A stretch of DNA of 64,000 nucleotides, taken from positions 482-64,481 of the forward strand of contig JAUYMS010000024.1 in NCBI GenBank assembly GCA_030698625.1, in the 5' to 3' direction. This document shows, piece by piece, positions 1 through 64,000 of the stretch. The notes beneath the pieces were generated by a model. It was not told where the DNA came from. It worked only from the letters and a program-made list of their open reading frames with translations, and made no database searches. Numbering within the stretch: the stretch's first letter is position 1; each line of letters starts with the position of its first letter. Source of the DNA: Candidatus Omnitrophota bacterium (GTDB lineage: Bacteria; Omnitrophota; Omnitrophia; Omnitrophales; Aquincolibacteriaceae). The position numbers and the translations under genes were made by a program.

Positions 1-3000
1 CGGCATGTTTTCTTCCCAGGAAGGTTCCTCCCCCCTCGATTTCATGTATGATAATGGCATTTTCAATCACCCGAGCTGCCCTATCCGCTCCAACCCCCAT
101 AACCTTCAACGCCGCAGCAAGGACCCCTCTAGGGTCCTGCCCGGTTAGAACCGCGTGACTTACCAGCCGATGCAGGACAACCGCGTCCCACTCCGTTTTG
201 AGCGTTAAAACAGGGCCGATCTTCCTTCGTAATTCGTCCACATCTTCTTGCAGCTGTCCGGAAATCTCATACTGTGAAACATTGCCGAAATCCTTGACGA
301 CCAGATTCTCGTCAAACCGGCTGAGGATATCTTGCACTCGAGCCTCCCGTGGGCCTTGCGGCTGCGCGGCAGACCCGATAGCCAGCGCTGTTTTGATAAC
401 GTTGTTCCTCTCCTTTTCTGAGAGGACAACGATCTTTTTGTCATCGCCGCGGAACAACTCTTCGAGCCCCTTCATCAGAATCGTGTTGTCCTCACTGGTT
501 AGCATCTCGATCCCCACTGCAAGCACCAGCAACAATGCCTTCCGGTCCTCTTCAAGGGCCCACTGAAGGCTCAAGGCTCTCCTTTTCTTCTCAATAGCCT
601 CCATAACACCTACGATAGAGACGATATTTAAATTGGCCTGCTGCCGCTTTTCGCGTGCGGCACCCGAGGTGTGCATTGCCGAAAAAACATCCTTTGCCCT
701 TTCTAACTTACCGATAATGTCATCATGCTCTGAGGAAGTAAAATTATCACGCCCGCGGAAATCAGTTCCCTCGGCCAGCCATCGCAGCGCATCTCCTTCG
801 GTATCTTCCCTAAGTTCGGATCTTTCGGTACTCTCATCGAAATCGACGGTAACGACGAGGACGTTTTTGCTGGATTTCGGTGCTTCGACGCCCAGATTGT
901 CAGCCTTTTCAACATAGGCGCGAAACTGAGGGGCCTGTGACCGTTCGGCAAAATATTGCATACGAAACATCGTAAGATTGTCGAGTAAAAACTGTTTCAC
1001 CGCAGCGAACCCTTTTTGTTCGTAGAACTCTGCCGGGGGGTCACCAAGGTAGACAACTTCATACTCGCCGGAGCTGAAGTCCTTGCGCCTTGCGAGCACA
1101 ATACTGTCGATCTTGCCCGTCCCAAGACTCTCTTTAGCAAACCGGGAGACTTTGCCCCAATCAGGTGTTATCAGGACGTCGTCATTCTCATTTTCATCCT
1201 GCCTGAGCTCGGAGCGGTTAGCACGATTTTCGATAACGCCATGCGCCTCATATAAACGGTCGTATTCCGTTCTGTTGACGGTAAAAACACCGGTTTGCAT
1301 AACTCCGGCGCTATCCCTGTAAACAATGCTCAAGCCTATGGCGCCTCCGCGTAAGCCTTCAATAGCTTCTCGGGCGATAGGCCGCTCACTACCCTCCCGA
1401 GGCAAGGTCCTGCGCATTCTGACATGCAAAGCGACCGGCGTATCCCTGGCCTTGTCTTCAACCGCCAGGGCCTTATAGTAGTCCGGTCCGTAAATTGCAA
1501 TAATGTCTTGCGGAATAGGCGGTTTTCTTACAGAGCGAGACAAGATCATTTGGAGATTGGGATGAAGGCGGCGGATCGAATGATTGATTTCTTGGATTTT
1601 GTCTTCGAGTGCCTGTGCAGTTATCTCAATGCTCAACCTTTTAAGCTCCTTCACCAAATCATGCTCGGAAACACCGTTGGTCGCCGTGCCCCGTGAGAAC
1701 CTGTAAGCCCGGGCGATTTTCCACCCGGTTTCGTCAAGAGCGAGATTCCACTTCATGCGCAACCTTATTTCACGCAAGCGCTCATTCTCATCTCGGATCG
1801 AAAGCTTCTTTCCCGTATAGCTTGCGCTATGGAGTGCCGCCACAAGATCATCATAGGAGTCGTAACTGTTGATTAATTGCTGATCGAACGCCTTTAACAG
1901 TTGCTGCTCTGCGATTCCCGCAACGTTGCCGACATAGGCCGTCTTATCCGTTAAATAGTACGGGAAATCGAGTAAGTCGTTGACACGATCAAGGGCATCA
2001 AGTATTTCAACTTCCGGATCACCGTTAAAATTTATGTAATCACTCAACTTTTCGATAATTTCGGCAACCGAGGCAACACCTCGCCCATAGGCGACATAGG
2101 TATGTCCCCAAACAATGATTAGATCTCTCGCCATGAGTTCAACACCAAACCGCTCACGTACGCGGGCAAAGGCAAGCGGCAGTATTCCGTGCCCGGATAC
2201 TGAGGCAATCGTTTCCAGGTATTGCTGAGGAGTCGAGCCGTAGTCTTCATCAAAAATCCATTCGGGTTGATCTGCCTCGATGCGTAGAAACGGCAGCAGT
2301 TTTTCATCGATAGCCTCATCAACTTCCGGAGTCGTGAGCTCGCGTCTCGACTCCTTTTGGGAAACCGTTGTCGTTTCTCTAGGTTTCGGCGCCGAGATGC
2401 TGCTCTTCGGTATTCGTGCTTTGGGAGCTGCTACGTGCGCATCGACCGGCACCTCTGCCTCAGATTGAAGCTGTCTATAGGCAGCCGCTCCGTTCAACAG
2501 AGGTTCTAAAACGTCGTCAAATGCGGGGTGCAACTTCCCGATCATCTCCCAGTCATCCGCGTAATCGTTGGCTACCAAAAAGTCCGCCAACACTCTTATT
2601 TTGTCGGCTGCACCTTCATCGTCGGCGCTCTTAAATTTCCAGCCTTCCCACTTTAATTTTGCTGCTATCTCCTGCAAAGAGGGAGTCCGGTCCTGCCCCT
2701 CACCCGGCAGCTGTTGCCAGGCATGAAAAATGGCAACGACATTAGGCTTCAGCTTCCTGGGAACGATTCGAATCGGGGCCCGCTGAAGTTGTGGAGACGC
2801 GTGCCCCATCAACGTGCTGTTAATGCGAACTACAAGCTCTTCAAAACGGCTATCGATGATACCAACCGCATCATCGTGGGCCCCCATGGCCGCAAGACCT
2901 ACCATTATTTCCGGCTTACTCGGAGGCAATTGCTCATTAGTTTGAAGAGCTTGAAAGTAAGCACTCAGGAGCAACCGGGCATGGGCATCGGCCGCTGACA

Positions 3001-6000
3001 ACAACCGCAGGGCTTCTTCTTCGGTAGCGATTGGCAAGGCCTTTGTCTGACGAATGGGATTTTCTAGATATTCATTATTAAGTGCCGCAACTCGGCGACT
3101 CATCACCGGCGGTGTAATAATTGACTCGCCTAGATCTTTGAGCTCCTTGGCTCCGATATAATCGCTCAAACCTCGCAAAAGCGCCGGAAGCGACACATCC
3201 TGCCCATCGGCAATCAGCGCTTGATGCGCCTTGACAAGGGCAAAACTCAGGGGATCGATAAGAATTTCACGAAACTGCCCCAGGGCAACTTCATCCAAGC
3301 TCAAGCTGTATATAAGCGCCACCTCTTCTCCCTCGATTTGATCGCGAATTTGCGCCATGAGCCCAAGGCTGAATTCATACCAGTTTTCTGCGTCGTTATT
3401 CTCCAAATAGCGCAGGGCGATTTTTTGAATTTCTTGTCGAATCACCTGGCGGCGTACATTTTTGTCTGCTTTGGCACGTGTTTCACGGCGCTGGGTAAGC
3501 ACCTGCTTCAGCGAACCGTCCCGCTCGAATCGGTATCCCCGGCTGAATAAGAAGGCCTGCAGATCCCGAGCACCGACACCTTCTCCCAACCATGTCGCAA
3601 GATTCTGCAGGCCGTCGCTCGGGGCAAGCTCTCCCAAATACGGCTCATAAACCAAAAGACTCCTCTGACTCAGGTAGGTAACAACCTTGCTTTGGAGATC
3701 CTGATATCTCTGCTCAATGCGGTCAGCTACCGCATGATAATCACGCACAAACTTATTCGGATTCTCTGCCTTGCGGAACATCTCCCAATAGAAATCTCGG
3801 GCGTCATGCAGCAGCAGCCTTAATGAGAGGCGCTGTTCGTTAGTCATGATGGACTGTTCGTAGCCCTGAACGTTAACTTTGGTTTCGCCTGCGGCATCAA
3901 TAAGTCGTGTCATTTCCTCTTTGGGAAAATCCGAAGGCTCCAGACCGTTCTTCGTTGCCCACACTAAGATGTCAGCCTGCCAGTCCAAATCTCGGAGAAA
4001 ACGGACTAGGGATCGTGTTACCGGTGACCGCCACCCCTGAAGGGCTTCACGCGCTGTGGTTTCGTCAATGTGAACGCCGATGCTGATGCGAGTTGCTAGA
4101 GTCGCAGCATCACCTTCCCGGGCATAATTTGGGTCGGCGGCAATAATGGTAAGCAGGCCGGCTTGTTCAAGCGTGATCTTCTCTGACCGGGCCAATTCAG
4201 AAATGACGTGGAATGCGGGCTCAGTTTTGTCCAGATGAGTTGCGATTCGAGTTTCAATAGCCGCATGAAAATCCGCGTCGGCGTCGGGGAGATCCACGAC
4301 ATGAAGTGAATCAATCTGCCCCCTAATTCTCCCGATCAACGGGCGATCCAAATAATCGTCAATGCGGTCTTTCAAATGCAGCTTGCGTGCTTCCTCACTC
4401 ACAGATCTATGTGTTTTGTGATATTGCTCTTGAAGCTGCTGCAGGCGCTCACGGGCCGCCGCGAGAAAGTCACGGACAATACCGGTCTTCGTCTGCTCGT
4501 CCGCAGACTCGGCAATAGGCGCCATGATTCCGTCGTTCCCATAGTGCGCGCGGGCATAGGCGATGATCGCATCTCCCAGTCGCCTGATCACAGAATCTGT
4601 ATTTGCACGGTTGCCCAAGCCCTGAAGGCCGGTAAGAAAAGGCTTCACTCTGTCGTCCAATCCGCGCTCTCGAACATTGTGGGGAATATCGATATCCATA
4701 ACACCCTGCGCCACAGCGATCTTAAAGGGCCGACTTCGAAAATAGGGCTCTTGTTCAAAGAAATACCTTAACTGATATAAAAACTCGATAAAGGGATCAG
4801 GATTTTTGATGATGGCTTCAAGAGCTCTCTCCGGAAGATCTCGCCCCCAGAAAAGGTGATCGTAAGCACTCCAGAGCGGTTCACTGCGCTTAATCAAATC
4901 ATAGGCCAGAAGTATCTGCCTTTGCGTTTCAGGAGCATAGTGCTCGGCCGTTTTGGATGCGAGGCCTTGGTCCAGCATAACATCGGTGAACGTGTCACGA
5001 ACCGGCACGGAGAGTCGATTCCAGATCACCACATAAAAAAGCCGCCAAACGTCATTGGCGCGCGCCCGTGACTCGCGCAGGTAATCAAGGACTTCATCAA
5101 CCGTCTTCCCGTCGCTCTCCGCAACCATCGACACGCTTGCACTCATAGAATCATCCGTTTCAAAGGAGAGCTCCTCCTGAACACCGTATGTAATCAGATC
5201 TTCGGCGGCAATCTTTGCGGCGAGCTTTTTAACGTTTCGGTAGTCCTGTTCGGCCAACGTCATGATGCCTTCGACGGGAAGATTGTCCAAGAGCTCAAAT
5301 GGCTGGGTATCGCTCTGCAACACTTCTGTGTTAATCCGCGCCAACAAATCCTCCACCTCCGCTTCTTGCCATTCCCTGTCCTCCTCACCCCTTCCCCAAT
5401 TGAGAGCTATCGTCAACTCCTCTTTAGACGGCTCCGCGGCATTTCGTCTTTCGTCTCGAGCACGGAGGCGACGGGGATCCAACTCATCGAACTCGGCCTC
5501 AGATCTTTCCCGATAATTCTCCTTGTAGGCCCGAATGGCATGGTAATGAAGCAGGACAGTATGTCCGCCGTCCATGATGGCCGGATCATAGGCATTGGGA
5601 GGATTCACGGGAATGGTAATGACATCCAAGTCGATCACGGCACCCGGAATCTCGACGGCCGCAGCCAACCTTTCCATCTTTTCACTAAGCGGTGCCCGCA
5701 CCTCAAAATCTACGCGCCCCTCTTTGGCATCAGATATAATCTCAAACTGATCCGCAAATGGCTCAATCGCTTTCAACACGCGGTCATCTTCAATAAACCC
5801 CACGGTCGGAATCTTGGCTATTCGCGTCGCCAAGTCCAAAACATCTTTAATACGGTCACTCTCAACCGCGAGAGCTTTCAGAGCCTGACTGACGGCTTTG
5901 GCATCAACGCCCTGCTTCAGGAGGTCATAACCCATGACAACAGCAAGCAGGATCGCTTGCTCGACAGCCGCTTCGGGAAGCGTGTGGTCTTCAACACCTT

Positions 6001-8608
6001 GAAGCTTCCTGATATCCGCCATAAGCCGCACGGCCAGATTCTTGTTCTGCGTCGCCAGAGATTTCTCAGTTGGGCCCGATTTTGCTGACAAAACCGCATC
6101 TGAATATTTTACAGCTTGCTGAAAATCAGCCAGCGCATCATCGTACCTTCCTTCGGCCATTAATACCTTCCCTTGTTCCCCGTGAAGGGCTGCTAGCTCT
6201 AACGAATCATCTTCAGTTCGCAATTCTGAACGCTGGCTGCCAGGCGATTGCCGGCGCCGAATATAGATCACGACGAGCGTGGGCAGCTTCTTATCCTTTT
6301 TCTTGACGGCGTGTTGTTCAACGGAAAGTTTGAATCGGAATTTTTCGGCGTTCGACACTTGAACTTTCTTCCGTCGTGCCCTAGCGGAGTCTGCCGCTGC
6401 AGACGGAGCACTCAGGTAGGTATCATGCAAGTTTTGGAGGTGCTGCTTCAAGTAGCGCGAAGGCGAGCTGTGGAAGCTCCTCGCCTCGTTGGCAATGTGT
6501 GTGATTTGATCTGAGAATTTCCCGGGCCGATACTCAGATTGTTGCAACATGACCACTTGATCGATTCGACCATTCAACAAGAGGTCACGAGCCTGCTCTT
6601 CGACATCAGCCCAGCTCTCAAGGTCCCATGGCCCCACATCACCTTCGTCCTCATCGGCGGCCCTCAACTCCGATCTGACGGGGCTGGCCTCTCTAAAAAA
6701 TGCCTCGGAGAACAGTCTCGGTCCAGACGCAGTAAAACCGACATAGAATTCACCGCTTCTGACCGCCTGTTGATTGAGCCAGATAATCCAGAGAGGCTGA
6801 CCCTCATGCTCATAGGCCTGATATTTCAGCTGTGCGTGACGCCGATAGGCGTCGTTTCGATTAACTTGGTTTACGCGAGCCGCGAGATTAGCCGGATCTT
6901 GCACAAGACGACGGCTCACGGCACTATTGATTCCAAGAGCGCCATGGTGTGCCTCGCGTTCACCGATAAGGGGTTGTGTCACACTCCCGAGCGGCTGAAC
7001 GCGGGAAAAAAAACGGATATAGGATTTCAACGTATGGCGGTCGCGCGTGAGCGTCATCGCGTCATGGTAATGGTCACTTTCTTCCCGCTGCGGAAGATGC
7101 GGCGTAATACCTACGTAGGAGACATCCTGTGCCTTGAATATGTCCGTAAGACCTTCGGAATGAAATCCGCCGGCCACGAGCACCGCTGCCCCGCTTCCGC
7201 TTGTCTTCATCGCCGACAGGGCATGATCAAACATGGCACGCTCGCGCTTTTTGGCGTCACGATAAAAGGCAAGGGCTTCGTCAAACAGATCCTCCAAAGA
7301 CGATACCGGCACCTGTCCCTCTAACCGTGACTCCATGGCTTTTGGTTTAAGCCCGTCAAGCCTGTCGAGCAGTTCCCGGTAATTAGCAGGAATCAGTTCC
7401 AATCGAAAAAGCTGTTGAAGCAGAAGAAAATCCCGATAGAGGCGGACCAGCTCCGTTTCTTCAGGTTTCACAGCCAGCGCTTCTAGAATCTCATTTCTAA
7501 CGCGAGTTAATTCTTCCATTAATTCCCCCGCATTAAGTTCGCTGCGCAGAATGACGGCACCCGCCATTTTGCTGAAATGGGGATAGTCTTGAAACGAGAA
7601 TCCCTGCCCGGATGTCTCATCATAGAAACGATGAAGGAAATCACGGGGGGTCTCTTCATTCTGCGTGCGCACGGGACTGACCGCAGCAGGTTCAAACTGC
7701 TTCATGCCCGAGGCGAATGAGTCTAGACCATGAATACGGATCCAAGCGGAGATCTCGGCAATTTCTTCCCGGACCCCCTCCGCATTCAAGGCTTCCTCTG
7801 CCTTACGGGCAAGAAACAGCCGAACCAGCTGCGGCCATTGTTGCTGCAAACGTGCATCGGTGAAATCAATCTCCAGTTCTCTCGCTGCATAGACGCGTAT
7901 GACATCAAGGTGACGCATCAATTCACCTGAGACGTCCTCATAAAATACCCATTTCTTGAAAAAGTCGCTCAGCTTCTTATTAAAAACTCGAGAACCGCGG
8001 GTGAGAATCTGTGCTTTTGTCCGGGCCAAAACTGTTTCTGCTGTCGCCGATCGCTCAAGGACGCTTCGAAAAGCACGCAAATTGCGGCGATACAAGCTCG
8101 GGTCTTCCACGCCGAATGCCTGAACCGGATCGTCATCATCGGCCAGCATTTCCTCCAGCATGAAGAGCTCGACACCCCCGATCAATCCGTCACGCGCCAT
8201 ACTTTCGGCGGCATCACGATTCCACTGGGGATCGTCGAAGAATTTGAGAAGTCTCGGGTCCTGTTTACCGAGCCCCCCCTCGACCAAGAGAGTGTTCAAA
8301 CCGTATTCCTTCTTGAGATGAGACAGTATATTCTGGATATTCACCTGGGCCTGATACTGAGAATGGGCATCTTCGATGTAGACGATTAGAGGGGCATTCG
8401 GATTGGCACTATGATATCTCTCTTTGACGGTTCCGATCGAATCAGGGATGGTGATCTTGTCGATGACCGAAACTGTGGGCATTTCTTTTGTGATGGCCGT
8501 CGCTACAACCACACCGGGCGCAGCCCAGGCCACGCTCGTAACGGTGAAGCACAGGTTCACCGCCACGGCAATAACCCGAAGAAATGGTTTTATCCTTTTG
8601 CTTTTCAT
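1..8608 (-). CDS. Giant ORF A, partial (3' end beyond window start). ATG at 8608-8606; at least 2869 codons with no stop in minus-strand frame 1. Has a Sec-type signal peptide (MKSKRIKPFLRVIAVAVNLCFTVTSVAWA/AP) and an N-terminal domain paralogous to gene B ('LIVYIEDAHSQYQAQ', 'VLVAGGFHSEGL'). Downstream modules are separated by 'RSELR' motifs followed by an acidic stretch. Not in the supplied ORF track because no stop codon falls inside the window.
   Basis: I reverse-complemented and translated the region manually, 60 nt at a time, and found no stop from 8608 down to position 1. Every minus-strand ORF listed in the track for 1..8600 is in frame 0 or 2, none in frame 1. The N-terminus aligns to gene B: IPDSIGTVKERY..PLIVYIEDAH..LLVEGG versus LPEDLGYIEERY..PTVIFIQDAH..VALEG, and AAVLVAGGFHSEGLTDIFKAQDVSYVGITP versus KTVVVITGGFHREALAESFRAEGISFAVVTP. 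Confidence 0.8.
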   Translation of the reverse strand, partial: MKSKRIKPFLRVIAVAVNLCFTVTSVAWAAPGVVVATAITKEMPTVSVIDKITIPDSIGTVKERYHSANPNAPLIVYIEDAHSQYQAQVNIQNILSHLKKEYGLNTLLVEGGLGKQDPRLLKFFDDPQWNRDAAESMARDGLIGGVELFMLEEMLADDDDPVQAFGVEDPSLYRRNLRAFRSVLERSATAETVLARTKAQILTRGSRVFNKKLSDFFKKWVFYEDVSGELMRHLDVIRVYAARELEIDFTDARLQQQWPQLVRLFLARKAEEALNAEGVREEIAEISAWIRIHGLDSFASGMKQFEPAAVSPVRTQNEETPRDFLHRFYDETSGQGFSFQDYPHFSKMAGAVILRSELNAGELMEELTRVRNEILEALAVKPEETELVRLYRDFLLLQQLFRLELIPANYRELLDRLDGLKPKAMESRLEGQVPVSSLEDLFDEALAFYRDAKKRERAMFDHALSAMKTSGSGAAVLVAGGFHSEGLTDIFKAQDVSYVGITPHLPQREESDHYHDAMTLTRDRHTLKSYIRFFSRVQPLGSVTQPLIGEREAHHGALGINSAVSRRLVQDPANLAARVNQVNRNDAYRRHAQLKYQAYEHEGQPLWIIWLNQQAVRSGEFYVGFTASGPRLFSEAFFREASPVRSELRAADEDEGDVGPWDLESWADVEEQARDLLLNGRIDQVVMLQQSEYRPGKFSDQITHIANEARSFHSSPSRYLKQHLQNLHDTYLSAPSAAADSARARRKKVQVSNAEKFRFKLSVEQHAVKKKDKKLPTLVVIYIRRRQSPGSQRSELRTEDDSLELAALHGEQGKVLMAEGRYDDALADFQQAVKYSDAVLSAKSGPTEKSLATQNKNLAVRLMADIRKLQGVEDHTLPEAAVEQAILLAVVMGYDLLKQGVDAKAVSQALKALAVESDRIKDVLDLATRIAKIPTVGFIEDDRVLKAIEPFADQFEIISDAKEGRVDFEVRAPLSEKMERLAAAVEIPGAVIDLDVITIPVNPPNAYDPAIMDGGHTVLLHYHAIRAYKENYRERSEAEFDELDPRRLRARDERRNAAEPSKEELTIALNWGRGEEDREWQEAEVEDLLARINTEVLQSDTQPFELLDNLPVEGIMTLAEQDYRNVKKLAAKIAAEDLITYGVQEELSFETDDSMSASVSMVAESDGKTVDEVLDYLRESRARANDVWRLFYVVIWNRLSVPVRDTFTDVMLDQGLASKTAEHYAPETQRQILLAYDLIKRSEPLWSAYDHLFWGRDLPERALEAIIKNPDPFIEFLYQLRYFFEQEPYFRSRPFKIAVAQGVMDIDIPHNVRERGLDDRVKPFLTGLQGLGNRANTDSVIRRLGDAIIAYARAHYGNDGIMAPIAESADEQTKTGIVRDFLAAARERLQQLQEQYHKTHRSVSEEARKLHLKDRIDDYLDRPLIGRIRGQIDSLHVVDLPDADADFHAAIETRIATHLDKTEPAFHVISELARSEKITLEQAGLLTIIAADPNYAREGDAATLATRISIGVHIDETTAREALQGWRSPVTRSLVRFLRDLDWQADILVWATKNGLEPSDFPKEEMTRLIDAAGETKVNVQGYEQSIMTNEQRLSLRLLLHDARDFYWEMFRKAENPNKFVRDYHAVADRIEQRYQDLQSKVVTYLSQRSLLVYEPYLGELAPSDGLQNLATWLGEGVGARDLQAFLFSRGYRFERDGSLKQVLTQRRETRAKADKNVRRQVIRQEIQKIALRYLENNDAENWYEFSLGLMAQIRDQIEGEEVALIYSLSLDEVALGQFREILIDPLSFALVKAHQALIADGQDVSLPALLRGLSDYIGAKELKDLGESIITPPVMSRRVAALNNEYLENPIRQTKALPIATEEEALRLLSAADAHARLLLSAYFQALQTNEQLPPSKPEIMVGLAAMGAHDDAVGIIDSRFEELVVRINSTLMGHASPQLQRAPIRIVPRKLKPNVVAIFHAWQQLPGEGQDRTPSLQEIAAKLKWEGWKFKSADDEGAADKIRVLADFLVANDYADDWEMIGKLHPAFDDVLEPLLNGAAAYRQLQSEAEVPVDAHVAAPKARIPKSSISAPKPRETTTVSQKESRRELTTPEVDEAIDEKLLPFLRIEADQPEWIFDEDYGSTPQQYLETIASVSGHGILPLAFARVRERFGVELMARDLIIVWGHTYVAYGRGVASVAEIIEKLSDYINFNGDPEVEILDALDRVNDLLDFPYYLTDKTAYVGNVAGIAEQQLLKAFDQQLINSYDSYDDLVAALHSASYTGKKLSIRDENERLREIRLRMKWNLALDETGWKIARAYRFSRGTATNGVSEHDLVKELKRLSIEITAQALEDKIQEINHSIRRLHPNLQMILSRSVRKPPIPQDIIAIYGPDYYKALAVEDKARDTPVALHVRMRRTLPREGSERPIAREAIEGLRGGAIGLSIVYRDSAGVMQTGVFTVNRTEYDRLYEAHGVIENRANRSELRQDENENDDVLITPDWGKVSRFAKESLGTGKIDSIVLARRKDFSSGEYEVVYLGDPPAEFYEQKGFAAVKQFLLDNLTMFRMQYFAERSQAPQFRAYVEKADNLGVEAPKSSKNVLVVTVDFDESTERSELREDTEGDALRWLAEGTDFRGRDNFTSSEHDDIIGKLERAKDVFSAMHTSGAAREKRQQANLNIVSIVGVMEAIEKKRRALSLQWALEEDRKALLLVLAVGIEMLTSEDNTILMKGLEELFRGDDKKIVVLSEKERNNVIKTALAIGSAAQPQGPREARVQDILSRFDENLVVKDFGNVSQYEISGQLQEDVDELRRKIGPVLTLKTEWDAVVLHRLVSHAVLTGQDPRGVLAAALKVMGVGADRAARVIENAIIIHEIEGGGTFLGRKHA

Positions 8609-8671
8609 AAATAGTGAATCGGGGGGACGCGGCCGGTGCCACCAGATCCGAGTGACCTGGTATGTCGGGAT

Positions 8672-8688
8672 AGGAACATCCTGTTCCT
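8672..8688 (-). other. Stem-loop AGGAACA-tcc-TGTTCCT (7-bp stem, 3-nt loop) in the 90-nt spacer between gene B's stop and gene A's start. No U-tract follows it on the transcript strand, so it is not a canonical intrinsic terminator.
   Basis: A perfect inverted repeat read directly from the sequence, 11-27 nt downstream of B's TAA on the minus strand. Confidence 0.45.
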
Positions 8689-8698
8689 GTCCGTGGCG

Positions 8699-11600
8699 TT
8701 ACGCCGAAGCCGCGATCTCGCGATGGGACGCAGCCATAAGCTGCAAGAGGGTTGTCAATATGGTGATTCCTGTGGAAACATCATATTGAACGGAGCCGGC
8801 ATACCTCTCCAGTGCCTTATCAAGAGCTTGAGCCGTTATCTCCGCAGTTTCAGTCGTGCTGAGAAACTGCGCTAGCGGAGGAACTAACGACATACTAAAG
8901 GCAAGAGGTACACCGTTGCTGCGCACGATACGCTGTCTCGGCACTGATCTACTCAGAGCCAGCCACCTATCATGGGGAAAGAAAATCCCGTATGCGTCCG
9001 CAAACTTCTGGTTACCAATAACACGTTGATCGAGCTGCTTGGTAAGCTCAACCCATTGTGAATCTGTCCCGTCTACCCAATACAAAGAATCTCTAACTAA
9101 GTTCTGAGCCGCGGCCTTCTGTTTTGACAGCGCACTCAGGAAATCACCCTTCTGCTTCTTCTCCTTATCAGAAAAAACAATATGAAACTGAAAATCCTTA
9201 ACATCTAAATTCGGTTGGCTGTCCACCGCTTCGTAGACGCGCGCGACAAAAGAGAGTAATTGCTCCTTGATTTCCGGCGAATAAAAGATGATGGGAGTTA
9301 GCTGCTTGACTTCCTGGCGCTGAATCGCATCGACTAAGCGGTCCAGCGAAGCACGAAACTCCTCCCGGGCAATTTGATTAAACTGCTGGGGGCTGAAGCG
9401 GTGCTCCTTTAGAACTGTTCCGGCGTACGCGTATGCCTCGCGGGTAGATCCGGAGAACTGCTGAGCGGCAGCTGTGCGAACAAAGAGGTGATCAAAAATC
9501 AAAAGCCGATAAGAGGCGCGGAGGCCGTCTGCGAAACCCGCCACTCCGGTATCAGAATTGGCGACGTTCTCTACGGTAAGCGCTGAGGTGCGTGCAATGA
9601 CGACGGGGCTCGGCGAAACAATCCCGGCAGCAACTTCTGCAATGGCCCTCAACTCGGAACGCTGATCTCCTGCCTTAGGCGCTGGCTTCGCTATCGTCAG
9701 GGTGTTTTCAGCTTCCTCATCTAACGGATTGCGTATGATCTGAAGCAACATCGTTCCTGGTTCACCCGCCTTTTCAACGACGGCAAAGGCAGTATGCGCC
9801 TCAATCGTCTCATTTCCGTCCGTAACCTGAGGAATAATGAGTCCGTCACTGGGCTTTGAAATATCGATAATGGCCACGGGATGATTGTTTTCGTCGTCGA
9901 TAATGTAGTCAAAGATCGGAGTCATGTGCCCGGAATCTGCGACGCCGGTAGGTCCCACGATGTCCGCAATTTCCCGCCTGACCTGGAATACCGCCGCTAA
10001 ACTCCTTCCGGGAAGTTTTCGTACGATGAGGGCCGGGCCTTTCGCCTCCCGACCTCCGATTAGAAGCAATCCATGCGCCGGTAGCCCGTCAGCCGCTATC
10101 TTGGGCCATATTTTCGTCTGCCCACCCTTACCGCGACCACCCAACCGCGTTATTCCATATCTTTTGTCTGCACCCCTACGATAGGCGCCATTCCACTCCG
10201 GAAAACGAATACTTGTGACATCTTCTTGGGTTTCTATGGCTTCCCAATTTAAATCCCACGGCTCTTCCACAGAGTCCGGAGTCATTCCCGGCTTAAGCCG
10301 ACCAAGCCACGTCCGTTCACCGGCCTCATCCACATGGATGATCGTAATCGATGTCTCCTCGGCATCGCCCTCAAGATCCATTTCCTCGTCAAATTCAGTA
10401 TCGATATGTCCCGCGCTTAAGCGGTTCGGAAACTTTTTGCCGTGGCGGCCGATGAAGAGCTCAATCGCGCGCGTCTGATCCGCCGCAAACTCGTCTTGAA
10501 TTTCGTCCCCAAGTTTTTCGCTGAGATACTCACGGATGCGTCGAACAACGCTCGAATCCAGAGAGCCTCCGAGCGCTATCGCTTTACGCGAAGCCCGGTA
10601 CTTCCCGAGAAAATCTCGATTCTCTTTTCGTGTGCCGCCCGCGCTGTGTTGAAAATTCAATATGCGCCCTTCCAATAGCGGAAGTGCCTTGGGGTCCGCA
10701 AGCTCCCAAAGAAATTTCACGAGGTGTGCATAAACCTTCTGATTTACAAGCGTGGTAGCGATTTCAAGATAGCGGCCCGACTCCTTAAGGCCGGCAAAGC
10801 GTTGCTGCAGCCTGTCCAAGCCGACAAACGCAAGCTCCAAGCGATTTTCATCGCTCAGGCCTTTAATTTCGGAGACGAGAGCATCCAAATGGGCATGAAG
10901 TCTGAGCTGTAAGAGTGTGGTAATATCGGCGGGCGCCAAGCCTGAGTCTTGCACGAGGTGCGCATTCACCCAAATGGTCTTATTATCCTCATCCACGATG
11001 ATGTCCGAGGAAAAGTGCTGCATTCCTTCCTGAATCATGACGAATGTATAGCCCTTTCCATCACTGAAGTTGGCGGGATTTTTGAGTAACTGCATCAAAT
11101 CATGATCGTCGGTGATATCGTCGGGAACCGGTTCGGGTTGAGGCAGAACTTGGGGACGGCCACCTCGGGGCTGTCCGCCTGTGGCTGCTGGTTCTTCGAC
11201 GATGACACGGCGGCCTTCATTATTCATATCAGAAAGTGTCCGCCGCAAGAGGTCAATCACTTCAACGTCAAGCTCATTGGCAAATGGATCCCATTCTGGA
11301 TTATCTCCGAAGCGCACATTCAGGATTTCGCCCAGAACGCTTTCAAGATAGGCTGCTTCGGGATTCAAGTCGATCATCTGATGAATTTTACCGGTAATTT
11401 GGGGCACCGCACCTATGTCCGGATGGGCTGTCGAAATGAGCCCTTTAAGCTCCCCTTTTAGTCTCAGGAGCTGCACCTCTTCCGAACGTAATTCCACCGC
11501 ACGCCTATTGATGCGCGTAACCCTATCTTCAATCCAGGCGTTCAGGCTGCTCGTCGGGTCTCCCTGATCCCCATCATCGGTGGGCGGATGAATGTGTATC

Positions 11601-14600
11601 ACGTCCGCACCGCTTCGTGTCAGGCTATGGCGTCTGCCGCTTCGTATCTCATAGCCATCCCAGGGGAGCCTGCTTAATCTTTCCGGACTAAGGTCGACGT
11701 CAACATTCGTCCTCTTTGCCAGCACGAATGAACTCTGCGTCAGAACCTTACGCAATCTGGCCGGAATACCCTCTAGGTTGAGCGTGCCGAATCCGTTATG
11801 AACGACGGTCATTCCGTAGTTCTCCTCAAGAAAAGTTCTCGCCGCTTCGGTCATGTCACCGTTGTGAAGAAAGAGCAACACATAACCATCCTTCTTCGTA
11901 TGCTGCACGAGTTGTTTCAACATATAATTGCGCTGGCCTACGTAGAGTTTCGGAATGTCCGCTTCCGTAATTCCTGCGGGAATACGGTCGAGTACCATAT
12001 TCAGTAAGCTCCTCTCCGCCCTCGGCAGGGCTTCCGGCACGCGAGCTCTGTGCTCTCCCCGCAAACGCCTGCGGATAATATCCTCCAGAATTCTGCGCTG
12101 TTCCGGCGTTAGATCCGGAGGAATGATCGGTTGACCATAATGCCAAAGTTCGGAACCTATGGTCAACTGCGCCACTTCGGGCTCCAAATCATCCAAGACG
12201 AGGTTCTTATTTATGTAATCAACGTTCGTAACACCCCGGTTATCCAAGTTCTTGTGCGCTAAATCCAGCATAGCTTGGGAGAAATCCACTAGGTTATAGT
12301 GCAGGTCATTGATCTTGAAATCACCCGTCGGTGAAAGATTTGCCATGATACGACGAACCTCGTACCAGCCGAGAAGATCTGTGGCCGGTCCTGAGGGCAG
12401 AAAGCTAACCGTATCCCCCTTCGACAATTCAATCTGTCCGGTCGTCTGTAGTTCTACAAGGTAACGCAAAAACATCTGCCCCAAAGGATACGCAGCCAGC
12501 CGCGTAATTTTTTCGGAATATTCTTTGGCAAAGCGGTCCCACATGTCGCGTACGGTATTCCAGTCACCCGTCCGCATTGCCACTGAGTAAATGCGTTCTA
12601 AGTTTGCGAGTAATCGTAACATTTTGTCGCGCTCGCGCGACGCGTCTTGAATCGCTTGATAACTGCTGACTTCAAGTTGCTCGTCATCCACAAATCCGTC
12701 CAGGGCCTGAAGCAACATGTCGCGTTTCGTACCCACAAGAGGAATTGCGCGGGTCGCTTCCCATGTATTCGGCGCATAATACTGACGAATGTGAATTTCG
12801 TCGGCGGACTGACCACGCCGGTAAATGCGCGAGATCACCTGCTCACGTCTTGCATCGGTTAGCGGAGAGTCAACGATGTAAATTGCATCAGTGGGCTTCT
12901 CCTCGGAGCCGACGACGTCGAAACCTTCCCCGCCGGAGCCCGCCATCGCTAGAAGTATCTCCTTATCCGGAGAATCATGATCCGTGTGTCGATTAAAGTT
13001 TTCGATGGTAGCATACCGAAGCGGTCCCGTGACCGGTTCGTTGTGGTCAGGCTTCTGTAGTGTTGCGATAAATTCCTGTCCGAGGCGCCGTTGCACCATG
13101 CGGCGAATACGTGCCATGGGCTTCGGAAATGTGGCTGTATTGTAGTCCGCATGCATGACAATAGCCCGGAAGTCACGCAGGGCTTGTTCCTGACTGACCG
13201 GTTTCGTTGCGACAATCCTGCGGCCGATAACGCTTTCGAGATAGGGCTGCGCCTTGTGTTCAACTCTCCGGACGAGGTCATCCTCGGCAACTAAATCCTT
13301 GCTTATCGATTGAATAACACGCTGAATTGAAGCGACGGGAATACCGAGTTCGCTAACATCCGATACTTCCGAACGACCCGCCAGGACGCGCTGCAGTCTC
13401 AGGACCTCCGCCTGTCCGCGTTTCTGGGCCACCAATTCATGAATACGCCGCAAGATGGCGTGAAAATTACTAACGGCAAAGACTTTACTGTCAGGATGAG
13501 TACTACGGTGGTTAATAAGATCAGTAGCCACCGCGTCGAGGCGCGCAGGCGAAGTAAAGGCATAGGGGAAATTGGGATTCGTCGAGGGATCCCCATAGGG
13601 ATTGGGGGGCCCCCAGGATTGCCTGTCATGAGTCAACTCCCTTATGGCTTCGGCAATAATTCTGTCGATACTTTCTTGAACACGAGGATTGATCTCGAGT
13701 TGATCCTGAAGCGATGGCAGTGCTTCCTCCAGACGCAGCAGTACAGCCTCAAGCGTCGCAGGATCAATTCCTAACGCATCCAAATCCAAGCTTCCTAACT
13801 GAAGTCGGGTAATTTTTCCAACGCGTTGCTGGTTATCCGCCGTATTCAGGAGGTCCCTGTCGAGATATTCATAAACTGCCTGCTGAAGGTTATCACCGGC
13901 CGGTGTCAAACGTTGTTCGAGACTCACTTCTACGAACTCGGTATCGAGACGCTCGGGCAAATTATCGCCCAGGACCTGTTCGCGCGACCTCCGGATAATA
14001 ATACCACGCCTGCGCAAATCAAGATTTAGAGCGACGCGCCCCGCAACACCTTGATAACGCCGACCGAACCCGCGTTGGGAGGCGGCCAGATTCGAAGCGC
14101 CGTTCAGCTGCTCGGGGTATTCCTCCGGGTCCAGCAGATGCAGCAAAGGATAAAGATCACCGACGGAGTTTACTAGCAATGTCCCCGACAAAAGCAGGAT
14201 ACGCTGTTCAGGGCGCGTACTGCGCATTGAGATCAGTGTTTTTGTCTCCGAATTCGTCGCATTCTTAAAGCGGTGGGCCTCGTCAACGATAATGAGATCG
14301 GGTCCCTGATCAGCCCCGCCCCAGTTCCTGAGCTCTTCGGCCAGAACGTCCTTTTGCTGACGCGTATCCCCGTCCCATTGAATATCTTGACCCGTCGCCA
14401 AAAAATTGTAATTGATCATAACAAAGCGCGCCCTGTTTTTGGCGTAAAGCAATCTCTGCATGCGCGTCGAGTTGCCGTAAGCACCTGAATAATCGGCATC
14501 GATAATCACATAGAGATCCTTTTTCGGACGCTCTCCCTCGGGAAGCTCCTGTAGCCCATCAGCAATTCGTCTCTCGCGGTTCCAATCCTCCTCAGTCATA

Positions 14601-17600
14601 CTGTTCCAATCAACCGCACTCAGATCAAGCCTTTCGGTGTTCGGTAACCATGACTGGATATGCTTTTCTTCCCAATTGTTGAGCACGCCATTGGCGGCAA
14701 TTAGGAGAACGCGTTGGTTACGTTGATTTTCCGATGCCGTCTTCAAGGCCTGCTGCATCATAATATCTTTAGCAACCTGCGCAACGCCGAGCGCTTGCAC
14801 CGATTTACCGAGACCCGGCTCATCGCCGATGAATCCCCGCAGGGTCCTTACTCCAAAGTCAATTCCCTCATGCTGATAGAGCTCTAACTCCTGCTTGATA
14901 CTCGTGCCGGGCTTTACTGCGTTGACATGACTTTGGTACTTGGCTTGTTTGAGATCGTTATAATGCCGTCTTAATTCTGTGTAGACAGTGACATTGGCTT
15001 CGGCTTTTGCCAAACGCAACTGAAGCGCTCCGTCCTCCGAAGCAGTTTGTTCGCGACGAACGGCATCAACTTCAGTCTGCCACTGCGCGCGTCCCGCCTC
15101 GGCCCATTCGATAGCGATCTCCATCGCCTGTTCGGCCGGCGTCCCGCCCTTGCCATTGGCTTCGTCGGCGGCCGCTGCCATCAAATCATTCGCAATCCTC
15201 TCTCTTATCTGTGCAAGTAGAATATTCTTTGTACTGTCATTCTGAAAAAAGAGGTAAAAATCATTCTCCAGATGTTCAATCCGGCCACGGCTGTACGATG
15301 TCGGTTTCCGACTCTTCCTGCCGTTAAGTTGCTGACGGAATTTTTCGGTTAGAAGTTGCATCAGTTGATCTTCGGCCATCTGCGGATTGGCTGCCGACAG
15401 CAAAAACCAGAACCCTGCGCGGTCGGTCTCGAAGAGATCGAGCCATTCATCCATATTAATGGTACGCGTCAGTTGCCGGAAGAGATCGCGGTTGGTCTCG
15501 TCGACTGTTTTTTCCAGACGTCTCTGCCTCTCAATCGCGCCAAAACCCTCGTATTGCCTAAAGCCCGTATCGTGTAGGAGCAATTGCACCGCCGTCTCAT
15601 AAATGCGGTCGGGACCCGCTGCGGCGGATACGTAATCTCGATTGACAACTTCTGCCTCGTACACCGCAATGAGAGACTCCAGGTTCTGATCCCCCAGGAT
15701 CGGCTGCTTAAAATTGCTTCGGTTCCGGAGAAGACCGTCCATGTCGGTGTCAGCTTGAGACATGAGATAGAGCAAGAGCGTACGTATCGCGTCGCGACTG
15801 ATGATCCTCTCATCCTGCCACGGGGCTTCGGCAAGATTGGAGAGCCACCTCTGACTGGGATCAAGCAGCTGTGTCCGCAACTCGGAGCGAGCCGGTAAAT
15901 TCCTGAACACCCGGCTCAGTTGTTCGCGAGTTAGGGCATCATCACCGGCCAGCTTAGCGATGCCGGATACAAGCCTCCTCTTACCAGAGACATACTTTGC
16001 CAATTCTGCTGCCGCAACACCGCCGATCCTTCTGTTGACACCACGTTCACCGGGCTTCCCCTTTTCCCAGTAACCAACCGTTCCTGACTGCACGGGTCCG
16101 CCGAGCGCCGCATAGATCACGGCTTCATGAAGTTCGGAATTGCTCAGATTAAGTGCGCGCGCAACTAAGAAAGCATTATCTAAGAAGTTACTTCTCAACT
16201 TACCTGCAACGACTGGCGTAATGTTGCCGTGAGGAAAGTTTGCCCTTTTAATAGCGGCTTCGACGGCGGCTTCAAGGGCTTGGTTGGCTTCATGAAAGAT
16301 CGGTTCCATTTGGATCAAACTAAGATTGGGTACCCCAAGAATACGCGCCACCGCTGCGGCATCCGTAACTTCATTTCTCGGCAATGCTGTTCCTAAGAGG
16401 AATTGTGCTAACTTCGCCGCGTCCTCCCAGGTAATGGTCGCAATAGGGTTACTGCTCCACCAGCGTCGTGCTTTCGCCACGGGGAGGCCCACAGCTCGGG
16501 CGATATCCTCAACGCCCAGTCCAAACTCCCTCGCTACCGCTTGCGTATTGGCCAGAAAATGGCGATTCGCCCGTATCGTATCGACATCTTCCCTCACCAA
16601 GCGGTGAGAGCCTCGCCTGTAAAGCCATCGTCCGGGCGGCGTGATAACTTCTCGCAAGCGCCTTTCGGCCGCAATGTCCCCGTCGGTCGGCTCGTCCCTG
16701 CGTGCCAAAGCCGAAGGTGCCGGCTCGGGAGCCTCTCCAAAACTCGCATAGATCTCTCTGAGTTGCGCCGTCCCGATTGACGTGTCACCGTATATCTTGG
16801 CTACCGCGCGGACACCATTCGCTTCCCCTGTGACGTATTTAGCGAGTTCCGAGACGAAACCCCACGCCGCAACAGGATCTTCATGCGTGCCGTCCCTGCG
16901 GTCCAATCCGTTTGCCCAGTAGTAGGACGAGGTCGTACGAAGCGCCTGATTGATCTCTCCGTGCGTAATACTCAGCACCGGCGTCACGCGATAGATATTC
17001 CCAAGGACACGCTGTTTAAAACGTTCTGCGGATGCAACCGTAATATTGCCGGGATTGAACTGGGCCGCCGGCAAAGGCGTCGCTTTATCCCGCACGGCTT
17101 GGTCAACTTCCTTTTGAGCATCTGTAAAGACTGCCGCAAGCTGGCGCACACTCAATCGCCGGATACCGACGAGCCTTGCCACCGCTGCCCGGTCATCGTA
17201 AGCGGCTTCATCCTCGAGGAGGTACTTGGCAAGCTTGACCGCATCGTCCCAGGAAATCGTGACATGTTCGTTTCCTTCATAAGTCCACCAGCGCGTGATT
17301 TTCCCGAAAGCTATGCCTGTCTCGGCCGCAATGTCGCGGCTCGCCTGCGTGACTTCGTCTTCGCCCCAGAGGGCTTTAACAACCGCAAGCGCATTGCGAA
17401 TAAAATGGCGGTTAGCGCGCTTCTTATCTATGGAAGCGACGGTATATTGGTCCAGCCATGCCTTCGGATTCTCAATTGTGCGGTTCAGATCGACCCCTGC
17501 GCGCAATTCCGAACGCTCACCAAAATCCGAGAACACCTGTTCAAACTCCGCACGGCCAAGGCTACTGTGCCCTGCGAGTGTGGCTACGGCGCGAATCTGT

Positions 17601-20600
17601 TGCTTGCTTGCCGAGACATACTGTGCGAGCTCGGCTATATAAGCCCAGCTTATGCTCGGATATTCCCACTCGCCATCCTTGCCCGGCTTACCTTTCTGCC
17701 AGTAATTTGCCGTCGTCGTATCCAAGGCTTCGTTTATTTCAGGATTTGTGATACCCAACTGCGGGGTGACACGGAACACGTTCTGCAGCGCGTGCAGTTT
17801 TAAACGGCGGGCATCTCCGTTCTCGACATTACTGGCATCAAAGAGAGAGTACGGCAGGTCGAGGGTTTGCTCGGCCACAATGGTCTTGATCGCATCTCTG
17901 GCACCGTCGAAGATGGGCGCCATTTGGATGAGGCTCAGGTTCGGTGCCCCGATCATGCGCGCCACAGCAGCCGCATCCGTATAATTCTTTTCGATACGAA
18001 GCAGATAGCGGGCAAGCTTTGCAGCATCCTCCCAGTTAATGGTCGCTATGGGGTTGTTCCACCAGCGGCGGACTGTCGCCACATGCACGCCCACAACATC
18101 GGCGATTTCCTGATCGTCGATCTCCAGGTTGTCGGCAACGCGACCTGCATTTTCAAGAAAATGTTGATTCGTCTTGATCGTGTCGGCATCCTGCTTGACA
18201 AGACGATTCGATCCTTTTCGGAATAAGCCACGGGCCGGCTCACGAATCCCGCTGACCTGGGCCACATCCCCCTTGGGCAATCTTTCTCTCGCCCGCCTGA
18301 AGATGGCCGCGATCTGGGCACGAGAGAGTGATGTGTCCCCGAATAGATAAGCCAGCGAACGGTAATAGCTGGTCGCCTCTGGATACCCGGTCAGAGCCAA
18401 CTTGGCCAGTTCTCGGGCATATTCGAGGTCAATACTGCGATAGACAGTACCTTTCTTACCCTTCTTCCAGTAATCCACTGTCCCCGTGCTTCCGGCGCCG
18501 GTGGTCTGACGTATTTCTTCATAGCTGTAATGATTCCCGATCATCCAAAAGGCGTTATCCAAAAAGAGATTCCGTGCCGTTTTGGCTTGTTCGATCGTAA
18601 GATTATCAAGATCAACGACTTCCCCACGCTTCGCGAAGTAATTTTGTAAGGTAGTCGGCTGTTTGACGAGATCCCCGTCTTCGGCCTGGGTCCTGAGCTC
18701 TGAGCGCGTAGGAAAAGCCGCAAACACTTCGCTTAATTCCGCATGCGTCAGGTTCTCGTCGCCGGTCAGAGTGGCGGTTGCCGACACAGCCAGCTTCTTT
18801 CCGGTAATATACTTTGCCAACTGAGCTGCATAGGGCCCGCGAATCGTTCGCTTGGCACCTTTCTCACCGGGTTTGCCATTTTCCCAGTAACCTACTGTTC
18901 CTGATTGGGCCGGTCCGCCCATGGCGATATGGATCACGGCTTCATGGATTTCGGCGTTACTCATGTTCAGTGCCCGCGCTGCGAGAAAGGCATTGTCGAG
19001 AAAGTTACTTTTCAGCTTTCCGGCTGCAGTCGGCGTCAGAGGATCCCGCTTAAAGTTAACGGGTTTAACAGTATCGGCGATAATCTGATTAATGACCTTA
19101 TTGGCTTCGTGAAAGATGGGTTTCAGCTGAATCAAACTCAGACGCAGCGCACCGAAGATTCTTGCAACCGCTTGCGCGTCGGTGAAGTCGCCCGATTCGT
19201 CACGCAAAAGCCGTTGAGCCAATTTTGCGGCATCCGCCCATGTAATCGTGGCAATCGGATTGGCCCACCAACGGCGAACCGTCGCAACGTGAACACCGAC
19301 GAGATCGGCAATTTCCTGATTATCAATTTCGAGGGCTTGAACAAGCGCATAGGTATTGGCAATAAAATGGCGATTGACCTCGACTTTTCTATCACCGATA
19401 TCTTCCGCGAGAATCCGTTTCGAACCAGGTCTGAAAAATTCATCAGCTGGTCTTTCTATAAGTCTATTGATATTGACTGGCCCATCGGCGGCGGGCGGTG
19501 CCGGTCTCGATTTAGCAGGCGATTTCACGACCGCGGGCTGCCGTGTCTGCGGCGTAGGCATTTGGTCGTCACGCGGAAAATCACGCCATATCCGGCTCAA
19601 CACATTTGCATCAATCGTGTCATCGCCCGCCATTTTGGCAACGGCTACGACCGGGTCCACTTCAGCGGAGACATATTTCGCGAGCTCGGAAGCAAAACCC
19701 CAGGCAATGACAGGGTCCTCATGGGTGCCGCCCGGGCGGTCCAATCCGTTCTGCCAATAATAGGCAGACGTGGTATTGAGCGCATTATTAATTTCATAGT
19801 GCGTCACCTTTAAGGCGGGAGTCATTCTGTAAATATTGCTGTAGACATGCTGTTTGAAGCGCTCCGCCAATTCCGGCGTAATCTCATTGCGGTCAAAATC
19901 AATGCCGCTAAGGGGCTGCACTAATTCTTGGGCAACCTCATCAATAACGTTCTTCACTCCCGTAAAGATGGGCGCTAATTGTCTCAAACTCAGGCCTTTA
20001 TTACTCGCCACGCGCGTCCCGAGAATACGTGACACCGCGGCCGCAGGTTCATAAGCGAATTCGCTTTCCAAGAGGACGAGCGCCAGAATAGCTGCATTGG
20101 CAAAAGTAATAGTCGCGGCGGGATCCGTTCTCCAGAACGACACCGTACTAGGCGTAATTTCTTCGTCAAGCGTTGCAAAACCGTCCACGATATCCACATT
20201 CCGAATGCCTAAGGCATCGGCAACGCGAAACGCATTCTTCAGGAAGTGGCGGTTGGCCTTGTTACCGTCAAGCGTGCCGAGGTCATAGGGCTTGAACCAT
20301 TTGCCCGGTTTCTTGATCACCCTGCTGAGATTGACCGTCTCGACATCTTCGCCCCTGAGTTCCGATCGGGCCCGAAAGCCCGGATACCTTAAAAGAAAGT
20401 CGGGTCTTAAAGATTGCGTGCGGAAGACCGCAAGAATCGTTCCAGCCGGTACGGCTTCGGCAAACTGGTTGGTAGGGCTGCTCAAGATGCGCGCCACTTC
20501 AGCTTCCGTGAGCCTATCCTGCTGATCCAAAATATTGATTCGTTCGATGAAGCGTTCCAGATTCGCGGACCACTTCTCAGTGAAACGCGTGATCAGATCA

Positions 20601-22357
20601 TCTTCCATTCGGCTTTCTATCTTGCGGTCGAGAAGTTGCGTATAGCGGCCTGCCTGTGTGATGCGGCCCTGTTCATAGAGACTCCGAATCACGGAATCAC
20701 GCCAGGCCCTAAGTGTAAGGCCCTGTTTGACGCTGCCCTCCGTAAGTCTATCTACGGTTGCCTCTGTAAATGCCGCCCGCAGGTCAATGCGGCCCTTACG
20801 GACTTTAAAATACTTATTCCAGGACACTTGTCCGCGCATGTAATCTTGATACCGTGTCTGTTCCGGGATTTCGTCAATATCGGGGGTCACCACCGCAAAG
20901 GATATCCCCTCCGCTCGAAAGGACTCGGCAAGTGCCTCGCGGTGAAAACCACCGGTAATAACGACAACAGTCTTATCTGCCTGCTTTGCACTGAGCTTTT
21001 TGATATTCTCGAGGAAGACCTGATCGCGCTTAAATGTCGTTTCATAGAAATGACGAAAAGCGAGGGTAGTCTCCTCGTCAAAGAGCGCCTGAACTTTTGC
21101 TGCCAAGCCTTCAGCGACCCCGTCAAAGGCAATAACATGACGCATCCAATCGTTGAGCGCATCCCATTCGGTCCGCGAAAGCTCCAGACGCTTTAGCTTT
21201 CCGAGAAGAAAGATCTGCCTGTCCAGATTATCGATGCGGCGTTCTTCAGGTCCTTGGACAACGGTGTCCTTGACCTCTGCGACATAGGCATCCCACTGAG
21301 TAAAAAACTCAGGGCCTCGAGTACGACTAAGCAGATTATGATGTCGGGTCAGCTCTTCTAGCCTCTGTGAGATATTTGGCAGCTCGATGTGCTTCGTCTC
21401 TTGGAGTTCGCTTAGCAGATCTGAGAGGACGCTTGCAAATCCGGCTCGGCTGATGGCTTCGGTTCGATAAGCCTGAAGCTTCTGGTGAAAGTCGCGTATC
21501 TGTGAAGTCGCCGTGAGGACCGGTTTTATGGCAGATGCAATCGCCTCAAGTTCCTGATCAAACTCTTTGGCGCTCTTAAACTCCTCGAGCTTAATACTCT
21601 TCGCCAACGAGTGAACTAGCGGATAGGCATGCTCGTCAACGGGATGAATGCCGACCATGTATGCCATCAAGTCACTTAGATAGCCCCGTTCGACCCGCCA
21701 CCGTTTCAAACGCCTGTCGAGCGCCATTGTCTGCGCACTATAATGCCCTTCTTTGAGAGTATTCAGCTCGCCTTCCAGTTGTTCGAGATATTCCTCTAGC
21801 TTTGGCCCCTCATTTAATGAAACCAGGAATGACGCGGTACCCTCTTCATACAAGCTTGGGTCTTCCATCCCGACATACAGCGTGTCGTCATCACCAAGGA
21901 CGCTGGCGGCAATGGCACCGGAGAGTTCTCCACTGCGCATATAATCGCCGAATACCTGCTCCAACTTTTCCCTGTCTGGAAACGCCCGGAATAGGCTTGG
22001 GTCAAATGCCTTGTCGGTACCTTCAAGGGCGACCGCATCGACGGTATATGCATTCAGCAGATAGCGCAATATCTTATAGATTGAACTCTGAGCTTGAGGA
22101 ATGGCGTGTGCGTCCTGAATAAAGATCACCGTCGGGGCCTCTCTGTCCGACTGATAGCGTTCTTCTATATACCCCAGGTCTTCCGGTAATTTAAGCAGGC
22201 TGAGAGAGCCGTCTCTAAGAGACTGGCGAAACGCAGGGACTTGGGTTTGAGCTCCAACCAAAGGCAGGGCCGCATACGCCGCCTGCATGGGGTTAAAAAT
22301 AACCTCAGCGGCGCAAAATGCAATGAGAGTCATCGTTGAGATAATCTTCTTAATCAT
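8699..22357 (-). CDS. Giant multidomain protein B, 4552 aa. Approximate layout: signal peptide or signal anchor (aa 1-35); conserved N-terminal domain with 'IFIQDAH' (aa ~82) and 'ITGGFHRE' (aa ~469), possibly TraB/GumN/Tiki-like; repeat array with HTH-like 'RRWW' motifs (aa ~650-2150); SNF2-family helicase core (aa ~2480-3200); about 1300 aa of C-terminal region of unknown function.
   Basis: An uninterrupted 13.6 kb ORF. SNF2 motifs read from the sequence: motif I GFIGDEPGLGKS (nt ~14800-14830), motif II LIIVDEAHRFKN (nt 14261-14284), motif III LLLSGTLLVNSVGDLYPLLHLLDP, motif VI QVISRIYRRGQ (nt ~12811-12845). The HTH-like repeats and N-terminal hydrophobic segment are described under findings. 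Confidence 0.9.
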   Translation of the reverse strand: MIKKIISTMTLIAFCAAEVIFNPMQAAYAALPLVGAQTQVPAFRQSLRDGSLSLLKLPEDLGYIEERYQSDREAPTVIFIQDAHAIPQAQSSIYKILRYLLNAYTVDAVALEGTDKAFDPSLFRAFPDREKLEQVFGDYMRSGELSGAIAASVLGDDDTLYVGMEDPSLYEEGTASFLVSLNEGPKLEEYLEQLEGELNTLKEGHYSAQTMALDRRLKRWRVERGYLSDLMAYMVGIHPVDEHAYPLVHSLAKSIKLEEFKSAKEFDQELEAIASAIKPVLTATSQIRDFHQKLQAYRTEAISRAGFASVLSDLLSELQETKHIELPNISQRLEELTRHHNLLSRTRGPEFFTQWDAYVAEVKDTVVQGPEERRIDNLDRQIFLLGKLKRLELSRTEWDALNDWMRHVIAFDGVAEGLAAKVQALFDEETTLAFRHFYETTFKRDQVFLENIKKLSAKQADKTVVVITGGFHREALAESFRAEGISFAVVTPDIDEIPEQTRYQDYMRGQVSWNKYFKVRKGRIDLRAAFTEATVDRLTEGSVKQGLTLRAWRDSVIRSLYEQGRITQAGRYTQLLDRKIESRMEDDLITRFTEKWSANLERFIERINILDQQDRLTEAEVARILSSPTNQFAEAVPAGTILAVFRTQSLRPDFLLRYPGFRARSELRGEDVETVNLSRVIKKPGKWFKPYDLGTLDGNKANRHFLKNAFRVADALGIRNVDIVDGFATLDEEITPSTVSFWRTDPAATITFANAAILALVLLESEFAYEPAAAVSRILGTRVASNKGLSLRQLAPIFTGVKNVIDEVAQELVQPLSGIDFDRNEITPELAERFKQHVYSNIYRMTPALKVTHYEINNALNTTSAYYWQNGLDRPGGTHEDPVIAWGFASELAKYVSAEVDPVVAVAKMAGDDTIDANVLSRIWRDFPRDDQMPTPQTRQPAVVKSPAKSRPAPPAADGPVNINRLIERPADEFFRPGSKRILAEDIGDRKVEVNRHFIANTYALVQALEIDNQEIADLVGVHVATVRRWWANPIATITWADAAKLAQRLLRDESGDFTDAQAVARIFGALRLSLIQLKPIFHEANKVINQIIADTVKPVNFKRDPLTPTAAGKLKSNFLDNAFLAARALNMSNAEIHEAVIHIAMGGPAQSGTVGYWENGKPGEKGAKRTIRGPYAAQLAKYITGKKLAVSATATLTGDENLTHAELSEVFAAFPTRSELRTQAEDGDLVKQPTTLQNYFAKRGEVVDLDNLTIEQAKTARNLFLDNAFWMIGNHYSYEEIRQTTGAGSTGTVDYWKKGKKGTVYRSIDLEYARELAKLALTGYPEATSYYRSLAYLFGDTSLSRAQIAAIFRRARERLPKGDVAQVSGIREPARGLFRKGSNRLVKQDADTIKTNQHFLENAGRVADNLEIDDQEIADVVGVHVATVRRWWNNPIATINWEDAAKLARYLLRIEKNYTDAAAVARMIGAPNLSLIQMAPIFDGARDAIKTIVAEQTLDLPYSLFDASNVENGDARRLKLHALQNVFRVTPQLGITNPEINEALDTTTANYWQKGKPGKDGEWEYPSISWAYIAELAQYVSASKQQIRAVATLAGHSSLGRAEFEQVFSDFGERSELRAGVDLNRTIENPKAWLDQYTVASIDKKRANRHFIRNALAVVKALWGEDEVTQASRDIAAETGIAFGKITRWWTYEGNEHVTISWDDAVKLAKYLLEDEAAYDDRAAVARLVGIRRLSVRQLAAVFTDAQKEVDQAVRDKATPLPAAQFNPGNITVASAERFKQRVLGNIYRVTPVLSITHGEINQALRTTSSYYWANGLDRRDGTHEDPVAAWGFVSELAKYVTGEANGVRAVAKIYGDTSIGTAQLREIYASFGEAPEPAPSALARRDEPTDGDIAAERRLREVITPPGRWLYRRGSHRLVREDVDTIRANRHFLANTQAVAREFGLGVEDIARAVGLPVAKARRWWSSNPIATITWEDAAKLAQFLLGTALPRNEVTDAAAVARILGVPNLSLIQMEPIFHEANQALEAAVEAAIKRANFPHGNITPVVAGKLRSNFLDNAFLVARALNLSNSELHEAVIYAALGGPVQSGTVGYWEKGKPGERGVNRRIGGVAAAELAKYVSGKRRLVSGIAKLAGDDALTREQLSRVFRNLPARSELRTQLLDPSQRWLSNLAEAPWQDERIISRDAIRTLLLYLMSQADTDMDGLLRNRSNFKQPILGDQNLESLIAVYEAEVVNRDYVSAAAGPDRIYETAVQLLLHDTGFRQYEGFGAIERQRRLEKTVDETNRDLFRQLTRTINMDEWLDLFETDRAGFWFLLSAANPQMAEDQLMQLLTEKFRQQLNGRKSRKPTSYSRGRIEHLENDFYLFFQNDSTKNILLAQIRERIANDLMAAAADEANGKGGTPAEQAMEIAIEWAEAGRAQWQTEVDAVRREQTASEDGALQLRLAKAEANVTVYTELRRHYNDLKQAKYQSHVNAVKPGTSIKQELELYQHEGIDFGVRTLRGFIGDEPGLGKSVQALGVAQVAKDIMMQQALKTASENQRNQRVLLIAANGVLNNWEEKHIQSWLPNTERLDLSAVDWNSMTEEDWNRERRIADGLQELPEGERPKKDLYVIIDADYSGAYGNSTRMQRLLYAKNRARFVMINYNFLATGQDIQWDGDTRQQKDVLAEELRNWGGADQGPDLIIVDEAHRFKNATNSETKTLISMRSTRPEQRILLLSGTLLVNSVGDLYPLLHLLDPEEYPEQLNGASNLAASQRGFGRRYQGVAGRVALNLDLRRRGIIIRRSREQVLGDNLPERLDTEFVEVSLEQRLTPAGDNLQQAVYEYLDRDLLNTADNQQRVGKITRLQLGSLDLDALGIDPATLEAVLLRLEEALPSLQDQLEINPRVQESIDRIIAEAIRELTHDRQSWGPPNPYGDPSTNPNFPYAFTSPARLDAVATDLINHRSTHPDSKVFAVSNFHAILRRIHELVAQKRGQAEVLRLQRVLAGRSEVSDVSELGIPVASIQRVIQSISKDLVAEDDLVRRVEHKAQPYLESVIGRRIVATKPVSQEQALRDFRAIVMHADYNTATFPKPMARIRRMVQRRLGQEFIATLQKPDHNEPVTGPLRYATIENFNRHTDHDSPDKEILLAMAGSGGEGFDVVGSEEKPTDAIYIVDSPLTDARREQVISRIYRRGQSADEIHIRQYYAPNTWEATRAIPLVGTKRDMLLQALDGFVDDEQLEVSSYQAIQDASRERDKMLRLLANLERIYSVAMRTGDWNTVRDMWDRFAKEYSEKITRLAAYPLGQMFLRYLVELQTTGQIELSKGDTVSFLPSGPATDLLGWYEVRRIMANLSPTGDFKINDLHYNLVDFSQAMLDLAHKNLDNRGVTNVDYINKNLVLDDLEPEVAQLTIGSELWHYGQPIIPPDLTPEQRRILEDIIRRRLRGEHRARVPEALPRAERSLLNMVLDRIPAGITEADIPKLYVGQRNYMLKQLVQHTKKDGYVLLFLHNGDMTEAARTFLEENYGMTVVHNGFGTLNLEGIPARLRKVLTQSSFVLAKRTNVDVDLSPERLSRLPWDGYEIRSGRRHSLTRSGADVIHIHPPTDDGDQGDPTSSLNAWIEDRVTRINRRAVELRSEEVQLLRLKGELKGLISTAHPDIGAVPQITGKIHQMIDLNPEAAYLESVLGEILNVRFGDNPEWDPFANELDVEVIDLLRRTLSDMNNEGRRVIVEEPAATGGQPRGGRPQVLPQPEPVPDDITDDHDLMQLLKNPANFSDGKGYTFVMIQEGMQHFSSDIIVDEDNKTIWVNAHLVQDSGLAPADITTLLQLRLHAHLDALVSEIKGLSDENRLELAFVGLDRLQQRFAGLKESGRYLEIATTLVNQKVYAHLVKFLWELADPKALPLLEGRILNFQHSAGGTRKENRDFLGKYRASRKAIALGGSLDSSVVRRIREYLSEKLGDEIQDEFAADQTRAIELFIGRHGKKFPNRLSAGHIDTEFDEEMDLEGDAEETSITIIHVDEAGERTWLGRLKPGMTPDSVEEPWDLNWEAIETQEDVTSIRFPEWNGAYRRGADKRYGITRLGGRGKGGQTKIWPKIAADGLPAHGLLLIGGREAKGPALIVRKLPGRSLAAVFQVRREIADIVGPTGVADSGHMTPIFDYIIDDENNHPVAIIDISKPSDGLIIPQVTDGNETIEAHTAFAVVEKAGEPGTMLLQIIRNPLDEEAENTLTIAKPAPKAGDQRSELRAIAEVAAGIVSPSPVVIARTSALTVENVANSDTGVAGFADGLRASYRLLIFDHLFVRTAAAQQFSGSTREAYAYAGTVLKEHRFSPQQFNQIAREEFRASLDRLVDAIQRQEVKQLTPIIFYSPEIKEQLLSFVARVYEAVDSQPNLDVKDFQFHIVFSDKEKKQKGDFLSALSKQKAAAQNLVRDSLYWVDGTDSQWVELTKQLDQRVIGNQKFADAYGIFFPHDRWLALSRSVPRQRIVRSNGVPLAFSMSLVPPLAQFLSTTETAEITAQALDKALERYAGSVQYDVSTGITILTTLLQLMAASHREIAASA
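12750..14920 (-). other. SNF2/Swi2-family helicase core (SNF2 N-terminal ATPase domain plus helicase C-terminal domain) embedded in gene B.
   Basis: DEAH-box variant DEAHRFKN, Walker A GLGKS, motif III LLLSGT, arginine-finger motif QVISRIYRRGQ. Confidence 0.8.
15900..20400 (-). repeat. Protein-level tandem repeat array inside gene B. At least five diverged modules of about 250-300 aa (the fifth, 'VADALGIRNVDIVDGF', is degenerate). Each carries 'ANRHF(L/I)xNxxxVAxxLxIxxxEIAxxVGVHVATVRRWWxNPIATIxWxDAAKLA', resembling a transposase/excisionase-type helix-turn-helix, followed by 'YWxxGKPGExG' and 'AELAKYV' submotifs, and ending in 'RSELR' plus acidic residues.
   Basis: Motif copies found at nt ~19265-19315 (EIADLVGVHVATVRRWWANPIATITWADAAKLA), ~18065-18115 (EIADVVGVHVATVRRWWNNPIATINWEDAAKLA), ~17285-17340 (GIAFGKITRWWTYEGNEHVTISWDDAVKLA), ~16455-16510 (IARAVGLPVAKARRWWSSNPIATITWEDAAKLA), and a degenerate copy at ~20160-20260. 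Confidence 0.7.
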
Positions 22358-22514
22358 AAGTGATACAAACCCCTATCCTATTTTTAATAAAGTAAGTCTA
22401 TAAGGTCTTCCCATGCATAAATTTCCCACGAATAATTAAAAGTATAAAAGGTAGTGAAAGGGTACCATTCATCCTTCTGATTTCAAGGCAGGCCGTGAGG
22501 TTACTGGCAGGAAC

Positions 22515-22530
22515 GAGGCAATATTGCCTC
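22515..22530. promoter_or_regulatory. Perfect 16-bp palindrome GAGGCAATATTGCCTC in the 313-bp divergent intergenic region between gene B (minus) and lpxA (plus). Candidate operator for a dimeric regulator.
   Basis: Read directly from the sequence. The region 22358-22670 is AT-rich around 22370-22460 and presumably holds both promoters. Confidence 0.4.
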
Positions 22531-22670
22531 AAGAGAGATTAAACTTGTCCTCACTGGTTATCATTTTGGTATGACAATCATTGCTATAAGTAGCTAACCG
22601 TTGTGCATCCCCACGAAGACCAGCCACACCATGGTTAGACAAAATACGGGCACGGTGCTAGAATGCCGCC

Positions 22671-23492
22671 ATGCCTACAATTCACCCCACAGCCATTATT
22701 GGTAAGGATGTCCAGCTAGGCGAGGGTTGCCAGATTGGGTCCCACGTCATCATTGAAGACGGCGTCAAACTAGGGCAAAAAAACACCATTCGGGCCGGCG
22801 CCTATATCTGCCAAGGCACCAAAATGGGTGACCAAAACGATGTCCATATGCATGCCATTATTGGCCACGCTCCCCAGGACGTGTCTTTTGAGGGCGAGCC
22901 GTCCTACACACGCATTGGCGACCGGAATCAGATACGGGAGTTTGTTACCATCCATCGCGGCACAAAACCGGAGTCAGAAACGGTTATCGGCAATGACAAT
23001 TACCTCATGGCCTACTGCCATATTGCTCATAACTGCGTTGTGGGAAACCGCGTCATTATGGTAAACCAAGCTTCTTTAACCGGTTACTGCGTCGTTGAAG
23101 ACCAGGCCTTTTTGTCCGGGATGACGGGCCTGCACCAATTCACAAAGGTTGGCCGCCTTTCTATATTAAGTGCCCTCTCGGCAGTCAATAAGGACATACC
23201 TCCTTACATGATGTGCGGCGGCCGTCCGGCCGTAGTGCTTGGAATTAATGCGGTGGGTCTGAGGCGGGCAGGCATATCTTCGGATGTGCGCGCGGAAATC
23301 AAGGAGGCTTATAAGCTCCTCTACCGGTCCGGCCTTAATGTCAGCCAGGCCTTAGAGGCGATTTCCGAAAACTTAAAAAGTGAGGAAGTGAAGCATCTTG
23401 TGGAATTTATTGAATCCTCGGATCGCGGCATTATGGACGGCGCGTCAAGCGATGATGCCGAGACCTTACAGCCCCGTAAAAACTTCGCCTAG
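22671..23492 (+). CDS. lpxA: Acyl-[ACP]--UDP-N-acetylglucosamine O-acyltransferase (LpxA), left-handed beta-helix hexapeptide-repeat protein.
   Basis: N-terminus MPTIHPTAIIGKDVQLGEGCQIGSHVIIEDGVKLG and hexapeptide repeats; C-terminal LpxA-type helical domain (AVGLRRAGISSDVRAEIKEAYKLLYRSGL). Confidence 0.85.
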   Translation: MPTIHPTAIIGKDVQLGEGCQIGSHVIIEDGVKLGQKNTIRAGAYICQGTKMGDQNDVHMHAIIGHAPQDVSFEGEPSYTRIGDRNQIREFVTIHRGTKPESETVIGNDNYLMAYCHIAHNCVVGNRVIMVNQASLTGYCVVEDQAFLSGMTGLHQFTKVGRLSILSALSAVNKDIPPYMMCGGRPAVVLGINAVGLRRAGISSDVRAEIKEAYKLLYRSGLNVSQALEAISENLKSEEVKHLVEFIESSDRGIMDGASSDDAETLQPRKNFA

Positions 23493-24742
23493 ACTTTCCC
23501 CAAAATCAACACTGAATTCTTTCCCCCAAACCCGAAAGAATTCTTCATCGCAATGGAAATCTTATGCTGGCGAGTGGTGTCCGGTACGTAATCAAGATCG
23601 CATTCGGGATCCGGAACCGAGTAGTTGATCGTAGGTGGAATTTCATCATTGCCCATGGCTAAAAGAGTAGCAATGAGCTCCACGCTCCCCGCGGCGCCGA
23701 TCAGGTGGCCGATCATAGATTTTGTAGAACTCACGGGAATTTTATAAGCGTGATCTCCAAAAACCTTCTTGATGATCATAGTTTCTGTCTTGTCATTGAG
23801 GGGGGTGGACGTTCCGTGGGCATTGATATAGTCAACATCTTCGGGATTAATTCCCGCGCTGGCCATCGCCACACGCATGGCGCGGCTGGCCTCTTTGCCT
23901 TCAGGGTCTGGCGCAGTCATATGATAGGCATCACAAGTCATACCATGACCGAGAATCTCAGCATAGATGTGAGCTCCGCGCTTGCGCGCATGTTCGTATT
24001 CTTCTAGCACGAGCATACCGGCACCCTCGCCCAATACGAACCCGTCCCTGTCACGACTGAAAGGTCGACAGGCCCTCTGCGGCTCATCATTGCGTGTGGA
24101 AAGGGCTCGAGCAACACAGAACGCCGCCAGAATTCCTGGGTATATAGAAGCTTCTGCACCACCCATAATCAGGAAGTCCAGATTTCCGCTGCGGATGGCA
24201 TCAAACGCGTAGCCGCAAGCATCTGAGGCGGAGGAACAGGCAGTAGCGATAGAGAAACTCGGACCGGTAACACCAAGTTCGATGGAGACATTACTCGCAC
24301 AGGCGTCCGGAAAGGATGCCAAGGCTGTAAACGGATTGATCCGCATCGGACCCCGCTCCATCAGTGTCGTGTGCTGATCTAAGATATACCCATGACCGGC
24401 CATGGCCGTTCCGATAATAACTCCCGTACGGTCTGGTCCATTTGCGCGGAAATCAAGACCGGCATCCTCAGCAGCCATCTTGGCACAAGCTACTGCAAAC
24501 TGCGAGGTACGATCCATGCGTTTCAGTCGCTTGGGTTCAATAAAATCGGAAGGGCGGAAATCTTTGATCTCGCCGGCAAAGTGGGTAGTAAACGCGGTGG
24601 TGTCAAAGGCCTCAATCAGGCTTACGCCCGACTGGCCTTTCTGCAGAGCCTGCCAAAACTTCTCCTTCCCGCAACCGTTTGAGGCCAAAACCCCTAAACC
24701 GGTAACGACGACACGTCTGGCAGAACTCCTTATTGAAGTCAC
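23489..24742 (-). CDS. fabF: Beta-ketoacyl-[ACP] synthase II (KAS II).
   Basis: 417 aa with the active-site Cys context (ATACSSASDA) and the His/His motifs (AHGTSTPLNDKTE, SSTKSMIGHLIGAAG), plus the C-terminal NSFGFGGKNSVLIL. Confidence 0.9.
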   Translation of the reverse strand: MTSIRSSARRVVVTGLGVLASNGCGKEKFWQALQKGQSGVSLIEAFDTTAFTTHFAGEIKDFRPSDFIEPKRLKRMDRTSQFAVACAKMAAEDAGLDFRANGPDRTGVIIGTAMAGHGYILDQHTTLMERGPMRINPFTALASFPDACASNVSIELGVTGPSFSIATACSSASDACGYAFDAIRSGNLDFLIMGGAEASIYPGILAAFCVARALSTRNDEPQRACRPFSRDRDGFVLGEGAGMLVLEEYEHARKRGAHIYAEILGHGMTCDAYHMTAPDPEGKEASRAMRVAMASAGINPEDVDYINAHGTSTPLNDKTETMIIKKVFGDHAYKIPVSSTKSMIGHLIGAAGSVELIATLLAMGNDEIPPTINYSVPDPECDLDYVPDTTRQHKISIAMKNSFGFGGKNSVLILGKV

Positions 24743-24770
24743 TAGAGGCGGCTCAAGGTTAGGGTAAATC

Positions 24771-26336
24771 TCAAACGGCGGGGACGGCTTCTCCCTTGCA
24801 CGTCAGGGCGATCTTTCGGGCCTCATGGTCGATGTGCAAGATACTGACCGTCACAGGAGACGAAACCTTGAAGTTTTTTTCCAGGTCGGCCGCAATTTCT
24901 TGGGGAATCTCCGAAATGTGCACCAAACCCTCCAGACCGTTTTCAAGCTCTACGAAAAGGCCAAAACTAACGACCCGCGTCACCTTTCCTGCAACTTGAT
25001 GCCCCGTATGCAGCTCCTTGGTAAGGGTCTCCCAGGGGTCATCGGTAAGCTGTTTCATGCCGAGTGAGATCTTCTGGTTGTCCGCATCAATGCCCAAAAT
25101 AATGACATTCACGGGGTCACCTTTTTTTAGGACATCACTGGGACGACTCACCTTGTGAGTCCAAGAAATATCAGAAATATGCACCAGGCCGTCAATGCCG
25201 GGTTCCAGTTCAACAAAGGCGCCGTAATCAGTGAGATTGCGAACCTTCCCCTCCACATGCGCACCCACCTGATATCGGTCCGGTACCCGCAACCAGGGAT
25301 TGTCCTGCGTCTGCTTCATACCCAGAGAGATTTTCTTCTCCTGCCTGTCCAGGTTCAGCACGACAACATCAACTTCGTCGCCAGTCTTAACCAACTCGGA
25401 CGGATGGCTAACACGCTTAGTCCAGGATAGTTCACTGATATGAACCAACCCCTCCACCCCCGGCTCTAATTCCACAAATGCGCCATACGGCAGAATATTA
25501 ACCACTTTACCGCGCACATGAGTACCAACGGGAAACTTCTGGTCGACGTTATCCCAAGGGTCTGTCGTCTTCTGCTTCAACCCCAGAGAAACCTTCTCAC
25601 TTTCACGGTCGATACCGATAATCACAACATCAATGTCATCACCCAATTTTGCCATTTCAGACGGGTGGGACAAACGGCCCCAACTCATGTCGGTGATGTG
25701 AAGAAGACCATCAAGGCTGCCAAGGTCGATAAAGGCCCCGAAGTCCGTAATGTTCTTTACTTTCCCGCGAACAATATCTCCTACTTTAAGAGTGCCCAGT
25801 TTCTGCAGACGAACCGCGTTCCTCTCTTTGTCGAGAAAATCCTTCCGGGAAACAACGACGTTCTTACGCTTATGATTAATTCTGGCGATAAGGAATTTGC
25901 TTTGCATTCCGAGAAATTGATCCAGGTGGCGGGTAGGTTTGATATCCACTAACGATGCCGGGAGAAACGCATCCATGCCGATATCCACCATGAACCCTCC
26001 GCGAACCTTCTTATAAATCTTACCTTCAACGATACTGCCCTCTTCAGCATTTGACAAAAGAGAAGTCCAAGTGCGCTGGCGATCCGCTTTTCTCTTGGAG
26101 ACAACAACGATTCCTTCCGCATCCAAAAAGGTCTCGAATAGGACGTCAAGTTGCATCCCGACAGAAACTTCAGAGGGATTGCTGAACTCATCAATCGGAA
26201 GAATGCCTTCCGACTTGTAACCGATATCAATCACGACTTCACGGTTACGGACGGCAACGACTGTCCCTTTTACGATGTCTCCTTCCTCATAAACGCGGAT
26301 AGAGCTCTCGTATAGTTCTGCGAATTGGGAATTCAT
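24771..26336 (-). CDS. rpsA: 30S ribosomal protein S1, multiple S1 RNA-binding domains.
   Basis: 521 aa with repeated S1-domain signatures (G.V.G.V..I..FGAFV.L..G..GL.HIS.). Confidence 0.9.
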   Translation of the reverse strand: MNSQFAELYESSIRVYEEGDIVKGTVVAVRNREVVIDIGYKSEGILPIDEFSNPSEVSVGMQLDVLFETFLDAEGIVVVSKRKADRQRTWTSLLSNAEEGSIVEGKIYKKVRGGFMVDIGMDAFLPASLVDIKPTRHLDQFLGMQSKFLIARINHKRKNVVVSRKDFLDKERNAVRLQKLGTLKVGDIVRGKVKNITDFGAFIDLGSLDGLLHITDMSWGRLSHPSEMAKLGDDIDVVIIGIDRESEKVSLGLKQKTTDPWDNVDQKFPVGTHVRGKVVNILPYGAFVELEPGVEGLVHISELSWTKRVSHPSELVKTGDEVDVVVLNLDRQEKKISLGMKQTQDNPWLRVPDRYQVGAHVEGKVRNLTDYGAFVELEPGIDGLVHISDISWTHKVSRPSDVLKKGDPVNVIILGIDADNQKISLGMKQLTDDPWETLTKELHTGHQVAGKVTRVVSFGLFVELENGLEGLVHISEIPQEIAADLEKNFKVSSPVTVSILHIDHEARKIALTCKGEAVPAV

Positions 26337-26412
26337 AAATGCAAACGCCTCCTTGAGATATAGACTTTGGCTAGGTAGGGCGCATTATAGCATAAAGCCC
26401 TATAATGCAAAG

Positions 26413-27246
26413 CTAAATTTGGGTGCGTTTTCGAGCAGCCGCGCGGAGAAATTTGAGCAAAAAACGCCCGTCCCGTCGGGCCAGACCACGCTGTAATGCT
26501 TGAAACTCCTGGCTAAATGCGGCCATGGACTTCAAAATTGCCTTCCGGTTGGAAAGCATGATCGGAAGCCAAACAGAGTCGCTAGCTGCAGCGATGCGGG
26601 TACTGTCGCGCAAGCCCGCACCTGCAAAGCGCAGGGAAGAACGCGGAATGGAGAGCATCAGACAGGCAGCAACGGCGTGAGGGAGGTGGCTTACGGCACT
26701 CACGACGGCATCGTGCTCATCCGCGCTAATCTCGACAACACGGCTTGAGATCCGCCTCCAGAATGATTTGACTTGCCGGTACGCCGCCTTATGTTTTGGT
26801 TCACGTATAAGAAAAATTAAACCCTCATTGTAGAGGTCTCGGTCGGCAGCGGGCATACCGCGCTTATGTGATCCGACAAGCGGATGAGCTCCTATGAACT
26901 CGATACTTTTCCAGGCCTTTCTGCGTATCAGACGCATCATCTGACCCTTTGCGCTTCCGACGTCGGTAACGATTGTTCCGGCACGTACAGTGCGGTCAAT
27001 GCGAGATAGAACTGACGAGAAGGTATCGACCGGCGTACAGACTACGATGAGGTCTGCTTCCTGAACCCCTCGCGCGAGATCCGTGAAGCCCTGGTGAATC
27101 CATCTGCGCCGTTTCGCAACGGCAATCGCAGCCCTGCTGCGGCTAATCCCGAGGATGCGACTATGAGGGAATTTCCTGCGGCAAGCACCTGCCAGCGAAC
27201 CGCCCATCAGTCCTAAGCCAACGATGGCAATACATTTCGGCTTCAT
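26413..27246 (-). CDS. tyrA: Prephenate/arogenate dehydrogenase.
   Basis: NAD-binding N-terminus IAIVGLGLMGGSLAGA, TyrA-type core, and an aromatic-biosynthesis neighbourhood. Confidence 0.75.
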   Translation of the reverse strand: MKPKCIAIVGLGLMGGSLAGACRRKFPHSRILGISRSRAAIAVAKRRRWIHQGFTDLARGVQEADLIVVCTPVDTFSSVLSRIDRTVRAGTIVTDVGSAKGQMMRLIRRKAWKSIEFIGAHPLVGSHKRGMPAADRDLYNEGLIFLIREPKHKAAYRQVKSFWRRISSRVVEISADEHDAVVSAVSHLPHAVAACLMLSIPRSSLRFAGAGLRDSTRIAAASDSVWLPIMLSNRKAILKSMAAFSQEFQALQRGLARRDGRFLLKFLRAAARKRTQI

Positions 27247-27266
27247 GAAATGAGATCTGCTCGAGG

Positions 27267-28283
27267 TTAGAGTTCCCTGCCCACAGCCGCGGCCAGGTTC
27301 CTCATGTCTTTCATCAACTCTTCAAACTGGCCGAACCTCAGGGATTGAGGTCCGTCGCTCTTGGCCTCTTCGGGATTGGGGTGCACTTCCACCATAATGG
27401 CATCCGCACCTGCCGCAATGGCTGCCAGGGCAATCGGTTTGACGAGATCACGCCTACCGGTACCGTGCGAGGGATCGATGAGAATAGGAAGATGAGATTC
27501 AATCTTCACCACTGGAATGGCATTGATATCGATCGTATTACGCGTGGCGGTCTCGAAGGTACGAATACCCCTCTCACAGACCATGACCTTGAAGTTCCCC
27601 TTCGACAGAAGATACTCCGCCGACAGCAGCAATTCTTCAATAGTCGCCGACAGACCGCGTTTTAGCAGAACCGGTTTCTTTGCTGAACCGCACTCTTTGA
27701 GGAGATCAAAGTTTTGCATATTGCGGGCCCCGATCTGAAGCATATCGGCGTATTGAGCGACCAGATCGACACTGCGGGTATCCATGACTTCGGTAACGAC
27801 GAGAAGTCCGTACTTATCGCCCGCCTCGCGCAGGTATTTCAAGCCCTCTTCGCCCAAACCTTGAAAGGAATACGGGGAAGTACGGGGCTTAAACGCGCCG
27901 CCGCGCAAAAAAGTCGCCCCGGCTTTTTTGACTGCTTTAGCCGTCTCCATCAGCATCTCGCGATTTTCTACGGAGCAGGGTCCCGCCATGACGACAATTT
28001 TCTTGCCCCCCACAATAACGCCGTTAGGCATCTCAAATTGACTTGGCTCATTCCGAAAATCACGGCTCGCAAGCTTATATGGCCGCTGAATCGGCACCAC
28101 GCTTTCGACACCCGGAAAGGCCTCCAACGGCTTTACCCGAAGCTTCTCTTCCTCTCCGATAACACCGATAATCGTCCGTAGGACGCCTCGTGAGACCTGA
28201 GGAGTGAGCCCGAGTTCCTTTACCTTGTCACAGATATGGTTGATCTGCTCCGGCGTTGCACCGTTGCGCATAACAATAATCAT
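27267..28283 (-). CDS. aroF: 3-deoxy-7-phosphoheptulonate (DAHP) synthase, AroA(I-beta)/KDO8PS-like type with an N-terminal regulatory domain.
   Basis: 338 aa, with [25 protein letters not shown], and the ...IDPSHGTG... metal/PEP-binding motif. Confidence 0.8.
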
Positions 28284-28310
28284 ACTAGTTCCTGCTCCTT
28301 CCCCATCTGC

Positions 28311-29432
28311 TCATTTTGGATCAGTTCTTTTCAAGCATTCTCTTAAGCTTCGCAAAAATAATGAGTTCTGGGATCGCCGCCCAACCGTTACACGTATCCA
28401 TGTATCGAGGCCATACGCCTTCATAGAACGAATAATAATACCCACTTTCAACAGGGATTGAAAGACATCATTGCCATCGCAACCCGTCTTAACAAGGACA
28501 AAATTAGCCTGGCTCGGGAGATACTCTAGTCCCAGTTGCTTAAAATGCTTATAAAAAAAGCGTCTCCCCCTGGATACCAGGTGCTTGGTCCTCCAAATAA
28601 AAAAACGATCATCGAGAGCTGCCGTAGCCGCCGCCTGGGCAATGGAGTTGACGTTAAACGGCTGTCTGATCTTATGGAGATAAGATATGAGCTGCTCGTT
28701 CGCCACAGCATAGCCGACTCGAAGCCCCGCAAGGCCATAGGCCTTCGAGAACGTGCGCATCACAATCAGATTGGGCCTACTCTTCTCCACATAGCTAAGT
28801 GCATCGGGAAAATCTTCGGCTTCTACAAAGTTAATATAAGCCTCATCAATACATACGATAACGTTTTGCGGAACTTTTGCCAGAAATGCCTCTAGTTCAG
28901 CCGTAGTCACATAGGTGCCCGTCGGATTGTTCGGGTTCGCAATGAAAACAATCCGGGTCTTTTCGGTGATCGCCTGAACCATCGCTTCCAGATCATAGCG
29001 ATAACCGGACGCCATCGGGACCCCCACATATTTAGCACCACAGGCTTGCGAAAGGATGGGGTAAACGAGGAAAGAGGTCTCAGAGGACACGACTTCGTCA
29101 CCCGGGCTAAGAAATCCGCGTGCCAAAAGCTCCAAGATTTCATTGGAGCCGTTCCCTACCAAAATCTGATTCGTTTTCACATCATGCTCCACCGCCAAGC
29201 GCTCCACCAGATAATGTGCAGTACTTTCCGGATAGAGATGCGCTTCACGAATCGCGCGGCGCATAGCCCTGAGGGCCTTACCCGACGGCCCCAACGGGTT
29301 TTCATTCGACGCCAGTTTGATCAAATGACGCAGACCGAGTTCGCGCTCCACTTCTTTGATGGGCTTGCCGGGTTCGTAAGGACGAATCGCCTGAATGTAG
29401 TCTTTAAAAATGTCTCTCGTCATGGCCTGCAT
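28311..29432 (-). CDS. hisC: Histidinol-phosphate/aromatic aminotransferase (class II PLP-dependent).
   Basis: 373 aa, with LASNENPLGPS and the PLP-lysine region MRTFSKAYGLAGLRVGY. Confidence 0.85.
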   Translation of the reverse strand: MQAMTRDIFKDYIQAIRPYEPGKPIKEVERELGLRHLIKLASNENPLGPSGKALRAMRRAIREAHLYPESTAHYLVERLAVEHDVKTNQILVGNGSNEILELLARGFLSPGDEVVSSETSFLVYPILSQACGAKYVGVPMASGYRYDLEAMVQAITEKTRIVFIANPNNPTGTYVTTAELEAFLAKVPQNVIVCIDEAYINFVEAEDFPDALSYVEKSRPNLIVMRTFSKAYGLAGLRVGYAVANEQLISYLHKIRQPFNVNSIAQAAATAALDDRFFIWRTKHLVSRGRRFFYKHFKQLGLEYLPSQANFVLVKTGCDGNDVFQSLLKVGIIIRSMKAYGLDTWIRVTVGRRSQNSLFLRSLRECLKRTDPK

Positions 29433-29449
29433 CTTGATGGATCCAGAAC

Positions 29450-30541
29450 CTAGGCTTCCCGGGCGCCGGCGGCGGGGTAGGAGCCAAGGACCTTCGAGAA
29501 TCTCACCTTCTTATCTATTTCGCTGAGCATCTTGGCAACCTTTTTGTCCGCAACATGCCCCTCAAAATCAATGAAGAAGAGATACTCCCATGCCTTCTTC
29601 TTCGAAGGTCGCGACTCAATTTTTGTCATATTAACCTTGTTTTTTCGGATGGGATCCAGCATGTCGTAGAGGGCTCCGACCTTGTCCTTAAGCGAAACTA
29701 ACATGGATGTCTTCTCCCCTCCTACACGAGAGGGAATCTGCCGCGAGATCACAAGAAACCGCGTCACATTCCGGGAAAAATCCTGAATACCCTCGGCCAA
29801 AAGCGGCAGATTATAAATGGTCGCGGCAAGCTTAGAACCGATCGCGGCGGTTCCGTCTTCAACTTGGGCACGTTTTGCCGCAGCCGTCGTGCTGGCCGTA
29901 TCCACGAGTTCCGCTTGAGGCAAATGGACCTCAATCCAATGGCGGCATTGCCCGAACACCTGCGGGTTAGAATAAACCCGGCGTATGTGTTTTATTTCAG
30001 AATTTGACATGAGGTTGTGCTTGATCTCAAAAAGTATTTCCGAACATATCTTCAGGTCAGAATCAATAAACATATCGAGAGAGTGATTAACGGCACCTTC
30101 GATGGAGTTTTCCACAGGGATGACTCCGTAGTCGGCTTGCTTTCGCTCAACCTGCCTAAAGACTTCATTGATGCTTGCGACCGGAACATAATCGACACTG
30201 GCACCAAACTTTGACAGAGACGCGAGATGCGTGAACGTCGCTTCCGGGCCGAGGTAAGCAATACACAACGGCTTCTCAAGTGCAAGAGCCGCCGACATAA
30301 TCTCACGATAAATCGACTTCAACGATTCCTGCGGCAACGGGCCTTTGCCCTTTTCTTCCAGCTTGCGATAGATTTGGCTTTCTCGCTCCGGAGCATAGAT
30401 TTCCTTACCCATGCGGGTTTTTGCCAAGCCTACCTGCAGGGCGAGTTCCGTGCGTTCGTGAAGCGCCTTGATAATCCGGTCATCAAGGCCGTCGATCATC
30501 TTGCGCAACTGCGCCAAATCGGGTTGCTTCTTCTTAGTCAT
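29450..30541 (-). CDS. pheA: Bifunctional chorismate mutase / prephenate dehydratase (P-protein) with a C-terminal ACT domain. The track ORF extends to 30613, but the internal Met (MTKKKQPDL...) at 30541 is the more likely start, since the longer ORF overlaps scpB by about 80 nt.
   Basis: Chorismate-mutase helix (LRKMIDGLDDRIIKALHERTELALQVG), prephenate-dehydratase core (IAYLGPEATFTHLA), ESRPSKK ACT motif. Confidence 0.8.
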   Translation of the reverse strand: MTKKKQPDLAQLRKMIDGLDDRIIKALHERTELALQVGLAKTRMGKEIYAPERESQIYRKLEEKGKGPLPQESLKSIYREIMSAALALEKPLCIAYLGPEATFTHLASLSKFGASVDYVPVASINEVFRQVERKQADYGVIPVENSIEGAVNHSLDMFIDSDLKICSEILFEIKHNLMSNSEIKHIRRVYSNPQVFGQCRHWIEVHLPQAELVDTASTTAAAKRAQVEDGTAAIGSKLAATIYNLPLLAEGIQDFSRNVTRFLVISRQIPSRVGGEKTSMLVSLKDKVGALYDMLDPIRKNKVNMTKIESRPSKKKAWEYLFFIDFEGHVADKKVAKMLSEIDKKVRFSKVLGSYPAAGAREA

Positions 30542-31343
30542 TTTTTCCAGACTCCTGAACAGCGGGTTCTTCGGCCTCTCCGGCTGTCGCCTCCTCATCA
30601 TCGCTGGGCACATCTACCAGCTTTTCCGTTCCAAGCAGGTCTTCTTTACGAACCGAGTTTTCGACCAGATTCCTGATTTCATCGATGTTCGGAAGATCCG
30701 AGATATCCCTTAGACCGAAGTGTTCCAGGAACTGAGGTGTCGTTCCGTAAAGAAAGGGGCGTCCGGGAATTTCTTTACGCCCCACGATACGCACCAAGCT
30801 GCGCGCCTGAAGATTCTGCAACACGCCACTCGCATCCACGCCGCGCAACTCTTCTATTTCCGCGCGCGTGACGGGTTGTTTGTAAGCCAGTATTGAGAGC
30901 GTCTCCAGCGCCGATTGGGTTGCCTGACGCGCCTTTTTCTGCAGTTCCACCTTACATATCCAGGGTGCATACTCCTTGCGCGTAGCAATCTCATAGCCCC
31001 CGGCAATTTCGTACACCGCAAAGCTCCGCTCGCTCTGGTCATATTCGTCGCGAATCTCGGAAATCATCTTTTGGATCTGGACCGGCGTAAAGTTTTTCAT
31101 CACGCGACGGATTTCGTTCGTTGTCATCGGCTTAGATGAGGCAAACAGCAGGGCCTCGACGACTTTCTTTGCTTTTTCGGGAGTCAGTGATTCGCTATCG
31201 GCTTTTTCAACTTCTACTTTGGTCGCATGCGCAAGCAATTCAGGCGGCAACTGCTCCATAAGCTTCTCTTCAAGCTCCCTTCGGATATTCTTCAGCTTCT
31301 CTTCGCGCTCCTTCTCTCGCATTTGAGCTTCTTTTGCATTCAC
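30534..31343 (-). CDS. scpB: Segregation and condensation protein B, with an N-terminal charged extension.
   Basis: ScpB winged-helix motifs ([18 protein letters not shown]...; [29 protein letters not shown]). Confidence 0.8.
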   Translation of the reverse strand: [269 protein letters not shown]

Positions 31344-32083
31344 GCTTGATCTACCTCCTGCCTCGTAGTTTTATTTTCGATAATAATTTCTCCGAATCTC
31401 TCAGCTTGAAGGGTTCTCACATTACCCGACCGAATCACTTCCAAGAGGGCCAGGAACGTCGCAATCACTTCGTTGCGCGTTCGATACCCTCGGAAAAGTT
31501 TCGAAAAAACGACTCTTCCGTCACGCGCGAGCAGCGCGCGCAGTTCGTTGATCTTTTCCTCAATCGAAATAATTTCTTCAAGAACTTCATGAGTCGCCAC
31601 CTTCGAAAAACGCGATAAAATCCCCTGCAGCGCAGAAATAAGATCGTAGAGATTCGCAGTAAATGCCTCCTGCGGCAATTCGTTCGGATCAATATCCGGA
31701 AGATAATAGTCCGTGATCTGCCGGGAAAACACTTTCCCTCTCTCGCCCTCCAAAAGCCCCAATTCCTTGGCCGCTTCACGAAACGCCTGGTATTCAAGCA
31801 GCTTTCGCACAAGCTCGGACCGTGGGTCTTCCTCAAAATCATCTTCCTCGATTGTTTCTTGCGGCAGCAACATCCTCGACTTGATATAAATCAGCGTCGC
31901 CGCCAGAACCAGGTACTCTCCGGCAACCTCCAGATCCAGCTGCTTCATTTGCCCCAGAGTTTCAAGGTATTGTCGCGTAATCTCGGCAATGGGAATATCG
32001 TAGATATCCATCTCATTTTTGCGAATAAGGTCTAAGAGGAGTTCCAGCGGCCCGTCATAAACGGGCAACTTAACATTAATCAT
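31340..32083 (-). CDS. scpA: Segregation and condensation protein A (kleisin).
   Basis: 247 aa; PLELLLDLIRKNEMDIYDIPIAEITRQYL is typical of ScpA; overlaps scpB by 4 nt. Confidence 0.8.
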   Translation of the reverse strand: MINVKLPVYDGPLELLLDLIRKNEMDIYDIPIAEITRQYLETLGQMKQLDLEVAGEYLVLAATLIYIKSRMLLPQETIEEDDFEEDPRSELVRKLLEYQAFREAAKELGLLEGERGKVFSRQITDYYLPDIDPNELPQEAFTANLYDLISALQGILSRFSKVATHEVLEEIISIEEKINELRALLARDGRVVFSKLFRGYRTRNEVIATFLALLEVIRSGNVRTLQAERFGEIIIENKTTRQEVDQA

Positions 32084-33081
32084 TTCACCCTTTCCTTTGG
32101 CCTTCGGAGTCCGACAGCAGCCATTACTTCGGCCATCGTCTCGCTTGCAACCTCACGCGCTCTGACTCGCCCGCGCGCTAAAATATCCTTCACCTGATCC
32201 TTCTGACGCACCCACTTTTCACGCCGCTCTCGAATGGGGTCCATAAACTCGTTCAACTTACCGGCCATTTCCAATTTACAGTCAACGCAGCCCCTTTGAG
32301 CTTCGCGGCATTCGCTTGCGACGGTATCGACCTGATCTGCATTCAAGAGTTTATGGTAGAAAAAAACCGGGCAAACTTCCGGATTTCCTTTATCCTCGCG
32401 CCGCTTGCGCCCTGGATCCGTTACCATCGACTTCACCTTTTTGATCACCACGTCGGGGGAATCGGCAAGATAAATACAGTTGTTGTAGCTCTTGCTCATC
32501 TTGCGGCCGTCAAGACCGGGAATCCGGGGCACTTCCGTTAAAATGGCTTCTGGTTCCGGGAAAACTTCAGCCCCATAAAGATGATGAAATCGACGGGCAA
32601 TTTCCCGGGTCAATTCCAGGTGAGGCAACTGATCTTCTCCGACAGGAACTTTAACAGCCTTGTAAAGAAGGATATCTGCTGCCTGCAACACCGGATACCC
32701 TAAAAAACCATACGTATGCAATTCCCGGCCCGCGAGCTCCTTAAGCTGATCTTTATAGGTTGGATTTCGCTCGAGCCAGCCAAGCGGCGTAATCATTCCC
32801 AACATCAGAGCCAATTCCGCATGCTCAGGCACTTCGCTCTGAACAAAGATCGTGCACTGCTCGGGATCCAAGCCTCCCGCCAGATAATCCGTAATGACTT
32901 CGTAGACATTATCGGCAATCTCGGTATGGCTCTCGTACTCGGTTGTGAGAGCGTGCCAATCGGCGATCATGAAAAAGGAGTCCTGCCCCTGCAATTTCTT
33001 ATAATTTTCAATCGCGCCGAGGAGATTACCTAGGTGTAGCTTACCGGTGGGACGTGTCCCGCTAAGGATCCGTAACGACAT
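32080..33081 (-). CDS. trpS: Tryptophan--tRNA ligase.
   Basis: Class I HIGH-like (TGKLHLGNLLGAI) and KMSKS motifs. Confidence 0.9.
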   Translation of the reverse strand: MSLRILSGTRPTGKLHLGNLLGAIENYKKLQGQDSFFMIADWHALTTEYESHTEIADNVYEVITDYLAGGLDPEQCTIFVQSEVPEHAELALMLGMITPLGWLERNPTYKDQLKELAGRELHTYGFLGYPVLQAADILLYKAVKVPVGEDQLPHLELTREIARRFHHLYGAEVFPEPEAILTEVPRIPGLDGRKMSKSYNNCIYLADSPDVVIKKVKSMVTDPGRKRREDKGNPEVCPVFFYHKLLNADQVDTVASECREAQRGCVDCKLEMAGKLNEFMDPIRERREKWVRQKDQVKDILARGRVRAREVASETMAEVMAAVGLRRPKERVK

Positions 33082-33192
33082 TTGGCCTATTATTCTCTCC
33101 GTAACCCTAAGATTTACGGTATTTTACAGTTCTTCGTCCAACCTGTCAACCAGCCCGGACCAGTTTAAACGTATACAGCTTTTAGGGATACG

Positions 33193-33390
33193 CTATTTGG
33201 CACGCGGCGCCTTCCCGGTTAGAGCAAATCCCTGCCTTTTAACCGCCTTAATCATACGAAAGAAAGCCTGTACGGGAGTCCTGCCCTCCGTGAGGTTCTT
33301 ATCGCATACGGCGGCATAGCCCTTGCGATTCTTGATCTTAAAAATAGATACTTTGCCTGCGGCGAGCTGCTTCAAAGTCTTCTTTGGCAT
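33193..33390 (-). CDS. Small basic hypothetical protein (65 aa).
   Basis: An ORF between trpS and the secreted hypothetical. It is lysine/arginine-rich and I could not recognise a family. Confidence 0.3.
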   Translation of the reverse strand: MPKKTLKQLAAGKVSIFKIKNRKGYAAVCDKNLTEGRTPVQAFFRMIKAVKRQGFALTGKAPRAK

Positions 33391-33480
33391 ATATCCCTCC
33401 CTTGAATGGACAGACTGAATGGCAATTTAAAGTCGTTATGTATATCGGCAAGAATCGGCAGATATTGCGCCGGGAGAATG

Positions 33481-33927
33481 CTATTCGTTCATTTCTTCTA
33501 AGGCCTTCAACTCGTCGAACAGCACTTTTCGCGATAAGCGAAATTTGCCGTCCGGCAACTTGACCCACACCAGGGAACCGGTAAAAATGGATGCATTGCA
33601 CCACTGCATCACCCACTCCTTCGGCTTCTGCTCCTTGTAACGCCTCTTGAGAAACCACCGGGCAAAGGTTGCGGCAATACGCGGATTGTAATACAGCTTG
33701 TCGTAGAGGATCTGAAACTTGCCCTCTTCAAAGCGATCGATGAGATAGATGAGCTTTGAGAGGTCGGCGTCACCGCGCTTCACATATTGCTCATAGGCAC
33801 GGCTATCTTTAAGGGGCTGAAGTCCGAATGTATCTGACTGGGCTTCGGCAAGGGCCTGCGGATTAAAACAGCTCACTGCTAGCAGCACCCATAAAATGTA
33901 TCGATTTATGCGCTTGGTCAACTTCAC
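33481..33927 (-). CDS. Hypothetical secreted protein (148 aa) with an N-terminal signal peptide.
   Basis: MKLTKRINRYILWVLLAVSCFNPQALA followed by a hydrophilic domain. Confidence 0.5.
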   Translation of the reverse strand: MKLTKRINRYILWVLLAVSCFNPQALAEAQSDTFGLQPLKDSRAYEQYVKRGDADLSKLIYLIDRFEEGKFQILYDKLYYNPRIAATFARWFLKRRYKEQKPKEWVMQWCNASIFTGSLVWVKLPDGKFRLSRKVLFDELKALEEMNE

Positions 33928-33942
33928 AGCTCGTGGTCTGAG

Positions 33943-36027
33943 TTATCTTGGAAATGCTTCTTTGACGCCGCCGTCAACTGTTAGTATACAACCGGTCGTT
34001 TTTGCTGACCGGGATGAAATGAGATACGTCACCGCTTCTGCCACATCCTCAGGCAGCACACGTGTTTTCATCAGATTCCGGTTCACGTAGAAATCTTCTA
34101 AACGTTTAGACGAAATGCCGTAACTTCGGGCACGATTCTCACGTATCCCGTTCCATAGTCCCGACCCCTCAAAAACTCCGTCTGGATTAATAAGGTTAAC
34201 GCGTATACCGAATTCTCCGTTTTCAATCGCAAGGATGCGCCCGAGTTGGACCTGCGCGGCTTTAGCCGCACTGTAAGCCCCAAAATCTTTTCCCGGCGCC
34301 AACACATTCTTGGATGCAATAAAGACAATCGAGCCTCCCATCACCTGCCGTCGCATAATTCTAACCGCCTCTCTGGCAACAAGAAAATGCCCGCGAGCAT
34401 TAACAGAAAAGCTCTTTTCCCAGTCCCGCTCATGCAGCAACTCTATTGACGAAACATGGGCCACTCCGGCATTCGAAACTATAAAATCAAGGCCTCCCGT
34501 TGTCAGCACAATGGACTCTAACCCACGCGTAACGCTCGACGCATCTGTCACATCCATCGTAACGGCGAAGACGCGACCTTTTCCTACCTGCTCGTTAATC
34601 TCATCGGCCAGCTTGGAAACCTTCTTCCCGTCCAAGTCCGCAATAAAAACATGCGCACCGCTGGCCGCCAGATGTCTGGCGATCGCCTTACCGATGCCTC
34701 CCGCGGCCCCAGTCACTAAGCCCACGCGACGCGACAGTTCGGCTTCCGGCGGCTGAAGCGACAGTTTGTACAACTCCATGGGCCAATACTCCATTTCAAA
34801 TGCCAGCCGCTCGGTGAGCGAGCGGTACCGGTCAACACTCGTAGCGCTAACCATCACTGAGATGGAATGTTCGTAAATCTCTCCAACTATAGCCGCAGAT
34901 TTCAAGTCCCGCCCCGATGCCAACATGCCAACTCCCGGCACGAGAATCACCTTGGGATAGGGGTCCAGCATCTGAGCGGAACCGTTCGACAAGGAGCGTT
35001 TGAGTTCACTGCGGTATTTCAAAAAGTACGTCTCATGCTTCTGCGCATAGCGGTTCACCTGCCTAACGATATCGGCTCCGGTCAAACTTTCAGGACTTTT
35101 CCCAGGCGGCTTGAGATAGAGGGCGTGACGCTTAGTCCGAAGCATGTGATCAGGCGTCGCGGGTCCGACCTGCGAAACCTTGGCCGCATCTCGCGCATTG
35201 ACAAACTCCATCACTTGGGGGGAATCATATAATTTCAAAACTGCCGGCTGGCGCTGACTCACTGCGCGTCTCAGCACCGGCAAGTACCGCAACAACCACT
35301 TGCGCTTCCCCGCTCGACTCAGGCGGATATAAACGGGAGCGCTCCAGTATTTTCTCTTTTTCCGTTGAACCGCCAGGTACCGTTCCGCGCGCGAAACCAT
35401 CTGAATCGTTAAGGAGTAGCTGGTCTTGGCATCTTCGGCCCAGGTAATGAGGCCATGATTTTCCAAAATCAGCCCCTTCGCCTCAGGGCATTTTTGATAG
35501 GCCTTCCCAACCCATTTTGCCAATGTAAACCCGGGCTTCACATACGGGACCCACAGCAATTCATCCCCGTAAATTTCACGAGCAATACTCTTACCGTGAT
35601 GGGTATTAGTAATCGAAAGAATGGCATCGGCATGGGTGTGCGTAATGTCAATTTCATCCACAAAGGCATGCAGAAGCACTTCGATGGAAGGGCGCGGGGC
35701 TTTCGGGTCCAAAAGGCATCGCGCCACAAAGTCGACCATTTCCTGGTCCGTCATTTTCTTGAACCGGAATGCATATCGGAGACCATCCAAATCGACGGGA
35801 GGAAAATGCTTGCGCTCAGATTGCTTCAGATCCGAGCCGCTCCCTTTAATGCGAAGGACCCGCCTCTCCGCACCGAGATGATCGCGTTCGACGGTCTTCG
35901 TTGAGGTATTTCCCCCGCCCCAGACGCACAACTTGGGCTCGGAGCCAACAAGACGGGAACTATAAACAAGGAGGCCCAGTTTATCTTTGGCCTTGGCAGA
36001 TTCCTTAGAATTCCAGAGATTTTTCAT
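33943..36027 (-). CDS. Bifunctional class II aldolase (rhamnulose-1-phosphate aldolase-like) / short-chain dehydrogenase.
   Basis: 694 aa. The N-terminal class II aldolase/adducin domain is fused to a C-terminal SDR with TGAAGGIGKAIARHLAASGAHV and S..Y...K context (YSAAKAA). Confidence 0.8.
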   Translation of the reverse strand: MKNLWNSKESAKAKDKLGLLVYSSRLVGSEPKLCVWGGGNTSTKTVERDHLGAERRVLRIKGSGSDLKQSERKHFPPVDLDGLRYAFRFKKMTDQEMVDFVARCLLDPKAPRPSIEVLLHAFVDEIDITHTHADAILSITNTHHGKSIAREIYGDELLWVPYVKPGFTLAKWVGKAYQKCPEAKGLILENHGLITWAEDAKTSYSLTIQMVSRAERYLAVQRKKRKYWSAPVYIRLSRAGKRKWLLRYLPVLRRAVSQRQPAVLKLYDSPQVMEFVNARDAAKVSQVGPATPDHMLRTKRHALYLKPPGKSPESLTGADIVRQVNRYAQKHETYFLKYRSELKRSLSNGSAQMLDPYPKVILVPGVGMLASGRDLKSAAIVGEIYEHSISVMVSATSVDRYRSLTERLAFEMEYWPMELYKLSLQPPEAELSRRVGLVTGAAGGIGKAIARHLAASGAHVFIADLDGKKVSKLADEINEQVGKGRVFAVTMDVTDASSVTRGLESIVLTTGGLDFIVSNAGVAHVSSIELLHERDWEKSFSVNARGHFLVAREAVRIMRRQVMGGSIVFIASKNVLAPGKDFGAYSAAKAAQVQLGRILAIENGEFGIRVNLINPDGVFEGSGLWNGIRENRARSYGISSKRLEDFYVNRNLMKTRVLPEDVAEAVTYLISSRSAKTTGCILTVDGGVKEAFPR

Positions 36028-36084
36028 ATGCGGCGACAGTATATCATGAGGGCCGGCGACGCGGAAGGACTGACTACAGGGGCG

Positions 36085-37950
36085 CTATGACTTGATGATA
36101 TCGTTTTCCAGCCAGGTATATTCACCGCCAAGAACTTTTTGCGCAATTTTATAGAAGAAATTATCGCTATTCACAAAGAGGTGGCGAAATTGCTTTTCTA
36201 TGCGCCCACGACATTGCCGCGAACAAAGGTCGGCCAATTCGGCAGGACCAGTATCGCCCGGATTCTGGTTATGAAGCGTCACGGCCCGCGCACAAGTCGC
36301 CGACATCACAAAAAGATCCGTACCGATATTGACAAGCCGAGTCATTAGCTGCTGCTTTCGCTCCAGACCCTGCTGATAAATCATCATGGCGTGAAACAGA
36401 TGCCGCGCCAGCCGCCGTGCCGTGCGGCCGGTATATTTCATGTGCTTTGCCAGCGCCGGCGGAATATTCACACCTGAGGGAAGTTGATTCCCCGGCAGGA
36501 ATTGTTTCGGATACCACAACGCATAGTGACCGATGGCCCCAAAGACCAGTTTGATCCGCTCTCCGAACTTCGTGCGCGGAGAAACCAGCGGCATAATGCG
36601 GCGAACATGCGAGTCCATCGCCTCACGTGCGATAAACAGCCGCATAATCTGACTGGTTCCTTCAATAATCGTATTGATTCGTGAATCCCTCATCATACGC
36701 TCCAGAGCGATCCCTGCCTCGCCCCTCGCCTTGAGCGACGGTCCCGTTTCATAGCCCCTTCCTCCGCGGATCTGCATCGCGCCGTCGATAATCCGCCAAC
36801 TCGCTTCGGTGCAGCAAAGCTTCGCCATCGCAGCCTCAAGGCGAATATCCGTCTTTTTGCTGTCCGCCATAGAGGAACTGATATTGGTCACCGCATCCAT
36901 CGCAAATATTGTCGATGCCATAGCAGCAATCTTGTGAGCAACGGCTTCATGCTTGCCGATGGCCGATCCCCACTGAATCCTTTCATTCGCCCATTTGCGC
37001 ACCACACCCAGGCACCACTTAGACCCTCCGGTCACGGCCGCCGGCATAGTCAACCTGCCGGTATTCAGCGTCGTTAGAGCGATCTTTAACCCTTTACCTT
37101 CACTCAAGATAATATTTTCGCGCGGCACCTTTACGTCGGTAAACCGCATCAGTCCATTCTGAATCCCGTTAAGCCCCATAAACCGGCACCGGTGTACGGT
37201 CTCGATTCCTTTCATGGACTTTTCAACAATAAATGCCGTTACCTGCTTCTTCTCACGTCCATGAACCACCTTTGGGGCGGTCTGCGCCATAACAATCATG
37301 ATGTCAGCGACGGGGCCATTGGTACACCAGAGTTTTTCCCCGTTAATAATATAGTGCTTACCGTCTTCGGTGAGCGTCGCCGTCGTCGTCATCTTAGCCG
37401 GGTCACTACCGACGTCGGGTTCTGTCAAGGCAAAGGCCGAAATCGCACCCCTTGCGAACATGGGCAGATATTTTTGTTTCTGTTCATCCGTGCCGAATAG
37501 CATGAGGGGTTGAGGTACTCCGATGGACTGATGGGCTGACAACCATACTGCGGTAGACGAGCAATAACTCGCGACCATATGAATAGCGCGATTATAATTG
37601 ACCTGTGAAAGCCCTAAGCCGCCGAAATTAGGCGGGATTTTCATGGCAAAACAGCCGAGTTTAGCCAAAGCCTCAAGGGCACTCTTTGGAAGCTCTCCGG
37701 TGCGATCAACTTCGTCGGGGTCAATGTGCTCTTTGAGAACCTTCTCAAGACGGGCGAGAAAGTCATCGCCGACCATCTTTTCTTCGTCACTCTGCTGAGG
37801 GAACGGCAAAAGCAAATCCCAACGCAGGCGCCCCTGGAAAAGTTCTGCCGCAAAGCTAGGGTGATCCCAGGTCAGCTCCCTAGAATCTTCGGCAAGCTCC
37901 AGAGCTTTGCGCTTGCCCTCACTGACATTTTTTTGATCGAGAATCTCCAT
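36085..37950 (-). CDS. Acyl-CoA dehydrogenase family protein (long FadE-like form with a C-terminal extension).
   Basis: 621 aa with ACAD N, middle and C domains (AFALTEPDVGSD; YSAAKAA-like catalytic region; IQIRGGRGYETG). Confidence 0.8.
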   Translation of the reverse strand: MEILDQKNVSEGKRKALELAEDSRELTWDHPSFAAELFQGRLRWDLLLPFPQQSDEEKMVGDDFLARLEKVLKEHIDPDEVDRTGELPKSALEALAKLGCFAMKIPPNFGGLGLSQVNYNRAIHMVASYCSSTAVWLSAHQSIGVPQPLMLFGTDEQKQKYLPMFARGAISAFALTEPDVGSDPAKMTTTATLTEDGKHYIINGEKLWCTNGPVADIMIVMAQTAPKVVHGREKKQVTAFIVEKSMKGIETVHRCRFMGLNGIQNGLMRFTDVKVPRENIILSEGKGLKIALTTLNTGRLTMPAAVTGGSKWCLGVVRKWANERIQWGSAIGKHEAVAHKIAAMASTIFAMDAVTNISSSMADSKKTDIRLEAAMAKLCCTEASWRIIDGAMQIRGGRGYETGPSLKARGEAGIALERMMRDSRINTIIEGTSQIMRLFIAREAMDSHVRRIMPLVSPRTKFGERIKLVFGAIGHYALWYPKQFLPGNQLPSGVNIPPALAKHMKYTGRTARRLARHLFHAMMIYQQGLERKQQLMTRLVNIGTDLFVMSATCARAVTLHNQNPGDTGPAELADLCSRQCRGRIEKQFRHLFVNSDNFFYKIAQKVLGGEYTWLENDIIKS

Positions 37951-38071
37951 CGGAAGCCCTCAAATATCGCTAACCAAAGTATACACAATGAATTAAGACA
38001 ATTCCAACGGGCTAGTGAAGTTGCCGTTGCATAATATATCGGATTTTACGCCAGGAACCTTTGCCCTGTTT

Positions 38072-39262
38072 TCAGAGAACTTGGCAAAGCAGGCCTTTAA
38101 GATAGGAGCCTTCCGGATGGCTTAAATCAGTAGGGTGATCCATGGGGTTAGCTGTATGCAACAGTATGCGGACCGACCGGGCGGCGTCCTTAGCTGCTCC
38201 GAAAACAATTTTCTGAAAAAGATCCGCGGAGATGAAGGACGAGCAGGAACACGTGAGGAGCATGCCTCCGGGCGCAAGGCGCTTCAGGGCAAAAAGATTG
38301 ATATCTTTGTAACCACGACTGGCGCCGTTAACGCCCGCCTTGCTCTTGCAAAAACCCGGGGGGTCGAGGACGATCACATCGAACTCCCCCTCCGCCTGGC
38401 GAAGGTACTCAAAGACATCCGCCCTAACCACCTTATGCCGGTCGCCCGCGCCCATCTCCACCCCATGGCGTTCGGCCTGCTTACACGCGAGCTCTTGGGA
38501 TTCGACACTGACAACATCTTTAGCGCCTCCGCGGAGGGCATAAACCGAGAACCCCCCCGTATACGCAAAACAATTAAGAACCCGTTTTCCCGCCGAAAGA
38601 TTTCCCACCAGACGTCGATTATCACGCTGATCCAGGAAAAACCCGGTTTTTTGCCCACGCTTTACATCCACAAAAAAGCGGTTTCCGTTCTCCGTGATCT
38701 CAATAAACTCAGGGGGCTCTTCGCCCCAAAGCACTCCGATCTGTTTGTCTAAGCCCTCGAGACTGCGAACTTCCGGATCATCTTTCTCAAAAATACCTTT
38801 TACCGGCATGAGCTCGTGAAGAATCTCCGCGATGGTTTCCTTCCACTTCTCCATTCCGGCCGTTAGGAATTGCGCCACTAGATAATCGGCATAGCGATCC
38901 ACGATGAGCCCGGGGATAAAATCGCCTTCTGATTGAATAAGACGATAGGCATTCGTTTCTGCCATGGGAATCTCGGAACGCAACTCAAGCGCCGCCTTAA
39001 TCCTACCTTTGAAAAATTCCGCATCGACTGCGGTATCTTCAAAACTAAGGATGCGCACGGCAATCTGAGAATCGGGGTTCAAATAGCCGATGCCCAGGAA
39101 CTCACCGCCGGCACCTTCCACGCGCACCAGATCTCCTTTAGCATAACCTTCTTCTATTCTATCAATGGCCCCCGAGTACACCCAAGGATGGCGCCCCAGC
39201 AGAGGTTTCTCTCTACCCTTTTTGAGAACACAACGGAGTCTATTTGCGGTAGGTAAGTTCAA
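38072..39262 (-). CDS. rlmI: 23S rRNA (cytosine1962-C5)-methyltransferase RlmI-like class I SAM-dependent methyltransferase (PUA + MTase).
   Basis: 396 aa. N-terminus HPWVYSGAI is typical of RlmI, SAM motif VLNCFAYTGGFSVYAL, catalytic PPGFCKSK. Confidence 0.75.
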   Translation of the reverse strand: MNLPTANRLRCVLKKGREKPLLGRHPWVYSGAIDRIEEGYAKGDLVRVEGAGGEFLGIGYLNPDSQIAVRILSFEDTAVDAEFFKGRIKAALELRSEIPMAETNAYRLIQSEGDFIPGLIVDRYADYLVAQFLTAGMEKWKETIAEILHELMPVKGIFEKDDPEVRSLEGLDKQIGVLWGEEPPEFIEITENGNRFFVDVKRGQKTGFFLDQRDNRRLVGNLSAGKRVLNCFAYTGGFSVYALRGGAKDVVSVESQELACKQAERHGVEMGAGDRHKVVRADVFEYLRQAEGEFDVIVLDPPGFCKSKAGVNGASRGYKDINLFALKRLAPGGMLLTCSCSSFISADLFQKIVFGAAKDAARSVRILLHTANPMDHPTDLSHPEGSYLKGLLCQVL

Positions 39263-39265
39263 GGC

Positions 39266-40102
39266 TCAGGCTCCAGCCAAAAAACTGTAGCCGATAGAAA
39301 AAAAACCGATGGCCAAACAGTAGTAACCAAAAATGTGAAATTTGCCTCGCTCGATCAACTTCAGCAGAAAAGAAATACTCACGTAACCCGACAAAAGCGC
39401 AGCCACAAAACCGGCCAGCAAGGCCGCAGGGTAATTCGAGAAAAAATCCGCGGCGTCTTTTAATTTTAAAAGCCCGGCACCCAGGATTGCCGGTATGCCC
39501 ATCAGAAAGGAGAAGCGCGCGGCCGCTGCCGGGTCAAGGCCGCTCATCATACCGACGAGAATCGTCAACCCCGAGCGCGATACACCGGGAACGATCGCAA
39601 TACCTTGTGCGATGCCAAGCGTGAGCGCATCCTGATGATTCATCTCCGCGAGCGCCCGATTTCCCTTCGCGTAGCGCGCGGAGAACGCGAAGAGCGAGCC
39701 TGTTACGATCCATGCGATCCCGACAACGATCATCCGATGGAAAAAACTTTCCATGGAATCAGCGAATGCCAAACCGATACAAGCCGTCGGTACGGACGCA
39801 AGCAGGACAAGGGCCGTCGTCAGCGCATACGGATAATCCCCGAATACGTCTCCCTGTTTCTTCCCGGACACCGTAGCGCCGATTGCGGCAAAACTTTGCA
39901 CAACCATCTGAACCAAATCCTTCCAAAAGTAGATAAACACTGCGAAAAGGGTACCCCAATGCATCACGATATCAAAAGCAAGCATCGGCTCTTCGAGTCC
40001 GAGGATTGTCTGAAAAAAAACGAGATGCCCCGAACTGGAGACAGGCAAAAACTCAGTGAGTCCCTGAACGATCCCAAGGATAATAGCTTCTAGTACGCTC
40101 AT
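39266..40102 (-). CDS. uppP: Undecaprenyl-diphosphatase (BacA/UppP).
   Basis: N-terminus ILGIVQGLTEFLPVSSSGHL, 8 TM segments, second motif PGVSRSG. Confidence 0.9.
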   Translation of the reverse strand: MSVLEAIILGIVQGLTEFLPVSSSGHLVFFQTILGLEEPMLAFDIVMHWGTLFAVFIYFWKDLVQMVVQSFAAIGATVSGKKQGDVFGDYPYALTTALVLLASVPTACIGLAFADSMESFFHRMIVVGIAWIVTGSLFAFSARYAKGNRALAEMNHQDALTLGIAQGIAIVPGVSRSGLTILVGMMSGLDPAAAARFSFLMGIPAILGAGLLKLKDAADFFSNYPAALLAGFVAALLSGYVSISFLLKLIERGKFHIFGYYCLAIGFFSIGYSFLAGA

Positions 40103-40107
40103 GGCCT

Positions 40108-41169
40108 TTACAGATATCTTTTCTTATGGTTCTTCTTGAGATGCTCGGTAACCGAACGAATATTCTCCGTCTTTTCTTTAGAGCAGATGAGGAGCGCATC
40201 AGGCGTATCTACGATGACATGGTTTTTCACGCCGACCAGCGCCACGAGCTTACCGCAGGCCTTCACAATGTTGCCCGAACTCTCGATGCAGACCGAATCA
40301 GCGAGAAGGACATTGCCGTTTCTGTCTTCGGGGTATAAATCGGCAAGGGCCTGCCAGCCGCCGATATCATTCCATCCCATCGAGACAGGAATGGTGAGAA
40401 TCTTGCCCTTAAGTTTTTCCATGAGTCCGTAATCAATCGAGATATTGGGCATTTTGGCATACAGCTTCCCCAGTTGCCTCATCCCGCCGCGCGCCATAAG
40501 CCGATTTAATACGCGGGACACAGCCGGGAGGTAGCGCTCTGTCGCGGACAGGAGATTTTCAGCACGCCAAACAAACATTCCGCTGTTCCAGAAAAAACGT
40601 CGTTTCCTTAAGAATTGCTTCGCTCGCGCGCGAGTCGGCTTTTCGTGAAAGCGCTTGAGGCAGTACACGGTAAAACCTCCCTGGCGCGTTACCTTCGCCC
40701 CCTTTTCCAGATACCCGTACCCCGTAAAAGCATAGGTCGGCTGAATACCAAATGTTACCGGAAATCCCTCAGTCTCCGCGACACGCGCAGCCGATTTGAG
40801 CGCTCGTCGAAAAACGTTTCCGTTATCAATGCGGTGATCGGCGGGCATCAGGGCAATGACGGCATTGGCATCGTTCTTGAGCGCAATCGCCGCACCCCAT
40901 GCAGCACACGGTGCCGTATTGCGGCCCACGGGCTCACCCAGAATCTGAGAGCGGCGGATACCGGTCGACCTAGCCACCAGCGACACTTTGTCAGCCTGGG
41001 TCACGACGATCATACGCGACTTCGGAATGATGGCCGTCAGCCGGTCGACGGTCTCTTCGATAAGAGTTTTTTTGCCAAAAAGGTTGAGAAATTGTTTAGG
41101 GAGTTTGTGACGGCTTTCAGGCCAAAAGCGCGTGCCGCGTCCGCCGGCCATAATGACAGCCCACAACAT
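40108..41169 (-). CDS. manC: Mannose-1-phosphate guanylyltransferase.
   Basis: N-terminus AVIMAGGRGTRFWPESRHKLPKQF, nucleotidyltransferase fold. Confidence 0.85.
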   Translation of the reverse strand: MLWAVIMAGGRGTRFWPESRHKLPKQFLNLFGKKTLIEETVDRLTAIIPKSRMIVVTQADKVSLVARSTGIRRSQILGEPVGRNTAPCAAWGAAIALKNDANAVIALMPADHRIDNGNVFRRALKSAARVAETEGFPVTFGIQPTYAFTGYGYLEKGAKVTRQGGFTVYCLKRFHEKPTRARAKQFLRKRRFFWNSGMFVWRAENLLSATERYLPAVSRVLNRLMARGGMRQLGKLYAKMPNISIDYGLMEKLKGKILTIPVSMGWNDIGGWQALADLYPEDRNGNVLLADSVCIESSGNIVKACGKLVALVGVKNHVIVDTPDALLICSKEKTENIRSVTEHLKKNHKKRYL

Positions 41170-42530
41170 TAGGACACACCGCTTAGTGCTTTAACTTTAT
41201 CTTCGACGATCGCGCGAATTTCGTTTAAGCGCTGCTCATCTTGCGCCTCGAAACGCATTACTAACACAGGCTGCGTGTTCGATGCTCGAAGCAAACCCCA
41301 TCCCCCGTCAAAGAGAATCCGTGCGCCATCAATGTCAATGACCTCGTATCCTTTCTTAAAATCCGCCACGGCTTGCTTAACGAGGTCGAACTTTTGCTCA
41401 TCGGGACAATCCACGCGAATCTCCGGTGTCGAGACCGTTTTCGGCAGATCGATCAAGAGCTCCGAGAGCGGGCGGGTTTCATCGTCGATAATTTCCAGCA
41501 TGCGGCAGGCCGCAAAAATAGCATCATCAAAACCAAACCACCCGTCCGCAAAAAACATATGTCCGCTCATCTCACCGGCCAAATCCGCTTTGACCTCCTT
41601 CATCTTAGCTTTGATGAGCGAATGCCCCGTCTTCCACATGATGGCATTCCCGCCGCGACGATTGATGTCATCATAAATCATTTGGGAGCACTTCACATCG
41701 CCGATAATGGTCGCCTTCGGTTTACGTTTCAATATAGCACGTGCATACAACAACAAGATCTTGTCGCCGTAAATCACTTGTCCCTTTTCGTCAACCACAC
41801 CGATGCGGTCGGCGTCACCGTCGAACCCCACGCCGAGGTCCGCCGACGTCTCGAGTACCTTCTCCTGCAAGTCTCGCAGATTGTCCGGCACGGACGGGTC
41901 TGGATGGTGATCCGGGAAACTCGGATCCAGATTTGAATAGAGCTCAATCACTTCGTGCCCGAGGAGACGAATCATTTCAGGTGCGACAATACCACCCATT
42001 CCGTGGCCTGAATCGACGACAACCTTCAGTTTCTTCTTGAAGTTAAACAGCTTCCGGACAGTCTCCAGATAGGCCGGGATAATATCGCTTTGCTCAACCT
42101 TACCACGCGACCCGTCGGCATAATCTTGCCCTTCAATGCGGCGCTTCAAGCCCTGAATTTCGGTTCCAAAAAACGGTCTGTCCGCCGGATGGAATTTGAA
42201 ACCGTTATATTCGCCCGGATTATGGGAGCCCGTAATCGAAATCCCCGCATCCAGCTTTAAATGACTCACCGAGAAGTAGAGAAGCGGGGTCGGTATGAGG
42301 CCGAGATCTAAAACATCAAGGCCACATGAGGTTAATCCTTCGAGCAACGCCTTGTGAATACGGTCAGAACTCAGGCGCATATCGCGCCCTACCGAAATTC
42401 GTTTCTTACCTTCGGAGATCAGGACCGTGGCAAAGGCCTTTCCGATAGCGAGACTAACTTCATCGGTCAGCTCGCTGTCGGCCAAACCCCGGATGTCGTA
42501 TTCACGGAAAATACTGGCGGGGAGTTTCAT
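41169..42530 (-). CDS. manB: Phosphomannomutase/phosphoglucomutase.
   Basis: FREYDIRG N-terminus, active-site GITGSHNP, metal-binding DGDADR. Confidence 0.9.
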   Translation of the reverse strand: MKLPASIFREYDIRGLADSELTDEVSLAIGKAFATVLISEGKKRISVGRDMRLSSDRIHKALLEGLTSCGLDVLDLGLIPTPLLYFSVSHLKLDAGISITGSHNPGEYNGFKFHPADRPFFGTEIQGLKRRIEGQDYADGSRGKVEQSDIIPAYLETVRKLFNFKKKLKVVVDSGHGMGGIVAPEMIRLLGHEVIELYSNLDPSFPDHHPDPSVPDNLRDLQEKVLETSADLGVGFDGDADRIGVVDEKGQVIYGDKILLLYARAILKRKPKATIIGDVKCSQMIYDDINRRGGNAIMWKTGHSLIKAKMKEVKADLAGEMSGHMFFADGWFGFDDAIFAACRMLEIIDDETRPLSELLIDLPKTVSTPEIRVDCPDEQKFDLVKQAVADFKKGYEVIDIDGARILFDGGWGLLRASNTQPVLVMRFEAQDEQRLNEIRAIVEDKVKALSGVS

Positions 42531-42566
42531 CTAGAATGGGAATATTGTGATAATAAGAATGAGTTC

Positions 42567-42648
42567 TGCGAGCGAGAGGATTTGAACCTCCATGGCTTGC
42601 GCCGCCAGCCCCTCAAGCTGGTGTGTCTGCCAATTCCACCACGCTCGC
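42567..42648 (-). tRNA. tRNA-Leu (anticodon GAG), type II with a long variable arm; CCA not encoded.
   Basis: Manual fold: acceptor GCGAGCG/CGCTCGC, anticodon stem CCAGC/GCTGG with loop UUGAGGG, T-arm GAGG-UUCAAAU-CCUC, 14-nt variable arm. Confidence 0.85.
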
Positions 42649-42666
42649 GTATGAGTTTCACGAACC

Positions 42667-43014
42667 TTAAGATCCCCGCTTCGCCGAACGCTCTTTGCGT
42701 TCCGCCTCGAGGGTTGCTTCGACCTGTGCCAATTCGGCGTCCAGCTTCTTTGTCCGTTCCACGAGGTCATTGACCTCTGGGTCCTCTAAAAACTGCGCGT
42801 TGCCCTCGCGCGTGCTCTTTTCGTAAATGCGGTTACCTAGCTGAGCGAATCGCTTAGCAACACGATGTTCCAATGTCGCCTTTTCAATCAGGAGTCCCGT
42901 CACGTGGGCAGCTTCGCCCGCTTTTTCCGAAACTACCTTGACCGAGTGCTTCGCGGCCTCAAAGGCCTGATTCAGGATTTTCTCCGTATTTTCGTACAAT
43001 CTCTTCTTATCCAT
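42667..43014 (-). CDS. Small hypothetical coiled-coil protein (115 aa) between the two tRNA genes.
   Basis: A clean ORF with ATG start and charged heptad-like sequence. I could not recognise a family. Confidence 0.5.
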   Translation of the reverse strand: MDKKRLYENTEKILNQAFEAAKHSVKVVSEKAGEAAHVTGLLIEKATLEHRVAKRFAQLGNRIYEKSTREGNAQFLEDPEVNDLVERTKKLDAELAQVEATLEAERKERSAKRGS

Positions 43015-43053
43015 ATTTGCTGACTCCCGTCAGAAAATTCATATTCATGATTT

Positions 43054-43124
43054 CTGGGGGACCTGGATTCGAACCAAGACAAAGTGAACCAGAATCACTT
43101 GTGCTACCGTTACACTATCCCCCA
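43054..43124 (-). tRNA. tRNA-Gln (anticodon CUG); CCA not encoded.
   Basis: Manual fold: 5' UGGGGGA pairs with 3' UCCCCCA with G73 discriminator; anticodon stem AGUGA/UCACU with loop UUCUGGU; T-loop UUCGAAU. Confidence 0.85.
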
Positions 43125-43194
43125 ACGACTGGATCACAGCTCCAGAATCGAAGGGTGTATTATAGTAGCTCTCTTGAAGGCGTGCAAGGCTGAC

Positions 43195-43806
43195 CTAACG
43201 GGTTTCTTTGATCTTGCTAGCCTCTAAACCTAGAAGGGTTCTTACCTTATGCATGAGGGTTTCGCTGTGGAAATTCTTGACGAGGTAGTCAGAAACGCCG
43301 GCAGCTGTAACCGCATCCCGGCCTTCAGGAGTCGAAAGCGAGGTTAGCGCCAGGACCGGGATATCTTCGGTCTTGGAATTCAGGCGAATCTGCTTACACA
43401 TTTCAAAACCGCTGATGCCGGGCATCAGCATGTCGAGCACGATGAGGTCGGGATGCCAGCTAGGAATGCATAGGCCGCCGTGCCGCCCATCATGAGTCGT
43501 CCGGATCTCAAAGCGCGGATCTTCCCTCAGCAAACTGCCGAGAATATCCAGCATGTCCTCTTCGTCATCGATAATGAGAACGCGGTATTTCTCCTGCGCG
43601 CTTCGCCAATGGCCCGGATGACCGATCCCCTGCCGATCCATGAATCTGATGACGTCCTCATGATAGATCCTATAATGCCCTCCGGTTATCTGAAAGGCAC
43701 TGAGACTGCCATCAAGTATCCAACTGTGGATGACGGACTGCTCCTCGCCAAAAATAAGGCACAAATCGTAAGACGAATATACTTCTTTTCTGCCGATATC
43801 TGGCAA
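43195..43806 (-). CDS. Hybrid regulator: N-terminal excisionase/MerR-type helix-turn-helix domain fused to a C-terminal CheY-like receiver domain.
   Basis: N-terminus YDLCLIFGEEQSVIHSWILDGSLSAFQITGGHYRIYHEDVIRFM; receiver VLIIDDEEDMLDIL...DLIVLDMLMPGISGFE...; apparent TTG start. Confidence 0.7.
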   Translation of the reverse strand: MPDIGRKEVYSSYDLCLIFGEEQSVIHSWILDGSLSAFQITGGHYRIYHEDVIRFMDRQGIGHPGHWRSAQEKYRVLIIDDEEDMLDILGSLLREDPRFEIRTTHDGRHGGLCIPSWHPDLIVLDMLMPGISGFEMCKQIRLNSKTEDIPVLALTSLSTPEGRDAVTAAGVSDYLVKNFHSETLMHKVRTLLGLEASKIKETR

Positions 43807-43927
43807 CGGTCAATCCTCCCGAAACGGTCAATCCCTACATAAATAGAGAATAACTGCGATTTTATGGGGAAGCAAAGTCATGAGGAATCTTTTCAGTCCA
43901 AAAGACTTAATATTTGCCTGTGGAAAG

Positions 43928-43949
43928 GGGTTTTATCAGCTTAAAACCC
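43928..43949 (-). terminator. Candidate intrinsic terminator downstream of the HIT gene: GGGUUUUA-ucagcu-UAAAACCC (8-bp stem), followed by a short CUUUCC tract on the transcript.
   Basis: A perfect inverted repeat read from the sequence, 20 nt after the HIT stop. The U-tract is weak. Confidence 0.4.
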
Positions 43950-43968
43950 TTCTAATAAACGAGTTAGG

Positions 43969-44310
43969 TTAACCGGGAGGCCAACCCATGGGACGCCCTG
44001 TCAAGAGGTGCATATGAATGTGAAACACGGTTTGGCCCGCTGCCGCGCCATTATTGAAGACGAGCCGAAAGTCCTCCCACCCGTTCTTCTGCGCAAGGTC
44101 CTTGGCACGAATAAGAAGGGTCCCCATAAGCCCGGCATCCCCGTCCTGAAGCGCATCAATGCGGTCGATATGGCGCTTGGGTATGAGTAGGATGTGAACA
44201 GCCGCCTGCGGATTAATGTCATGAATAACAATTAGGTCGTCATCTTCATACTCAACCTTAGCCGGAATTTCTTTGTTGCTGATCTTGCAGAAAAGACAGT
44301 CTGACATCAT
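43969..44310 (-). CDS. HIT-family (histidine triad) nucleotide hydrolase.
   Basis: 113 aa with the HIHMHLL histidine triad. Confidence 0.85.
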   Translation of the reverse strand: MMSDCLFCKISNKEIPAKVEYEDDDLIVIHDINPQAAVHILLIPKRHIDRIDALQDGDAGLMGTLLIRAKDLAQKNGWEDFRLVFNNGAAAGQTVFHIHMHLLTGRPMGWPPG

Positions 44311-44321
44311 CGCCTCCGTAT

Positions 44322-45632
44322 TTAGGAACAGGTTCGTTTCTCAAAAACGGCCAGCATGTTCCGAACCCGCTGCAGGCACACATCTTTACCGAGAACGCTC
44401 ATTAATTCAAACAGGCCGGGGCTTGCCGTTGATGCCGTCAGAGCATACCGAAGGGGATGAATCAACAACTTAGCCGCGAGACCTTGTTCATCGGCGACAG
44501 ACCGTGTGCATAGTTCAATCTGGGCATGATCTTCAAAATCCTTCAAACCATTCGCCCGTTCAAGCCACTGAGCCAAATATCCGGGCATCCCCTTCTCGCT
44601 CAAAAATCCGGCGACCTGGCCCGAATCATACTCTTCAACGTCGGAAAAGATATAGCTCGCCTCTTGCCGCAAATCAGAAAATTTTCGGATCCTGGGCCGG
44701 TAGAGAAGCACCAGCCGCCGCCACACATCGTGACTAAACCGCTTGGCTTCGACCTCATAAAACGGCGTAAGAGCCTTTACATAGTCGTCGTCAGAGAGTT
44801 TCTTGATATGTTGGGCATTCAGCCAGGCCAGTTTCTCCCAGTTGAATTTTGCAGAAGACTTGTTGATGCGTTTTATAGAGAACTTTCGAATCGCATCCGA
44901 GAGTTGATAAAATTCCTGATTCCCCTCTTCCCCCCACCCCAGAAGCATCAGGTAATTGAGCAGGCCTTCGGGCAGAAAACCTTCGCGCTTAAAACTCGAT
45001 GCGGCTACCGCACCGTGCCGTTTTGAAAGCGGCGAACCGTCCTCGCCCAGAATCAGCGGCAGATGAGCATATTGGGGCGGTTTCCAACCAAGGGCTTCGC
45101 ACAAAAGAATCTGGCGGGGTGTATTCGAAAGGTGGTCATCGCCGCGGATGATATGTGAAATCTGCATGTCGTGGTCATCCACCACACAGGCCAGGTGATA
45201 GGTGGGATAACCATCCGACTTAAGAATAACGAGATCGTCGAACAGCGCCGCATCGAAAGAGGTTTTGCCGTGAACAAGGTCATCAAATACCGCCTGCTTC
45301 GGCGGGATTTTAAATTTAACTGCGGTTCCTGCTTCGCCCTTTTCTTCCGAAGCAAGCCCTTTGCTAACAAGTTCGCCGGCCACTTCCTGGTAGCGAGAAA
45401 TTCGCCGACTCTGATAAACGATCTCCTCATCCCAGCTCAATCCTGCCCACTGTATGGAATCCAGAATTTCTTTTTCAAACTCGGGCTTGGAGCGTTGCCG
45501 ATCGGTATCTTCAATCCGAAGGAGGAATTGCCCTTTTTGACTGCGCGCGTAGAGATAATTAAAAAGTGCGGTACGGAGCCCTCCGATATGGAGATAACCC
45601 GTAGGTGACGGCGCGAAGCGAACGCGGGACAT
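44322..45632 (-). CDS. gltX: Glutamate--tRNA ligase (class I), shorter than typical.
   Basis: HIGH-like PSPTGYLHIGG, KMSKS-like LSKRHG, GluRS catalytic core. Confidence 0.85.
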   Translation of the reverse strand: MSRVRFAPSPTGYLHIGGLRTALFNYLYARSQKGQFLLRIEDTDRQRSKPEFEKEILDSIQWAGLSWDEEIVYQSRRISRYQEVAGELVSKGLASEEKGEAGTAVKFKIPPKQAVFDDLVHGKTSFDAALFDDLVILKSDGYPTYHLACVVDDHDMQISHIIRGDDHLSNTPRQILLCEALGWKPPQYAHLPLILGEDGSPLSKRHGAVAASSFKREGFLPEGLLNYLMLLGWGEEGNQEFYQLSDAIRKFSIKRINKSSAKFNWEKLAWLNAQHIKKLSDDDYVKALTPFYEVEAKRFSHDVWRRLVLLYRPRIRKFSDLRQEASYIFSDVEEYDSGQVAGFLSEKGMPGYLAQWLERANGLKDFEDHAQIELCTRSVADEQGLAAKLLIHPLRYALTASTASPGLFELMSVLGKDVCLQRVRNMLAVFEKRTCS

Positions 45633-45637
45633 ACTTC

Positions 45638-46003
45638 TTATTTGGACTTTCCCGACGTAACCGTATTGATTAAGCCCTTCACCTGGTGGAGATCAATGGG
45701 CTTTCTCAAACAAGCAACGGCGCCGAGCAGTAGGACTTCCTTCTCCTTGTGACGAGGCATATATCCCGACATGAAAGCAATCGGGACTTCACTTTTCTTG
45801 CGGACTGCCTCAAAAACTTCACGGCCCTCCATCCGAGGCATAAGGACATCAAGGAAAATTAAATCATACGCCTTATTGTCGACCATCTTGAGGGCCTCAA
45901 TCCCGTCCAGGGCAATGTCCACCTCGTGGTCTTCCTCCCGCAAAACATCCTGAAAAGCCTCGCAAATCATTTTTTCATCGTCAACGATCAGAATCTTGGC
46001 CAT
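45638..46003 (-). CDS. Single-domain response regulator (CheY-like receiver).
   Basis: KILIVDDEKMI...DLIFLDVLMP...; 121 aa. Confidence 0.8.
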   Translation of the reverse strand: MAKILIVDDEKMICEAFQDVLREEDHEVDIALDGIEALKMVDNKAYDLIFLDVLMPRMEGREVFEAVRKKSEVPIAFMSGYMPRHKEKEVLLLGAVACLRKPIDLHQVKGLINTVTSGKSK

Positions 46004-46018
46004 ACCACACCCTCCGTG

Positions 46019-46876
46019 CTACTCCGGGAATTTGAAGTTCTCACGTAGTGTCGCAAGATAACTTCGCTTTGAACTTTTCACAAGTTGAAGCCGTGTCGCC
46101 GCGCGAGTGACTTCAACACTCAAACTATCGTCGATTTCGATCTTTTCTTGACCGTCGACCGTCAAGATTGCTTTTCCTGCGTCACGCGGCATAATCGTAC
46201 GCACACTCACCTGCTGCTCACTTGAGACAACCATAGACCGCAACGCCGAGGCGTGGGGACATATCGGGGTAATAATAAAAGCCTCGAGCCACGGATGCAA
46301 GATCGCTCCGCCCGCCGATAGAGAATAGGCGGTCGACCCTGTAGGGGTCGCAACGATCACGCCGTCGCCGGAAAACCGTGTCAGCTTCTCTCCGCCCACG
46401 TAAATCTCAAGCTGCAATAGACGCGTCAGGCCCTCGCGGCTTACGACAATGTCGTTAAGCGCAATATACTCTCTGGAGCTTTCCTGATTTTTTTCTTTTA
46501 CGGTACAGGATAGAAGGAGCCTCTCTTCTATCTGCGACTTTCCACTCAGTACATTTTCGAGCTCGTCGAAGCACTCGACCTCCTTAACCTCTGTCAAAAA
46601 ACCAAGACTACCCAGATTCACGCCGAGCACTGGAACGTTTTTATCCTTCATGCGGCCGGCAAGCGACAGCAAGGTCCCGTCACCACCCAAACAAATCACT
46701 AATGAAGTGCCTTTGAGAACGGCGTTGAGCTCATCCTGAGTGGTGTCGGATACCTCGATGTCGCGCGCCTGAAGCCAGTCGCGCAACTTCGGTAAAAACT
46801 TGGCAGCGCCGACTTTTCTCTGGTTGACGACAACTCCAATTTTTTTAATCTTGGGTATCATGGTCAGTAATGACAA
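46019..46876 (-). CDS. nadK: NAD(+) kinase.
   Basis: GGDGTLL motif and NADK fold. Confidence 0.85.
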   Translation of the reverse strand: MSLLTMIPKIKKIGVVVNQRKVGAAKFLPKLRDWLQARDIEVSDTTQDELNAVLKGTSLVICLGGDGTLLSLAGRMKDKNVPVLGVNLGSLGFLTEVKEVECFDELENVLSGKSQIEERLLLSCTVKEKNQESSREYIALNDIVVSREGLTRLLQLEIYVGGEKLTRFSGDGVIVATPTGSTAYSLSAGGAILHPWLEAFIITPICPHASALRSMVVSSEQQVSVRTIMPRDAGKAILTVDGQEKIEIDDSLSVEVTRAATRLQLVKSSKRSYLATLRENFKFPE

Positions 46877-46889
46877 GGAATATGCCGGC

Positions 46890-48803
46890 CTAGGAAAAGA
46901 TAGGTTGCTTGAATTTGAGTTCGTCCAAAACGCGAGTTACCACTTTTTTCGGAGACAACCCAAAACTGTCCAGCATCCCATCGCGCGAGCCATGAATGAT
47001 AAACTCGTCCGGTAACGCGAGGCGGTTGACAGGCACATCGAAGATAGAGTGGCGTTCCATCGATTCCAGGACTTTCGAGCCGAAGCCACCTGTCAGCACA
47101 TGTTCCTCTAACGTGAAAAGCATCCTCGTCTTGGAACAAGATTCCCGAAGGAGCACGTCATCGATGGGTTTGGCAAATCGCATATTGACAACGCGGGCAC
47201 TCACACCTTCGCTCTTGAGCAACTCTGCGGCTAGCAGGGCCACGTGCACCATAGTACCGAGCGCAAGGAGAGTCACGTCGTCACCGTCGACAAGCACTTC
47301 GCCTTGCCCGATGCCAAAAGGATTCTGCGGAAAATCGTCATACAGCCTCGGCACATTCGCTCGCGGATATCTGATAGCAAATATCTGCGGATAGGCGAGG
47401 GCCAAATCCAACATCCGTTCCATTTCAAACGCGTCTTTGGGCGCCGCGATAACCGCCTTTGGGACATGCCCAAGATAGCTGATATCAAAAACGCCATTAT
47501 GCGTTTCGCCGTCGGCCCCTACGAGTCCAGCCCGATCCATGGCCAAAACCAGCGGCTGACGCTGCAAGGCTACATCATGAATCAGGTTATCCTGTGAACG
47601 CTGCAAAAAAGTGGAGTAGATCGCACACACCGGCCGCAAACCCCCTTTTGCCAGAGCTCCGGCAAAGGTGACTGCATGCTGCTCCGCGATACCAACGTCA
47701 AAAAAGCGTTCCGGAAATTCTTTCTGAAACGGAACAAGCCCCGTCCCTGAAGGCATAGCCGCCGTGATTGCCACGATACTTGAATCTTTGCGCGCCCGCT
47801 TCATAAGAGCGTTGACGAAGGCCGTAGTATAAGGAATCCCCTCCGGCAAACCCTTGTCGGTTTCCTTGGGACTCCCAATTTTTTCACCCGTCGCCACATT
47901 AAAAGGCGTCACACCATGCAATTTCTCAGAGTGTTTTTCCGCGAACTCATAACCTTTTCCCTTTTGGGTAATAATATGGAGTAACCCGCATTCTCCGAGA
48001 GGCAATACCTTTCGCAGTGTCTTGACCAACCCCACAACATCATGCCCGTCGATCGGTCCAAAATATCGGAAACCCAACTCCTCAAAGAGTATTCCCGGCA
48101 GCAAAAGATGTTTCATCCCCTCTAGACTCGTCGTTGCAAGTCGCCGCAAGCGGGGAAAACGGTCGAGCTGATGCTCCACCTCTGCGCGAATCCTGTTATA
48201 TATTGGATTCGTAATGATCTTGTTCAGGTACTTGCTAATAGCGCCCACGTTCTTGGAGATCGACATCTCATTATCGTTAAGGATGATGAGCATGTCCTTT
48301 TTCATCTGTCCCGCGTTATTGAGCGCCTCATAGGACAAGCCGGAGGTCAATGCACCGTCACCGAAGATAGCAACAACACGCTGGTTAGCGGCCGGAATTT
48401 TCTTAAGATCACGGCTCACAGCAAGCCCCAGAGCTTGTGAAATAGCCGTACCGGCATGCCCGACGATAAACTGATCGTGCGGGCTCTCGAAGGGTGAAGG
48501 AAATCCGCTAAGCCCACCGCCCTGCCTAAGCGTGGACATACGCTGACGCCTGCCGGTTATCATTTTATGGACATACGCCTGATGACCAACGTCCCAGCAA
48601 ATCTTATCCGTAGGAGAATCCAAAACGTAGTGGAGGGCAATGCAGATTTCCAGAGCACCGAGGCTGGCTCCCAAATGACCGCCTGTAACCGCAACACTTT
48701 CGATCAGGTCATTGCGGTATTCTGCCGCCACTTCGGGAAGGTGTTCCAGCGGAATTTTTTTTAGGTCTTCAGGACCATGAATATCTTCAATCCACTGGTA
48801 CAT
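46890..48803 (-). CDS. dxs: 1-deoxy-D-xylulose-5-phosphate synthase.
   Basis: 637 aa, with TPP-binding GGHLGASLG and GDGALTSG, transketolase-like domains. Confidence 0.9.
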   Translation of the reverse strand: MYQWIEDIHGPEDLKKIPLEHLPEVAAEYRNDLIESVAVTGGHLGASLGALEICIALHYVLDSPTDKICWDVGHQAYVHKMITGRRQRMSTLRQGGGLSGFPSPFESPHDQFIVGHAGTAISQALGLAVSRDLKKIPAANQRVVAIFGDGALTSGLSYEALNNAGQMKKDMLIILNDNEMSISKNVGAISKYLNKIITNPIYNRIRAEVEHQLDRFPRLRRLATTSLEGMKHLLLPGILFEELGFRYFGPIDGHDVVGLVKTLRKVLPLGECGLLHIITQKGKGYEFAEKHSEKLHGVTPFNVATGEKIGSPKETDKGLPEGIPYTTAFVNALMKRARKDSSIVAITAAMPSGTGLVPFQKEFPERFFDVGIAEQHAVTFAGALAKGGLRPVCAIYSTFLQRSQDNLIHDVALQRQPLVLAMDRAGLVGADGETHNGVFDISYLGHVPKAVIAAPKDAFEMERMLDLALAYPQIFAIRYPRANVPRLYDDFPQNPFGIGQGEVLVDGDDVTLLALGTMVHVALLAAELLKSEGVSARVVNMRFAKPIDDVLLRESCSKTRMLFTLEEHVLTGGFGSKVLESMERHSIFDVPVNRLALPDEFIIHGSRDGMLDSFGLSPKKVVTRVLDELKFKQPIFS

Positions 48804-49629
48804 GAGCTTCGCTAGGTGTCCTTTCTAATATGAAGTCCGCGAGTATCATCAGTTTCTTGGCGCGCCGCCCCAGGGGTCTTATCTCCCGTTTAGCGAGAGC
48901 GATCAGGTCTCGCACCTTGTCACGCGCCTCACTCGGCTTCAGGATTCGCAGATAACCGTCTCCGTCGATGAGGTCATCCACGGACTGAAAAGCCAGCCCT
49001 ACGGATTCCCCGTACCTGGCTATGTGGCGACGGACTTCTTTGGAAGCGCCGCCCATAATAGCGCCGCAAACAGCACTTGCCTTAATCAACTTACCTGTTT
49101 TATGAATGCTGATGAAGTCCAGGGTCGGTATGTCCAGATCTGAGCCCGTACTCGCCAGATCGGCAACTTGACCGCCGATCATACCATAAATACCGGCGGC
49201 AGTCGATATCTCGCGCAGAAGCGGCACAACCTTGGTCCGCGGCTTGATATCGGCGAGTATTTGGAAAGCTGTATTGAGCAGTCCGTCCCCGGTCAAGACA
49301 GCCATTGCCTCGCCGAAACGCTTGTGGCACGAGGGTTTCCCGCGGCGTTCATCAGCATTATCCAGAGCCGGCAGATCATCATGAACGAGAGAATAGGAAT
49401 GAATCAGCTCAATAGCCGCAGCCGGAATGAGAGCGTCCTTCGCCTTACCCCCCACAGCTTCGCAGGCCGCCAGTGTTATCACCGGGCGGAAACGTTTTCC
49501 GCCGGGAAAAACCGAGTAGCGCATCGCCTCATGGATCACAGGCGGATGCTGAGGGGACGCAGGGATCACCGCATCCAGAGTCTTTTCGATGCCGCCTAAG
49601 TATTTCTTAAATACATCTTCGTATTTCAC
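48787..49629 (-). CDS. ispA: Polyprenyl (farnesyl/geranyl) diphosphate synthase.
   Basis: First and second Asp-rich motifs (LVHDDLPALDNADERRG; VDDLIDGDG). Confidence 0.85.
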   Translation of the reverse strand: MKYEDVFKKYLGGIEKTLDAVIPASPQHPPVIHEAMRYSVFPGGKRFRPVITLAACEAVGGKAKDALIPAAAIELIHSYSLVHDDLPALDNADERRGKPSCHKRFGEAMAVLTGDGLLNTAFQILADIKPRTKVVPLLREISTAAGIYGMIGGQVADLASTGSDLDIPTLDFISIHKTGKLIKASAVCGAIMGGASKEVRRHIARYGESVGLAFQSVDDLIDGDGYLRILKPSEARDKVRDLIALAKREIRPLGRRAKKLMILADFILERTPSEAHVPVD

Positions 49630-49637
49630 CGGATTGC

Positions 49638-49907
49638 CTAACGGGATTTTTTTGCTGCTGGTTTCTTTGCTTCTTCTTCATCTTCGAGGTTGAATGGTTC
49701 CTTTGTAAATGAACCGTCCAAAGATCGGTTAAGGACTTCGATCTTTTTTTCGGCTTGCACAAGCTTCGTCTGGCAAGCGTGCGCCAACTTCACACCCTCC
49801 TCAAATCGCTTGAGGGCATCCTCAAGCTTCACTTCGCCGGATTCCAAATCTTCGACTATTTTTTCAAGTCGCTCCAGCGCCTTCTCAAATACGATTTCCT
49901 CTGCCAT
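49638..49907 (-). CDS. xseB: Exodeoxyribonuclease VII small subunit. The likely start is the internal Met (MAEEIVFEKALERLEKIVEDLESGEV...). The track ORF extends to 49967 and would overlap xseA.
   Basis: XseB signature FE.ALE.LE.IV..LE.G...LE..L..FE.G..L...C; the conserved xseA-xseB-ispA-dxs gene order. Confidence 0.8.
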   Translation of the reverse strand: MAEEIVFEKALERLEKIVEDLESGEVKLEDALKRFEEGVKLAHACQTKLVQAEKKIEVLNRSLDGSFTKEPFNLEDEEEAKKPAAKKSR

Positions 49908-49935
49908 TGTTTTCCCCTCCGATTTCGGTCTGTCG

Positions 49936-51171
49936 CTATTCAATTTTAGTAACCTGCGAATGGACAATTCCCTTCCCAGTGCGGGTTTTTATGGCATCAC
50001 CCACTTTAATACGTTTCGTATCCTTGATCAATGAACCGTCCGAGCGAAACGAAAGTGAATACCCCCTCTCCAAAATTGCCAGGGGGCTTAAGGCGTGAAG
50101 CTTACCGCATACACCTCGCAACTCGTGGTTCTTCTGAGACCACAAGGTCTTTATGTAGTTCTGTAATTGACGGACCAGCTCATCAAGATGTTGTGAGTGT
50201 TGTTCGACAATCGCAAGAGGCTGACGAAAGGCATAACTCCCCTTGAGCGTTTCAAGCCTTTCCCTGAGATCCCCAACCAGTAAGACCGCGCTATTTCGGA
50301 TCCGAGTCTCATAATCCTTAAAGCGGTTCTGTATGTCATCCCGATTCTGCACCACCAGCTCTGCAGCCGCAGACGGTGTGGGGGCTCTTAGATCGGCTAC
50401 CAAATCACAAATTGTCCAGTCGATCTCATGCCCCACGGCAGAAATCACAGGTATTCGCGACTCATAAACAGCCCGTGCAACCGCCTCCTCGTTGAAAGCC
50501 CACAGGTCCTCCAGACTGCCACCACCGCGCCCCACGATCATAACATCAACTAACCCCCAACGATTCATATCAAGCACCGCCTGCGCAATCTCGGCCGCAG
50601 CACCATCCCCCTGCACCCGGACGGGATAAAGCAAGACTTCCGTCCCTTGGAAACGCCGGCCCACGACGTTAAGGATATCTCTAATGGCCGCACCCGTCGA
50701 TGATGTAATGACCCCCACTGTGCGCGGGAACTTCGGAATCTCCTGCTTGTGCTCGACTCGAAATAACCCTTCCTTTTCCAAGCGCTCCTTCATCTGTAAA
50801 AATGCCATTTGAAGCGAGCCTACACCCTGCGGTTCCATGCGGTCGATATATAACTGGTATTGACCACGCGCTTCATACAGTGACGGCCTTGCCAAAGCCA
50901 GCACCTTCAAACCGTCCTTTAATCGAAACTTCAATGATTGATTCTGTCTGCTGAAAAAAGCGGCGTTAATCTGTGACTTGTCGTCCTTCAGAGAGAAATA
51001 GATGTGCCCGGAGCTATGGTACTTACAATTCGAAAGCTCCCCCTCCACCCACAGGGCCCCCTCAAACCTCCCTTCCAACAAAATGCGAACCTCTCGATTC
51101 AAATCACTTACTGTGTAAACTCTGCGTGTACTGTCGATATCATCGAGGGACATACTTTGCGCAGCTTTCAC
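49936..51171 (-). CDS. xseA: Exodeoxyribonuclease VII large subunit.
   Basis: 411 aa with an N-terminal OB fold (VWVEGELSN...GH.YFSLKD) and the catalytic domain. Confidence 0.85.
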   Translation of the reverse strand: MKAAQSMSLDDIDSTRRVYTVSDLNREVRILLEGRFEGALWVEGELSNCKYHSSGHIYFSLKDDKSQINAAFFSRQNQSLKFRLKDGLKVLALARPSLYEARGQYQLYIDRMEPQGVGSLQMAFLQMKERLEKEGLFRVEHKQEIPKFPRTVGVITSSTGAAIRDILNVVGRRFQGTEVLLYPVRVQGDGAAAEIAQAVLDMNRWGLVDVMIVGRGGGSLEDLWAFNEEAVARAVYESRIPVISAVGHEIDWTICDLVADLRAPTPSAAAELVVQNRDDIQNRFKDYETRIRNSAVLLVGDLRERLETLKGSYAFRQPLAIVEQHSQHLDELVRQLQNYIKTLWSQKNHELRGVCGKLHALSPLAILERGYSLSFRSDGSLIKDTKRIKVGDAIKTRTGKGIVHSQVTKIE

Positions 51172-51179
51172 AACTCTCC

Positions 51180-51749
51180 TCAGCCGCGTATGACGCGGTC
51201 TACACGCACATCGCGACGTGTCATGGGGACACGTTTGACAATCTGTTCACGGAATGCAAGCCCGACCTTCTTCACATCTTTAGCGTCCTTCAGTAGTCGG
51301 TCGAAACAGCCGAGACCCCGTCCCAGGCGGCCTTTACCATGATCGAATCCGAGTCCTGGAATAATCATGAGATCCATCTCACTGACTCTTCCCTTTGCAC
51401 CCGGACTGGGCTTAGGCTGACGAATTCCGAATGTCCCCCTGCGAAGATCACGCGCCAAATTGCTGATGCGGTAAATCGTTATGCGGTCTCGTGATTTTCC
51501 TAGATGGGGAACGTACACGCTTTTCTTCAGCGCGAGGGCTTTGGTAATCAGTTCTCGCGTATCCACTTCATCCGGCAAGGCGACATAGGTAAACACCCGC
51601 TTCGCCCTTCTAAAATCGCGTGATCGGATCACCTTCGACACGATGGCTCGACTTCGACTCCTCCTAGCCGACCTCCCTATCCTGGACAGAGATTCTCGTA
51701 ATCGCCTTCTTAGTAATGACTTATTAATTTTGACTAGGGCAGGAAGCAT
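51180..51749 (-). CDS. 5-formyltetrahydrofolate cyclo-ligase.
   Basis: 189 aa with YVALPDEVDT and MDLMIIPGLGFDHGKGRLGRGLG. Confidence 0.8.
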   Translation of the reverse strand: MLPALVKINKSLLRRRLRESLSRIGRSARRSRSRAIVSKVIRSRDFRRAKRVFTYVALPDEVDTRELITKALALKKSVYVPHLGKSRDRITIYRISNLARDLRRGTFGIRQPKPSPGAKGRVSEMDLMIIPGLGFDHGKGRLGRGLGCFDRLLKDAKDVKKVGLAFREQIVKRVPMTRRDVRVDRVIRG

Positions 51750-51854
51750 ACTGGATTGGGGAATATTCTAGCTAAATGCGGCTGAAAAGACCACAAAAAA
51801 AGCCCCGGTGCCTTGAGAGGCATCGGGGCCGTCGCATAATACTGAGGCGACTAA

Positions 51855-53402
51855 TTAGAATGCTAAAGTTACTTCCGCCGTAAGTATCTTGGCGTTTTCG
51901 TCCGCTGTAGTCACGGATTGTCCGGCGGAAGTCAGGACGCTGGCATCAGTATGAAAGTAGTCGCCCGGCATGAAGATACCTCCGATCATCTTGAATTGAA
52001 GATCTTCGGTATAATCATAAGTCAGGACCATATCCAGTTCGTTACCAATGAATCGACCTCGTCCCTCAATGACGCTCTCATCAAGCCAATACATTAGCCA
52101 CCGACCGAACAGGCCAAGATCAGGGTTATTGAAAGGATGAAAGAGCACATCGACCATAAGCTGGTGCTGGTTGGTGAAGCCGGGAGTAACATCCGGGTCC
52201 GTTAAATAAAACTGGCCCTGAAACTCTCTGATAGCACTGTGGAATTTCCCGCGATAGAGCGGTCGCCATGCGCCCGATTTTCCTCTTTCTGAGATCTCTT
52301 CACCCGAATAGAAAACCCACTCAGCACCGAGGGTCATCGGCCACGGTGACTCAATCCAATCCCACTCCGCCCGCAGGTCATAGGCAAACGCCCTGATGTT
52401 CTGCCGATTATCACCATTCAGGGTAAAGCGCGCCAAAGTAGAAGTTGTCGGAGGTGAGTTTGCCTGTCCGCTGGCGCCACCTTCTTCACCCCATTGAAAC
52501 GCAAATTCGCCATTCAGGCGCATCCTATCCCAGGGCTTGATCCCGCCACGCGTACCGATCGTCCATATCTCCTCGGTCTTCGCAAAAGTGTCGCCTGTGC
52601 CGTTGAGCCTGGCAGCATCTCTATCCCCCAGGAAGTACATTTCCCCTTCTGCGTCATAGGCACTGAAAGCACGGCCGACATTGATACCGAAGGCGTTGTG
52701 ATCATCACCGTTGTTGATACCGAGCTCTGCAATCTTTGCCGCAAAGGCATCAAAATGCCAGTCCCCTTTCTCTACGTAGAATCGGACCGCGTCAAAACTG
52801 TTAAAAAGACTGAACTCGTCCGCGCTGATCGTCCCACTCGGATCGGGATTTCCAAGTTGATTGTCGCCGAGCACAAAGCCATCACCCCAGTGGAGATTCT
52901 GGCGACCGATCGTGACGGAAAGCTCCGGATAATAGAGCTCCTTGATGGTAATATTCGCAAGGTTCAGAATAACATCAAATTGGTCATTTGCTGCGCTTGA
53001 ACCACCAGCCGCACCGGGGCCAATATTTGTAGCGGTCGTTAAGCCGGACCCGTTCGCAGCGCCTGACGGCGGATCCCAGTCGCGCTGATTCAGCAATTCA
53101 ACTTCTCCGGATATATTGCCGGTAAGGTCGGCATCAACGCGAAGACGCATGGTGCTCATGACAAATCGCTGTGTCTCATCCGTGGGGTTAAACTTAGTCC
53201 CGTTGAAGGTGTCATTCCCCTTGATAGCACCAAGGGAATAGCTGTCCTTATAGATGCCGCGGACGTTGATGTCTCCGCTAACCTTCACGTTTTCAACCGC
53301 AGCGAAGGCCGGCACGCCAACTAGTGACAACACGAAGAATACGGCTAAAAATGGCGTTTTACGCATGGCTAAAAGCCTCCCCTGGTGAAATTTCGGTTGC
53401 AC
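51855..53402 (-). CDS. Outer-membrane beta-barrel protein (porin-like) with a signal peptide.
   Basis: Signal peptide MRKTPFLAVFFVLSLVGVPAFA, an alternating amphipathic beta-strand pattern, and an aromatic C-terminal residue (...EVTLAF). Confidence 0.7.
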   Translation of the reverse strand: MQPKFHQGRLLAMRKTPFLAVFFVLSLVGVPAFAAVENVKVSGDINVRGIYKDSYSLGAIKGNDTFNGTKFNPTDETQRFVMSTMRLRVDADLTGNISGEVELLNQRDWDPPSGAANGSGLTTATNIGPGAAGGSSAANDQFDVILNLANITIKELYYPELSVTIGRQNLHWGDGFVLGDNQLGNPDPSGTISADEFSLFNSFDAVRFYVEKGDWHFDAFAAKIAELGINNGDDHNAFGINVGRAFSAYDAEGEMYFLGDRDAARLNGTGDTFAKTEEIWTIGTRGGIKPWDRMRLNGEFAFQWGEEGGASGQANSPPTTSTLARFTLNGDNRQNIRAFAYDLRAEWDWIESPWPMTLGAEWVFYSGEEISERGKSGAWRPLYRGKFHSAIREFQGQFYLTDPDVTPGFTNQHQLMVDVLFHPFNNPDLGLFGRWLMYWLDESVIEGRGRFIGNELDMVLTYDYTEDLQFKMIGGIFMPGDYFHTDASVLTSAGQSVTTADENAKILTAEVTLAF

Positions 53403-53571
53403 CTGAGTGCAGATTATTCCATGCGTTAGTTTTCGACAGGGGTAGGCAAAACTTAAGAGCTATCTCCGATATTTGATTTTAACGGCGCTATTATTTACTA
53501 TATATTAGACGGATTTGCGCACAATTAGCAATTATTCGGTGGATATGGCGGGTGGGACAAAAAAGCGGGAT

Positions 53572-56500
53572 TTAATTTAACTGTAGGGATTGACGCATTT
53601 TCACAAGTTGCGCCTCTAGTTGACTAGCCTTACTCTCGAGCGCCCTCTCGCGAACCTCTAGGCCTCGGTTTTTTTCAACCATCTCGATACGCTGCTTCTC
53701 TAATTGCTCAAGCCTCACATCCAATTCACGCTGACGGCCCTCTAACTTCCCTTCAAGCTCCTGCAACTTCTGCTCACGGTTCTTGACCTGCTCTTCCTGC
53801 TGCGAAAGCTCACTGCGTGTTTTCTCATACGCTTCCTGATTCTCTTCGTGGTTGCGCAATAAAGCCTCGAGGGCTTGCCGGTCAGACTTGAGTTGGGTCG
53901 TTTGCTTCTTCAGATCCCTTTCTCTCGCCGCGAGCTCCTGCTGTTCTTTCTTCAGAGACCGCCTGGCATCATCCGAATTCTTCCCCTGAAGCTTCTTAAG
54001 CTCAGCCTCCCGTTTTTCAAGCTCTTCTCTCTGCTTCACAATGCGCTTCTCTGCCTCCTCAAGGATAGCCATTTTTGAAGTCACGCCCTCACTGTCAACC
54101 TTAATTTTTTCCTCCTGCTGTTTCAGGTCCGTCTCACGGCGCTGTCTCTCATTTTCCCAATTGCTCACAGCAAGCTCCCGGACCGAGACAGAAGCCTTAC
54201 GCGCCTCCGAGAATTTTTCCTTCTCATCACGGATCGCCTGAGCCTCTCGCTCAAGCTCTTGCGAGCGCCGATCCAGTTCCTTGGCTCGCTCCCCGATTTC
54301 AGCTTTAACCTCATCCAACTGCATCTGGTACTCCGTGACTCGAGGAAGGAAATTCTTGTCAAAGTCTTCGAGCATTTCACTGCGAACACTGAGGTCTGCC
54401 AAAATCTTCTGCTGCTGAGTCTGCCACCTCTCCTGCTCCTCGCGCACTTTTTTGATCTGGCCAAGCAGGGTTGCACGCACAGACAGGACCTTACTCTCAC
54501 GCTCCGAAAGCATACGCTCGCGTCCCGCGACATCTTTTTCCCAATCAGCCTTGATTGTTTCCGCTTCACGACGCAATAGCCCGGCCTTTTCCTCATCCCA
54601 AGCCGCGATCCGCTGGTCCAAAGCAAGCGCATTCTCATCGAACGTCTTTCGGGCCTGCAAGAAATCTGTCTCGCGCTTATCGAGAGCTTCCTTCCCGGCA
54701 TCGCGTTCCTTAAGCCATTCGTTTTTCATTTTCTCAAATGTCTCGCGTTCACTCTCGACAACCTCATCCTGCCGCGAGAGATCACTCAATCTTTCCTGTA
54801 AGACACGTTCCCGCTTGGAAAGTTCTTGAGCCGTTTCTTCGATCTTCTCCGCTCGCCTCTCCAGTTTTGATCTCTCATCTTTCAGATCACTTTCTTCCTT
54901 CCTCAGTTCGTGCAAACGGTTCTCCAACTGCTTAACGCGGCGTTCGTAAGTGGAGGTCTCTTCGTCGCGCTCAAGTTCCCATTCTTTAACACGTTTCTCA
55001 AACGCCGCCTTCTCAGCTGCCACCGAAGACATTTCCTTTTTAGATTTCCCCTGCCACGTCTTCCTTTCGTTTTCGAGTGACCGCCTATCATCTTCCAACC
55101 GTTTCTTCTCTCCCTCGAAGGTCACGCGTTCACTTTCCAAAGCAGTCCTATCGACGTCTATTTTCCCGCGAGCGCTTTCCAGCGATTGCTGGCGTACTTG
55201 GACGGCCTTCTCCTGCTGTTCAATAGTCCTAGCGCGCTGCTCCCAAGCTTCTTTCTGGCTCTTAAACTCCGACTCCCAACTGGCCCGAGCTTCAGTTAAT
55301 TCCCTCCGAGCACTCTCCAGTTCATTCCGAAGCACCTCATCCTGCGCAGTTCCCTCACTACCCGTCGGCGCAGGCGTCTCAGCAATATGCTTATCCACTT
55401 CCGCTTCCCGCTTTTCCAGTCTTTCAACACGCTCATTAAACAGTTTTCTTTTCTGATCAAATTCATCTTCCCACTTCATTTGCCATTCATTAAGGACTTC
55501 GGCTTGAGCCGTAAGCTCATCGGCAACCTTTTTACGATTTTCTTCCCACGCCTCACGCTCTCTTTCAAAGGCTTTCTGCTGCTCTTCCAAAGCTTTAGTC
55601 GATTGGTACAATCCCCGTTCTTCTTTCTCGAGCTCTTCGTGTCTCTGCCGTATTTCGCCTCTTTCCTTATCCATTGCGCTCCTGGCTGCTTCCAATTCCG
55701 TTGCCCGTGTTCGCGCCTGGTCGGTTCTCCCATCAATGTCTGCGGCTCGACCGGCGAAGGCACTTGCTTCTGCGCTATATTTTCTTTCGAGCTCACGCTC
55801 GCGCATATCGAGCTCGCCTTTTTTACGTGTCAGCTCGGTCAGCACCTTCTCGCTTTTGTTTTCCCACTTTTCCCGTCTCTCATCAAATTCGCGGCGCTCT
55901 TTTCGCAACGCCGCTCTCTCAGCGGCAAGATTTCCTACATCCCCAGAAGCGGCCTGTCCTCCGAGGCCGTCTTGGCCCTCCGGCATTAAAACAGAAGACT
56001 TCCTTCGCGCCTCTATGGCCGCTTCCTGCGCTTCCAATTCCTGACGCTGTCGCCCGAGACGTTCCTCGATTCGCTCATACCGCCGCTGCCACTGCTCGCG
56101 TTCAATCACAAACTCTTCACGATCTCGCTCCAGCCTCTTCTCGGACTCGCCAAGCTGACGAGATTGGTGATTATAAGTCTTCTCGCGCTTATCCAGGTCT
56201 GCGATCGCGGCATTGAGCTCCTCATCGCGCTTTTTTAAACGCATTCGCTCTTCGCGAATATCTTCTTCACGCACATCGAAGGCCATTTCCGTTTGCCATA
56301 CCGCAACCTGCTCCTCTTTACCTTCAAACTGTTTGGCCATCTGCAGGCGGCTAGCCTCCGCGCGCTTGCGCTCACGATCAAGCGCTGCTCGCTCCTCATC
56401 AAGGCGTTCTCTCTCTTTTGAAAGATCGCGAGCTTCGCTGCCCAGTTGTTCGGCTCGATCATCTAAACGTTTCTGCAGCGCCTTAAGTTCCTTGCCATCG

Positions 56501-59500
56501 CTGCCGCGCCCGCTCCCTCCACCGCGAATTCGCTTGGCACCCTCTTCAAGATCACGCTCGCGATCATCCAACTCTCGCAGTCTCCGATCAAACTCCATCT
56601 GCTGTTCGCGACTTTCCTTTTCGCGACGCTGCTTTTGGACTTCCCATGCGTCGGCCTTCTTCTTCCACTCCGCATTCAAAGCTTCACGATCTTTTTCCCA
56701 TTGTTTACGGAGCGCCTCAAACGATCCCTGTTCCTTCAATAGGGCGGCACGCATTGACTCAGCCTCGCTAATCTTTTTCTTATAGTGTTCGTCGCTCCCC
56801 TTAAGCTCCGCCCGAATCTTTTCAAGCTCTGCACGATCCTTCTCGATCGACTGACGCAGATCCTCAAGCGTTTTCTTCTCTTCAACGAGTTGTTCAAGTT
56901 TTTGATTAAGCTCCTGTCCCTTTTCCTGAATCGCCTTTTCCCACGCGGCCTGCCGCGCTGCAAACTCGTCTCGCTGGGAAACCAGGTTTTTCTCGGCACT
57001 CTTCAGTCGGGTTATCTGCTCACTAAGATTCCGATTCTCATCTGCAAGAGTCTTCTGCTGCTCTGTCAACTGGCGTTTTAAGCTCTCGGCTTCCAGCCTC
57101 TCCTGCCCAAGATCCTCCTGTGAGGCTCGCAAAGCCGTAAGTTCTTTTTCACGAACTAGCAGCTCCTTCATCTTTTTCTCGATATCGTCACTACGCAAAA
57201 TCAAGTCGACCTCACGCTCTTCAAGCGCCACGGCCTTGGCGTCCAAGTTTTGAACCCTTTCATCAAAACCTTGCTGGCGGACATCGAATTCTTGTTCCCA
57301 ACGTTTAGCCCATTCATTGAAAAGGCGCGCTTCCTCTGCAAGCTTCTCAGCTTCCTTTTGATTGCGCTCGTCCCACTCCGTTCTTTTCTCGGACAGAGTT
57401 TGACTGTCCATCAACATGCTTTCTTTCGATCTCTCCACTTCGCGAATTCGTTCGGTGGACTCTACTTCGCGCCTTTCGATCTCACGCCGTTCCGCTTCAA
57501 GCCGGCGCGCGGTACTTTCAAGAGAAGCCTCACGCTCAACCAAAGCATGCTGCTGAGCTGCCAAATCGTCTTCAAACTGCGCCAGATTCTGGCGCCCACG
57601 CCCCAATTCCAGCTGCCGCGCCTCCTCGCTTGCCTGAACCGCCAAGTCGCGCTGTCTTAATTCATCTTCCCTCTCTGCTAACTCCCGCCATCTTTCCTGG
57701 CGACGAGTCTCCCAAATCGCCTGATCAGATTCGAAAGCCTGCTTATCGGCCATGAGTTCGCGCTTAAGCTGCTCTTCGTCAAAAGTCGCTTTCTTAAACT
57801 GGGCTTTTTCTTGTTCTAATGCCCGCTTACTTTCTTCCAAACGCACCATTTCGTCCTCAAAATCCTGCTCGCGCGCCTCAAGCCTACTCTGCTGGCCCTT
57901 CAATATTTCTGATTTTTCATTAATGAGTCGCATTTCCTCGGCTAACTGACGGGCACTCAGGCCCAATTCATCTTGGGATTTTTTTGTCCGGCTTTCCCAG
58001 TCAGCGTTCTTACGCTCAACGTCTTCAGCCTGACGTTTCAACTCCTGTTCAGCTTGAAGACGCTTAGCCTCCCAGTCATCCTTGCTGACGAGAAAATCGA
58101 TGCGTCTCTGTTCCTGCTTTGCCGCCTCCGCAGACAGACGACTCTTTTCCTCTTCAAGCGACTTCGCGCTCAAAGCCAGTCTTTCACCCTCCAGTTTGAG
58201 CTGATTACTTCTTGTCTCAAGGGAAGATTCCATCTCTTCAAATTTCACGGCTTGAGCTTCGACCTTCGCCCGCTCTTCGTCGAGATGCTTCGCATCCGCC
58301 GCCAGCTGCTGTTCGGCTCTAGATTGCTGTTCTCTCCAAGCTGTCACACTGTTATCAAAAGCCGTTCTTTGAGCGGCCAACTCACGCTCTTCGGAATTAT
58401 GCCGCGCATCAGATGCCGCCTTCTCGCTGCTAAATTCCTCTTGCCGCTGTCTCAGAAGAGCCGAGTCCTTGTCAAAGTTCGCTGCCTCTGCGGCCAATGT
58501 CTCGCGCTTGCGGTCTAAGACTTCGCGCTCCTCACGAAAATTCTCCTGATTTGCAGTGAGTGCCTTTTCACTTACGTGTAAAGCAGACGCACGCTTACTA
58601 ATATCATCCTGCTCGGCTTTGAGGCGCTCGGCTTCCTTCTGCAGCGCATCCTCTTTCGCCTGAATCTCCGCGGCCCAAACCATCTGCCGCTCTTTGAAAT
58701 CTTTTTTCTCGCCCAGGAACTGCATGCTGGCAATACCCTGCTTTGACTCAAACGCTTTTTTCTCGAGTCCGAATTCTCTCTTATCCTCCTCGAACGCCGC
58801 CAGCAATCCTTTTATCCTCATGCGTTCATTCTTAACGCGTGTCTCCTCCGCCTCATTACTTACCCGTTTAGTATCAAGCGCTGCTTCTTTAGAATCTACC
58901 TCTTGTTTCAATATTTCGATTTTTTCACTGCGCGTTTCCAGCGCCTTTAGGCGGTCCCGAAGGTCCTGTTCCCTAATCACCAGAGCCTTCTCAACTTCGT
59001 TCCGGCGGGCATCCCAAGCAGCAATCTGACCTTCCACAAGGCTCTGACGCTCTGCGATTTCCTGCTCGCGGGCAAATCGCTGTTCCTCGTACTTTTTGCG
59101 ATCGGCAGTCAACTTCGCTTCCCGCTCTTCAAGACGCTTGCCTGCGTCAGAAAATTCAGCGCGCTCCTGCAGCAATTGTTTCTTACCTTGCTCCAAGTCC
59201 TGCAGCTTTCCGCCCAGATCGGTACGCTTGGCCTCTAGGGCTTGTTCTCCATCCTGAACGACCATCAGCCTGGTGTCCAAGTCTGCATGACCTTGATCAA
59301 GCTTTCTCTGTCTTTCAGTAATCTCTGACTCCTTTTCCCGCTTCTGTCGAGTCCACTCCGTGAGCGTCTCATTGAGAGCCTGCCGCTGATCACCGATCTC
59401 TTTTTCGAATGCCTTTTGCTTGTCCACAAAGGCCGCCGCTTCCGCACGAAATTCTTTTTCAGCTTCCGCCTGTTGCGCCAGTCGTGCACTTAAATCAGCC

Positions 59501-62500
59501 CGTTCGCCCGACAGCGACTCCGTTTCTTGTTTCAACTTTCGCATGCGTTCCTGCCACTCCGTTTGCAGCTTAGCAGTCTGTTCTTCTCTCGATGAAAGCT
59601 CTGCACGGGTCTTATCTAAAAGACCCTGCCGTTCTGCAATTTCCCCCTGGGTCCGCGTCAACTCATCTTCGGCTATTTTCTGCTTCGCCGTCCACTCCAT
59701 TTGTTCTCGCTCAAAGTCTTCCCTCTGACGCCCGAGACGACTCTCCGTCGATGACTGTTTCTCCGCGAACGCTGCCCGGCGAGCATCAAACTCCTTTTGT
59801 CCCTCGGAGAACTTCTCCTCATCACGCTTCAATTCAGACTTTTGTGCCGACAGGGTAGTTCGATCGTCTTCCAGTTTTTCAGTCGCTTTCCCCAATTCCA
59901 AACGCTCGGCATCTAAAAGCAGCTTCGCATCATTTAATGCTTCACGTTCATCGCGCAATTTTTCACTTCCAAGCTTCATGTCCTGCTCTCTGCTTGCCAG
60001 AGCCGTCTCCCTTTCAACCATTTCAGTCTTCCAGCCGCGGATTTTCGCCTCGACAGCATTACGTTCCGTAGCAAGAGCCTTACGCTCACCCTCTTGGTCG
60101 GTTTCAAATGCGCGACGCCTGGTCTCAAGCTCTTCACTTAAGCGTCTCTGCTCTCCCTGCGAAGCTTCCAACTGCTTGTTCTCTCTCGCCAGCTCAGCCC
60201 GCGCCTTCTCCCATTCGGCCAAGTCACGGCTCAACTCCGTACGCTTTTGTTCCACGCCCTGTTCCGATTCTTCAAGGCTACGAAGTTGTTCTGCGATATC
60301 TGCCGACTTCCGGTCAGCCTTTTCTGCCTCCGCATTGGCGGCACGTGTCTTATCGGATAAAAGCTGTTGTGCGATCGCCTGCTCTGCTTGCCACTCTGAT
60401 TTTGCCGTGCGCAGGGCTTCTCTATCCCGTTTAATCATTTCCCGTTCTGTGGCCTGCTCTGCGGTTAAAGAATTCAAGCGGTCTTTTTCCTTTGTTACGG
60501 CCGCGCGACCCTTCGCAGACTCCTCCGACTCACGTTCTAAAGCAGTCCGCTGCTCAGCCATTTCCTTCTCGGCCTGCTGTAGTTTCTCTAATCGCTTCTT
60601 CGCTTCCGAATCCTGCTGTTGCAATTTCCCCAGTTTGCCACTCAGCAGGGCAGACTCGCTTTCGAGACGGCTTTTCTGAGCCGCGAGTTCTCTCTCCGCA
60701 TGCTCACGGTTCGCCTCCCACGTAGCCACCTGCGAGGTGTGTGCCGTTTGGCGCACCGCAAAATCTCTTTCCTCGGCAGCCAGTTTCTCCCGTTCCGTCT
60801 CCTGCTCGGCAGTCATTAATTCCAAACGTGTCCGTTCCTTTTCGAGCGCTACCGTTTTGGCTTGAGTTTCGGCTAGACTTTTTTCTGCCGCACTCCGTGC
60901 AACCGTCACTTGCCTTTCCGAACCCTCAAGTTGGGCGAACCGGGCATTCATATCCGAGGCCCGGCGGTCCAAGTCATTCGCTCGCGTTTCAAGTGACGCA
61001 GATTTTTCGCCGAGTTGCCGCTCTTCGCGCTCAAGTTTTGCCTGTAAATTTTTCTGTGCTTCATGCCATCGCTCCCGCTCCGACGCAAAAGCGGCTTGTT
61101 CGAATTTAAGGCTCTCCGTCAATTCAATCTGCCTTTCGCCAAAAGTCTGTTTTTCATCCTCGAACGCCTTAGTCATCTCCTCCTGGCGATTCCGCTCGGC
61201 CTGCAACCGGGAGCTGTTCCTTTCCAGATCTTGCTGCGCCTGTTCTAAGGCTTTTCTATTTCGCTCAAACGCCGCACGCTGTGCGGCCAATTCTGCATCA
61301 GTCTTCTGGAGGCTGTCTAAGCGTTCATGGATCATTTGAGTCTGGCGTTCGATTTCTCGCTGCCTTTCTTTAAGCAGAATATCTTGTTTTTCCACGGCAG
61401 TTTTAACATCCGCCAGTTCAATTCTTGCACCCTTAAGCCCGGTCTCTCGCCTCGAAAGCTCTCCGTTGATTTCCCGCTGACGGGCCGCTAATTCCTCCTG
61501 CTCCCGTTTCATCTGAGCCAACTCAGCATATTTATTCTCCAGGATCTTTTCCTGTTCACTAATCGCATTTTGCTCACCATCCAACTGACGCCGCATCTCC
61601 TGAGTATTTTTCTCCGCAAACGCGACAGCCTTCGCGCGCGCATCCAGTTCGGCGGATTGAGCAGCAAGTTCTTGGGAGCGCTCGGAAAAATCAGCCACCT
61701 GCTTTTTCAGCCGTTCCTCTGTGCGGGAAAAGTCAGCAAGCGCGTCTTCCTGTCTGTTCGTCAATGCCGCCTCTTGTGCCGACAAAGCGTTAGTACGCTC
61801 CGCGAAGTCTTTTTCACGTTTTATTCTTGCGGCTTCATCACTCTGCTTAGCCGCAGTCAATTCAGCCTGGAGCCCTTGGACCGTCTGGCGTTCCTTCTCC
61901 AATGTCTGGCGCTCATCGCGCGCCTCAGACAAAGTCTTTTCCAGATTTTCCTTTTCGATCTGAATCCTAGCCTTATCCGACTTCAACTCGTCAAAGTCCT
62001 TTTTGGCCTTCTCAGTCTGCGCCGCCAATTCAGCTGCACGCTTCTGCGTAACGGCGGCTCTCTCATTAAGGCTCTTTACTTTAGCCGCGAGAACGGTTTG
62101 GGCCTTTTTATACGCGGCCTCCCATTTTGTGTTTTTTTCATTGAAGGATTTCTGCAAACCGTCAAAGACCTGCCGATCTTGTTCAAATGCAGCCGCACGT
62201 TCATTCAGCAACGCGACCTGGCTATCCGATTCGGCGCGCTGATCTGTAAGAGTCTTCTCACTCCTAGAAAGCTCGGACTTTTGAAGCTCAAGCGCTTGTT
62301 CCGTCTTAATGATTTCGGCGGTCCGATCTTTGATATCTTTCGAGCGCTCATTTATCTGAAGTTCCTTACTTTCTATCTCGGCCCGGGCTCGCTCTTGGTC
62401 CCCGCGCTCGGCATCAAGCGCCTTACGCTCCTGGACCTGCTTTGCGACGAGGCTGTCGAGCTCTTTGCGCTCACGGGCAAAACTCTCGCTCTTTTCCTTT

Positions 62501-64000
62501 AATTCGGCTGTCCGACGATCCAGGTCTGCGGTCGCCCCCTGATTACGCGTCTCAGCCGCCGCCAAAGTTAATTCCTTCGCAGTCAGCAGCTTTTCTGTCT
62601 TAACGATTTCGGCAGCAAGGCGATTAAGGTCGGTCGCCCGTTTTTCGATCGCATCGCGATCCACATTCAATTCATGGCTGCGCTCACTCAGATTTTTCGC
62701 TTCCTGCTGCAGACGACCGTTCTCACCCTCCAGCCCTGACGCTTTAGCCGACACTTCTCCCTCACGTTGATCCAGTGCTTTTCTCTGATTTCGTAACTTG
62801 CCTGCCTCGGCCACCAGAGACTTTTTACTTATATCGATGCGGCTGCGCTCCTGCTCCAAGGCAAGAATACTCTGAGACAAATCTTCCTCACGCTTCTTGA
62901 TGCGTTCCAGGCGGACTTCCGTTTTCTTCTCCTGCACATCGACTTGCCGCAATCGCGTCTCTGTTTCTTTGAGACGCTTCGTCACATCAGACTCCCGCTC
63001 TGCCACTGCCTGCTCGCGACCCTCAATCTCAGTGCGCCATTCAGTCTGTTTCACCTCAAACGCCTCTTGCTGAGATCCAAATCGCTCCACGGCACTCTCA
63101 AGGCTGTTTCTGTGCCCATCCAATTCTTTTTGTCGCCCCTCGACACTCTTCTGTTCAGCTGCAAGCGCCTCGCGTATTTCCTGAGTCTGGGTTTGCCATT
63201 CCGCTCGCTCTTGCTCGAACTTTTTGGTGGCATCTTCAAAAACTTCACCGAGCCACACTTGCTCAGTTAGCCGAAGCTCAAGCTTATTCCGCGCTTCGTC
63301 TAAAGCGGTCGTGTCTGCAACTAAGCGAGCTTCCCGGGCTGCAACGTCTTTCTTACTGGCCTCAAAGGCTGCTAACTTCTGAGCCGTTTCCGCCTCTCTT
63401 GCGACAACTTCATCAAGTCTTGCCTGCACACTTTCCGATTTCCTGACTAAACCCTGTTGCTGATCCGCGAAGGCTTTCTGCTCCGCGGCGAGATTAGTCA
63501 CAGCCGACTCCACAGCGGCCCTTTCCTTATTGAGGGCTGCCGCACGGCTCTCAAAATCCTTCAATCCCTCCGTTAGCGCACCCTGCCGTTCTTTCAGGTC
63601 CTTTTCACCTTGAGCGAGCTTAGCCGCTCGGCTTTCGAGCGCTCCGGTCTGCTGTTGTAAGTCTCGGGCAAGTTTTTCGAACTCTGACTTAGTTTTCTTT
63701 CGCTCGGATTCCCGGGCCGCAGCGCGCTTCTCCAGCGCACCCTCGGCTTCGGCAAACTCTTGCCCACGCTGTTTACGCTCCTCATTAAACTGCGCCCACA
63801 AGGCTTCGAGATCGCTGCGCTCTCTGGCCTCCGCCTGCAACAACTGGTCCACTTTAGCGCGTTTGACATCAATCGATTGGGCGCGTTCGGTCAATTGCTT
63901 CGTCACACCTTCCAACTCTCCGCGCAGAGCCTCAAACCGAGTCTCACCATCAAGCAATGCGGCACCCTTCTCATCAAGTGCCCCGGCACGCTCTTTTAAT
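53572..64000 (-). CDS. Giant coiled-coil protein, more than 3461 aa. The 5' end lies beyond the window: the frame stays open past 63957 to the window edge. Uniformly E/K/R/Q/A/L-rich heptad-like sequence with no recognisable globular domain in the visible part.
   Basis: A 10.4 kb uninterrupted ORF ending at the TAA at 53572. The track's 'start' at 63957 is an internal TTG. I translated codons upstream of it to the window end (…LKERAGALDEKGAA-LDGET…) and found no stop. Confidence 0.85.
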   Translation of the reverse strand, partial: LKERAGALDEKGAALLDGETRFEALRGELEGVTKQLTERAQSIDVKRAKVDQLLQAEARERSDLEALWAQFNEERKQRGQEFAEAEGALEKRAAARESERKKTKSEFEKLARDLQQQTGALESRAAKLAQGEKDLKERQGALTEGLKDFESRAAALNKERAAVESAVTNLAAEQKAFADQQQGLVRKSESVQARLDEVVAREAETAQKLAAFEASKKDVAAREARLVADTTALDEARNKLELRLTEQVWLGEVFEDATKKFEQERAEWQTQTQEIREALAAEQKSVEGRQKELDGHRNSLESAVERFGSQQEAFEVKQTEWRTEIEGREQAVAERESDVTKRLKETETRLRQVDVQEKKTEVRLERIKKREEDLSQSILALEQERSRIDISKKSLVAEAGKLRNQRKALDQREGEVSAKASGLEGENGRLQQEAKNLSERSHELNVDRDAIEKRATDLNRLAAEIVKTEKLLTAKELTLAAAETRNQGATADLDRRTAELKEKSESFARERKELDSLVAKQVQERKALDAERGDQERARAEIESKELQINERSKDIKDRTAEIIKTEQALELQKSELSRSEKTLTDQRAESDSQVALLNERAAAFEQDRQVFDGLQKSFNEKNTKWEAAYKKAQTVLAAKVKSLNERAAVTQKRAAELAAQTEKAKKDFDELKSDKARIQIEKENLEKTLSEARDERQTLEKERQTVQGLQAELTAAKQSDEAARIKREKDFAERTNALSAQEAALTNRQEDALADFSRTEERLKKQVADFSERSQELAAQSAELDARAKAVAFAEKNTQEMRRQLDGEQNAISEQEKILENKYAELAQMKREQEELAARQREINGELSRRETGLKGARIELADVKTAVEKQDILLKERQREIERQTQMIHERLDSLQKTDAELAAQRAAFERNRKALEQAQQDLERNSSRLQAERNRQEEMTKAFEDEKQTFGERQIELTESLKFEQAAFASERERWHEAQKNLQAKLEREERQLGEKSASLETRANDLDRRASDMNARFAQLEGSERQVTVARSAAEKSLAETQAKTVALEKERTRLELMTAEQETEREKLAAEERDFAVRQTAHTSQVATWEANREHAERELAAQKSRLESESALLSGKLGKLQQQDSEAKKRLEKLQQAEKEMAEQRTALERESEESAKGRAAVTKEKDRLNSLTAEQATEREMIKRDREALRTAKSEWQAEQAIAQQLLSDKTRAANAEAEKADRKSADIAEQLRSLEESEQGVEQKRTELSRDLAEWEKARAELARENKQLEASQGEQRRLSEELETRRRAFETDQEGERKALATERNAVEAKIRGWKTEMVERETALASREQDMKLGSEKLRDEREALNDAKLLLDAERLELGKATEKLEDDRTTLSAQKSELKRDEEKFSEGQKEFDARRAAFAEKQSSTESRLGRQREDFEREQMEWTAKQKIAEDELTRTQGEIAERQGLLDKTRAELSSREEQTAKLQTEWQERMRKLKQETESLSGERADLSARLAQQAEAEKEFRAEAAAFVDKQKAFEKEIGDQRQALNETLTEWTRQKREKESEITERQRKLDQGHADLDTRLMVVQDGEQALEAKRTDLGGKLQDLEQGKKQLLQERAEFSDAGKRLEEREAKLTADRKKYEEQRFAREQEIAERQSLVEGQIAAWDARRNEVEKALVIREQDLRDRLKALETRSEKIEILKQEVDSKEAALDTKRVSNEAEETRVKNERMRIKGLLAAFEEDKREFGLEKKAFESKQGIASMQFLGEKKDFKERQMVWAAEIQAKEDALQKEAERLKAEQDDISKRASALHVSEKALTANQENFREEREVLDRKRETLAAEAANFDKDSALLRQRQEEFSSEKAASDARHNSEERELAAQRTAFDNSVTAWREQQSRAEQQLAADAKHLDEERAKVEAQAVKFEEMESSLETRSNQLKLEGERLALSAKSLEEEKSRLSAEAAKQEQRRIDFLVSKDDWEAKRLQAEQELKRQAEDVERKNADWESRTKKSQDELGLSARQLAEEMRLINEKSEILKGQQSRLEAREQDFEDEMVRLEESKRALEQEKAQFKKATFDEEQLKRELMADKQAFESDQAIWETRRQERWRELAEREDELRQRDLAVQASEEARQLELGRGRQNLAQFEDDLAAQQHALVEREASLESTARRLEAERREIERREVESTERIREVERSKESMLMDSQTLSEKRTEWDERNQKEAEKLAEEARLFNEWAKRWEQEFDVRQQGFDERVQNLDAKAVALEEREVDLILRSDDIEKKMKELLVREKELTALRASQEDLGQERLEAESLKRQLTEQQKTLADENRNLSEQITRLKSAEKNLVSQRDEFAARQAAWEKAIQEKGQELNQKLEQLVEEKKTLEDLRQSIEKDRAELEKIRAELKGSDEHYKKKISEAESMRAALLKEQGSFEALRKQWEKDREALNAEWKKKADAWEVQKQRREKESREQQMEFDRRLRELDDRERDLEEGAKRIRGGGSGRGSDGKELKALQKRLDDRAEQLGSEARDLSKERERLDEERAALDRERKRAEASRLQMAKQFEGKEEQVAVWQTEMAFDVREEDIREERMRLKKRDEELNAAIADLDKREKTYNHQSRQLGESEKRLERDREEFVIEREQWQRRYERIEERLGRQRQELEAQEAAIEARRKSSVLMPEGQDGLGGQAASGDVGNLAAERAALRKERREFDERREKWENKSEKVLTELTRKKGELDMRERELERKYSAEASAFAGRAADIDGRTDQARTRATELEAARSAMDKERGEIRQRHEELEKEERGLYQSTKALEEQQKAFEREREAWEENRKKVADELTAQAEVLNEWQMKWEDEFDQKRKLFNERVERLEKREAEVDKHIAETPAPTGSEGTAQDEVLRNELESARRELTEARASWESEFKSQKEAWEQRARTIEQQEKAVQVRQQSLESARGKIDVDRTALESERVTFEGEKKRLEDDRRSLENERKTWQGKSKKEMSSVAAEKAAFEKRVKEWELERDEETSTYERRVKQLENRLHELRKEESDLKDERSKLERRAEKIEETAQELSKRERVLQERLSDLSRQDEVVESERETFEKMKNEWLKERDAGKEALDKRETDFLQARKTFDENALALDQRIAAWDEEKAGLLRREAETIKADWEKDVAGRERMLSERESKVLSVRATLLGQIKKVREEQERWQTQQQKILADLSVRSEMLEDFDKNFLPRVTEYQMQLDEVKAEIGERAKELDRRSQELEREAQAIRDEKEKFSEARKASVSVRELAVSNWENERQRRETDLKQQEEKIKVDSEGVTSKMAILEEAEKRIVKQREELEKREAELKKLQGKNSDDARRSLKKEQQELAARERDLKKQTTQLKSDRQALEALLRNHEENQEAYEKTRSELSQQEEQVKNREQKLQELEGKLEGRQRELDVRLEQLEKQRIEMVEKNRGLEVRERALESKASQLEAQLVKMRQSLQLN

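Follow-up and report, generated by a model that had tools for sequence, protein, structure and literature searches.

A giant Omnitrophota gene for a candidate exported polyprotein with a Tiki-fold head and RSELR motifs between its modules

What is encoded by the very long open frame that fills the left end of the window (the whole 64,000-nt stretch of Candidatus Omnitrophota DNA analysed here), and in what form would its product act? The original prediction had described a gene hidden from the open reading frame (ORF) track, starting at an ATG at position 8608 of the minus strand and running for at least 2869 codons to the window edge. Translation of the reverse complement of 1..8608 bears out this start and gives 2,869 stop-free codons (minus strand, 8608..1), and the remaining five frames contain 55-199 stops. 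At the stop-trinucleotide frequency of the window, a frame of this length would stay open by chance with a probability of ~1e-45. The synonymous codon usage of the frame, hereafter gene A, correlates with that of 17 housekeeping genes of the window (r=0.84; other frames ≤0.52), GC content at codon positions 1, 2 and 3 stays even throughout, and the surroundings of gene A in the window consist of housekeeping genes. Gene A is a real gene. It is indeed absent from the track because ORFs leaving the window end are not listed there (the track lists only two ORFs for 1..8608, both on the plus strand, with 240 and 261 aa), but it is not hidden from the public record, since its in-window part matches at 100% P0001, the GenBank 'hypothetical protein Q8R76_03265' (2,973 aa) of a Candidatus Omnitrophota bacterium MAG, located on a 64,645-bp contig. 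Because P0001 ends 118 codons outside the window, gene A counted from the ATG at 8608 measures about 2,987 codons (~9 kb), its stop being placed from this GenBank protein ~354 nt beyond window position 1; the predicted codon count is therefore right for the window, but the frame is not open-ended. P0001 begins at a GTG that is codon 15 of gene A, and the present analysis corrects the likely start codon of that entry.

Gene A follows a tandem paralogue, gene B, after a spacer in which no promoter or terminator consensus was found on the minus strand. Both genes together represent 22,267 nt of coding sequence in the window, in agreement with the more than 22 kb of giant-gene sequence announced. 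The cargo of gene B comprises three paralogous HTH modules and a SNF2 domain, and its paralogous modules are framed by RSELR. The features of the locus are collected in Table 1.

Table 1. Features of gene A, gene B and the spacer between them, in window coordinates.
Feature	Position (nt)	Strand	Remarks
Gene A, in-window part, codons 1-2869 of about 2,987	1..8608	-	open frame, P0001 100% match, coding signal
Sec-type signal peptide (putative), aa 1-29	8522..8608	-	basic n-region, hydrophobic core, AWA/AP; read from sequence
Head domain, aa ~52-520	7049..8455	-	Tiki/EreA/ChaN-fold core (predicted model) split by helical insertion
Invariant head residues H82, E110, R455, H483	8363-8365, 8279-8281, 7244-7246, 7160-7162	-	
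RSELR motif 1, aa 645-649	6662..6676	-	end of head module; aligns with P0041 motifs at 688 and 2130
Small module m2, aa 650-792 (143 aa)	6233..6661	-	compact alpha/beta domain
RSELR motif 2, aa 793-797	6218..6232	-	aligns with P0041 motif at 2267
Large module m3, aa 798-2464 (1,667 aa)	1217..6217	-	nearly orphan
Weak TPR-like start of m3, aa 807-835	6104-6190	-	sub-threshold TPR_2
RSELR motif 3, aa 2465-2469	1202..1216	-	aligns with P0041 motif at 4112
Small module m4, aa 2470-2595 (126 aa)	824..1201	-	paralogue of m2
RSELR motif 4, aa 2596-2600	809..823	-	aligns with P0041 motif at 4256
C-terminal module m5, in-window aa 2601-2869 of 2601-2987 (387 aa)	1..808	-	
Spacer, 90 nt	8609..8698		gene B stop to gene A start
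Gene B, 4,552 aa	8699..22357	-	tandem paralogue of gene A; signal peptide and head in common with gene A
Gene B RSELR motifs (n=5)	20354-20368, 18692-18706, 17501-17515, 15875-15889, 9647-9661	-	

As had been predicted, the product of gene A appears to begin with a Sec signal peptide, whose n-h-c arrangement (MKSKRIKPFLR / VIAVAVNLCFTVTSVAW / A-W-A followed by AP) is complete and conserved in homologues; the n-region is kept in these, W28 and P31 are invariant among the closest heads, and a helix is placed at aa 8-26 in the AlphaFold prediction. The signal peptide is the sole TM-like segment of gene A, and no internal TM segments were found in genes A or B. The homology claimed between the N-terminal domains of genes A and B, hereafter the heads, holds over ~500 aa (24% identity, E=5e-26). 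In the confident AlphaFold model, the core of the gene A head comes in two parts, aa ~55-170 and ~440-510, with a ~270-aa all-helical insertion between them, and is built as a central parallel beta-sheet with flanking helices, the alpha/beta arrangement of the Tiki/EreA/ChaN superfamily; the predicted structure thereby shows the head to have the hydrolase fold of this superfamily. No Pfam match to the gene A head was obtained at E≤1, and PDB sequences searched with the head profile, or with the catalytic region as a single sequence, gave no match; PF04187 is matched by 9 of 22 family heads, at best with E=1.2e-6.

The residues H82, E110 and R455 and the pattern G480-G481-x-H483 do not vary among these 22 heads, and the consensus has D80. 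With 28 positions in each case, H82-E110 and R455-H483 are spaced like Bcr135 H85/E113 and RRSP R4001/H4030, the head residues being equated with the catalytic residues of solved enzymes by spacing and fold only. By this equivalence, the His-Glu pair, the second His and the essential Arg of the superfamily are all present, and with an invariant D/E-x-H, E, R, H set the head would be an active hydrolase. The D-x-H, E, R, H set is common to the gene A head family and to Tiki/TraB/PrgY, erythromycin esterase, ChaN, HopBA1 and RRSP (PF04187 etc.). What sets gene A and its family apart from this superfamily is the helical insertion that breaks the gene A core and the position of the head, which is always N-terminal, after the signal peptide, and joined to a variable cargo that runs to thousands of residues.

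Forty protein matches to gene A have only the first 17-19% of the query in common, and the Pfam domains found behind this part are very different. A locus search run with a 5-sequence alignment retrieved 313 relatives of the head in species-representative genomes; the best 79 of these 313 loci are nearly all titled Omnitrophota or Omnitrophica, and among them many genomes carry several head-gene copies, often in tandem. As judged by homology, these results show an undescribed family of modular giant proteins, almost exclusive to Omnitrophota, in which the body behind the head is a hypervariable set of independently folding modules.

No Pfam domain reaches the threshold in gene A, and nothing in NCBIfam matched its body. 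The TPR-like helix of the original prediction comes down to a single weak Pfam TPR_2 match at aa 807-835, below the gathering score (E=0.0021, 18.5 bits for a cut-off of 27), and two TPR-only matches at aa ~804-860 were returned by HMMER among 1.84 billion representatives. An exhaustive HMMER search left one protein, P0041, as the sole real relative of the gene A body (27.7% overall identity), and the relatives of m3 among the 1.84 billion representatives are limited to P0041 (28% identity, E=9.5e-47) and one fragment. BLAST detected no repeats within gene A; in the more sensitive Smith-Waterman alignments, judged against shuffles, the similarity of m2 and m4 was the only internal one, and the small-module model is without structural neighbour. 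Aa 2540-2703 of gene A match aa 2200-2360 of P0041 (E=5e-5). Through P0041 only, a link between m5, whose last 118 aa were taken from P0001, and the large module becomes visible, and m5 probably represents the beginning of a second copy of that module, in truncated form.

A body nearly without homologues and without recognised domains could also come from a frame that is open by chance, from a decayed pseudogene or from a chimeric assembly. Such a non-functional origin has a negligible probability given the improbably long open frame, the housekeeping-like codon usage over its whole length, the conservation of the head in at least 313 genomic loci, the body cassette shared with P0041 including its motif positions, and the synonymous differences between motif codons described below.

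The original prediction had reported at least four RSELR motifs with acidic punctuation; the window part of gene A contains exactly four, with acidic residues after each. In-frame RSELR in the window is confined to genes A and B (9/9 copies), and a six-frame scan found none in about 30 other genes. R[S/A]ExR is present in 4-21 copies per protein compared with 0.1-0.4 expected from shuffles; these shuffles and the six-frame scan rule out an origin of RSELR by chance. A DNA-level repeat or recombination site is likewise ruled out by the nine window copies, which are spelled by differing synonymous codons. At the loci of relatives, the motif density amounts to 2.46 per 1,000 aa in head-gene bodies versus 0.08 in neighbouring ORFs, and the motif is exclusive to the head family. 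RSELR had been rated too low initially and is, in the end, the most informative feature of the locus.

The position of the motif is equally regular. Its flanks are enriched in P/S/T and depleted in aromatic and hydrophobic residues, the small-module ends adjoining it are predicted to be disordered, and the Pfam domains of relatives are framed by it without any domain being interrupted, with a median module size of 211 aa. The first motif always comes behind the head, its median distance from GGFH being 134 aa, and 4/4 RSELR sites of gene A align with motif sites of P0041. As far as can be read from sequence, these results show a five-residue motif under strong peptide-level selection that separates modules.

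The version of the motif is a property of the genome. The source genome uses RSELR, related ones have R[S/A]ExR, and [A/G]xSLG or GARLA takes its place elsewhere; the giant paralogues of one genome all share one version, and across old paralogue clades of the head the motif type goes with the genome and not with the head lineage. A distant head clade is without clear motif, and some family members that are complete at about 740-1,250 aa carry 0-2 motif copies, those of ~1,050 aa carrying none; in the short motif-free members no Pfam domain was found. Given these short members and the distant clade, processing at the motif, if it takes place, is therefore not universal in the family.

Motif enrichment, exclusivity, peptide-level selection, linker context, module borders, conservation of sites with P0041 and choice at the genome level are the grounds on which gene A is read as an exported polyprotein, cut or recognised at RSELR by a shared genome-encoded factor, an interpretation to which we give about an even chance. 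The precursor would be exported by Sec, and the motif would be recognised by a single factor encoded in the genome, most likely an endopeptidase, which would cut the precursor into separate module proteins and thereby make of it a bacterial polyprotein. The cargo modules may then reach the cell surface or a host cell, by analogy with the enzyme, signalling and DNA-binding modules of relatives and with the predatory or parasitic lifestyle proposed for the phylum. As expected of a polyprotein, a conserved short peptide was found where one independently folding module borders on the next; counted against processing, gene A has four sites in total and m3 is left undivided, its 1,667 aa holding no internal RSELR site. 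For the phylum as a whole we suggest, more tentatively and somewhat short of an even chance, hundreds of exported polyproteins with a Tiki-fold head and shuffled cargo, in which a genome-specific peptide, such as RSExR, [A/G]xSLG or GARLA, would be cut by a shared, specificity-switching protease. The specificity of this protease would have switched several times, every substrate gene of the genome following.

The identity of the factor brings in the head itself, which as a Tiki-fold endopeptidase could cut at RSELR, first in cis just behind itself and then in trans on every family member of the cell. The head alone is shared by all members, it retains the complete catalytic set of a superfamily to which site-specific endopeptidases (Tiki, RRSP) belong, and the confinement of the motif to head-bearing proteins and its first occurrence always behind the head fit such a self-processing, which would resemble the autoprocessing of MARTX toxins. 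We nevertheless consider it unlikely, as no head column parts RSExR from xSLG genomes beyond the null (best MI 0.46; 95th percentile 0.43, maximum 0.51), genes A and B share the exact motif RSELR although their heads are only 24% identical, the head of an xSLG genome (L028) is among those nearest to that of gene A in the tree, and the superfamily also has esterases and a haem binder. The head as reader of the motif is not supported, its covariation with motif type being not above the permutation null. The likeness to MARTX goes further, these being very large secreted proteins with variable effector modules that are freed by inter-module cleavage and whose content varies by strain, although for gene A processing is a proposal. 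The MARTX effector RRSP and the gene A head share one fold; in MARTX, however, the Tiki-fold domain is cargo, whereas in the gene A family it is the conserved head, and Pfam found no RTX/glycine-rich repeats, cysteine protease domain or type 1 secretion signal in genes A and B, which have a putative Sec signal peptide instead.

The same motif could also serve a protein that is never cut, that is, a one-piece exported multi-domain scaffold of the surface or periplasm in which the pentapeptide is a docking or modification motif, for example for binding a common partner. Giant Omnitrophota proteins are usually interpreted as surface coat or adhesion proteins, and linker position and motif selection would suit any recognition event, cutting or not. 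Moreover, no protease partner emerged from head covariation or from the neighbours of 79 loci: among these best 79 of 313, no candidate protease or partner gene conserved beside family members was found, and no neighbour gene is linked to the family, the maximum recurrence being 8/79 loci and the recurrent genes being housekeeping ones. On the other hand, a docking motif needs no exact place at every module border or right behind the head, the modules of relatives resemble complete stand-alone enzymes, and a repeated partner-binding logic is not evident, so that this scaffold also seems improbable, to a degree similar to self-processing.

The modules of relatives raise a further difficulty, as PGM, UDP-glucose dehydrogenase, HPr, receiver, SNF2 and HTH are of cytoplasmic type and fit poorly with export to the periplasm. 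The authors of a study on long Omnitrophota proteins likewise cannot square cytoplasm-type enzyme content with predicted export (10.64898/2026.06.07.730766). A cut at the first site before or during export would leave this typical cytoplasmic cargo at work in the cytoplasm while the head alone crosses the membrane, which would agree with the first motif directly after the head and with the lack of internal TM segments in genes A and B. This arrangement rests on inference, offers no clear reason to fuse cytoplasmic proteins to an exported head in hundreds of genes, and is at odds with the topology predictions of that study, by which most long Omnitrophota proteins are at or beyond the membrane (10.64898/2026.06.07.730766); we hold it to be very improbable.

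Returning to the exported, processed polyprotein, earlier authors have already suggested that the giant proteins of Omnitrophota are cleaved post-translationally, stating that the points of cleavage are unknown (10.1101/2023.11.21.568195), and the proteases invoked by West-Roberts et al. 2023 and related papers are C39 and subtilisin, both absent from gene A according to Pfam. Gene A has the phylum in common with these long and giant proteins and, like the rest of its family, resembles them in its signal peptide with or without TM topology and its poorly conserved body; with a signal peptide and no other TM-like segment it falls in the 'SP-only' topology class. Starch synthase, PGM, receiver, ROK, methyltransferase, GNAT and HAD domains, which belong to the Pfam set of the Omnitrophota multi-enzyme class, are also found in relatives of gene A. 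Gene A differs from that class in being without tiling Pfam enzyme domains, whereas relatives with the same head have them, and with 2,987 aa it is far under the published size thresholds for giants (>20 kb ORF or ≥10,000 aa; 10.64898/2026.06.07.730766; Seymour et al. 2023, PMC10066038). Term searches of 10.1101/2023.11.21.568195 and 10.64898/2026.06.07.730766 showed neither a Tiki-fold head common to these proteins nor a motif at module boundaries to be mentioned there. Viral polyproteins present the same organisation as the gene A family, with one long ORF, complete modules and a short conserved peptide between them that varies by lineage and is uniform within a genome; the gene A family, in contrast, is cellular, chromosomal, multi-copy and set amid housekeeping genes, and its cleavage is a proposal.

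Taken together, the family offers two sequence handles on the giant proteins of Omnitrophota, which are a known puzzle: a conserved Tiki-fold head that defines a large subfamily and a genome-specific five-residue punctuation at module borders. The motif predicts exact product termini for proteomics, lets giant proteins be divided in silico before structure prediction, and its type is a trait to be correlated with protease repertoires across complete genomes. If the polyprotein reading is true, the motif sites would be the first explicit candidate cleavage points for Omnitrophota giant proteins, and the family would represent a cellular counterpart to viral polyprotein processing.

Translation of the reverse complement of window positions 1 to 8608 gave 2,869 codons without a stop from the ATG at 8608-8606 to position 1, in agreement with the original prediction, and 55-199 stops were counted in each of the remaining five frames. 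From the stop-trinucleotide frequency of the window, the probability of an open frame of this size by chance is about 1e-45. In synonymous codon usage, this gene (gene A) resembles 17 housekeeping genes from the window (correlation r=0.84; other frames at most 0.52), and its GC content at codon positions 1, 2 and 3 (about 0.62/0.38/0.56) was even along the gene and near housekeeping values. The frame is thus coding over its whole length and gene A is a real gene. Only two short plus-strand ORFs were listed for this stretch because the ORF tool leaves out ORFs running off the window ends, as had been proposed. The giant ORF therefore stands, but it was never hidden: its absence is an artefact of the listing, the product being public at 100% identity as 'MAG: hypothetical protein Q8R76_03265 [Candidatus Omnitrophota bacterium]' (2,973 aa, 64,645-bp contig).

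The GenBank protein, whose name bears no partial flag and from which the stop position of gene A was taken, runs 118 aa past the window edge and starts at a GTG downstream of the ATG; with the ATG start, gene A has 2,987 aa. The classic Sec signal peptide claimed for the product is predicted both by rule (n-region MKSKRIKPFLR, hydrophobic core, AWA followed by AP) and by conservation, the arrangement being kept in homologues. Since the GTG start loses the basic n-region, the ATG is probably the better start and the deposited one probably wrong.

Coordinates of gene A, the other large features of the window and selected family members at other loci (L-numbers, genomic loci with family members)
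Feature	Position	Strand	Size
Gene A, part within the window	8608..1	-	2,869 codons
ATG to GenBank GTG start	8567-8608	-	14 codons
Gene B	8699-22357	-	4,552 aa
Region between the giant genes	22671-53402
Third giant ORF	53572-63957	-	3,461 aa
Short complete member	L030:9992-13156		~1,050 aa
Short complete member	L039:6681-9833		~1,050 aa
Short complete member	L052:9788-12877		~1,050 aa
Short complete member	L055:6303-9476		~1,050 aa
Short complete member	L061:104-3274		~1,050 aa
Large ORF upstream of head gene	L001:178-8145
Large ORF upstream of head gene	L016:44-7861
Large ORF upstream of head gene	L040:296-5200

The claimed N-terminal homology with gene B, a tandem paralogue lying immediately upstream, was borne out over about 500 aa in common (24% identity, E=5e-26), that is, over a shared head (aa ~52-520 of gene A). 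The Pfam matches of gene B were SNF2, within a 2,071-aa module, and HTH, within three clearly paralogous modules of ~400-550 aa (z=78-205), each closing with '...VF....RSELR'; DNA-binding and helicase modules are odd behind a signal peptide. The third giant ORF has neither head, RSELR nor Pfam match and, unlike genes A and B, shows a strong strand skew in composition (GC skew -0.2 to -0.3, AT skew about -0.3); it is a giant gene of another kind. Between the giant genes lie lpxA, fabF, rpsA, aromatic amino-acid genes, scpAB, trpS, uppP, PGM, gltX, NAD kinase, dxs, xseA and an outer-membrane Alginate_exp-like protein; because this is ordinary chromosomal housekeeping, the giant genes do not lie on an obvious mobile island.

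All 40 database relatives (40/40, 1,800-5,000 aa) matched no more than the N-terminal 17-19% of the gene A query. The bodies that follow carry widely differing Pfam domains such as phosphoglucomutase, phosphofructokinase, glutamate dehydrogenase, UDP-glucose dehydrogenase, starch synthase, kinases, receiver domains, Lon, AAA and SecA, among others. Scanning a single genome for each species returned 313 relatives, with several copies in many genomes and frequent tandem pairs; titles among the best 79 of the 313 loci were nearly all Omnitrophota or Omnitrophica. Two of these 79 are from MAGs labelled otherwise (L076, Elusimicrobia; L078, Planctomycetia); wrong binning or taxonomy may explain them, or the family may rarely occur in other phyla. 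Short complete members (head plus ~550 aa), found in genomes of both motif types described below, lack the punctuation motif, and no Pfam domain was found in the four scanned (L030, L039, L055, L061); they may show the family in a minimal or an ancestral state. The large ORFs that lie upstream of head genes on the same strand, rich in their genome's motif and cut by the locus edge, are probably further tandem members, so gene arrays may exceed the length seen.

At least four 'RSELR' plus acidic motifs had been claimed for gene A, and R[S/A]ExR indeed has four copies there, five in gene B and between 4 and 21 in closer relatives, compared with 0.1-0.4 in shuffled sequences. Of all the features of gene A, this motif proved the most informative. 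In a six-frame scan, all nine in-frame copies of the window (9/9) fell in genes A and B, and none in ~30 housekeeping genes or the third giant gene; in the fetched loci, the bodies of head genes have 2.46 copies per 1,000 aa and neighbouring ORFs 0.08. Each of the nine copies is exactly RSELR with varied synonymous codons, which excludes a DNA repeat as its origin and places selection at the peptide level. Over 325 sites, conservation is limited to the five core positions; on either side P, S and T are over-represented and aromatic and hydrophobic residues under-represented, which would be expected of exposed linkers. The head always precedes the first motif (median 134 aa from GGFH), and the median distance between motifs is 211 aa. 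The motif delimits the three paralogous modules of gene B and two weakly related small modules of gene A (z=8.8), one of which was modelled as a compact alpha/beta domain with disordered ends adjoining the motifs. Each Pfam domain examined in relatives falls inside a motif-delimited module, the receiver domain with a motif on both sides, and the HPr and sugar-transferase domains starting 9 and 26 residues past one.

An exhaustive HMMER search with aa 798-1997 against 1.84 billion representatives returned a single substantial relative, P0041 (5,918 aa, E=9.5e-47), itself a family member: besides a signal peptide and a head, it has RSE[V/I]R seven times. The gene A cassette (aa 645-2600) aligned with its aa 2130-4260 at 27.7% identity, and all four gene A motifs (4/4) matched column for column with differing flanks. 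The lengths in gene A and P0041 were respectively 143 and 132 aa for the first small module, 1,667 and 1,840 aa for the large module, and 126 and 139 aa for the second small module. Compared with gene A, the cassette of P0041 is ~1,500 residues more distant from the head, and motif 1 of gene A aligns with both a post-head and a pre-cassette motif of P0041; cassettes therefore shift or get lost as motif-bounded units.

Members without RSExR (P0030, P0032, P0005, P0008, P0016, P0017; loci within L016-L075) carry another recurrent peptide at the same positions: [A/G]xSLG in 5-11 copies per protein, (S)GARLA in up to 20 copies (20 in P0030), and possibly RASA[S/T]G and PAVR, about four copies each. 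No clear motif was seen in the distant clade (P0015-P0036, L062, L076, L077, L079). All paralogues within a genome have one motif type in common, as in MAG OFTM55 (xSLG in 6/6 family genes). In a rough neighbour-joining tree of about 120 heads, RSExR and xSLG genomes are extensively interleaved, occurring together inside each of several old paralogue clades, and the xSLG gene of L028 is nested among the closest relatives of gene A. By this distribution, the motif has switched in concert over all family genes of a genome, and such a switch points to a single shared reader. The motif is selected, family-exclusive, genome-specific and placed at module borders, and the bodies are modular.

In fold comparison, the proteins listed for the head were EreA-like 2rad and 2qgm (9.8 and 9.2), type III effector HopBA1 (9.2), erythromycin esterase EreC (8.9), a TraB-family protein (8.6), ChaN (7.9) and the MARTX Ras/Rap1 endopeptidase RRSP (7.5); the same proteins took the top Foldseek ranks without significance. 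Pfam PF04187 (ChaN, Tiki superfamily) was matched by 9/22 heads, that of gene A not among them. The published catalytic set comprises a His-Glu pair with a spacing of 28 residues (Bcr135 H85/E113) and, in RRSP, E-x-H and a second His that an essential Arg precedes by 29 residues. By spacing and fold, D80-x-H82, E110, R455 and H483 of the head would be equivalent, and the set appears intact. The head is thus probably an active Tiki-fold hydrolase with its core split by a ~270-aa helical insertion.

In the proposed mechanism, the precursor would be exported by Sec, the head would act as a hydrolase and one genome-encoded factor would recognise the motif, the most plausible outcome being endoproteolytic processing into module proteins. 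As a whole, and with the reader unspecified, this processing has about an even chance of being correct. That the head itself makes the cuts is rather unlikely: its fold makes it a candidate reader, but no head column tells RSExR from xSLG genomes more clearly than under permuted labels (best mutual information 0.46, against a 95th percentile of 0.43 and a maximum of 0.51 in the null). No conserved neighbour gene was found next to family members; the best recurs in 8/79 loci, and recurring neighbours are housekeeping genes (superoxide dismutase, ABC transporter, UvrD, glycine cleavage). An uncut scaffold, with the motif as a docking or modification site, is likewise improbable. The ATP- or NAD-dependent enzymes, HPr, receiver, SNF2 and HTH modules of relatives conflict with the signal peptide, and would favour export of the head alone after a first cut, with cytoplasmic cargo; this is nevertheless very doubtful. 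The same conflict is a difficulty in the available text of a 2026 preprint (10.64898/2026.06.07.730766). For gene A's own modules, no Pfam or NCBIfam match above threshold was obtained, nor any structural neighbour for the small-module model.

The available parts of three sources (10.1101/2023.11.21.568195; 10.64898/2026.06.07.730766; PMC10066038) describe long and giant proteins of Omnitrophota, among them a 'multi-enzyme' class whose Pfam content is the same; gene A is akin to these but small, falling short of the length thresholds published. No mention of these pentapeptides as motifs or of polyproteins in Omnitrophota was found in the literature searched, nor, by term, of a Tiki-like head in the available text of the two preprints. 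The giant ORF was correct as predicted but ordinary; less ordinary is a family, not described before, defined by its head and with genome-specific module punctuation. MARTX toxins, large modular proteins that are cut between their effectors, come closest in function, although RTX repeats, a cysteine protease domain and type 1 secretion are missing in gene A by Pfam. The cargo conflict would disappear if the modules were delivered to a host or prey cell, which would also fit the lifestyle proposed for the phylum in the accessible part of PMC10066038. Post-translational cleavage of giant proteins has been proposed, with cleavage points stated as unknown in the available text (10.1101/2023.11.21.568195); the question of whether and where giant Omnitrophota proteins get cut becomes directly testable.

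Follow-up and report, generated by a model that had tools for sequence, protein, structure and literature searches.

On the basis of a comparison with related sequences, positions 8609-8701 of the DNA analysed here (a stretch of 64,000 nt from a MAG, referred to as the window) very probably represent an ordinary intergenic junction between two separate and co-oriented genes of a Candidatus Omnitrophota chromosome. Judged by its relatives, the upstream gene (B) terminates at its native TAA with the canonical C-terminus of its family (...IAASA), and the start of the downstream gene (A), whether placed at ATG 8608 or, as in the NCBI record, at the GTG 14 codons further on, corresponds to the family's canonical N-terminus. 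Two consecutive CDSs (MDP3919809.1 and MDP3919808.1) are also present in the NCBI annotation. The features of the junction are as follows:

8699..8701, minus strand: TAA stop codon of B (sequence and ORF list)
8609..8698, minus strand: intergenic spacer, 90 nt, 60% GC, all three frames open
8672..8688, minus strand: hairpin AGGAACA-GGA-UGUUCCU, 7 bp, no U-tract
8640..8662, minus strand: second predicted hairpin, 9 bp with G-U pairs, 5-nt loop

The initial annotation had pointed out that both genes share one reading frame, and its coordinates (TAA at 8701-8699, 30 stop-free in-frame codons, ATG at 8608 and the 7-bp hairpin) could be reproduced. Read in the frame of B, the spacer (8698..8609) consists of 30 sense codons, RHGQEQDVPIPTYQVTRIWWHRPRPPDSLF, and no in-frame ATG, GTG or TTG was found in these 90 nt. 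Such an arrangement is readily explained by chance: 42% of spacer shuffles were stop-free in frame, the joint probability of a same frame (1/3) and no stop was ~0.14, and the open B frame is uninformative because the spacer has no stop in any of its three frames. Both the common frame and the absence of further stops are a coincidence in a short, GC-rich spacer. With regard to secondary structure, the 7-bp hairpin begins 10 nt downstream of B's TAA and was mildly non-random (p ~0.03). Perfect stems of at least 7 bp appeared in 3.1% of the shuffled spacers and 2.5% of the window's 90-nt tiles, and the fold z-score of the 131-nt junction region was only -1.69. A Rho-independent terminator was considered and rejected, as the hairpin has no U-tract and CCUAUCCCGAC comes after the stem. 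A scan of 8300-9000 against Rfam gave no match. The hairpins probably do no more than affect mRNA stability or processing, or act as a weak attenuator.

Gene B is identical to MDP3919809.1, a Candidatus Omnitrophota protein annotated as 'SNF2-related protein'. Its parts are, in order, a signal peptide, an N-terminal module (N-module), three HTH-containing modules, a large SNF2/methyltransferase-like module and a C-terminal module (C-module), and copies of the pentapeptide RSELR lie along the chain:

8699..22357, minus strand: gene B, complete CDS including the stop, 4552 aa, ATG start (ORF list and translation)
20363..22357, minus strand: N-module of B, residues 1-665, signal-peptide-like start MIKKIISTMTLIAFCAAEVIFNPMQAAYA
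20354..20368, minus strand: RSELR motif 1 of B, residues 664-668, directly behind the N-module
18692..18706, minus strand: RSELR motif 2 of B, residues 1218-1222, end of HTH module 1
17501..17515, minus strand: RSELR motif 3 of B, residues 1615-1619, end of HTH module 2
15875..15889, minus strand: RSELR motif 4 of B, residues 2157-2161, end of HTH module 3
13949..14878, minus strand: SNF2-related helicase domain of B, residues 2494-2803 (Pfam PF00176, E 2.4e-15)
9647..9661, minus strand: RSELR motif 5 of B, residues 4233-4237, directly ahead of the C-module
8702..9646, minus strand: C-module of B, residues 4238-4552, ending ...REIAASA (phmmer and iterated HMM)

The HTH domains of B are Pfam matches. 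Collinearity with a shorter homologue, P0022, resumes at RSELR motif 4. From its sequence and this collinearity, we read the region after the SNF2 domain as methyltransferase-like; among the methyltransferase families of Pfam, none gave a hit in B at E up to 0.01.

Gene A opens at ATG 8608-8606 and is still open where the window ends on the left. Its protein in the NCBI record (MDP3919808.1), which starts from the GTG, has 2973 aa; counted from ATG 8608, A would have 2987 aa and end ~355 nt past the window. Its features within the window are the following:

1..8608, minus strand: gene A, 5' part of the CDS, at least 2869 aa inside the window
6674..8608, minus strand: N-module of A, residues 1-645, signal-peptide-like start MKSKRIKPFLRVIAVAVNLCFTVTSVAWA
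6662..6676, minus strand: RSELR motif 1 of A, residues 645-649
6218..6232, minus strand: RSELR motif 2 of A, residues 793-797
1202..1216, minus strand: RSELR motif 3 of A, residues 2465-2469
809..823, minus strand: RSELR motif 4 of A, residues 2596-2600

The N-module of A contains the motifs IEDAH, VEG, GVED and GGFH. Gene A may be truncated or degenerate, because it has no canonical C-module and ends earlier than its closest homologue, P0008.

Evidence for two genes came from the ends of family proteins. The last 315 aa of B are homologous to the C-termini of 14 family proteins (P0022, P0081, P0056, P0082 and 10 others), and all 14 C-module matches end at the last residue of the protein; no internal copy of the C-module was found among the 150 best hits. 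In addition, Ala was the last residue in 106 of 138 long family proteins, with ASA as the commonest ending. The stop of B thus appears native, since the C-module matches reach the last residue and its tail fits the Ala habit of the family. At the other side of the junction, the N-terminus of A aligns residue for residue with that of B, from Met1, and the N-module forms the protein start in all 150 best hits. The comparison with related loci proposed in the initial annotation also revealed separate genes: the N-module opened the ORF in all of the 80 related loci, with an in-frame stop 108-345 nt upstream of the match, and the equivalent distance at A in the window, calculated from the coordinates, is ~231 nt. 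Eleven tandem pairs of family genes were identified in relatives (gaps of 106-1285 nt), of which 8 upstream ORFs carry the separator motif or N-module marks and the other three (L005, L012 and L028) were assigned from the C-terminal tail alone, L005 ending in ...AAG. Only 3 of the 11 pairs were in frame, which is the chance level, and all three had a stop in that spacer frame. Tandem placement of family genes recurs in relatives, in any frame.

As for expression, it is likely that B and A would be co-transcribed from the divergent region upstream of B, because the interval between the genes has neither a consensus promoter nor a terminator (a scan of 8300-9300 detected no sigma-70-like promoter and no intrinsic terminator). 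The reported lack of an obvious Shine-Dalgarno sequence before A was confirmed, as no GGAGG-like element was found upstream of ATG 8608; the use of such sequences is weak throughout the window, and B itself and many housekeeping genes are without one. In the minimum-energy fold, pairing stops 12 nt ahead of A's ATG, and the stretch around this codon is A/U-rich. Translation of A would likely start by independent, Shine-Dalgarno-independent initiation on this unpaired stretch around the ATG. One alternative, which would add to the two-gene reading, is that ribosomes finishing B restart at ATG 8608. Such coupling could be imagined for two genes in the same orientation and 90 nt apart, with no Shine-Dalgarno sequence, promoter or terminator detected between them; however, 90 nt with two hairpins is generally regarded as long for classical termination-reinitiation, a missing Shine-Dalgarno sequence is common in the window even for first genes such as B, the unpaired and A/U-rich ATG region suits independent initiation, and the gaps of tandem pairs in relatives extend up to 1285 nt. 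Coupling is therefore considered unlikely.

The initial annotation leaned towards tandem paralogues, as A has a signal peptide of its own, and proposed that a gene of more than 13 kb had been duplicated. The first part of this proposal, two independent genes, was supported, whereas whole-gene paralogy was rejected, because the alignment is limited to the N-module: only residues 4-518 of A align with B (24% identity, E 5e-26), and the remainder is unrelated. A recent tandem duplication of one giant gene followed by divergence would agree with the position of A and B as neighbours in the same orientation with the same N-terminal module. However, the common N-module (~520-650 aa) is only 24-26% identical between them and the N-module of A is closer to P0008 (37%) than to B. 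Furthermore, A is collinear with P0008 and B, including its cargo, with P0022, which are different family members, and related genomes contain several dispersed family genes each. A recent duplication is thus very unlikely. Instead, the sequences indicate that A and B are old family members that lie side by side by chance, because they have different cargo, low identity and collinearity with different members.

Two further explanations would join A and B into one product. In the first, the TAA at 8699-8701 is a nonsense mutation, or an error of sequencing or assembly, that splits a single gene of more than 7400 codons. The same frame and the lack of another stop in the 30 intervening codons would fit such an event, and look-up of the TAA in a second assembly gave no match: the exact protein sequence of B is not on record in other assemblies (exact look-up), a junction pattern with NNN at the stop had 0 hits in metagenome contigs, and the 90%-identity clusters of A and of B have one member each. 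However, the comparison with relatives indicates native C- and N-termini on the two sides of the junction: B ends, with the Ala tail of the family, where 14 homologous C-modules end, the signal-peptide-like start of A aligns with B's own Met1, and the N-module was never internal in 150 proteins or 80 loci. The spacer codons (RHGQEQDVPIPTYQVTRIWWHRPRPPDSLF) match nothing anywhere in the family, and an open frame has no weight where all three are open. A split gene is hardly credible on these grounds. Programmed readthrough at the TAA, in which the hairpin might act as a stimulator and some B-A fusion protein would be made, is just as improbable: despite the open common frame and a stable hairpin soon after the stop with a stem length seen in ~3% of shuffles, the frame is not conserved among the tandem pairs, a second N-module with its signal peptide would come to lie in mid-protein, which was never seen in the family, no Rfam recoding element was found, and TAA, which both release factors recognize, is the stop codon least prone to leakage in bacteria. 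Neither readthrough nor coupling, both raised in the initial annotation, gained support from the comparison with relatives, and we retain the reading of two separate genes.

A and B belong to what is apparently a very large and undescribed family of secreted modular proteins in Omnitrophota. An exhaustive HMMER profile search was needed to detect relatives of the N-module, and identified 8,471 clusters (50% identity) at E up to 0.001; a word-index homology search with the N-module of A gave no hit at E up to 0.001. Using a six-sequence alignment as query, 278 loci were found in species genomes, nearly all of them in Omnitrophota. The same genome scan with the two-sequence A/B alignment produced poor patterns and no relatives, and a 23-sequence alignment was too divergent. 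A tblastn search of plasmids with the N-module of B had no match; therefore, there is no sign of a plasmid-borne relative. The A/B profile did not match any of the PDB sequences, and no model for the N-module was found in Pfam (threshold E 0.01 for A and B, E 10 for 23 core segments) or NCBIfam; in particular, Pfam TraB_PrgY_gumN, Erythro_esteras and Cofac_haem_bdg had no hit in A, B or the 23 core segments. No mention of the family was found in the searchable literature, and the combination of Omnitrophota and polyprotein returned nothing relevant. As far as the sequences indicate, the members consist of an N-module of ~600 aa, a variable chain of cargo modules and usually a C-module ending in Ala.

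The N-module of B was further characterized using an AlphaFold model (pLDDT 82), which has an a/b fold in which a parallel beta-sheet forms the core and helices flank it. In this model, the core strands are located at residues 62-82, 108-111, 160-163 and 463-492, and a helical insertion (167-458) splits the core. Alignments revealed D82-A-H84, E112-G113, E165 and G469 as invariant (B numbering) and G470 and H472 (GGFH) as near-invariant, with H472 present in at least 90% of sequences. D82-x-H84, E112 and H472 are in the expected order and near strand ends in the model. The core of the N-module models as a TIKI/TraB/erythromycin-esterase-like hydrolase fold; that it is an active hydrolase of this superfamily is less certain.

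The boundaries between modules are marked by a separator motif of the family, R[SA]E[LVMI]R. The exact RSELR was observed nine times in A and B together (0.02 expected). In the family, 150 proteins together contained 650 sites of the degenerate motif (median spacing 289 aa), and ORFs with an N-module exceeded the remaining complete ORFs at these loci 22-fold in motif density. Each copy of RSELR is written in different codons, and an origin from a repeat at the DNA level was therefore rejected. RSELR motif 1 of B is located in a low-confidence tail of the structural model (residues 647-665, pLDDT <50). The only literature matches to the motif string were the varSelRF software and a PL7 alginate-lyase motif. 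Although this is less certain than the gene boundary, the sites may be processing sites, in which case each gene would encode a secreted polyprotein that is cut into cargo proteins. A broader proposal, which we consider possible but rather doubtful, is an Omnitrophota-wide polyprotein system in which a TIKI/TraB-like N-module heads interchangeable cargo, R[SA]E[LVMI]R is cut by the N-module or by a dedicated partner protease, and the cargo (such as helicases, methyltransferases, oxidoreductases and HTH proteins) would be freed, possibly as effectors to host or prey cells.

The junction is best treated as a normal boundary between genes, and reporting it as a recoding site, split gene or giant duplication would not be warranted. 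A and B are better described as ordinary-sized representatives of an 8,471-cluster family for which no domain model was found, with a grammar of signal peptide, TIKI-like N-module, pentapeptide-separated cargo and a C-module ending in Ala. Whether the giant proteins of Omnitrophota act whole or cut, and where they would be cut, is an open question in the giant-gene literature; the separator motif and the hydrolase-like module make it directly testable, and the polyprotein reading, if true, would supply the missing cleavage points. The separator motif also offers rational unit boundaries for structure prediction and expression.

Several known systems could be compared with this family. First, in the TIKI/TraB-PrgY/erythromycin-esterase/ChaN superfamily, which includes the MARTX RRSP endopeptidase and HopBA1, a 2His/2Glu catalytic set has been described (E3900, H3902, E3930 and H4030 in RRSP; H85/E113 in Bcr135; PMC6254334). 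The Asp-x-His after strand 2, the Glu after strand 3 and the late GGFH His of the N-module parallel this set. On the other hand, sequence-level membership is lacking (Pfam and NCBIfam gave no hit), the N-module has Asp and not Glu as its first acidic residue, an all-helical insertion of ~290 aa and a helical tail of ~150 aa are specific to the N-module family, and the N-module is always the first domain after the signal peptide of a giant protein with many modules. It should be noted that the superfamily also includes non-protease members (ChaN) and esterases (Ere).

Second, the Archaeovorin-type and dockerin-type giants and the catalogue of proteins of at least 10,000 aa (bioRxiv 10.1101/2023.11.21.568195; 10.64898/2026.06.07.730766) resemble A and B in being very long multi-enzyme proteins of the same phylum, mostly with a signal peptide. 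Both papers ask if such proteins are cleaved into pieces, and the 2023 paper (bioRxiv 10.1101/2023.11.21.568195) states that the cleavage points are unknown. A term search of both revealed no separator motif or similar cleavage site. A (~2987 aa) and B (4552 aa) are below the size cut-offs of the two studies. The Pfam domains of the Archaeovorin-type and dockerin-type proteins (West-Roberts et al. 2023) were not present in A or B; in the Pfam scan of A and B, peptidase domains of the C39 and S8 types were not found, nor were multiple transmembrane helices. Third, viral polyproteins with a cis-acting protease and short consensus sites are similar in having many units per ORF, a short motif and, in the case of A and B, a hydrolase-like module in the chain, whereas A and B are cellular chromosomal genes with a signal peptide, are flanked by housekeeping genes, and their processing is putative.

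Finally, MARTX toxins are, like the A/B family, giant secreted bacterial proteins with a variable string of unrelated enzymatic modules, and a built-in protease cuts their inter-module linkers and frees the modules (PMC6254334). No RTX repeats or C80 cysteine protease domain were found in A or B by Pfam. In contrast with MARTX toxins, A and B would enter secretion via a Sec-type N-terminal signal and not a C-terminal type I secretion signal, and the separator of their family is a strict pentapeptide, R[SA]E[LVMI]R, as the putative cleavage site. By analogy, the combination of a built-in hydrolase-like module and a conserved inter-module motif suggests a MARTX-like logic in the A/B family.

The features at the boundary between the giant genes B and A, of which B lies upstream, are as follows.

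Features of the B-A junction
22357..8699, minus strand: gene B, an ORF of 4552 aa with an ATG start
8701-8699, minus strand: TAA stop of B, read from the sequence
8698-8609, minus strand: 90-nt spacer, 30 sense codons in the frame of B
8688-8672, minus strand: 7-bp hairpin AGGAACA-GGA-UGUUCCU
8662-8640, minus strand: second hairpin (predicted fold), 9 bp including G-U pairs, 5-nt loop
8608-8606, minus strand: start ATG of gene A, an ORF of at least 2869 aa running past the left window edge

The layout described in the initial annotation was confirmed: the sequence and the ORF reading agreed on the stop of B, the 30 in-frame sense codons and the ATG of A, the 7-bp stem-loop was present in the minimum-energy fold, and no GGAGG-like sequence could be found ahead of this ATG. 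The spacer contains no in-frame ATG, GTG or TTG, and in the predicted fold the two hairpins together fill its 5' two-thirds and leave the start region of A unpaired. Its GC content is 60% and all three frames are open. No in-frame stop was observed in 42% of spacer shuffles, and the joint probability of a shared frame (1/3) and an open frame was ∼0.14. A perfect stem of at least 7 bp occurred in 3.1% of the shuffles and in 2.5% of the 90-nt tiles of the window, and the 131-nt junction region folded 1.7 sd better than shuffles. Many genes of the window, B and several housekeeping genes among them, have no Shine-Dalgarno sequence. Scans around the junction detected neither a sigma-70-like promoter nor an intrinsic terminator, and gave no Rfam match. 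What had been noted at this junction is no more than chance; the boundary between the two genes is an ordinary one, and their shared frame is a coincidence.

Four independent lines of sequence comparison indicate that B and A are two genes. First, the last 315 aa of B, its C-terminal module (C-module), were homologous to the extreme C-termini of four of the best 150 family proteins of our profile search (P0022, P0081, P0056 and P0082), and iteration added ten more such proteins; all matches stop at the last residue of the protein, and none is an internal copy. Ala is the last residue in 106 of 138 long family proteins (ASA, SAA, KAA, QAA, RSA, AMA), and B ends in ...IAASA. The C-modules of P0001-P0150 form several sequence clusters. 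Second, A starts with a signal-peptide-like segment, MKSKRIKPFLRVIAVAVNLCFTVTSVAWA-AP, which aligns with the Met1 region of B and the conserved ...AWSAP ends of the family. Third, all 80 genomic loci compared have an in-frame stop ahead of the match to the N-terminal module (N-module), at a distance of 108-345 nt (median 180); the equivalent distance in the window, computed from coordinates, is ∼231 nt. Fourth, at 11 related loci the next family gene is preceded, at 106-1285 nt, by a gene on the same strand whose C-terminal tail resembles those of the family; of the 11 upstream ORFs, eight have separator-motif or N-module marks as well and three were assigned on the tail alone. Head-to-tail family pairs in any frame were found at L006, L012, L028, L030, L031, L038, L047, L052 and L080 (gap at L080, 556 nt), and several Omnitrophota genomes have five or more family genes each, on different contigs. 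The comparison with related loci suggested at the outset pointed to two genes by starts, ends and tandem pairs alike.

The proposal of tandem paralogues held insofar as there are two genes and A has its own signal-peptide-like start. Duplication of a whole gene of more than 13 kb was rejected: only ∼520 N-terminal residues of A and B align (24% identity, E 5e-26) and the remainder is unrelated; the N-module of A is nearer to that of P0008 (37%) than to that of B, and its cargo is collinear with P0008, whereas the cargo of B is collinear with P0022. Given the four lines of evidence, the two other readings lacked comparative support and were rejected. Stop-codon readthrough would draw on the shared frame, but only 3 of the 11 tandem pairs share a frame, a number at the level of chance, and in each of these three the shared frame contains stops. 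A single gene of more than 7400 codons split by a nonsense mutation at the TAA, which was read in a single assembly, disagrees with the C-module ends, the N-module starts with their upstream stops, and the tandem pairs.

Since neither a promoter nor a terminator signal was found between B and A, co-transcription would be the simplest reading. B shares a divergent 313-nt upstream region with lpxA, in which a consensus scan found promoter-like sites on the plus strand only and identified none for B itself. From 12 nt before the ATG of A onwards the RNA is predicted to be unpaired and A/U-rich, conditions that would suit independent initiation without a Shine-Dalgarno sequence. For the two hairpins, roles in transcript stabilisation, in processing or in attenuation of read-on into A are possible.

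The deposited proteins MDP3919809.1 ("SNF2-related protein") and MDP3919808.1 (hypothetical protein) are identical to B and A, respectively; a single contig of 64,645 nt from a Candidatus Omnitrophota MAG encodes both. Pfam found HTH-containing modules and an SNF2 helicase domain in B; the region after SNF2 looks methyltransferase-like, with no match to a Pfam methyltransferase family. The Pfam scan of A gave almost no match. The NCBI start of A is a GTG 14 codons past ATG 8608 (8564-8608) and cuts off the Lys/Arg-rich beginning of the signal peptide; ATG 8608 is the start favoured when A is aligned with B and other members of the family. A lacks a canonical C-module, and the deposited protein ends in ...MVREWCYP ∼355 nt outside the window, near the end of the contig. 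P0008 (5918 aa), the closest homologue of A, is collinear with it but extends further, to a canonical ...ISASA terminus. A may have been shortened by truncation or a frameshift, or may be short by nature. Chromosomal housekeeping genes occupy 22.6-53 kb of the window (lpxA, fabF, rpsA, tyrA, aroF, hisC, pheA, scpAB, trpS, uppP, dxs). A third giant ORF (53572-63957, minus strand, at least 3461 aa) probably runs past the right window end; it is coiled-coil-like, rich in Glu, Lys, Ala and Arg, contains no RSELR and is apparently not a member of the A/B family.

A profile of the A and B N-modules, searched against 1.84 billion cluster representatives, matched 8,471 proteins at E≤0.001 and 2,794 at E≤1e-30 (500-7,984 aa long), almost all from Omnitrophota; in every one of the best 150 of the 8,471 the match lies at the N-terminus. 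Scanning a single genome for each species gave 278 relatives, nearly all in Omnitrophota and several per genome. The junction itself is of low interest, and the flanking genes are a worthwhile target for follow-up.

The N-modules and the exact RSELR motifs are located as follows.

N-modules and RSELR copies
20363-22357, minus strand: B N-module, residues 1-665
6674-8608, minus strand: A N-module, residues 1-645
20354-20368, 18692-18706, 17501-17515, 15875-15889, 9647-9661, minus strand: RSELR in B
6662-6676, 6218-6232, 1202-1216, 809-823, minus strand: RSELR in A

The AlphaFold model of B residues 1-665 (input alignment of 18 family sequences; pLDDT 82.3, pTM 0.74) has a small a/b core (strands 62-68, 76-82, 108-111, 160-163, 463-469 and 486-492), broken up by a ∼290-aa helical insertion, and a helical tail.

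Structure matches to the B N-module model (entry, score)
TraB family protein: 8bqs_DQ, 9.8
Bcr135/136 (Ere-like): 2rad_A, 9.6; 2qgm_A, 8.4
HopBA1: 5t09_A, 9.2
RRSP: 5w6l_A, 8.8
ChaN: 2g5g_X, 8.6
EreC: 6xcq_A, 7.8

The modelled fold matches the TIKI/TraB/erythromycin-esterase superfamily. Active members have a 2His/2Glu set (E3900, H3902, E3930 and H4030 in RRSP), with H85/E113 as the Bcr135 counterpart (PMC6254334); the N-module has an invariant Asp-x-His and Glu and a near-invariant His (invariant D82-A-H84, E112-G113 and G163-x-E165; near-invariant G-G-F-H472). Since no Pfam, NCBIfam or PDB-sequence profile detected the N-module, we regard it as related to the superfamily at the level of fold, with a plausible active site, and not as a sequence-level member.

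RSELR is present in nine exact copies, four in A and five in B (0.02 expected), with codons differing from copy to copy. Across the family the motif takes the form R[SA]E[LVMI]R; the pattern R[SA]E[LVMIAT]R has 650 sites across the best 150 family proteins (up to 24 per protein vs ∼0.1 expected), where the median spacing is 289 aa and the first separator usually falls right after the N-module (residues 550-780). Flanks are Ser/Ala/Pro-rich ahead and acidic behind, and the 19 residues leading into the first RSELR of B have pLDDT <50. At related loci, separator density was 22-fold higher in N-module ORFs than in other complete ORFs (0.78 vs 0.035 per 1000 aa). Sequence comparison indicates that separators mark module boundaries. 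B residues 669-2161 (15875-20353) comprise three paralogous HTH-containing modules (669-1222, 1223-1619 and 1620-2161), each ending in RSELR, the first and third being 48% identical over their full length; the shorter, B-like P0022 does not have this block at all, and the breakpoint coincides exactly with a motif. In P0013, the Pfam domains DUF218, Methyltransf_4 and Pyr_redox occupy separate segments bounded by motifs, and the Rossmann part of Pyr_redox begins 9 residues past a motif.

The A/B family is large and apparently uncharacterised, with a testable polyprotein grammar: signal peptide, TIKI-like module, motif-separated cargo modules and a C-module ending in Ala. A 2023 preprint on Omnitrophota giant genes proposed that C39 or S8 peptidase domains carry out the cleavage and stated the cleavage points as unknown (bioRxiv 10.1101/2023.11.21.568195). 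Term searches of it and of a 2026 preprint on proteins of at least 10,000 aa (bioRxiv 10.64898/2026.06.07.730766) returned no mention of a separator motif or N-module of this kind, and the motif strings retrieved only unrelated alginate-lyase motifs from the literature. The separator is a candidate proteolytic processing site. Alternatively, it could signal docking or export, or act as a structural linker. We tentatively propose, as a possibility less likely than not, that the separator is such a processing site, where either the N-module, acting in cis or in trans, or a partner protease would cut, and that each family gene encodes a secreted polyprotein, which would be processed in the manner of MARTX toxins and viral polyproteins.

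Follow-up and report, generated by a model that had tools for sequence, protein, structure and literature searches.

Viral polyproteins, prohormones and cyanobactin PatE-type precursors yield several products from one open reading frame through short recognition sites and a protease encoded in cis or nearby. In Candidatus Omnitrophota, long proteins carrying starch synthase, GT1, methyltransferase and HK-ATPase domains have been described, whose authors ask if such chains are cleaved, note that missing cleavage points block the analysis, and suggest that C39 or S8 peptidase domains might do the processing (10.1101/2023.11.21.568195; 10.64898/2026.06.07.730766). The text of both preprints contains no SNF2 module, HTH array, TIKI/TraB-like head, conserved tail or delimiter motif, and the literature we searched holds no paper on Omnitrophota polyproteins. 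It also holds no description of the domain combination reported below, in line with the first-pass annotation of this DNA, which could not place that combination in any characterised family.

The window, i.e., the whole stretch of 64,000 nucleotides that was analysed, carries on its minus strand the open reading frame of 4552 codons claimed by the first-pass annotation (ORF A). Its product is deposited from a Candidatus Omnitrophota MAG under the name 'SNF2-related protein'. The features of ORF A and of its tandem paralogue, gene B, are as follows:

8699..22357, minus strand: whole ORF A, ATG start, TAA stop, 4552 aa, deposited as MDP3919809.1
22268..22357, minus strand: Sec-type signal peptide by manual criteria, aa 1-30 (MIKK, h-region, P..AYA/A)
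20369..22267, minus strand: head, aa 31-663, TIKI/TraB/EreA/ChaN-fold hydrolase-like domain with a large helical insert at aa ~170-460
22106..22117, minus strand: QDAH, aa 81-84 (D82-x-H84), with E112 28 residues past H84
20942..20953, minus strand: GGFH, aa 469-472, second catalytic-type His
20354..20368, minus strand: RSELR delimiter 1, aa 664-668, where the structure model has low confidence
18707..20353, minus strand: cargo 1, aa 669-1217, array of 4 XRE-type HTH units
18692..18706, minus strand: RSELR delimiter 2, aa 1218-1222
17516..18691, minus strand: cargo 2, aa 1223-1614, array of 3 HTH units, with Xre-like-HTH and HTH_26 above cut-off here
17501..17515, minus strand: RSELR delimiter 3, aa 1615-1619
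15890..17500, minus strand: cargo 3, aa 1620-2156, array of 4 HTH units
15875..15889, minus strand: RSELR delimiter 4, aa 2157-2161
9662..15874, minus strand: cargo 4, aa 2162-4232, SNF2 module of about 2,071 aa without internal delimiter, collinear in P0021 and P0037
12788..14878, minus strand: core of the SNF2 ATPase, aa 2494-3190, with readable motifs I-VI and an insert of ~300 aa separating the lobes
11678..12490, minus strand: methyltransferase-like region, aa ~3290-3560, conserved, class identity unproven
9647..9661, minus strand: RSELR delimiter 5, aa 4233-4237
8702..9646, minus strand: tail, aa 4238-4552, Rossmann-like alpha/beta domain ending in ..REIAASA
2..8608, minus strand: gene B, MDP3919808.1, full length 2973 aa, running off the window

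RSELR occurs five times in ORF A, exactly at the module borders, against an expectation of 0.11, and four times in gene B; chance as the source of the motif in ORF A is excluded. Since the codons at these nine sites differ synonymously, we rejected a DNA-level repeat or site: selection acts on the RSExR peptide, not on the DNA. A homologue from Omnitrophota (L001) carries nine copies of RSE[MTIVA]R, and 149 representatives of the family contain 656 RSExR motifs where 12.1 are expected, a 54-fold excess. In these representatives the motif is found behind the head (the first copy at median residue 674), between variable enzyme cassettes and ~290 aa before the tail, with the last copy 291 aa ahead of the C-terminus. 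A further 245 copies were counted in 68 metagenome loci. In neighbouring genes outside the family RSExR is at background frequency, and the other genes of the window lack it. Only R-S-E-x-R itself is conserved; the flanking residues are small or acidic and linker-like, and AF2 models the motif with low confidence. N-degron residues make up 14.6% at position +1 compared with 32.1%, but nearby linker positions are depleted as well, and we give avoidance of N-degrons little weight. Searches of the literature for 'RSELR' returned alginate-lyase papers only, and R-S-E-x-R matched no known processing site in the literature searched.

Signal peptides were assessed manually in ORF A and in 121 relatives with complete N-termini, on the basis of a basic n-region, an h-region of 10-15 residues and a small-x-small c-region. 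ORF A shows all three elements, beginning with MIKK, a hydrophobic 12-mer (KD 2.19) and P..AYA/A, and the same n/h/c layout is present in 117-120 of the 121 relatives; the N-terminal export signal proposed earlier is thereby corroborated. Hydrophobicity calculated over the whole protein revealed no further TM-grade segment beyond the N-terminus. The window at aa 747-765, a candidate internal TM anchor, proved to be a helix of an HTH unit.

The head possesses the parallel beta-sheet core with flanking helices that characterises the TIKI fold. Proteins of this fold are often extracytoplasmic or injected effectors, e.g., HopBA1 and RRSP, and RRSP and Bcr135 use 2His/2Glu catalytic residues in the order E-x-H, E, H (PMC6254334). 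D82-x-H84, E112 and H472 of the head are invariant in 149 relatives, and the distance of 28 residues from H84 to E112 equals that between H3902 and E3930 of RRSP and between H85 and E113 of Bcr135 (PMC6254334). By this equivalence, judged by sequence order, the head keeps an intact two-His/two-acid TIKI-type catalytic constellation, and fold and site together uphold the tentative TraB/GumN/Tiki assignment of the first-pass annotation. None of the curated models (PF01963 TraB_PrgY_gumN, PF04187 ChaN, erythromycin esterase) was reached at its cut-off; the best match was PF04187, with 14.8 bits for ORF A and 20.0 bits for L001 against a cut-off of 27.7. Because the Pfam families of the superfamily are not reached, the head is a new family inside the TIKI/TraB/EreA/ChaN superfamily. 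It shares the [D/E]-x-H ... E ... H order and spacing with TIKI, TraB-PrgY, erythromycin esterase and ChaN proteins but differs from them by Asp in place of the first Glu, by QDAH instead of GxxH, by its helical insert of ~290 aa, and by forming in all cases the first module of a putative multi-cassette precursor.

The cargo of ORF A begins with the HTH repeat array that had been recognised from the letters of the sequence, and which we resolved into 11 mutually alignable XRE-type units of about 100 aa (aa 702-2161). One unit scores above Pfam cut-offs (PF20432, Xre-like-HTH, 28.1 vs 25.8; PF13443, HTH_26, 26.9 vs 22), and the other 10 align to it. Against PDB profiles the region gave weak XRE matches (E about 0.1-0.3), and PDB sequence searches with the HTH region and with aa 3200-4552 returned nothing useful. 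The SNF2 ATPase likewise stands: checked for degeneracy, it matches PF00176 (SNF2-rel_dom) with 56.9 bits (cut-off 24.9), and motifs I (GDEPGLGKS, 2511), Ia, II (DEAH, about 2689-2692), III and IV were located together with the readable C-lobe motifs V (SGGEGFD, 3139) and VI (QVISRIYRRGQ, 3171). The Pfam Helicase_C domain was not detected in ORF A itself, whereas the homologous region of the collinear orthologue P0021 scores 43.3 bits. By sequence, the best solved relatives are the eukaryotic CHD1, ISWI and Rad54. The SNF2-rel_dom match and motifs I-VI, as far as those of the C-lobe can be read, are common to these, to the bacterial RapA, DrmD and ZorD, and to ORF A, which differs from all of them in a conserved N-terminal extension of ~330 aa, the ~300-aa insert between the lobes, a C-terminal extension of ~1,000 aa without detectable relatives, and its arrival as a cassette of a presumed precursor. 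This cassette recurs in P0021 and P0037 with RSExR on both sides. The methyltransferase-like stretch behind the helicase is kept in three orthologues, with P-[AS]-G-P-[AE]-T-D where GxGxG is expected; it has no Pfam match, and the best solved SAM methyltransferase was found at E = 1.1. The faint pattern flagged earlier is therefore a conserved one, its glycine-rich motif I is missing as then stated, and it is at most a candidate class I SAM methyltransferase.

An exhaustive profile search uncovered 9,232 protein clusters that carry the head, N-terminal in all of them, and the named members are all Candidatus Omnitrophota. The family was revealed only in this way; word-indexed searches gave three matches for the head and none for aa 3200-4552, and a narrow profile scan of genome contigs gave one locus. 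Its layout consists of a Sec signal, the TIKI-fold head, RSExR, variable cargo separated by RSExR, a last RSExR, and a Rossmann-like tail that ends in AA, SA or MA. With its signal and TIKI-like head, its RSExR borders and a tail end of this type, ORF A appears to belong to a very large and so far undescribed family of Omnitrophota proteins. Comparison of the members shows cassette shuffling with borders at RSExR. The cargo of relatives comprises complete enzymes (starch synthase with GT1, a PEP-utilising enzyme, a macro domain, RNase III, subtilase), including glycogen-degrading cargo in some. In P0003, the head is fused to an MFS transporter, an arrangement that gives an ambiguous hint on topology. 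Short conserved peptides between two RSExR motifs recur as well, with five tandem copies in P0031.

Some cassettes of relatives start with targeting signals of their own. Tat signals lie directly behind RSExR at 4 of 1216 motifs compared with 4 of 6690 random positions, one of these cassettes being a Peptidase_S8; lipobox signals were found there three times and never at random positions, and Sec-like anchors also open cassettes directly behind the motif. Behind 2.6% of the motifs lies a strong hydrophobic segment; the share is 1.0% for random positions and 0.5% for the stretch ahead of motifs. At the first TM past a long soluble stretch, the N-flank was the more basic one 34 times, the opposite flank 16 times.

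Gene B lies directly downstream of ORF A and possesses a signal and a head like those of ORF A (24% identity). The stretch between the two shows no terminator-like site. Recoding or read-through from A to B was considered on account of the shared frame with one TAA between, and was rejected: ORF A closes with the family-typical ..IAASA tail and B opens with its own signal and head, so these are two genes. The neighbours of ORF A in the window are housekeeping genes (LpxA, FabF, S1, aromatic amino-acid genes). Across 68 loci we found no conserved neighbour genes of the family and no secretion-system or delivery genes linked to it; given that no partner gene is conserved, the RSExR system looks self-contained. 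While the domain calls of the first-pass annotation hold, it had not picked up the RSELR borders, the downstream paralogue or the conserved tail.

With a confidence slightly better than even, we read ORF A as a polyprotein-type precursor whose cassettes would be split at RSExR and whose export signal would serve the head only. RSExR is likely the cutting site: Tat, lipoprotein and Sec signals behind it fit only free N-termini, which argues that every cassette ends up as a polypeptide of its own in the cytoplasm. Cutting at or beside RSExR in the cytoplasm of the producer would convert ORF A into six products, namely the head, three multi-HTH DNA-binding proteins (with 4, 3 and 4 XRE-type units), one SNF2 protein and the tail; cargo 4 would yield a DNA-dependent SNF2 ATPase of 2,071 aa that bears a methyltransferase-like appendage. 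Of these products, most probably only the head is served by the export signal, and it would leave the cytoplasm. Since the HTH arrays and the SNF2 motor carry no targeting signal, we would expect their target to be DNA within the Omnitrophota cell, where the arrays may direct or partner the motor. This partnership is plausible because both occur together again in P0037, the co-occurrence being seen in two proteins only. No other module with a catalytic look is shared by every member, which makes the head the foremost candidate for the processing enzyme; this is the weakest step of the model, because the head has a signal that should export it from the cytoplasm.

Several observations count against the precursor model. 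Clear internal signals of the Tat or lipoprotein type number only about 8, and gene fusions could have left them as relics; a head that is exported would have to cut cytoplasmic sites before it leaves; and by textbook Sec logic, a chain that lacks a stop-transfer segment would be exported whole and uncut. We know of no Arg-Ser-Glu specificity among the known TIKI-fold proteases (Tiki, RRSP), and the tail has no catalytic-looking invariant residues. Support for cleavage at RSExR is comparative throughout, and it is on this basis that we infer a protease. The broader proposal that a substantial share of the Omnitrophota proteome is made as chromosomal polyproteins, cut at R-S-E-x-R by the TIKI-fold protease of the head, is a tentative one that we hold to be somewhat short of an even chance; it would extend from metabolic enzymes to exported proteases, membrane proteins and, in ORF A, a set for DNA remodelling.

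The first-pass annotation had offered two readings, an anchored cytoplasmic giant and an exported or injected effector; the RSExR-bordered cassettes and the signals behind the motif favour the third reading given above. If Sec exported the entire 4552-aa chain towards prey or host, the HTH and SNF2 modules would act on foreign DNA, with cleavage at RSExR perhaps taking place after the chain has left the producer, either through the head or within the target, much like that of MARTX toxins. A canonical Sec signal kept family-wide, the lack of another TM segment in ORF A, the location of many TIKI-fold proteins such as HopBA1 and RRSP (PMC6254334), the description of Omnitrophota as predatory with long proteins read as secreted, and glycogen-degrading cargo that could aid prey digestion all agree with this. 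However, Tat and lipoprotein signals behind RSExR would be senseless on an exported chain, as Tat starts from the cytoplasm; the positive-inside bias puts cargo upstream of TMs in the cytoplasm; biosynthetic cargo enzymes need ATP, PEP or NDP-sugars; and the genomic setting is a housekeeping one, with no secretion-system or delivery genes linked to the family. We consider export of the whole chain unlikely, and take the same sceptical view of the injected effector, which nothing tested requires.

An uncleaved giant multidomain protein with an N-terminal membrane tether, in which RSExR is a structural linker or a docking/regulatory motif, also appears improbable to us. Such giants exist in bacteria, no cleavage products have been seen, RSExR sits in flexible linkers, and the preprints on Omnitrophota long proteins treat these as single membrane-associated proteins. 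Yet the 54-fold excess of the motif across unrelated cassettes, with N-terminal-type signals behind it, is more than a passive linker would require, short peptides in tandem between RSExR motifs resemble precursor processing, and an N-in signal would place the whole chain outside instead of tethering a cytoplasmic protein. To an SNF2 helicase of anti-phage defence or of a mobile element (DISARM DrmD, Zorya ZorD, a phage/plasmid methylase-helicase) with fused domains we attach hardly any credence. The methyltransferase-like stretch behind the helicase, faint matches to DrmD and ZorD (NCBIfam, PADLOC) and a match of phrog_62 'DNA helicase' to aa 2368-2846 (E = 3.6e-37) could be taken to suggest such an origin, but for DrmD and ZorD the match covers about 60 residues around motif II and scores 15-18 bits where the cut-offs are about 950 bits. 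Partner genes are missing from a neighbourhood of LpxA, FabF, S1 and aromatic amino-acid genes, tblastn found no match in 50,697 phage and 72,556 plasmid records, and the head, the tail, the motif and the family would be left unexplained. The short matches, the neighbours and the tblastn result largely refute a defence-system or phage origin.

A pentapeptide as sharply defined as RSExR, at every module border of a family of more than 9,000 protein clusters and directly ahead of Tat, lipoprotein and Sec signals, turns the open question of cleavage into a direct experiment, and the motif provides rules for splitting ORFs in annotation and structure prediction. If these ORFs are read as polyproteins, a "secreted" SNF2 helicase, glycogen synthase or PEP enzyme would no longer be paradoxical. 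Head and tail add two new domain families outside any curated model. Should processing be confirmed, it would represent a way of expressing genes that is not known from cellular bacteria on this scale and a new sequence-specific pair of protease and site, possibly of use as a tool. Were the proteome-scale reading true as well, it would be the cellular counterpart of viral polyprotein expression, and RSExR would be the long-sought cleavage point of the long/giant proteins of the phylum.

With the published Omnitrophota long proteins ORF A shares the phylum, a length of thousands of residues, an N-terminal signal or TM segment and a mixed enzyme content, its 4.5 kaa lying far below the 'giant' range of the preprints (10.1101/2023.11.21.568195; 10.64898/2026.06.07.730766). 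Its layout resembles that of MARTX toxins, which measure 3,500-5,300 aa, combine constant ends with variable central cassettes, and include in RRSP a cassette with the TIKI fold of the head. MARTX cassettes are freed by a built-in protease that cuts the linkers between them, a likeness of logic only: MARTX toxins are secreted by a type I system, have arms of glycine-rich repeats and use a cysteine protease that InsP6 activates and that cuts after Leu, whereas ORF A gave no Pfam or NCBIfam match to RtxA glycine-rich repeats, the cysteine protease domain or a type I secretion signal. Unlike in MARTX toxins, the cargo of the family consists of housekeeping-like enzymes and DNA proteins, apparently processed in the cytoplasm of the producer. 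The tandem identical short peptides bracketed by the site in P0031 recall multi-core peptide precursors; unlike viral and peptide precursors, the RSExR family is formed by bacterial chromosomal genes, with thousands of members and full-size enzymes as cargo.

An exact database look-up identified ORF A as MDP3919809.1, titled 'SNF2-related protein' and assigned to a Candidatus Omnitrophota MAG, the contig measuring 64,645 nt. The genes around it are ordinary chromosomal ones (LpxA, FabF, ribosomal protein S1, aromatic amino-acid genes, ScpAB, TrpRS, GltX, Dxs), and the G+C content is even throughout the window. The features considered here are the following:

8699-22357, minus strand: ORF A, ATG start, TAA stop, 4552 aa
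8608 to beyond position 2 (runs off the window), minus strand: gene B, full length 2973 aa, MDP3919808.1
53572-63999 (runs off the window), minus strand: third giant ORF, >3,475 aa, E/K/R/A-rich coiled-coil
42567-43125 and 43195-43806, minus strand: tRNA-Leu(GAG) and tRNA-Gln(CTG) genes by a response regulator

Gene B, a paralogue of A, lies directly downstream of A's TAA, in the same reading frame, with this one TAA and 90 nt of spacer between the two. It opens with its own signal peptide and a head domain 24% identical to that of A, carries four RSELR pentapeptides and TPR-like cargo, and ends without the canonical AA/SA/MA tail (..REWCYP). The NCBI start of B (MAVNLCF..) is placed 15 codons inside the signal peptide; an upstream ATG (MKSKRIKPFLR..) gives back a normal basic n-region. 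Strand skew is marked in the third giant ORF (GC skew roughly between -0.2 and -0.3, AT skew near -0.3), and the response regulator beside the tRNA genes has an N-terminal HTH_17 ahead of its receiver domain.

The first-pass annotation had assigned to A an export signal, tentatively a TraB/GumN/Tiki-like domain, an HTH repeat array and an SNF2 ATPase, all of which were borne out by our analysis; it overlooked paralogue B, the RSELR motif and the typical family tail. At the N-terminus, MIKK is followed by a hydrophobic stretch and P..AYA/A, and a scan of the whole protein found no other segment of TM-grade hydrophobicity. The stretch at aa 747-765, a TM candidate, was rejected because it forms a helix within an HTH unit. 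Active TIKI enzymes are defined by a 2His/2Glu set (E3900, H3902, E3930 and H4030 in RRSP; counterpart residues H85/E113 in Bcr135; PMC6254334). The head of A (aa 31-663) possesses a 2His/2acid set in which Asp (D82) occupies the first acid position; 149 relatives conserve D82-x-H84, E112 and H472 without exception, and the His-to-Glu spacing of 28 residues equals that of RRSP and Bcr135. Since residue set and spacing are kept while no curated family model is reached (best PF04187, 14.8-20 bits versus a cut-off of 27.7), the head is, as judged from its sequence, a new family of TIKI-superfamily proteins whose site looks catalytic. In P0003, a distant metagenomic relative of 1093 aa, signal and head are joined straight to an MFS transporter without any RSExR; this head may lie on either the periplasmic or the cytoplasmic side, the positive-inside pattern and MFS motif A being ambiguous.

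The HTH array comprises 11 mutually alignable units of ~100 aa (aa 702-2161), one of which scores above the Pfam thresholds of Xre-like-HTH and HTH_26. SNF2-rel_dom scores 56.9 bits (cut-off 24.9), and we located motifs I (aa 2511), Ia (2551), II (DEAH, 2689), III (2721), IV (2958), V (3139) and VI (3171). Helicase_C was not reported by Pfam in A; in a collinear orthologue the corresponding region reaches 43 bits. The faint methyltransferase-like stretch flagged behind the helicase is a conserved segment, kept in three orthologues; its methyltransferase character is putative, with P-[AS]-G-P-[AE]-T-D in place of motif I and the best solved methyltransferase matching at E = 1.1. The entire SNF2 block (aa 2162-4232, 2,071 aa) is free of internal RSExR and collinear in two relatives, P0021 (head - RSEVR - block - RSELR - tail) and P0037 (head - HTH arrays - RSEVR - block - KSEVR - tail). 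Because HTH arrays and SNF2 block co-occur again in P0037, sequence comparison suggests that the two may act jointly in A.

RSELR is present five times in A (0.11 expected), at aa 664, 1218, 1615, 2157 and 4233, and these sites are the exact borders between the head, three HTH arrays, the SNF2 block and the last 315 aa. The nine sites of A and B differ in their synonymous codons, so that the peptide is conserved and not the DNA. None of the remaining real genes of the window contains RSELR, and RSExR is absent from the visible part of the third giant ORF, whose N-terminus lies outside the window. The 149 best representatives of the head family (472,815 aa) contain 656 RSExR, compared to 12.1 expected, with L, V, A, M, T or I at the variable position; the first copy has its median at residue 674, where the head ends, and the last lies a median 291 aa before the C-terminus. 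Information is confined to the five motif positions, with a preference for small residues at -1 to -3 and +1 and for acidic ones at +2 to +6; some family members use RAExR or RTEMR instead. Low-confidence regions of both AF2 models hold the motif, and these regions are presumably flexible. In the searchable literature, 'RSELR' appears only in alginate-lyase papers.

Word-indexed homologue searches gave almost no matches. An exhaustive HMM search with the head profile against 1.84 billion representatives recovered 9,232 clusters at E <= 1e-3 and 5,625 at E <= 1e-30, in every case with the head at residues ~1-650; protein lengths range from 560 to 7,984 aa. All source-named members are Candidatus Omnitrophota MAG proteins, titled by their cargo (glycogen/starch synthase, starch phosphorylase, 4-alpha-glucanotransferase, methyltransferase, PEP-binding protein); one, P0009 (MDP3919656.1), appears to derive from the same MAG as A, its accession number being near A's. 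The closest relative of A, P0001 (915 aa, 'TolC family protein [Planctomycetes bacterium]', 5.5-kb contig), is 79% identical over the C-terminal part of the head, RSELR and the first HTH units and runs abruptly on into TolC-like sequence; a chimera created by assembly or binning is the probable explanation, and the label Planctomycetes is open to doubt. A metagenome scan added 79 loci, 68 with a recognisable family ORF, and these 68 hold 245 RSExR in 176,287 aa. Non-family neighbour ORFs show the motif at background level (about 4 versus 2.6 expected), the remaining neighbour-ORF motifs falling in the tails of upstream tandem family members. No neighbour gene is conserved across these loci, the commonest being YchF, IlvD and a HAMP histidine kinase. 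Since tandem or adjacent family pairs like A and B are frequent (L069, L018, L042, L019, L022, L052, L002, L051) and several loci have more than one family gene on a single contig, many paralogues per genome are likely. AA, SA or MA forms the C-terminus of 118 of the 149 representatives and of 24 of the 29 complete metagenome ORFs; A has this usual ending (..REIAASA). The final 9-10 residues often resemble a degenerate delimiter with x-x-[AS]-A behind it (A itself; P0013, ..RSEARLAQMA; P0033, ..RAEVRKAA), and the invariant small terminal residues may be comparable to C-terminal recognition tags of the ssrA/Tsp type.

Several findings suggest that the cassettes are separate proteins: the reshuffling of the SNF2 block at the motif, the low model confidence around RSExR, the charge bias at TM segments described below, and the following observations. 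The cargo of relatives includes complete enzymes (starch synthase plus GT1; PEP-utilising enzyme; macro domain; RNase III with HEAT repeats and a methyltransferase; subtilase). Some cassettes open, straight after the motif, with N-terminal-type targeting signals: twin-arginine (RSEAR/APAVSRREMLRD..; ..SRRAFLTK..; RTENR/VMNRRFFLKR..VNA/ED; RAEVR/GKAEPPDRRDFLRW..; RSETR/MLRREFLTT), lipobox (RSEWR/IWNRLIQISLAGVLCLAGC; two in locus L060) and, among others, the Sec-like anchor RSELR/PLLKKIVAIIVVGG... Tat-like signals follow 4 of 1216 motifs versus 4 of 6690 random positions, and lipobox signals 3 motifs versus no random position; a strongly hydrophobic 14-mer occurs within 34 aa after 2.6% of motifs, at 1.0% of random positions and before 0.5% of motifs. 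One Tat-headed cassette is a Peptidase_S8 (Pfam TAT_signal, E = 0.0017). Tat, lipoprotein and Sec signals function on a free N-terminus only, and Tat export begins in the cytoplasm. Short conserved peptides (17-25 aa) flanked on either side by a motif are found repeatedly in different proteins (P0075, P0089, P0096, P0113, P0125, P0141, P0150, P0031, L001, P0014), for example R-S-E-x-R-P-x(4-6)-G-x(3-6)-G-T-G-RSExR, ..LSTAQDVRPSAS.. and ..RRDATAVRLSGRQ..; P0031 has five tandem 21-aa PVTDVxGLHKxFDSLD units, each with RTEMR. Such units could be set free as peptides or serve as spacers.

Beside the observed architecture, motif statistics and signal placement, we infer cleavage together with its compartment, scissile bond and enzyme: most likely, ORF A encodes a precursor that would undergo cleavage in the Omnitrophota cytoplasm, at each RSELR or immediately beside it. 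The head, sole owner of the Sec signal, would be exported; the cargo would yield three multi-HTH proteins (4, 3 and 4 units) and an SNF2 motor keeping its conserved N- and C-terminal extensions, and the tail would be the last product. None of A's four cargo modules nor its tail has a hydrophobic or Tat-like start, so these products should be cytoplasmic, and it is there that they would act on DNA. Such processing would account for the export signal of a DNA-handling protein, with no need for injection into another cell. Delivery of the whole exported chain to prey is unlikely. It agrees with the canonical signal and with the idea that the phylum is predatory, but Tat and lipoprotein signals inside the chain speak against it, as does the charge bias of TM segments: at the first TM after a long soluble stretch the N-flank is the more basic one 34 versus 16 times, the opposite of that expected for a stop-transfer TM on an exported chain.

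An uncleaved, tethered giant with RSExR as linker or docking motif is equally improbable. A defence or mobile-element helicase is essentially excluded: tblastn against 50,697 phage and 72,556 plasmid records gave no match, partner genes are absent, and DrmD and ZorD are matched at 15-18 bits. The sole notable match, to phrog_62 (E = 3.6e-37, aa 2368-2846), is at profile level. For the precursor, the head is a tentative first candidate for the processing protease, because it is found in every member, its TIKI site is intact and the superfamily has true endopeptidases. Its own export signal argues against cutting of cytoplasmic sites; a trans-acting protease is possible.

Long or giant proteins of Omnitrophota that combine several enzymes have been described (bioRxiv 10.1101/2023.11.21.568195; 10.64898/2026.06.07.730766), and their authors raise cleavage, calling the cleavage points unknown; SNF2, helix-turn-helix, TraB, Tiki, polyprotein, linker and motif are absent from these texts. 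Closest in logic are MARTX toxins, none of whose defining features tested by Pfam search is present in A, and viral or peptide-precursor polyproteins, the latter with tandem bracketed units like those of P0031. New here is the delimiter-separated cassette precursor as an undescribed cellular, chromosomal family with thousands of members. Should processing be confirmed, above all with the head as protease, the system could rightly be called new in kind.

Follow-up and report, generated by a model that had tools for sequence, protein, structure and literature searches.

A giant helical protein with a single hydrophobic stripe and a 113-residue super-repeat in Candidatus Omnitrophota

The end of a 64,000-nucleotide stretch of Candidatus Omnitrophota DNA (contig JAUYMS010000024.1 of assembly GCA_030698625.1; hereafter the window) carries an open frame of more than 10.4 kb on its minus strand, which raises the questions of whether this is a real gene and what kind of protein it encodes. 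The first-pass annotation had read it as one continuous, monotonous coiled coil, similar to SMC- or myosin-type proteins and of a kind rare in bacteria.

Positions 53572-63999 of the minus strand hold one open frame, 3,475 codons long, which ends with the stop codon at 53572-53574 and is still open at the window end. The continuous frame reported at first pass was thereby reproduced. The list of open reading frames gives 3,461 amino acids because counting begins at the first TTG (63957). Since the residues ahead of this TTG show the same repeat character as the rest of the protein, its N-terminus lies outside the window. Sequence beyond the window may encode a signal peptide, an anchor or an enzymatic head.

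The giant gene is real and native. Its 3,475 codons without a stop in DNA of 52% GC make a chance origin impossible. The Logan assembly of run SRR13727534 contains 16,201 bases that are 100% identical, including 8.7 kb of the giant gene. Synonymous codons are used much as in seven housekeeping genes that lie in the window (correlation r = 0.93), and GC3 is 0.548 in the giant gene versus 0.571 in the housekeeping set. A search for internal DNA repeats, as the first-pass annotation had advised, revealed no long direct or tandem repeats. The plus-strand ORFs across the gene are rich in L, F, S and R and mirror the coding strand, which confirms their earlier designation as antisense artefacts. Against the explanation that the region is an assembly artefact or non-coding low-complexity DNA stand the identical independent contig, the absence of DNA repeats, the 10.4-kb frame without stops, the native codon usage and a position-specific amino-acid pattern that is maintained across 488 heptads. 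No point in its favour was found, and we regard mis-assembly as effectively refuted and its probability as negligible.

The 3,475 residues consist of 17.9% E, 12.1% A, 11.4% R, 9.9% L, 9.2% K and 8.1% Q, and these six amino acids, whose richness had been noted before, account for 68.5% together. The protein has no Cys, 3% Gly and four Pro, the first of them at residue 2673. As the highest Kyte-Doolittle mean of any 19-residue window is 0.46, the 3,475 residues contain no transmembrane (TM) segment. Neither a signal peptide nor a globular domain was detected in this part of the protein, in agreement with the first reading. AF2 models showed 96% helix for residues 1263-1714 (pLDDT 79.5; helices of 126-161 residues) and 89% helix for a second stretch covering the breaks in the C-terminal quarter (pLDDT 75.6). 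These are single-sequence monomer models with a pTM of only 0.23-0.28. The chain is hence predicted to be almost wholly alpha-helical. The coiled coil is not continuous as had been proposed, since three short flexible Gly/Ser/Pro linkers interrupt the helix and segment the C-terminal quarter. The following features were assigned (residues counted from the window end; lengths converted at 0.1485 nm per residue):

53572..63999, minus strand: giant gene, C-terminal 3,475 codons plus stop (translation, composition, identical independent assembly, native codon usage)
56524..63999, minus strand: Pro-free, unbroken heptad-repeat helical rod, residues 1-2492, about 370 nm (Pro count, register steps of 7 residues with +4 stutters, AF2)
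57247..60213, minus strand: best-preserved run of the super-repeat, residues 1263-2251 (Trp spacing, periodicity, repeat HMM)
56491..56523, minus strand: linker 1, residues 2493-2503, GGGSGRGSDGK, predicted non-helical (Gly/Pro density scan; AF2 break with pLDDT <50 at residues 2494-2500)
55999..56490, minus strand: predicted helical segment of about 164 aa, residues 2504-2667 (AF2; weak break predicted at 2563-2577)
55930..55998, minus strand: linker 2, residues 2668-2690, SSVLMPEGQDGLGGQAASGDVGN, predicted non-helical (composition, AF2, Gly/Pro density scan)
55381..55929, minus strand: predicted helical segment of about 183 aa, residues 2691-2873 (AF2; weak break predicted at 2752-2761)
55345..55380, minus strand: linker 3, residues 2874-2885, ETPAPTGSEGTA, predicted non-helical (composition, AF2, Gly/Pro density scan)
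53575..55344, minus strand: helical rod at the C-terminus, about 590 aa or about 87 nm, residues 2886-3475, last residues ...LEAQLVKMRQSLQLN (translation, Pfam, NCBIfam, motif scans)

In the C-terminal rod (residues 2886-3475) neither a globular or ATPase domain nor an RTX or LPXTG motif was found.

The sequence is not monotonous either. It comprises about 30 diverged copies of an ordered 113-residue super-repeat, each made up of 13 heptads and two hendecads in the column pattern 7,7,7,7,11,7,7,11,7,7,7,7,7, and conserved aromatic core residues (F/W) adjoin the hendecads. Core tryptophans are spaced by exactly 113 residues at positions W1323, 1436, 1549, 1662, 1775 and 1888, and again at W2096 and 2209. 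An HMM built from eight units scored 109.7 bits against the remainder of the protein, compared to 19 bits or less for block shuffles. Similarity autocorrelation peaks at lags of 7, 14, 21 and 113, while Fourier analysis (FFT) gave peaks at 3.52-3.53 and 7.06; the quotient 113/32 = 3.531 agrees with this periodicity of 3.53 residues. Heptad periodicity exceeded the shuffled 95th percentile in 44% of the 28-residue windows. Away from the conserved hydrophobic positions, identity between repeats is 12-25%. FFT, autocorrelation and the chain of register steps thus substantiate the earlier description of a heptad-periodic giant helical protein.

Does this periodicity make the protein a coiled coil of the usual kind? 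The hydrophobic period of 3.5 residues per turn that marks canonical coiled coils extends over long stretches, but the positions 'a' and 'd' are not both mostly apolar. Instead, each heptad has one hydrophobic position: 92% of the 488 core positions are L, F, I, V, W or M, and 91% of the residues at 'd' are hydrophobic, whereas at 'a' LIVMFWY account for 13%, Ala for 10% and charged residues for 51%. Over the whole protein, 430 of the 487 core steps are seven residues long, with 26 steps of 11, 22 of 4 and 3 of 3. The register breaks, about 50 in number, are all of the '+4 stutter' type and follow the order of the super-repeat. The autocorrelation of LIVMFWY is 2.61 at lag 7 and falls to 0.69 at lag 3 and 0.87 at lag 4, in contrast to about 0.9-1.3 at these two lags in MukB arms, SbcC arms and tropomyosin. 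The protein is therefore not a canonical a/d coiled coil.

Charged residues, which make up 44% of the protein, are arranged non-randomly along the helix. Opposite-charge pairs at i+4 occur at 0.134 per residue (shuffles 0.096 ± 0.004) and same-charge pairs at 0.053 per residue (shuffles 0.097). The enrichment of opposite charges holds for both i/i+3 and i/i+4 and was not significant in the controls. In an in-register parallel homodimer, like charges would face each other in 49% of the 'a' layers (z = -9 versus other offsets). The g-e' pairs comprise 66 attractive and 56 repulsive ones, with permutation means of 67 and 60. A charge-complementarity scan singled out neither a parallel stagger (best z = 2.3) nor an antiparallel one (z = 3.05, about 580 offsets tested), and no long-range charge periodicity of the myosin, intermediate filament (IF) or 28-residue type, such as would point to ordered lateral assembly, was found.

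Database searches returned no homologue. For the giant protein, Pfam (E ≤ 0.01), PADLOC and PHROGs gave no match, the whole protein as query of a word-indexed search retrieved nothing at E ≤ 1e-10, and a 24-unit repeat profile found nothing at E ≤ 1e-3. The C-terminal 1,012 aa as query also had no homologue, the N-terminal 400 aa had no match in genome contigs and JGI metagenomes, and no relatives were found in viral contigs. When residues 1263-2462 were searched exhaustively with phmmer, none of 1.84 billion representatives matched. At this database size phmmer did not connect either terminal third of the protein with its middle (9-13 bits after a bias correction of about 235 bits), while an orthologue simulated without gaps at 32% identity or more would reach E ≤ 1e-49; 'orphan' hence means that there is no relative closer than about 30% identity. 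Foldseek with the AF2 model against the PDB returned only noise, and a PDB sequence search with the protein gave no match. The sole other record of the gene is the Logan contig, which ends inside it.

These searches also dispose of several candidates. A phage tape-measure protein was rejected on the basis of 0 PHROGs matches, the absence of viral-contig relatives and the housekeeping neighbours of the gene, and a defence-system component on the basis of 0 PADLOC matches. Spectrin repeats resemble the protein in their tandem units (about 106-113 residues), their heptad patterning and a conserved core Trp. However, they form three-helix bundles with about 30 residues per helix, whereas the AF2 helices here span 126-161 residues, and no Pfam spectrin match was obtained at E ≤ 0.01. 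A spectrin-like fold was thus rejected; one hydrophobic residue per heptad would also be too few for the core of a three-helix bundle.

The gene lies among housekeeping genes and is followed by a beta-barrel gene:

51855..53366, minus strand: outer-membrane beta-barrel gene of the Alginate_exp family, 503 aa, with a signal-peptide-like start MRKTPFLAVFFV... (Pfam PF13372, E = 1e-12)

This gene follows 205 bp downstream of the giant gene on the same strand, and the gap contains a promoter-like site and no terminator; we treat it as context only. For this porin gene, neither an exact look-up nor its use as a metagenome query yielded a match. The comparison with related genomes that the first-pass annotation had called for showed that the closest Omnitrophota genomes (Dxs 65-67% identical) lack both the giant gene and the porin upstream of the xseA-ispA-dxs cluster. 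Two further giant ORFs lie within the 64-kb window, in line with the proposal of an organism enriched in giant genes and with its assignment to Candidatus Omnitrophota, a phylum known to be rich in such genes.

How, then, should the protein be interpreted? The view closest to the first reading is a canonical parallel two-stranded coiled-coil filament of the kind seen in myosin rods, intermediate filaments or crescentin, in which in-register homodimers assemble laterally into a cytoskeleton. Like the myosin II rod, tropomyosin, crescentin, FilP and Scy, the giant protein is heptad-periodic, Pro-poor and stuttered and has a higher-order repeat, and with these long rods it shares a likely mechanical or structural role. 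The strong heptad periodicity, the near absence of Pro and Gly and a weak match to an SMC arm model (TIGR02168, 87 bits) also speak for such a filament. It differs from those rods, however, in that each heptad has a single hydrophobic core position and a polar 'a', and in its ER/K-like salt-bridge surface, its at least 2,492 unbroken residues and the lack of sequence similarity; no search linked it to crescentin, FilP or Scy by homology. Myosin patterns are of 28 and 196 residues, and Walshaw et al. reportedly described in 2010 51-residue, hendecad-based repeats in FilP and Scy, compared to the 113-residue unit of 13 heptads and two hendecads here. The 13% hydrophobic and 51% charged second core position, the depletion of hydrophobic pairs at lags 3 and 4 relative to MukB, SbcC and tropomyosin, the like charges that an in-register homodimer would bring together, a g-e' complementarity no better than chance and the missing 28-residue-type charge periodicity all argue against the canonical filament, which we therefore consider improbable. 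An SMC/Rad50/MukB-type ATPase with hugely extended arms is far less probable still. The arms of SMC, MukB and SbcC/Rad50 are the longest prokaryotic coiled coils known (PMC1322226), and the giant protein shows a weak compositional similarity to arm models: the NCBIfam models SMC_prok_B (TIGR02168) and SMC_prok_A matched with 87 and 45 bits. These scores are far below the cut-offs of 567 and 729, and the best stretches listed cover only coiled-coil arm positions (749-964 and 672-925). Such arms measure about 300-400 residues versus more than 3,400 here, and the MukB and SbcC arm controls are hydrophobic at 'a' and 'd' rather than at 'd' only. Where the C-terminal half of an ABC-ATPase head would be expected, the coil continues up to the last residue, without a signature motif or Walker B, and no Walker A occurs in the 3,475 residues. 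There is likewise no globular insert that could be a hinge, no CxxC zinc hook (0 Cys) and no Pfam SMC domain. The C-terminus without an ATPase head effectively refutes this reading. The likeness to SMC- or myosin-type proteins suggested at first pass thus fails on the single hydrophobic residue per heptad, the missing head and the charge pattern.

A single alpha-helix (SAH) of the ER/K type, monomeric and extremely long, that acts unpaired as an entropic spring or spacer seems just as improbable as the canonical filament. As in the ER/K SAH domains of myosin VI, myosin X and caldesmon, opposite charges at i/i+3 and i/i+4 are in excess and like charges depleted; the polar 'a' position and the very long unbroken helices in the AF2 models fit this reading as well, and SAH domains are frequently mis-called coiled coils. 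SAH domains have no hydrophobic seam and extend over tens to a few hundred residues. By contrast, the giant protein retains a Leu/Phe/Trp stripe in 92% of its 488 heptads over more than 3,400 residues, and the conservation of this stripe amid a repeat identity of 12-25% argues for selection on an interface. Its charged fraction is also lower than in classical SAHs, where it lies well above 44%. A further possibility, to which we give some weight although we think it unlikely, concerns location and is compatible with a stiff rod: a secreted or surface-anchored fibril that reaches or attaches to host or prey cells, with its N-terminal signal or anchor outside the window. In support, 94% of 916 long Omnitrophota proteins have a TM segment or signal peptide (preprint 10.64898/2026.06.07.730766), and giant ORFs of the phylum have been linked to adhesion or predation (PMC10066038 among the sources). 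The lack of Cys, the outer-membrane beta-barrel gene directly downstream and an extended length greater than the cell size would fit a fibril, too. Against it, the 3,475 residues contain no signal or TM segment, no adhesin domain and neither RTX nor LPXTG, and the neighbours are housekeeping genes. The protein resembles the Archaeovorin/dockerin-type giants of the same phylum in being very large and poorly conserved, with few annotated domains and with diverged protein repeats that lack nucleotide tandem repeats. The described giants, however, contain many TM helices and SecA-DEAD, dockerin, TSP3 or beta-helix modules (West-Roberts et al. 2023; Seymour et al. 2023; 10.64898/2026.06.07.730766), none of which occur in the 3,475 residues; this stretch is purely helical and has no Pfam domain. 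The word 'coiled' is absent from these three papers.

We therefore favour, with a probability of roughly 0.55, a native sequence-orphan fibrous protein in which a stiff, self-stabilised helix pairs via its leucine stripe and serves as a mechanical tether, scaffold or ruler. In this model, a network of i/i+3 and i/i+4 salt bridges on the solvent face would stabilise each chain as a stiff helix, and the narrow leucine stripe would pair with another helix in an antiparallel or staggered arrangement or with a different partner, in preference to parallel self-pairing in register. The product would be a thin rod, unbroken over at least 0.37 µm and about 0.5 µm in total, with three flexible hinges in its C-terminal quarter and a 16.8-nm repeat that may supply periodic aromatic sites. 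It would be longer than the typical Omnitrophota cell; most cells of this phylum measure about 0.2 µm (PMC10066038). More speculatively, and at present rather doubtful, the protein could represent an undescribed prokaryotic fibrous class, a hybrid of ER/K SAH and leucine zipper whose heptads are 'd-only' and whose 113-residue unit contains two stutters, forming a rod or tether of at least 0.5 µm, more than twice the diameter of a cell of about 0.2 µm. Such a hybrid could act as a hoop around the cell, as a 16.8-nm ruler or, outside the cell, as a line to a host or to prey.

Long coiled-coil and other fibrous proteins of bacteria are regarded as rare and short, and the rarity asserted at first pass is supported by Rose et al. 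2005, who found no coiled-coil domain longer than 400 aa in the bacterial genomes analysed (PMC1322226). Compared to the SMC-type arms, the giant protein is a predicted helical rod at least ten times longer, and its host belongs to one of the smallest cell types known. With a single leucine in each heptad, salt bridges on the surface and stutters at regular intervals, its design falls outside the textbook classes of coiled coils and SAHs, and a purely helical type without a TM segment or known domain in 3,475 residues is absent from the Omnitrophota giant-gene papers cited above. If expressed and extended, the protein would provide a structural element, mechanical or geometric, that exceeds the cell in size. 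It would then be a test case for the minimum hydrophobic core of very long helical pairing, and it would bear on the ways in which Omnitrophota, ultra-small bacteria that may live as predators or epibionts, arrange their envelope or make contact with partners.

The giant gene at the right end of the window is represented by 3,475 stop-free codons on the minus strand (window positions 53572-63999). It terminates in a TAA (53572-53574), and its other end, from which residues are numbered here, is still open where the window stops. The 3,461 aa of the ORF listing were counted from the first TTG (63957); that listing is described as omitting frames that run past an end. The stretch 63957-63999 is in frame too and the sequence ahead of the TTG is the same in character, which places the true N-terminus beyond the window. 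The first-pass annotation had described a frame of more than 3461 aa, rich in E, R, K, Q, A and L and lacking globular domains or transmembrane (TM) segments, and in this respect it was accurate. These six residues (E 17.9, A 12.1, R 11.4, L 9.9, K 9.2 and Q 8.1%) sum to 68.5% of the protein, which contains four prolines, no cysteine and 3% glycine. Searches against Pfam, PADLOC and PHROGs gave no matches, and the peak 19-residue Kyte-Doolittle mean of 0.46 indicates that there is no TM segment. The plus-strand ORFs opposite the gene, dismissed there as antisense artefacts, are rich in L, F, S and R and simply mirror the coding strand.

The giant gene is real and native to this genome. A 19.7-kb contig in the Logan assembly of SRR13727534 was identical (100%) to the window across 16,201 bases and encodes 2,918 residues of the product, incomplete at the contig end. 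Tandem Repeats Finder and a direct-repeat search returned only short chance matches in its DNA, which excludes a collapsed or mis-assembled repeat, the possibility raised by the first-pass annotation; together with the identical Logan contig, this effectively excludes an assembly artefact. Synonymous codon fractions correlate with those of seven housekeeping genes in the window (r=0.93), and GC3 is similar (0.548 vs 0.571).

The encoded protein is almost purely helical. For residues 1263-1714, single-sequence AlphaFold2 modelled three helices (149, 161 and 126 residues long; pLDDT 79.5), and for residues 2400-2960 six helices (pLDDT 75.6), with pTM values of 0.23-0.28 that make the relative packing of the helices uninformative. 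A Fourier analysis of hydrophobicity has its maxima at 3.52-3.53 and 7.06 residues, self-similarity is highest at lags 7, 14, 21 and 113, and 44% of 28-residue windows exceed the shuffled 95th percentile for heptad periodicity. The 113-residue period is carried by aromatic residues only: an [F/L]x6W motif recurs at exactly this distance (W1323, 1436, 1549, 1662, 1775 and 1888; W2096 and 2209). An HMM built from eight such units scored 109.7 bits against the remainder of the protein, compared to a best score of 19 bits for 21-residue-block shuffles (n=30), while heptad-block and full shuffles were negative. After iteration, 24 units accounted for 69% of the sequence; many of them start exactly 113 residues apart, and their pairwise identities are only 12-25%. 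The distances between their conserved hydrophobic columns run 7,7,7,7,11,7,7,11,7,7,7,7,7, so that one unit comprises 13 heptads and 2 hendecads and its 113 residues make 32 turns (3.531 residues per turn, in agreement with the Fourier peak). Trp residues within the units also recur at distances of 25 and 60 (or 53) residues (1976/2001, 2209/2234, 2818/2843, 2982/3007 and 1203/1263/1323), which hints at an older half-unit of ~56 residues (60+53) beneath the super-repeat.

The Gly clusters, like all four prolines, are confined to the C-terminal quarter, where three linkers match low-pLDDT breaks of the AlphaFold2 model:
Residues 2493-2503, linker 1, GGGSGRGSDGK
Residues 2668-2690, linker 2, SSVLMPEGQDGLGGQAASGDVGN
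Residues 2874-2885, linker 3, ETPAPTGSEGTA
They split the rod into segments of ~2,492, 164, 183 and 590 residues. At the textbook coiled-coil rise of 0.1485 nm per residue, these would measure ~370, 24, 27 and 87 nm, ~516 nm in sum.

The giant protein is not a canonical coiled coil. Dynamic programming over the whole length assigned 488 core ('d') positions, 92% of them L, F, I, V, W or M, separated by 430 steps of 7, 26 of 11, 22 of 4 and 3 of 3 residues; the discontinuities are thus nearly all stutters, +4 breaks in heptad register. The 'a' position, four residues past this conserved core, is 13% hydrophobic, 10% Ala and 51% charged (R22, E18, Q12, A10, K8), and the unit alignment agrees. 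In an alignment-free test, co-occurrence of LIVMFWY was 0.69 at lag 3, 0.87 at lag 4 and 2.61 at lag 7, compared to 0.93-1.28, 1.05-1.34 and 1.2-1.9 in the arms of E. coli MukB and SbcC and in tropomyosin (TPM1). Opposite charges at i+4 are enriched (0.134 per residue vs 0.096 +/- 0.004 in shuffles) and like charges depleted (0.053 vs 0.097), an effect that was not significant in any of the three controls. Outside the stripe, the surface thus resembles an ER/K single alpha-helix. The continuous coiled coil of the first-pass annotation therefore holds as a heptad-periodic helix, but neither its continuity, given the three linkers, nor a canonical core does.

An SMC-like protein, one of the comparisons it offered, is effectively excluded. 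Two NCBIfam SMC models matched below threshold (87 bits, cut-off 567; 45 bits, cut-off 729), the best stretches listed covering coiled-arm model positions only, and a motif scan detected no Walker A, Walker B, signature, RTX, LPXTG or CxxC motif. PDB searches by sequence and by fold found nothing. The presumed rarity in bacteria agrees with Rose et al. 2005 (PMC1322226), who found no coiled-coil domains >400 aa in the bacterial genomes analysed and for whom SMC, MukB, SbcC and Rad50 carried the longest prokaryotic coiled coils.

Word-indexed searches with the whole protein, with the repeat profile and with the C-terminal third, covering 5.8 billion clusters, returned no homologue. Nor did an exhaustive phmmer run with residues 1263-2462 (1.84 billion representatives) or scans of viral contigs, GTDB genomes and JGI metagenomes; the libraries did not contain the giant protein itself. 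A simulated ungapped orthologue with >=32% identity would reach E<=1e-49 at the 1.84-billion database size. In phmmer, the giant protein's own N- and C-terminal thirds scored only 9-13 bits against its middle third after a ~235-bit composition correction. The searches therefore exclude relatives at ~30% identity or more; a family that has diverged to the level of the internal repeats may still exist.

The organism's placement is supported by Dxs (65-67% identity to several Candidatus Omnitrophota MAGs, <=50% to other phyla). Genes and ORFs surrounding the coiled giant are:
2-8608, minus, third giant ORF (>=2,869 aa), running past the window start, with a signal-peptide- or TM-like start MKSKRIKPFLRVIAVAVNLCFTVTSVAWAA
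8699-22357, minus, 4,552-aa ORF carrying an SNF2-related helicase domain at residues 2494-2803
42567-42648, minus, tRNA-Leu(GAG)
43053-43125, minus, tRNA-Gln(CTG)
51855-53366, minus, Alginate_exp-family outer-membrane beta-barrel gene (ATG 53366), immediately downstream of the coiled giant
After the barrel gene, minus, in order: 5-FTHF cyclo-ligase, xseA, xseB, ispA, dxs, NAD kinase, gltX
The two further giants noted in the first-pass annotation are thus present, in the bacterial phylum most noted for giant genes (10.1101/2023.11.21.568195; 10.64898/2026.06.07.730766). They lie in tandem on the same strand, the L/A/E/R/D/V-rich third ORF, which has no Pfam match, directly downstream of the 4,552-aa ORF. 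The latter shows several weak HTH or sigma-70 region-4-like matches (~residues 1007-1452) and is a putative giant DNA-remodelling or regulatory protein. Across 23489-64000, all sizeable genes are on the minus strand over ~40 kb, and plus-strand GC skew is persistently negative. The gap between coiled giant and barrel gene (205 bp) is AT-rich, contains a promoter-like site and lacks a terminator. In the closest Omnitrophota MAGs, where a counterpart was sought, neither a coiled giant nor a porin/barrel gene was present upstream of xseA-ispA-dxs, and the pair may represent a lineage-specific insertion or rearrangement.

In sum, the protein has a single hydrophobic stripe of exceptional regularity, stutters at regular intervals, the 113-residue super-repeat, salt bridges over its surface and three hinges. 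As the stripe is kept across ~30 repeats otherwise diverged to ~20% identity, it is, judged from sequence, most likely an interface, and the chain is likely to pair with another helix. A monomeric single alpha-helix (SAH), with which the i+4 salt bridges would be consistent, is a weaker explanation of such a conserved stripe. A classical coiled-coil filament would fit the heptad periodicity and is likewise the weaker reading, given the charged 'a' position. An in-register parallel copy of the same chain is an unlikely partner: like charges would face each other in 49% of 'a' layers, and g-e' complementarity was not above permutations. A charge scan of pairings singled out no stagger or antiparallel offset, and no long-range charge periodicity was found.

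The protein may also be an exported surface fibre, in line with the adjoining outer-membrane barrel gene and with the TM segment or signal peptide in 94% of long Omnitrophota proteins (10.64898/2026.06.07.730766). Described Omnitrophota giants carry many TM helices, SecA-DEAD, dockerin, TSP3 or beta-helix domains, whereas the coiled giant has none of these in the window, and the word 'coiled' is absent from three giant-gene papers on the phylum (PMC10066038; 10.1101/2023.11.21.568195; 10.64898/2026.06.07.730766).

Overall, the best description of the giant protein is that of a fibrous heptad-repeat protein: its core is unusual in being 'd-only', its surface chemistry resembles that of an SAH, its length is extreme and no relatives could be detected. 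It would form a thin, stiff rod of ~0.4-0.5 um, longer than the diameter of a typical Omnitrophota cell, as these are mostly ultra-small (~0.2 um; PMC10066038). Such a rod would most likely act mechanically, as a tether, a scaffold or a ruler with a 16.8-nm period.
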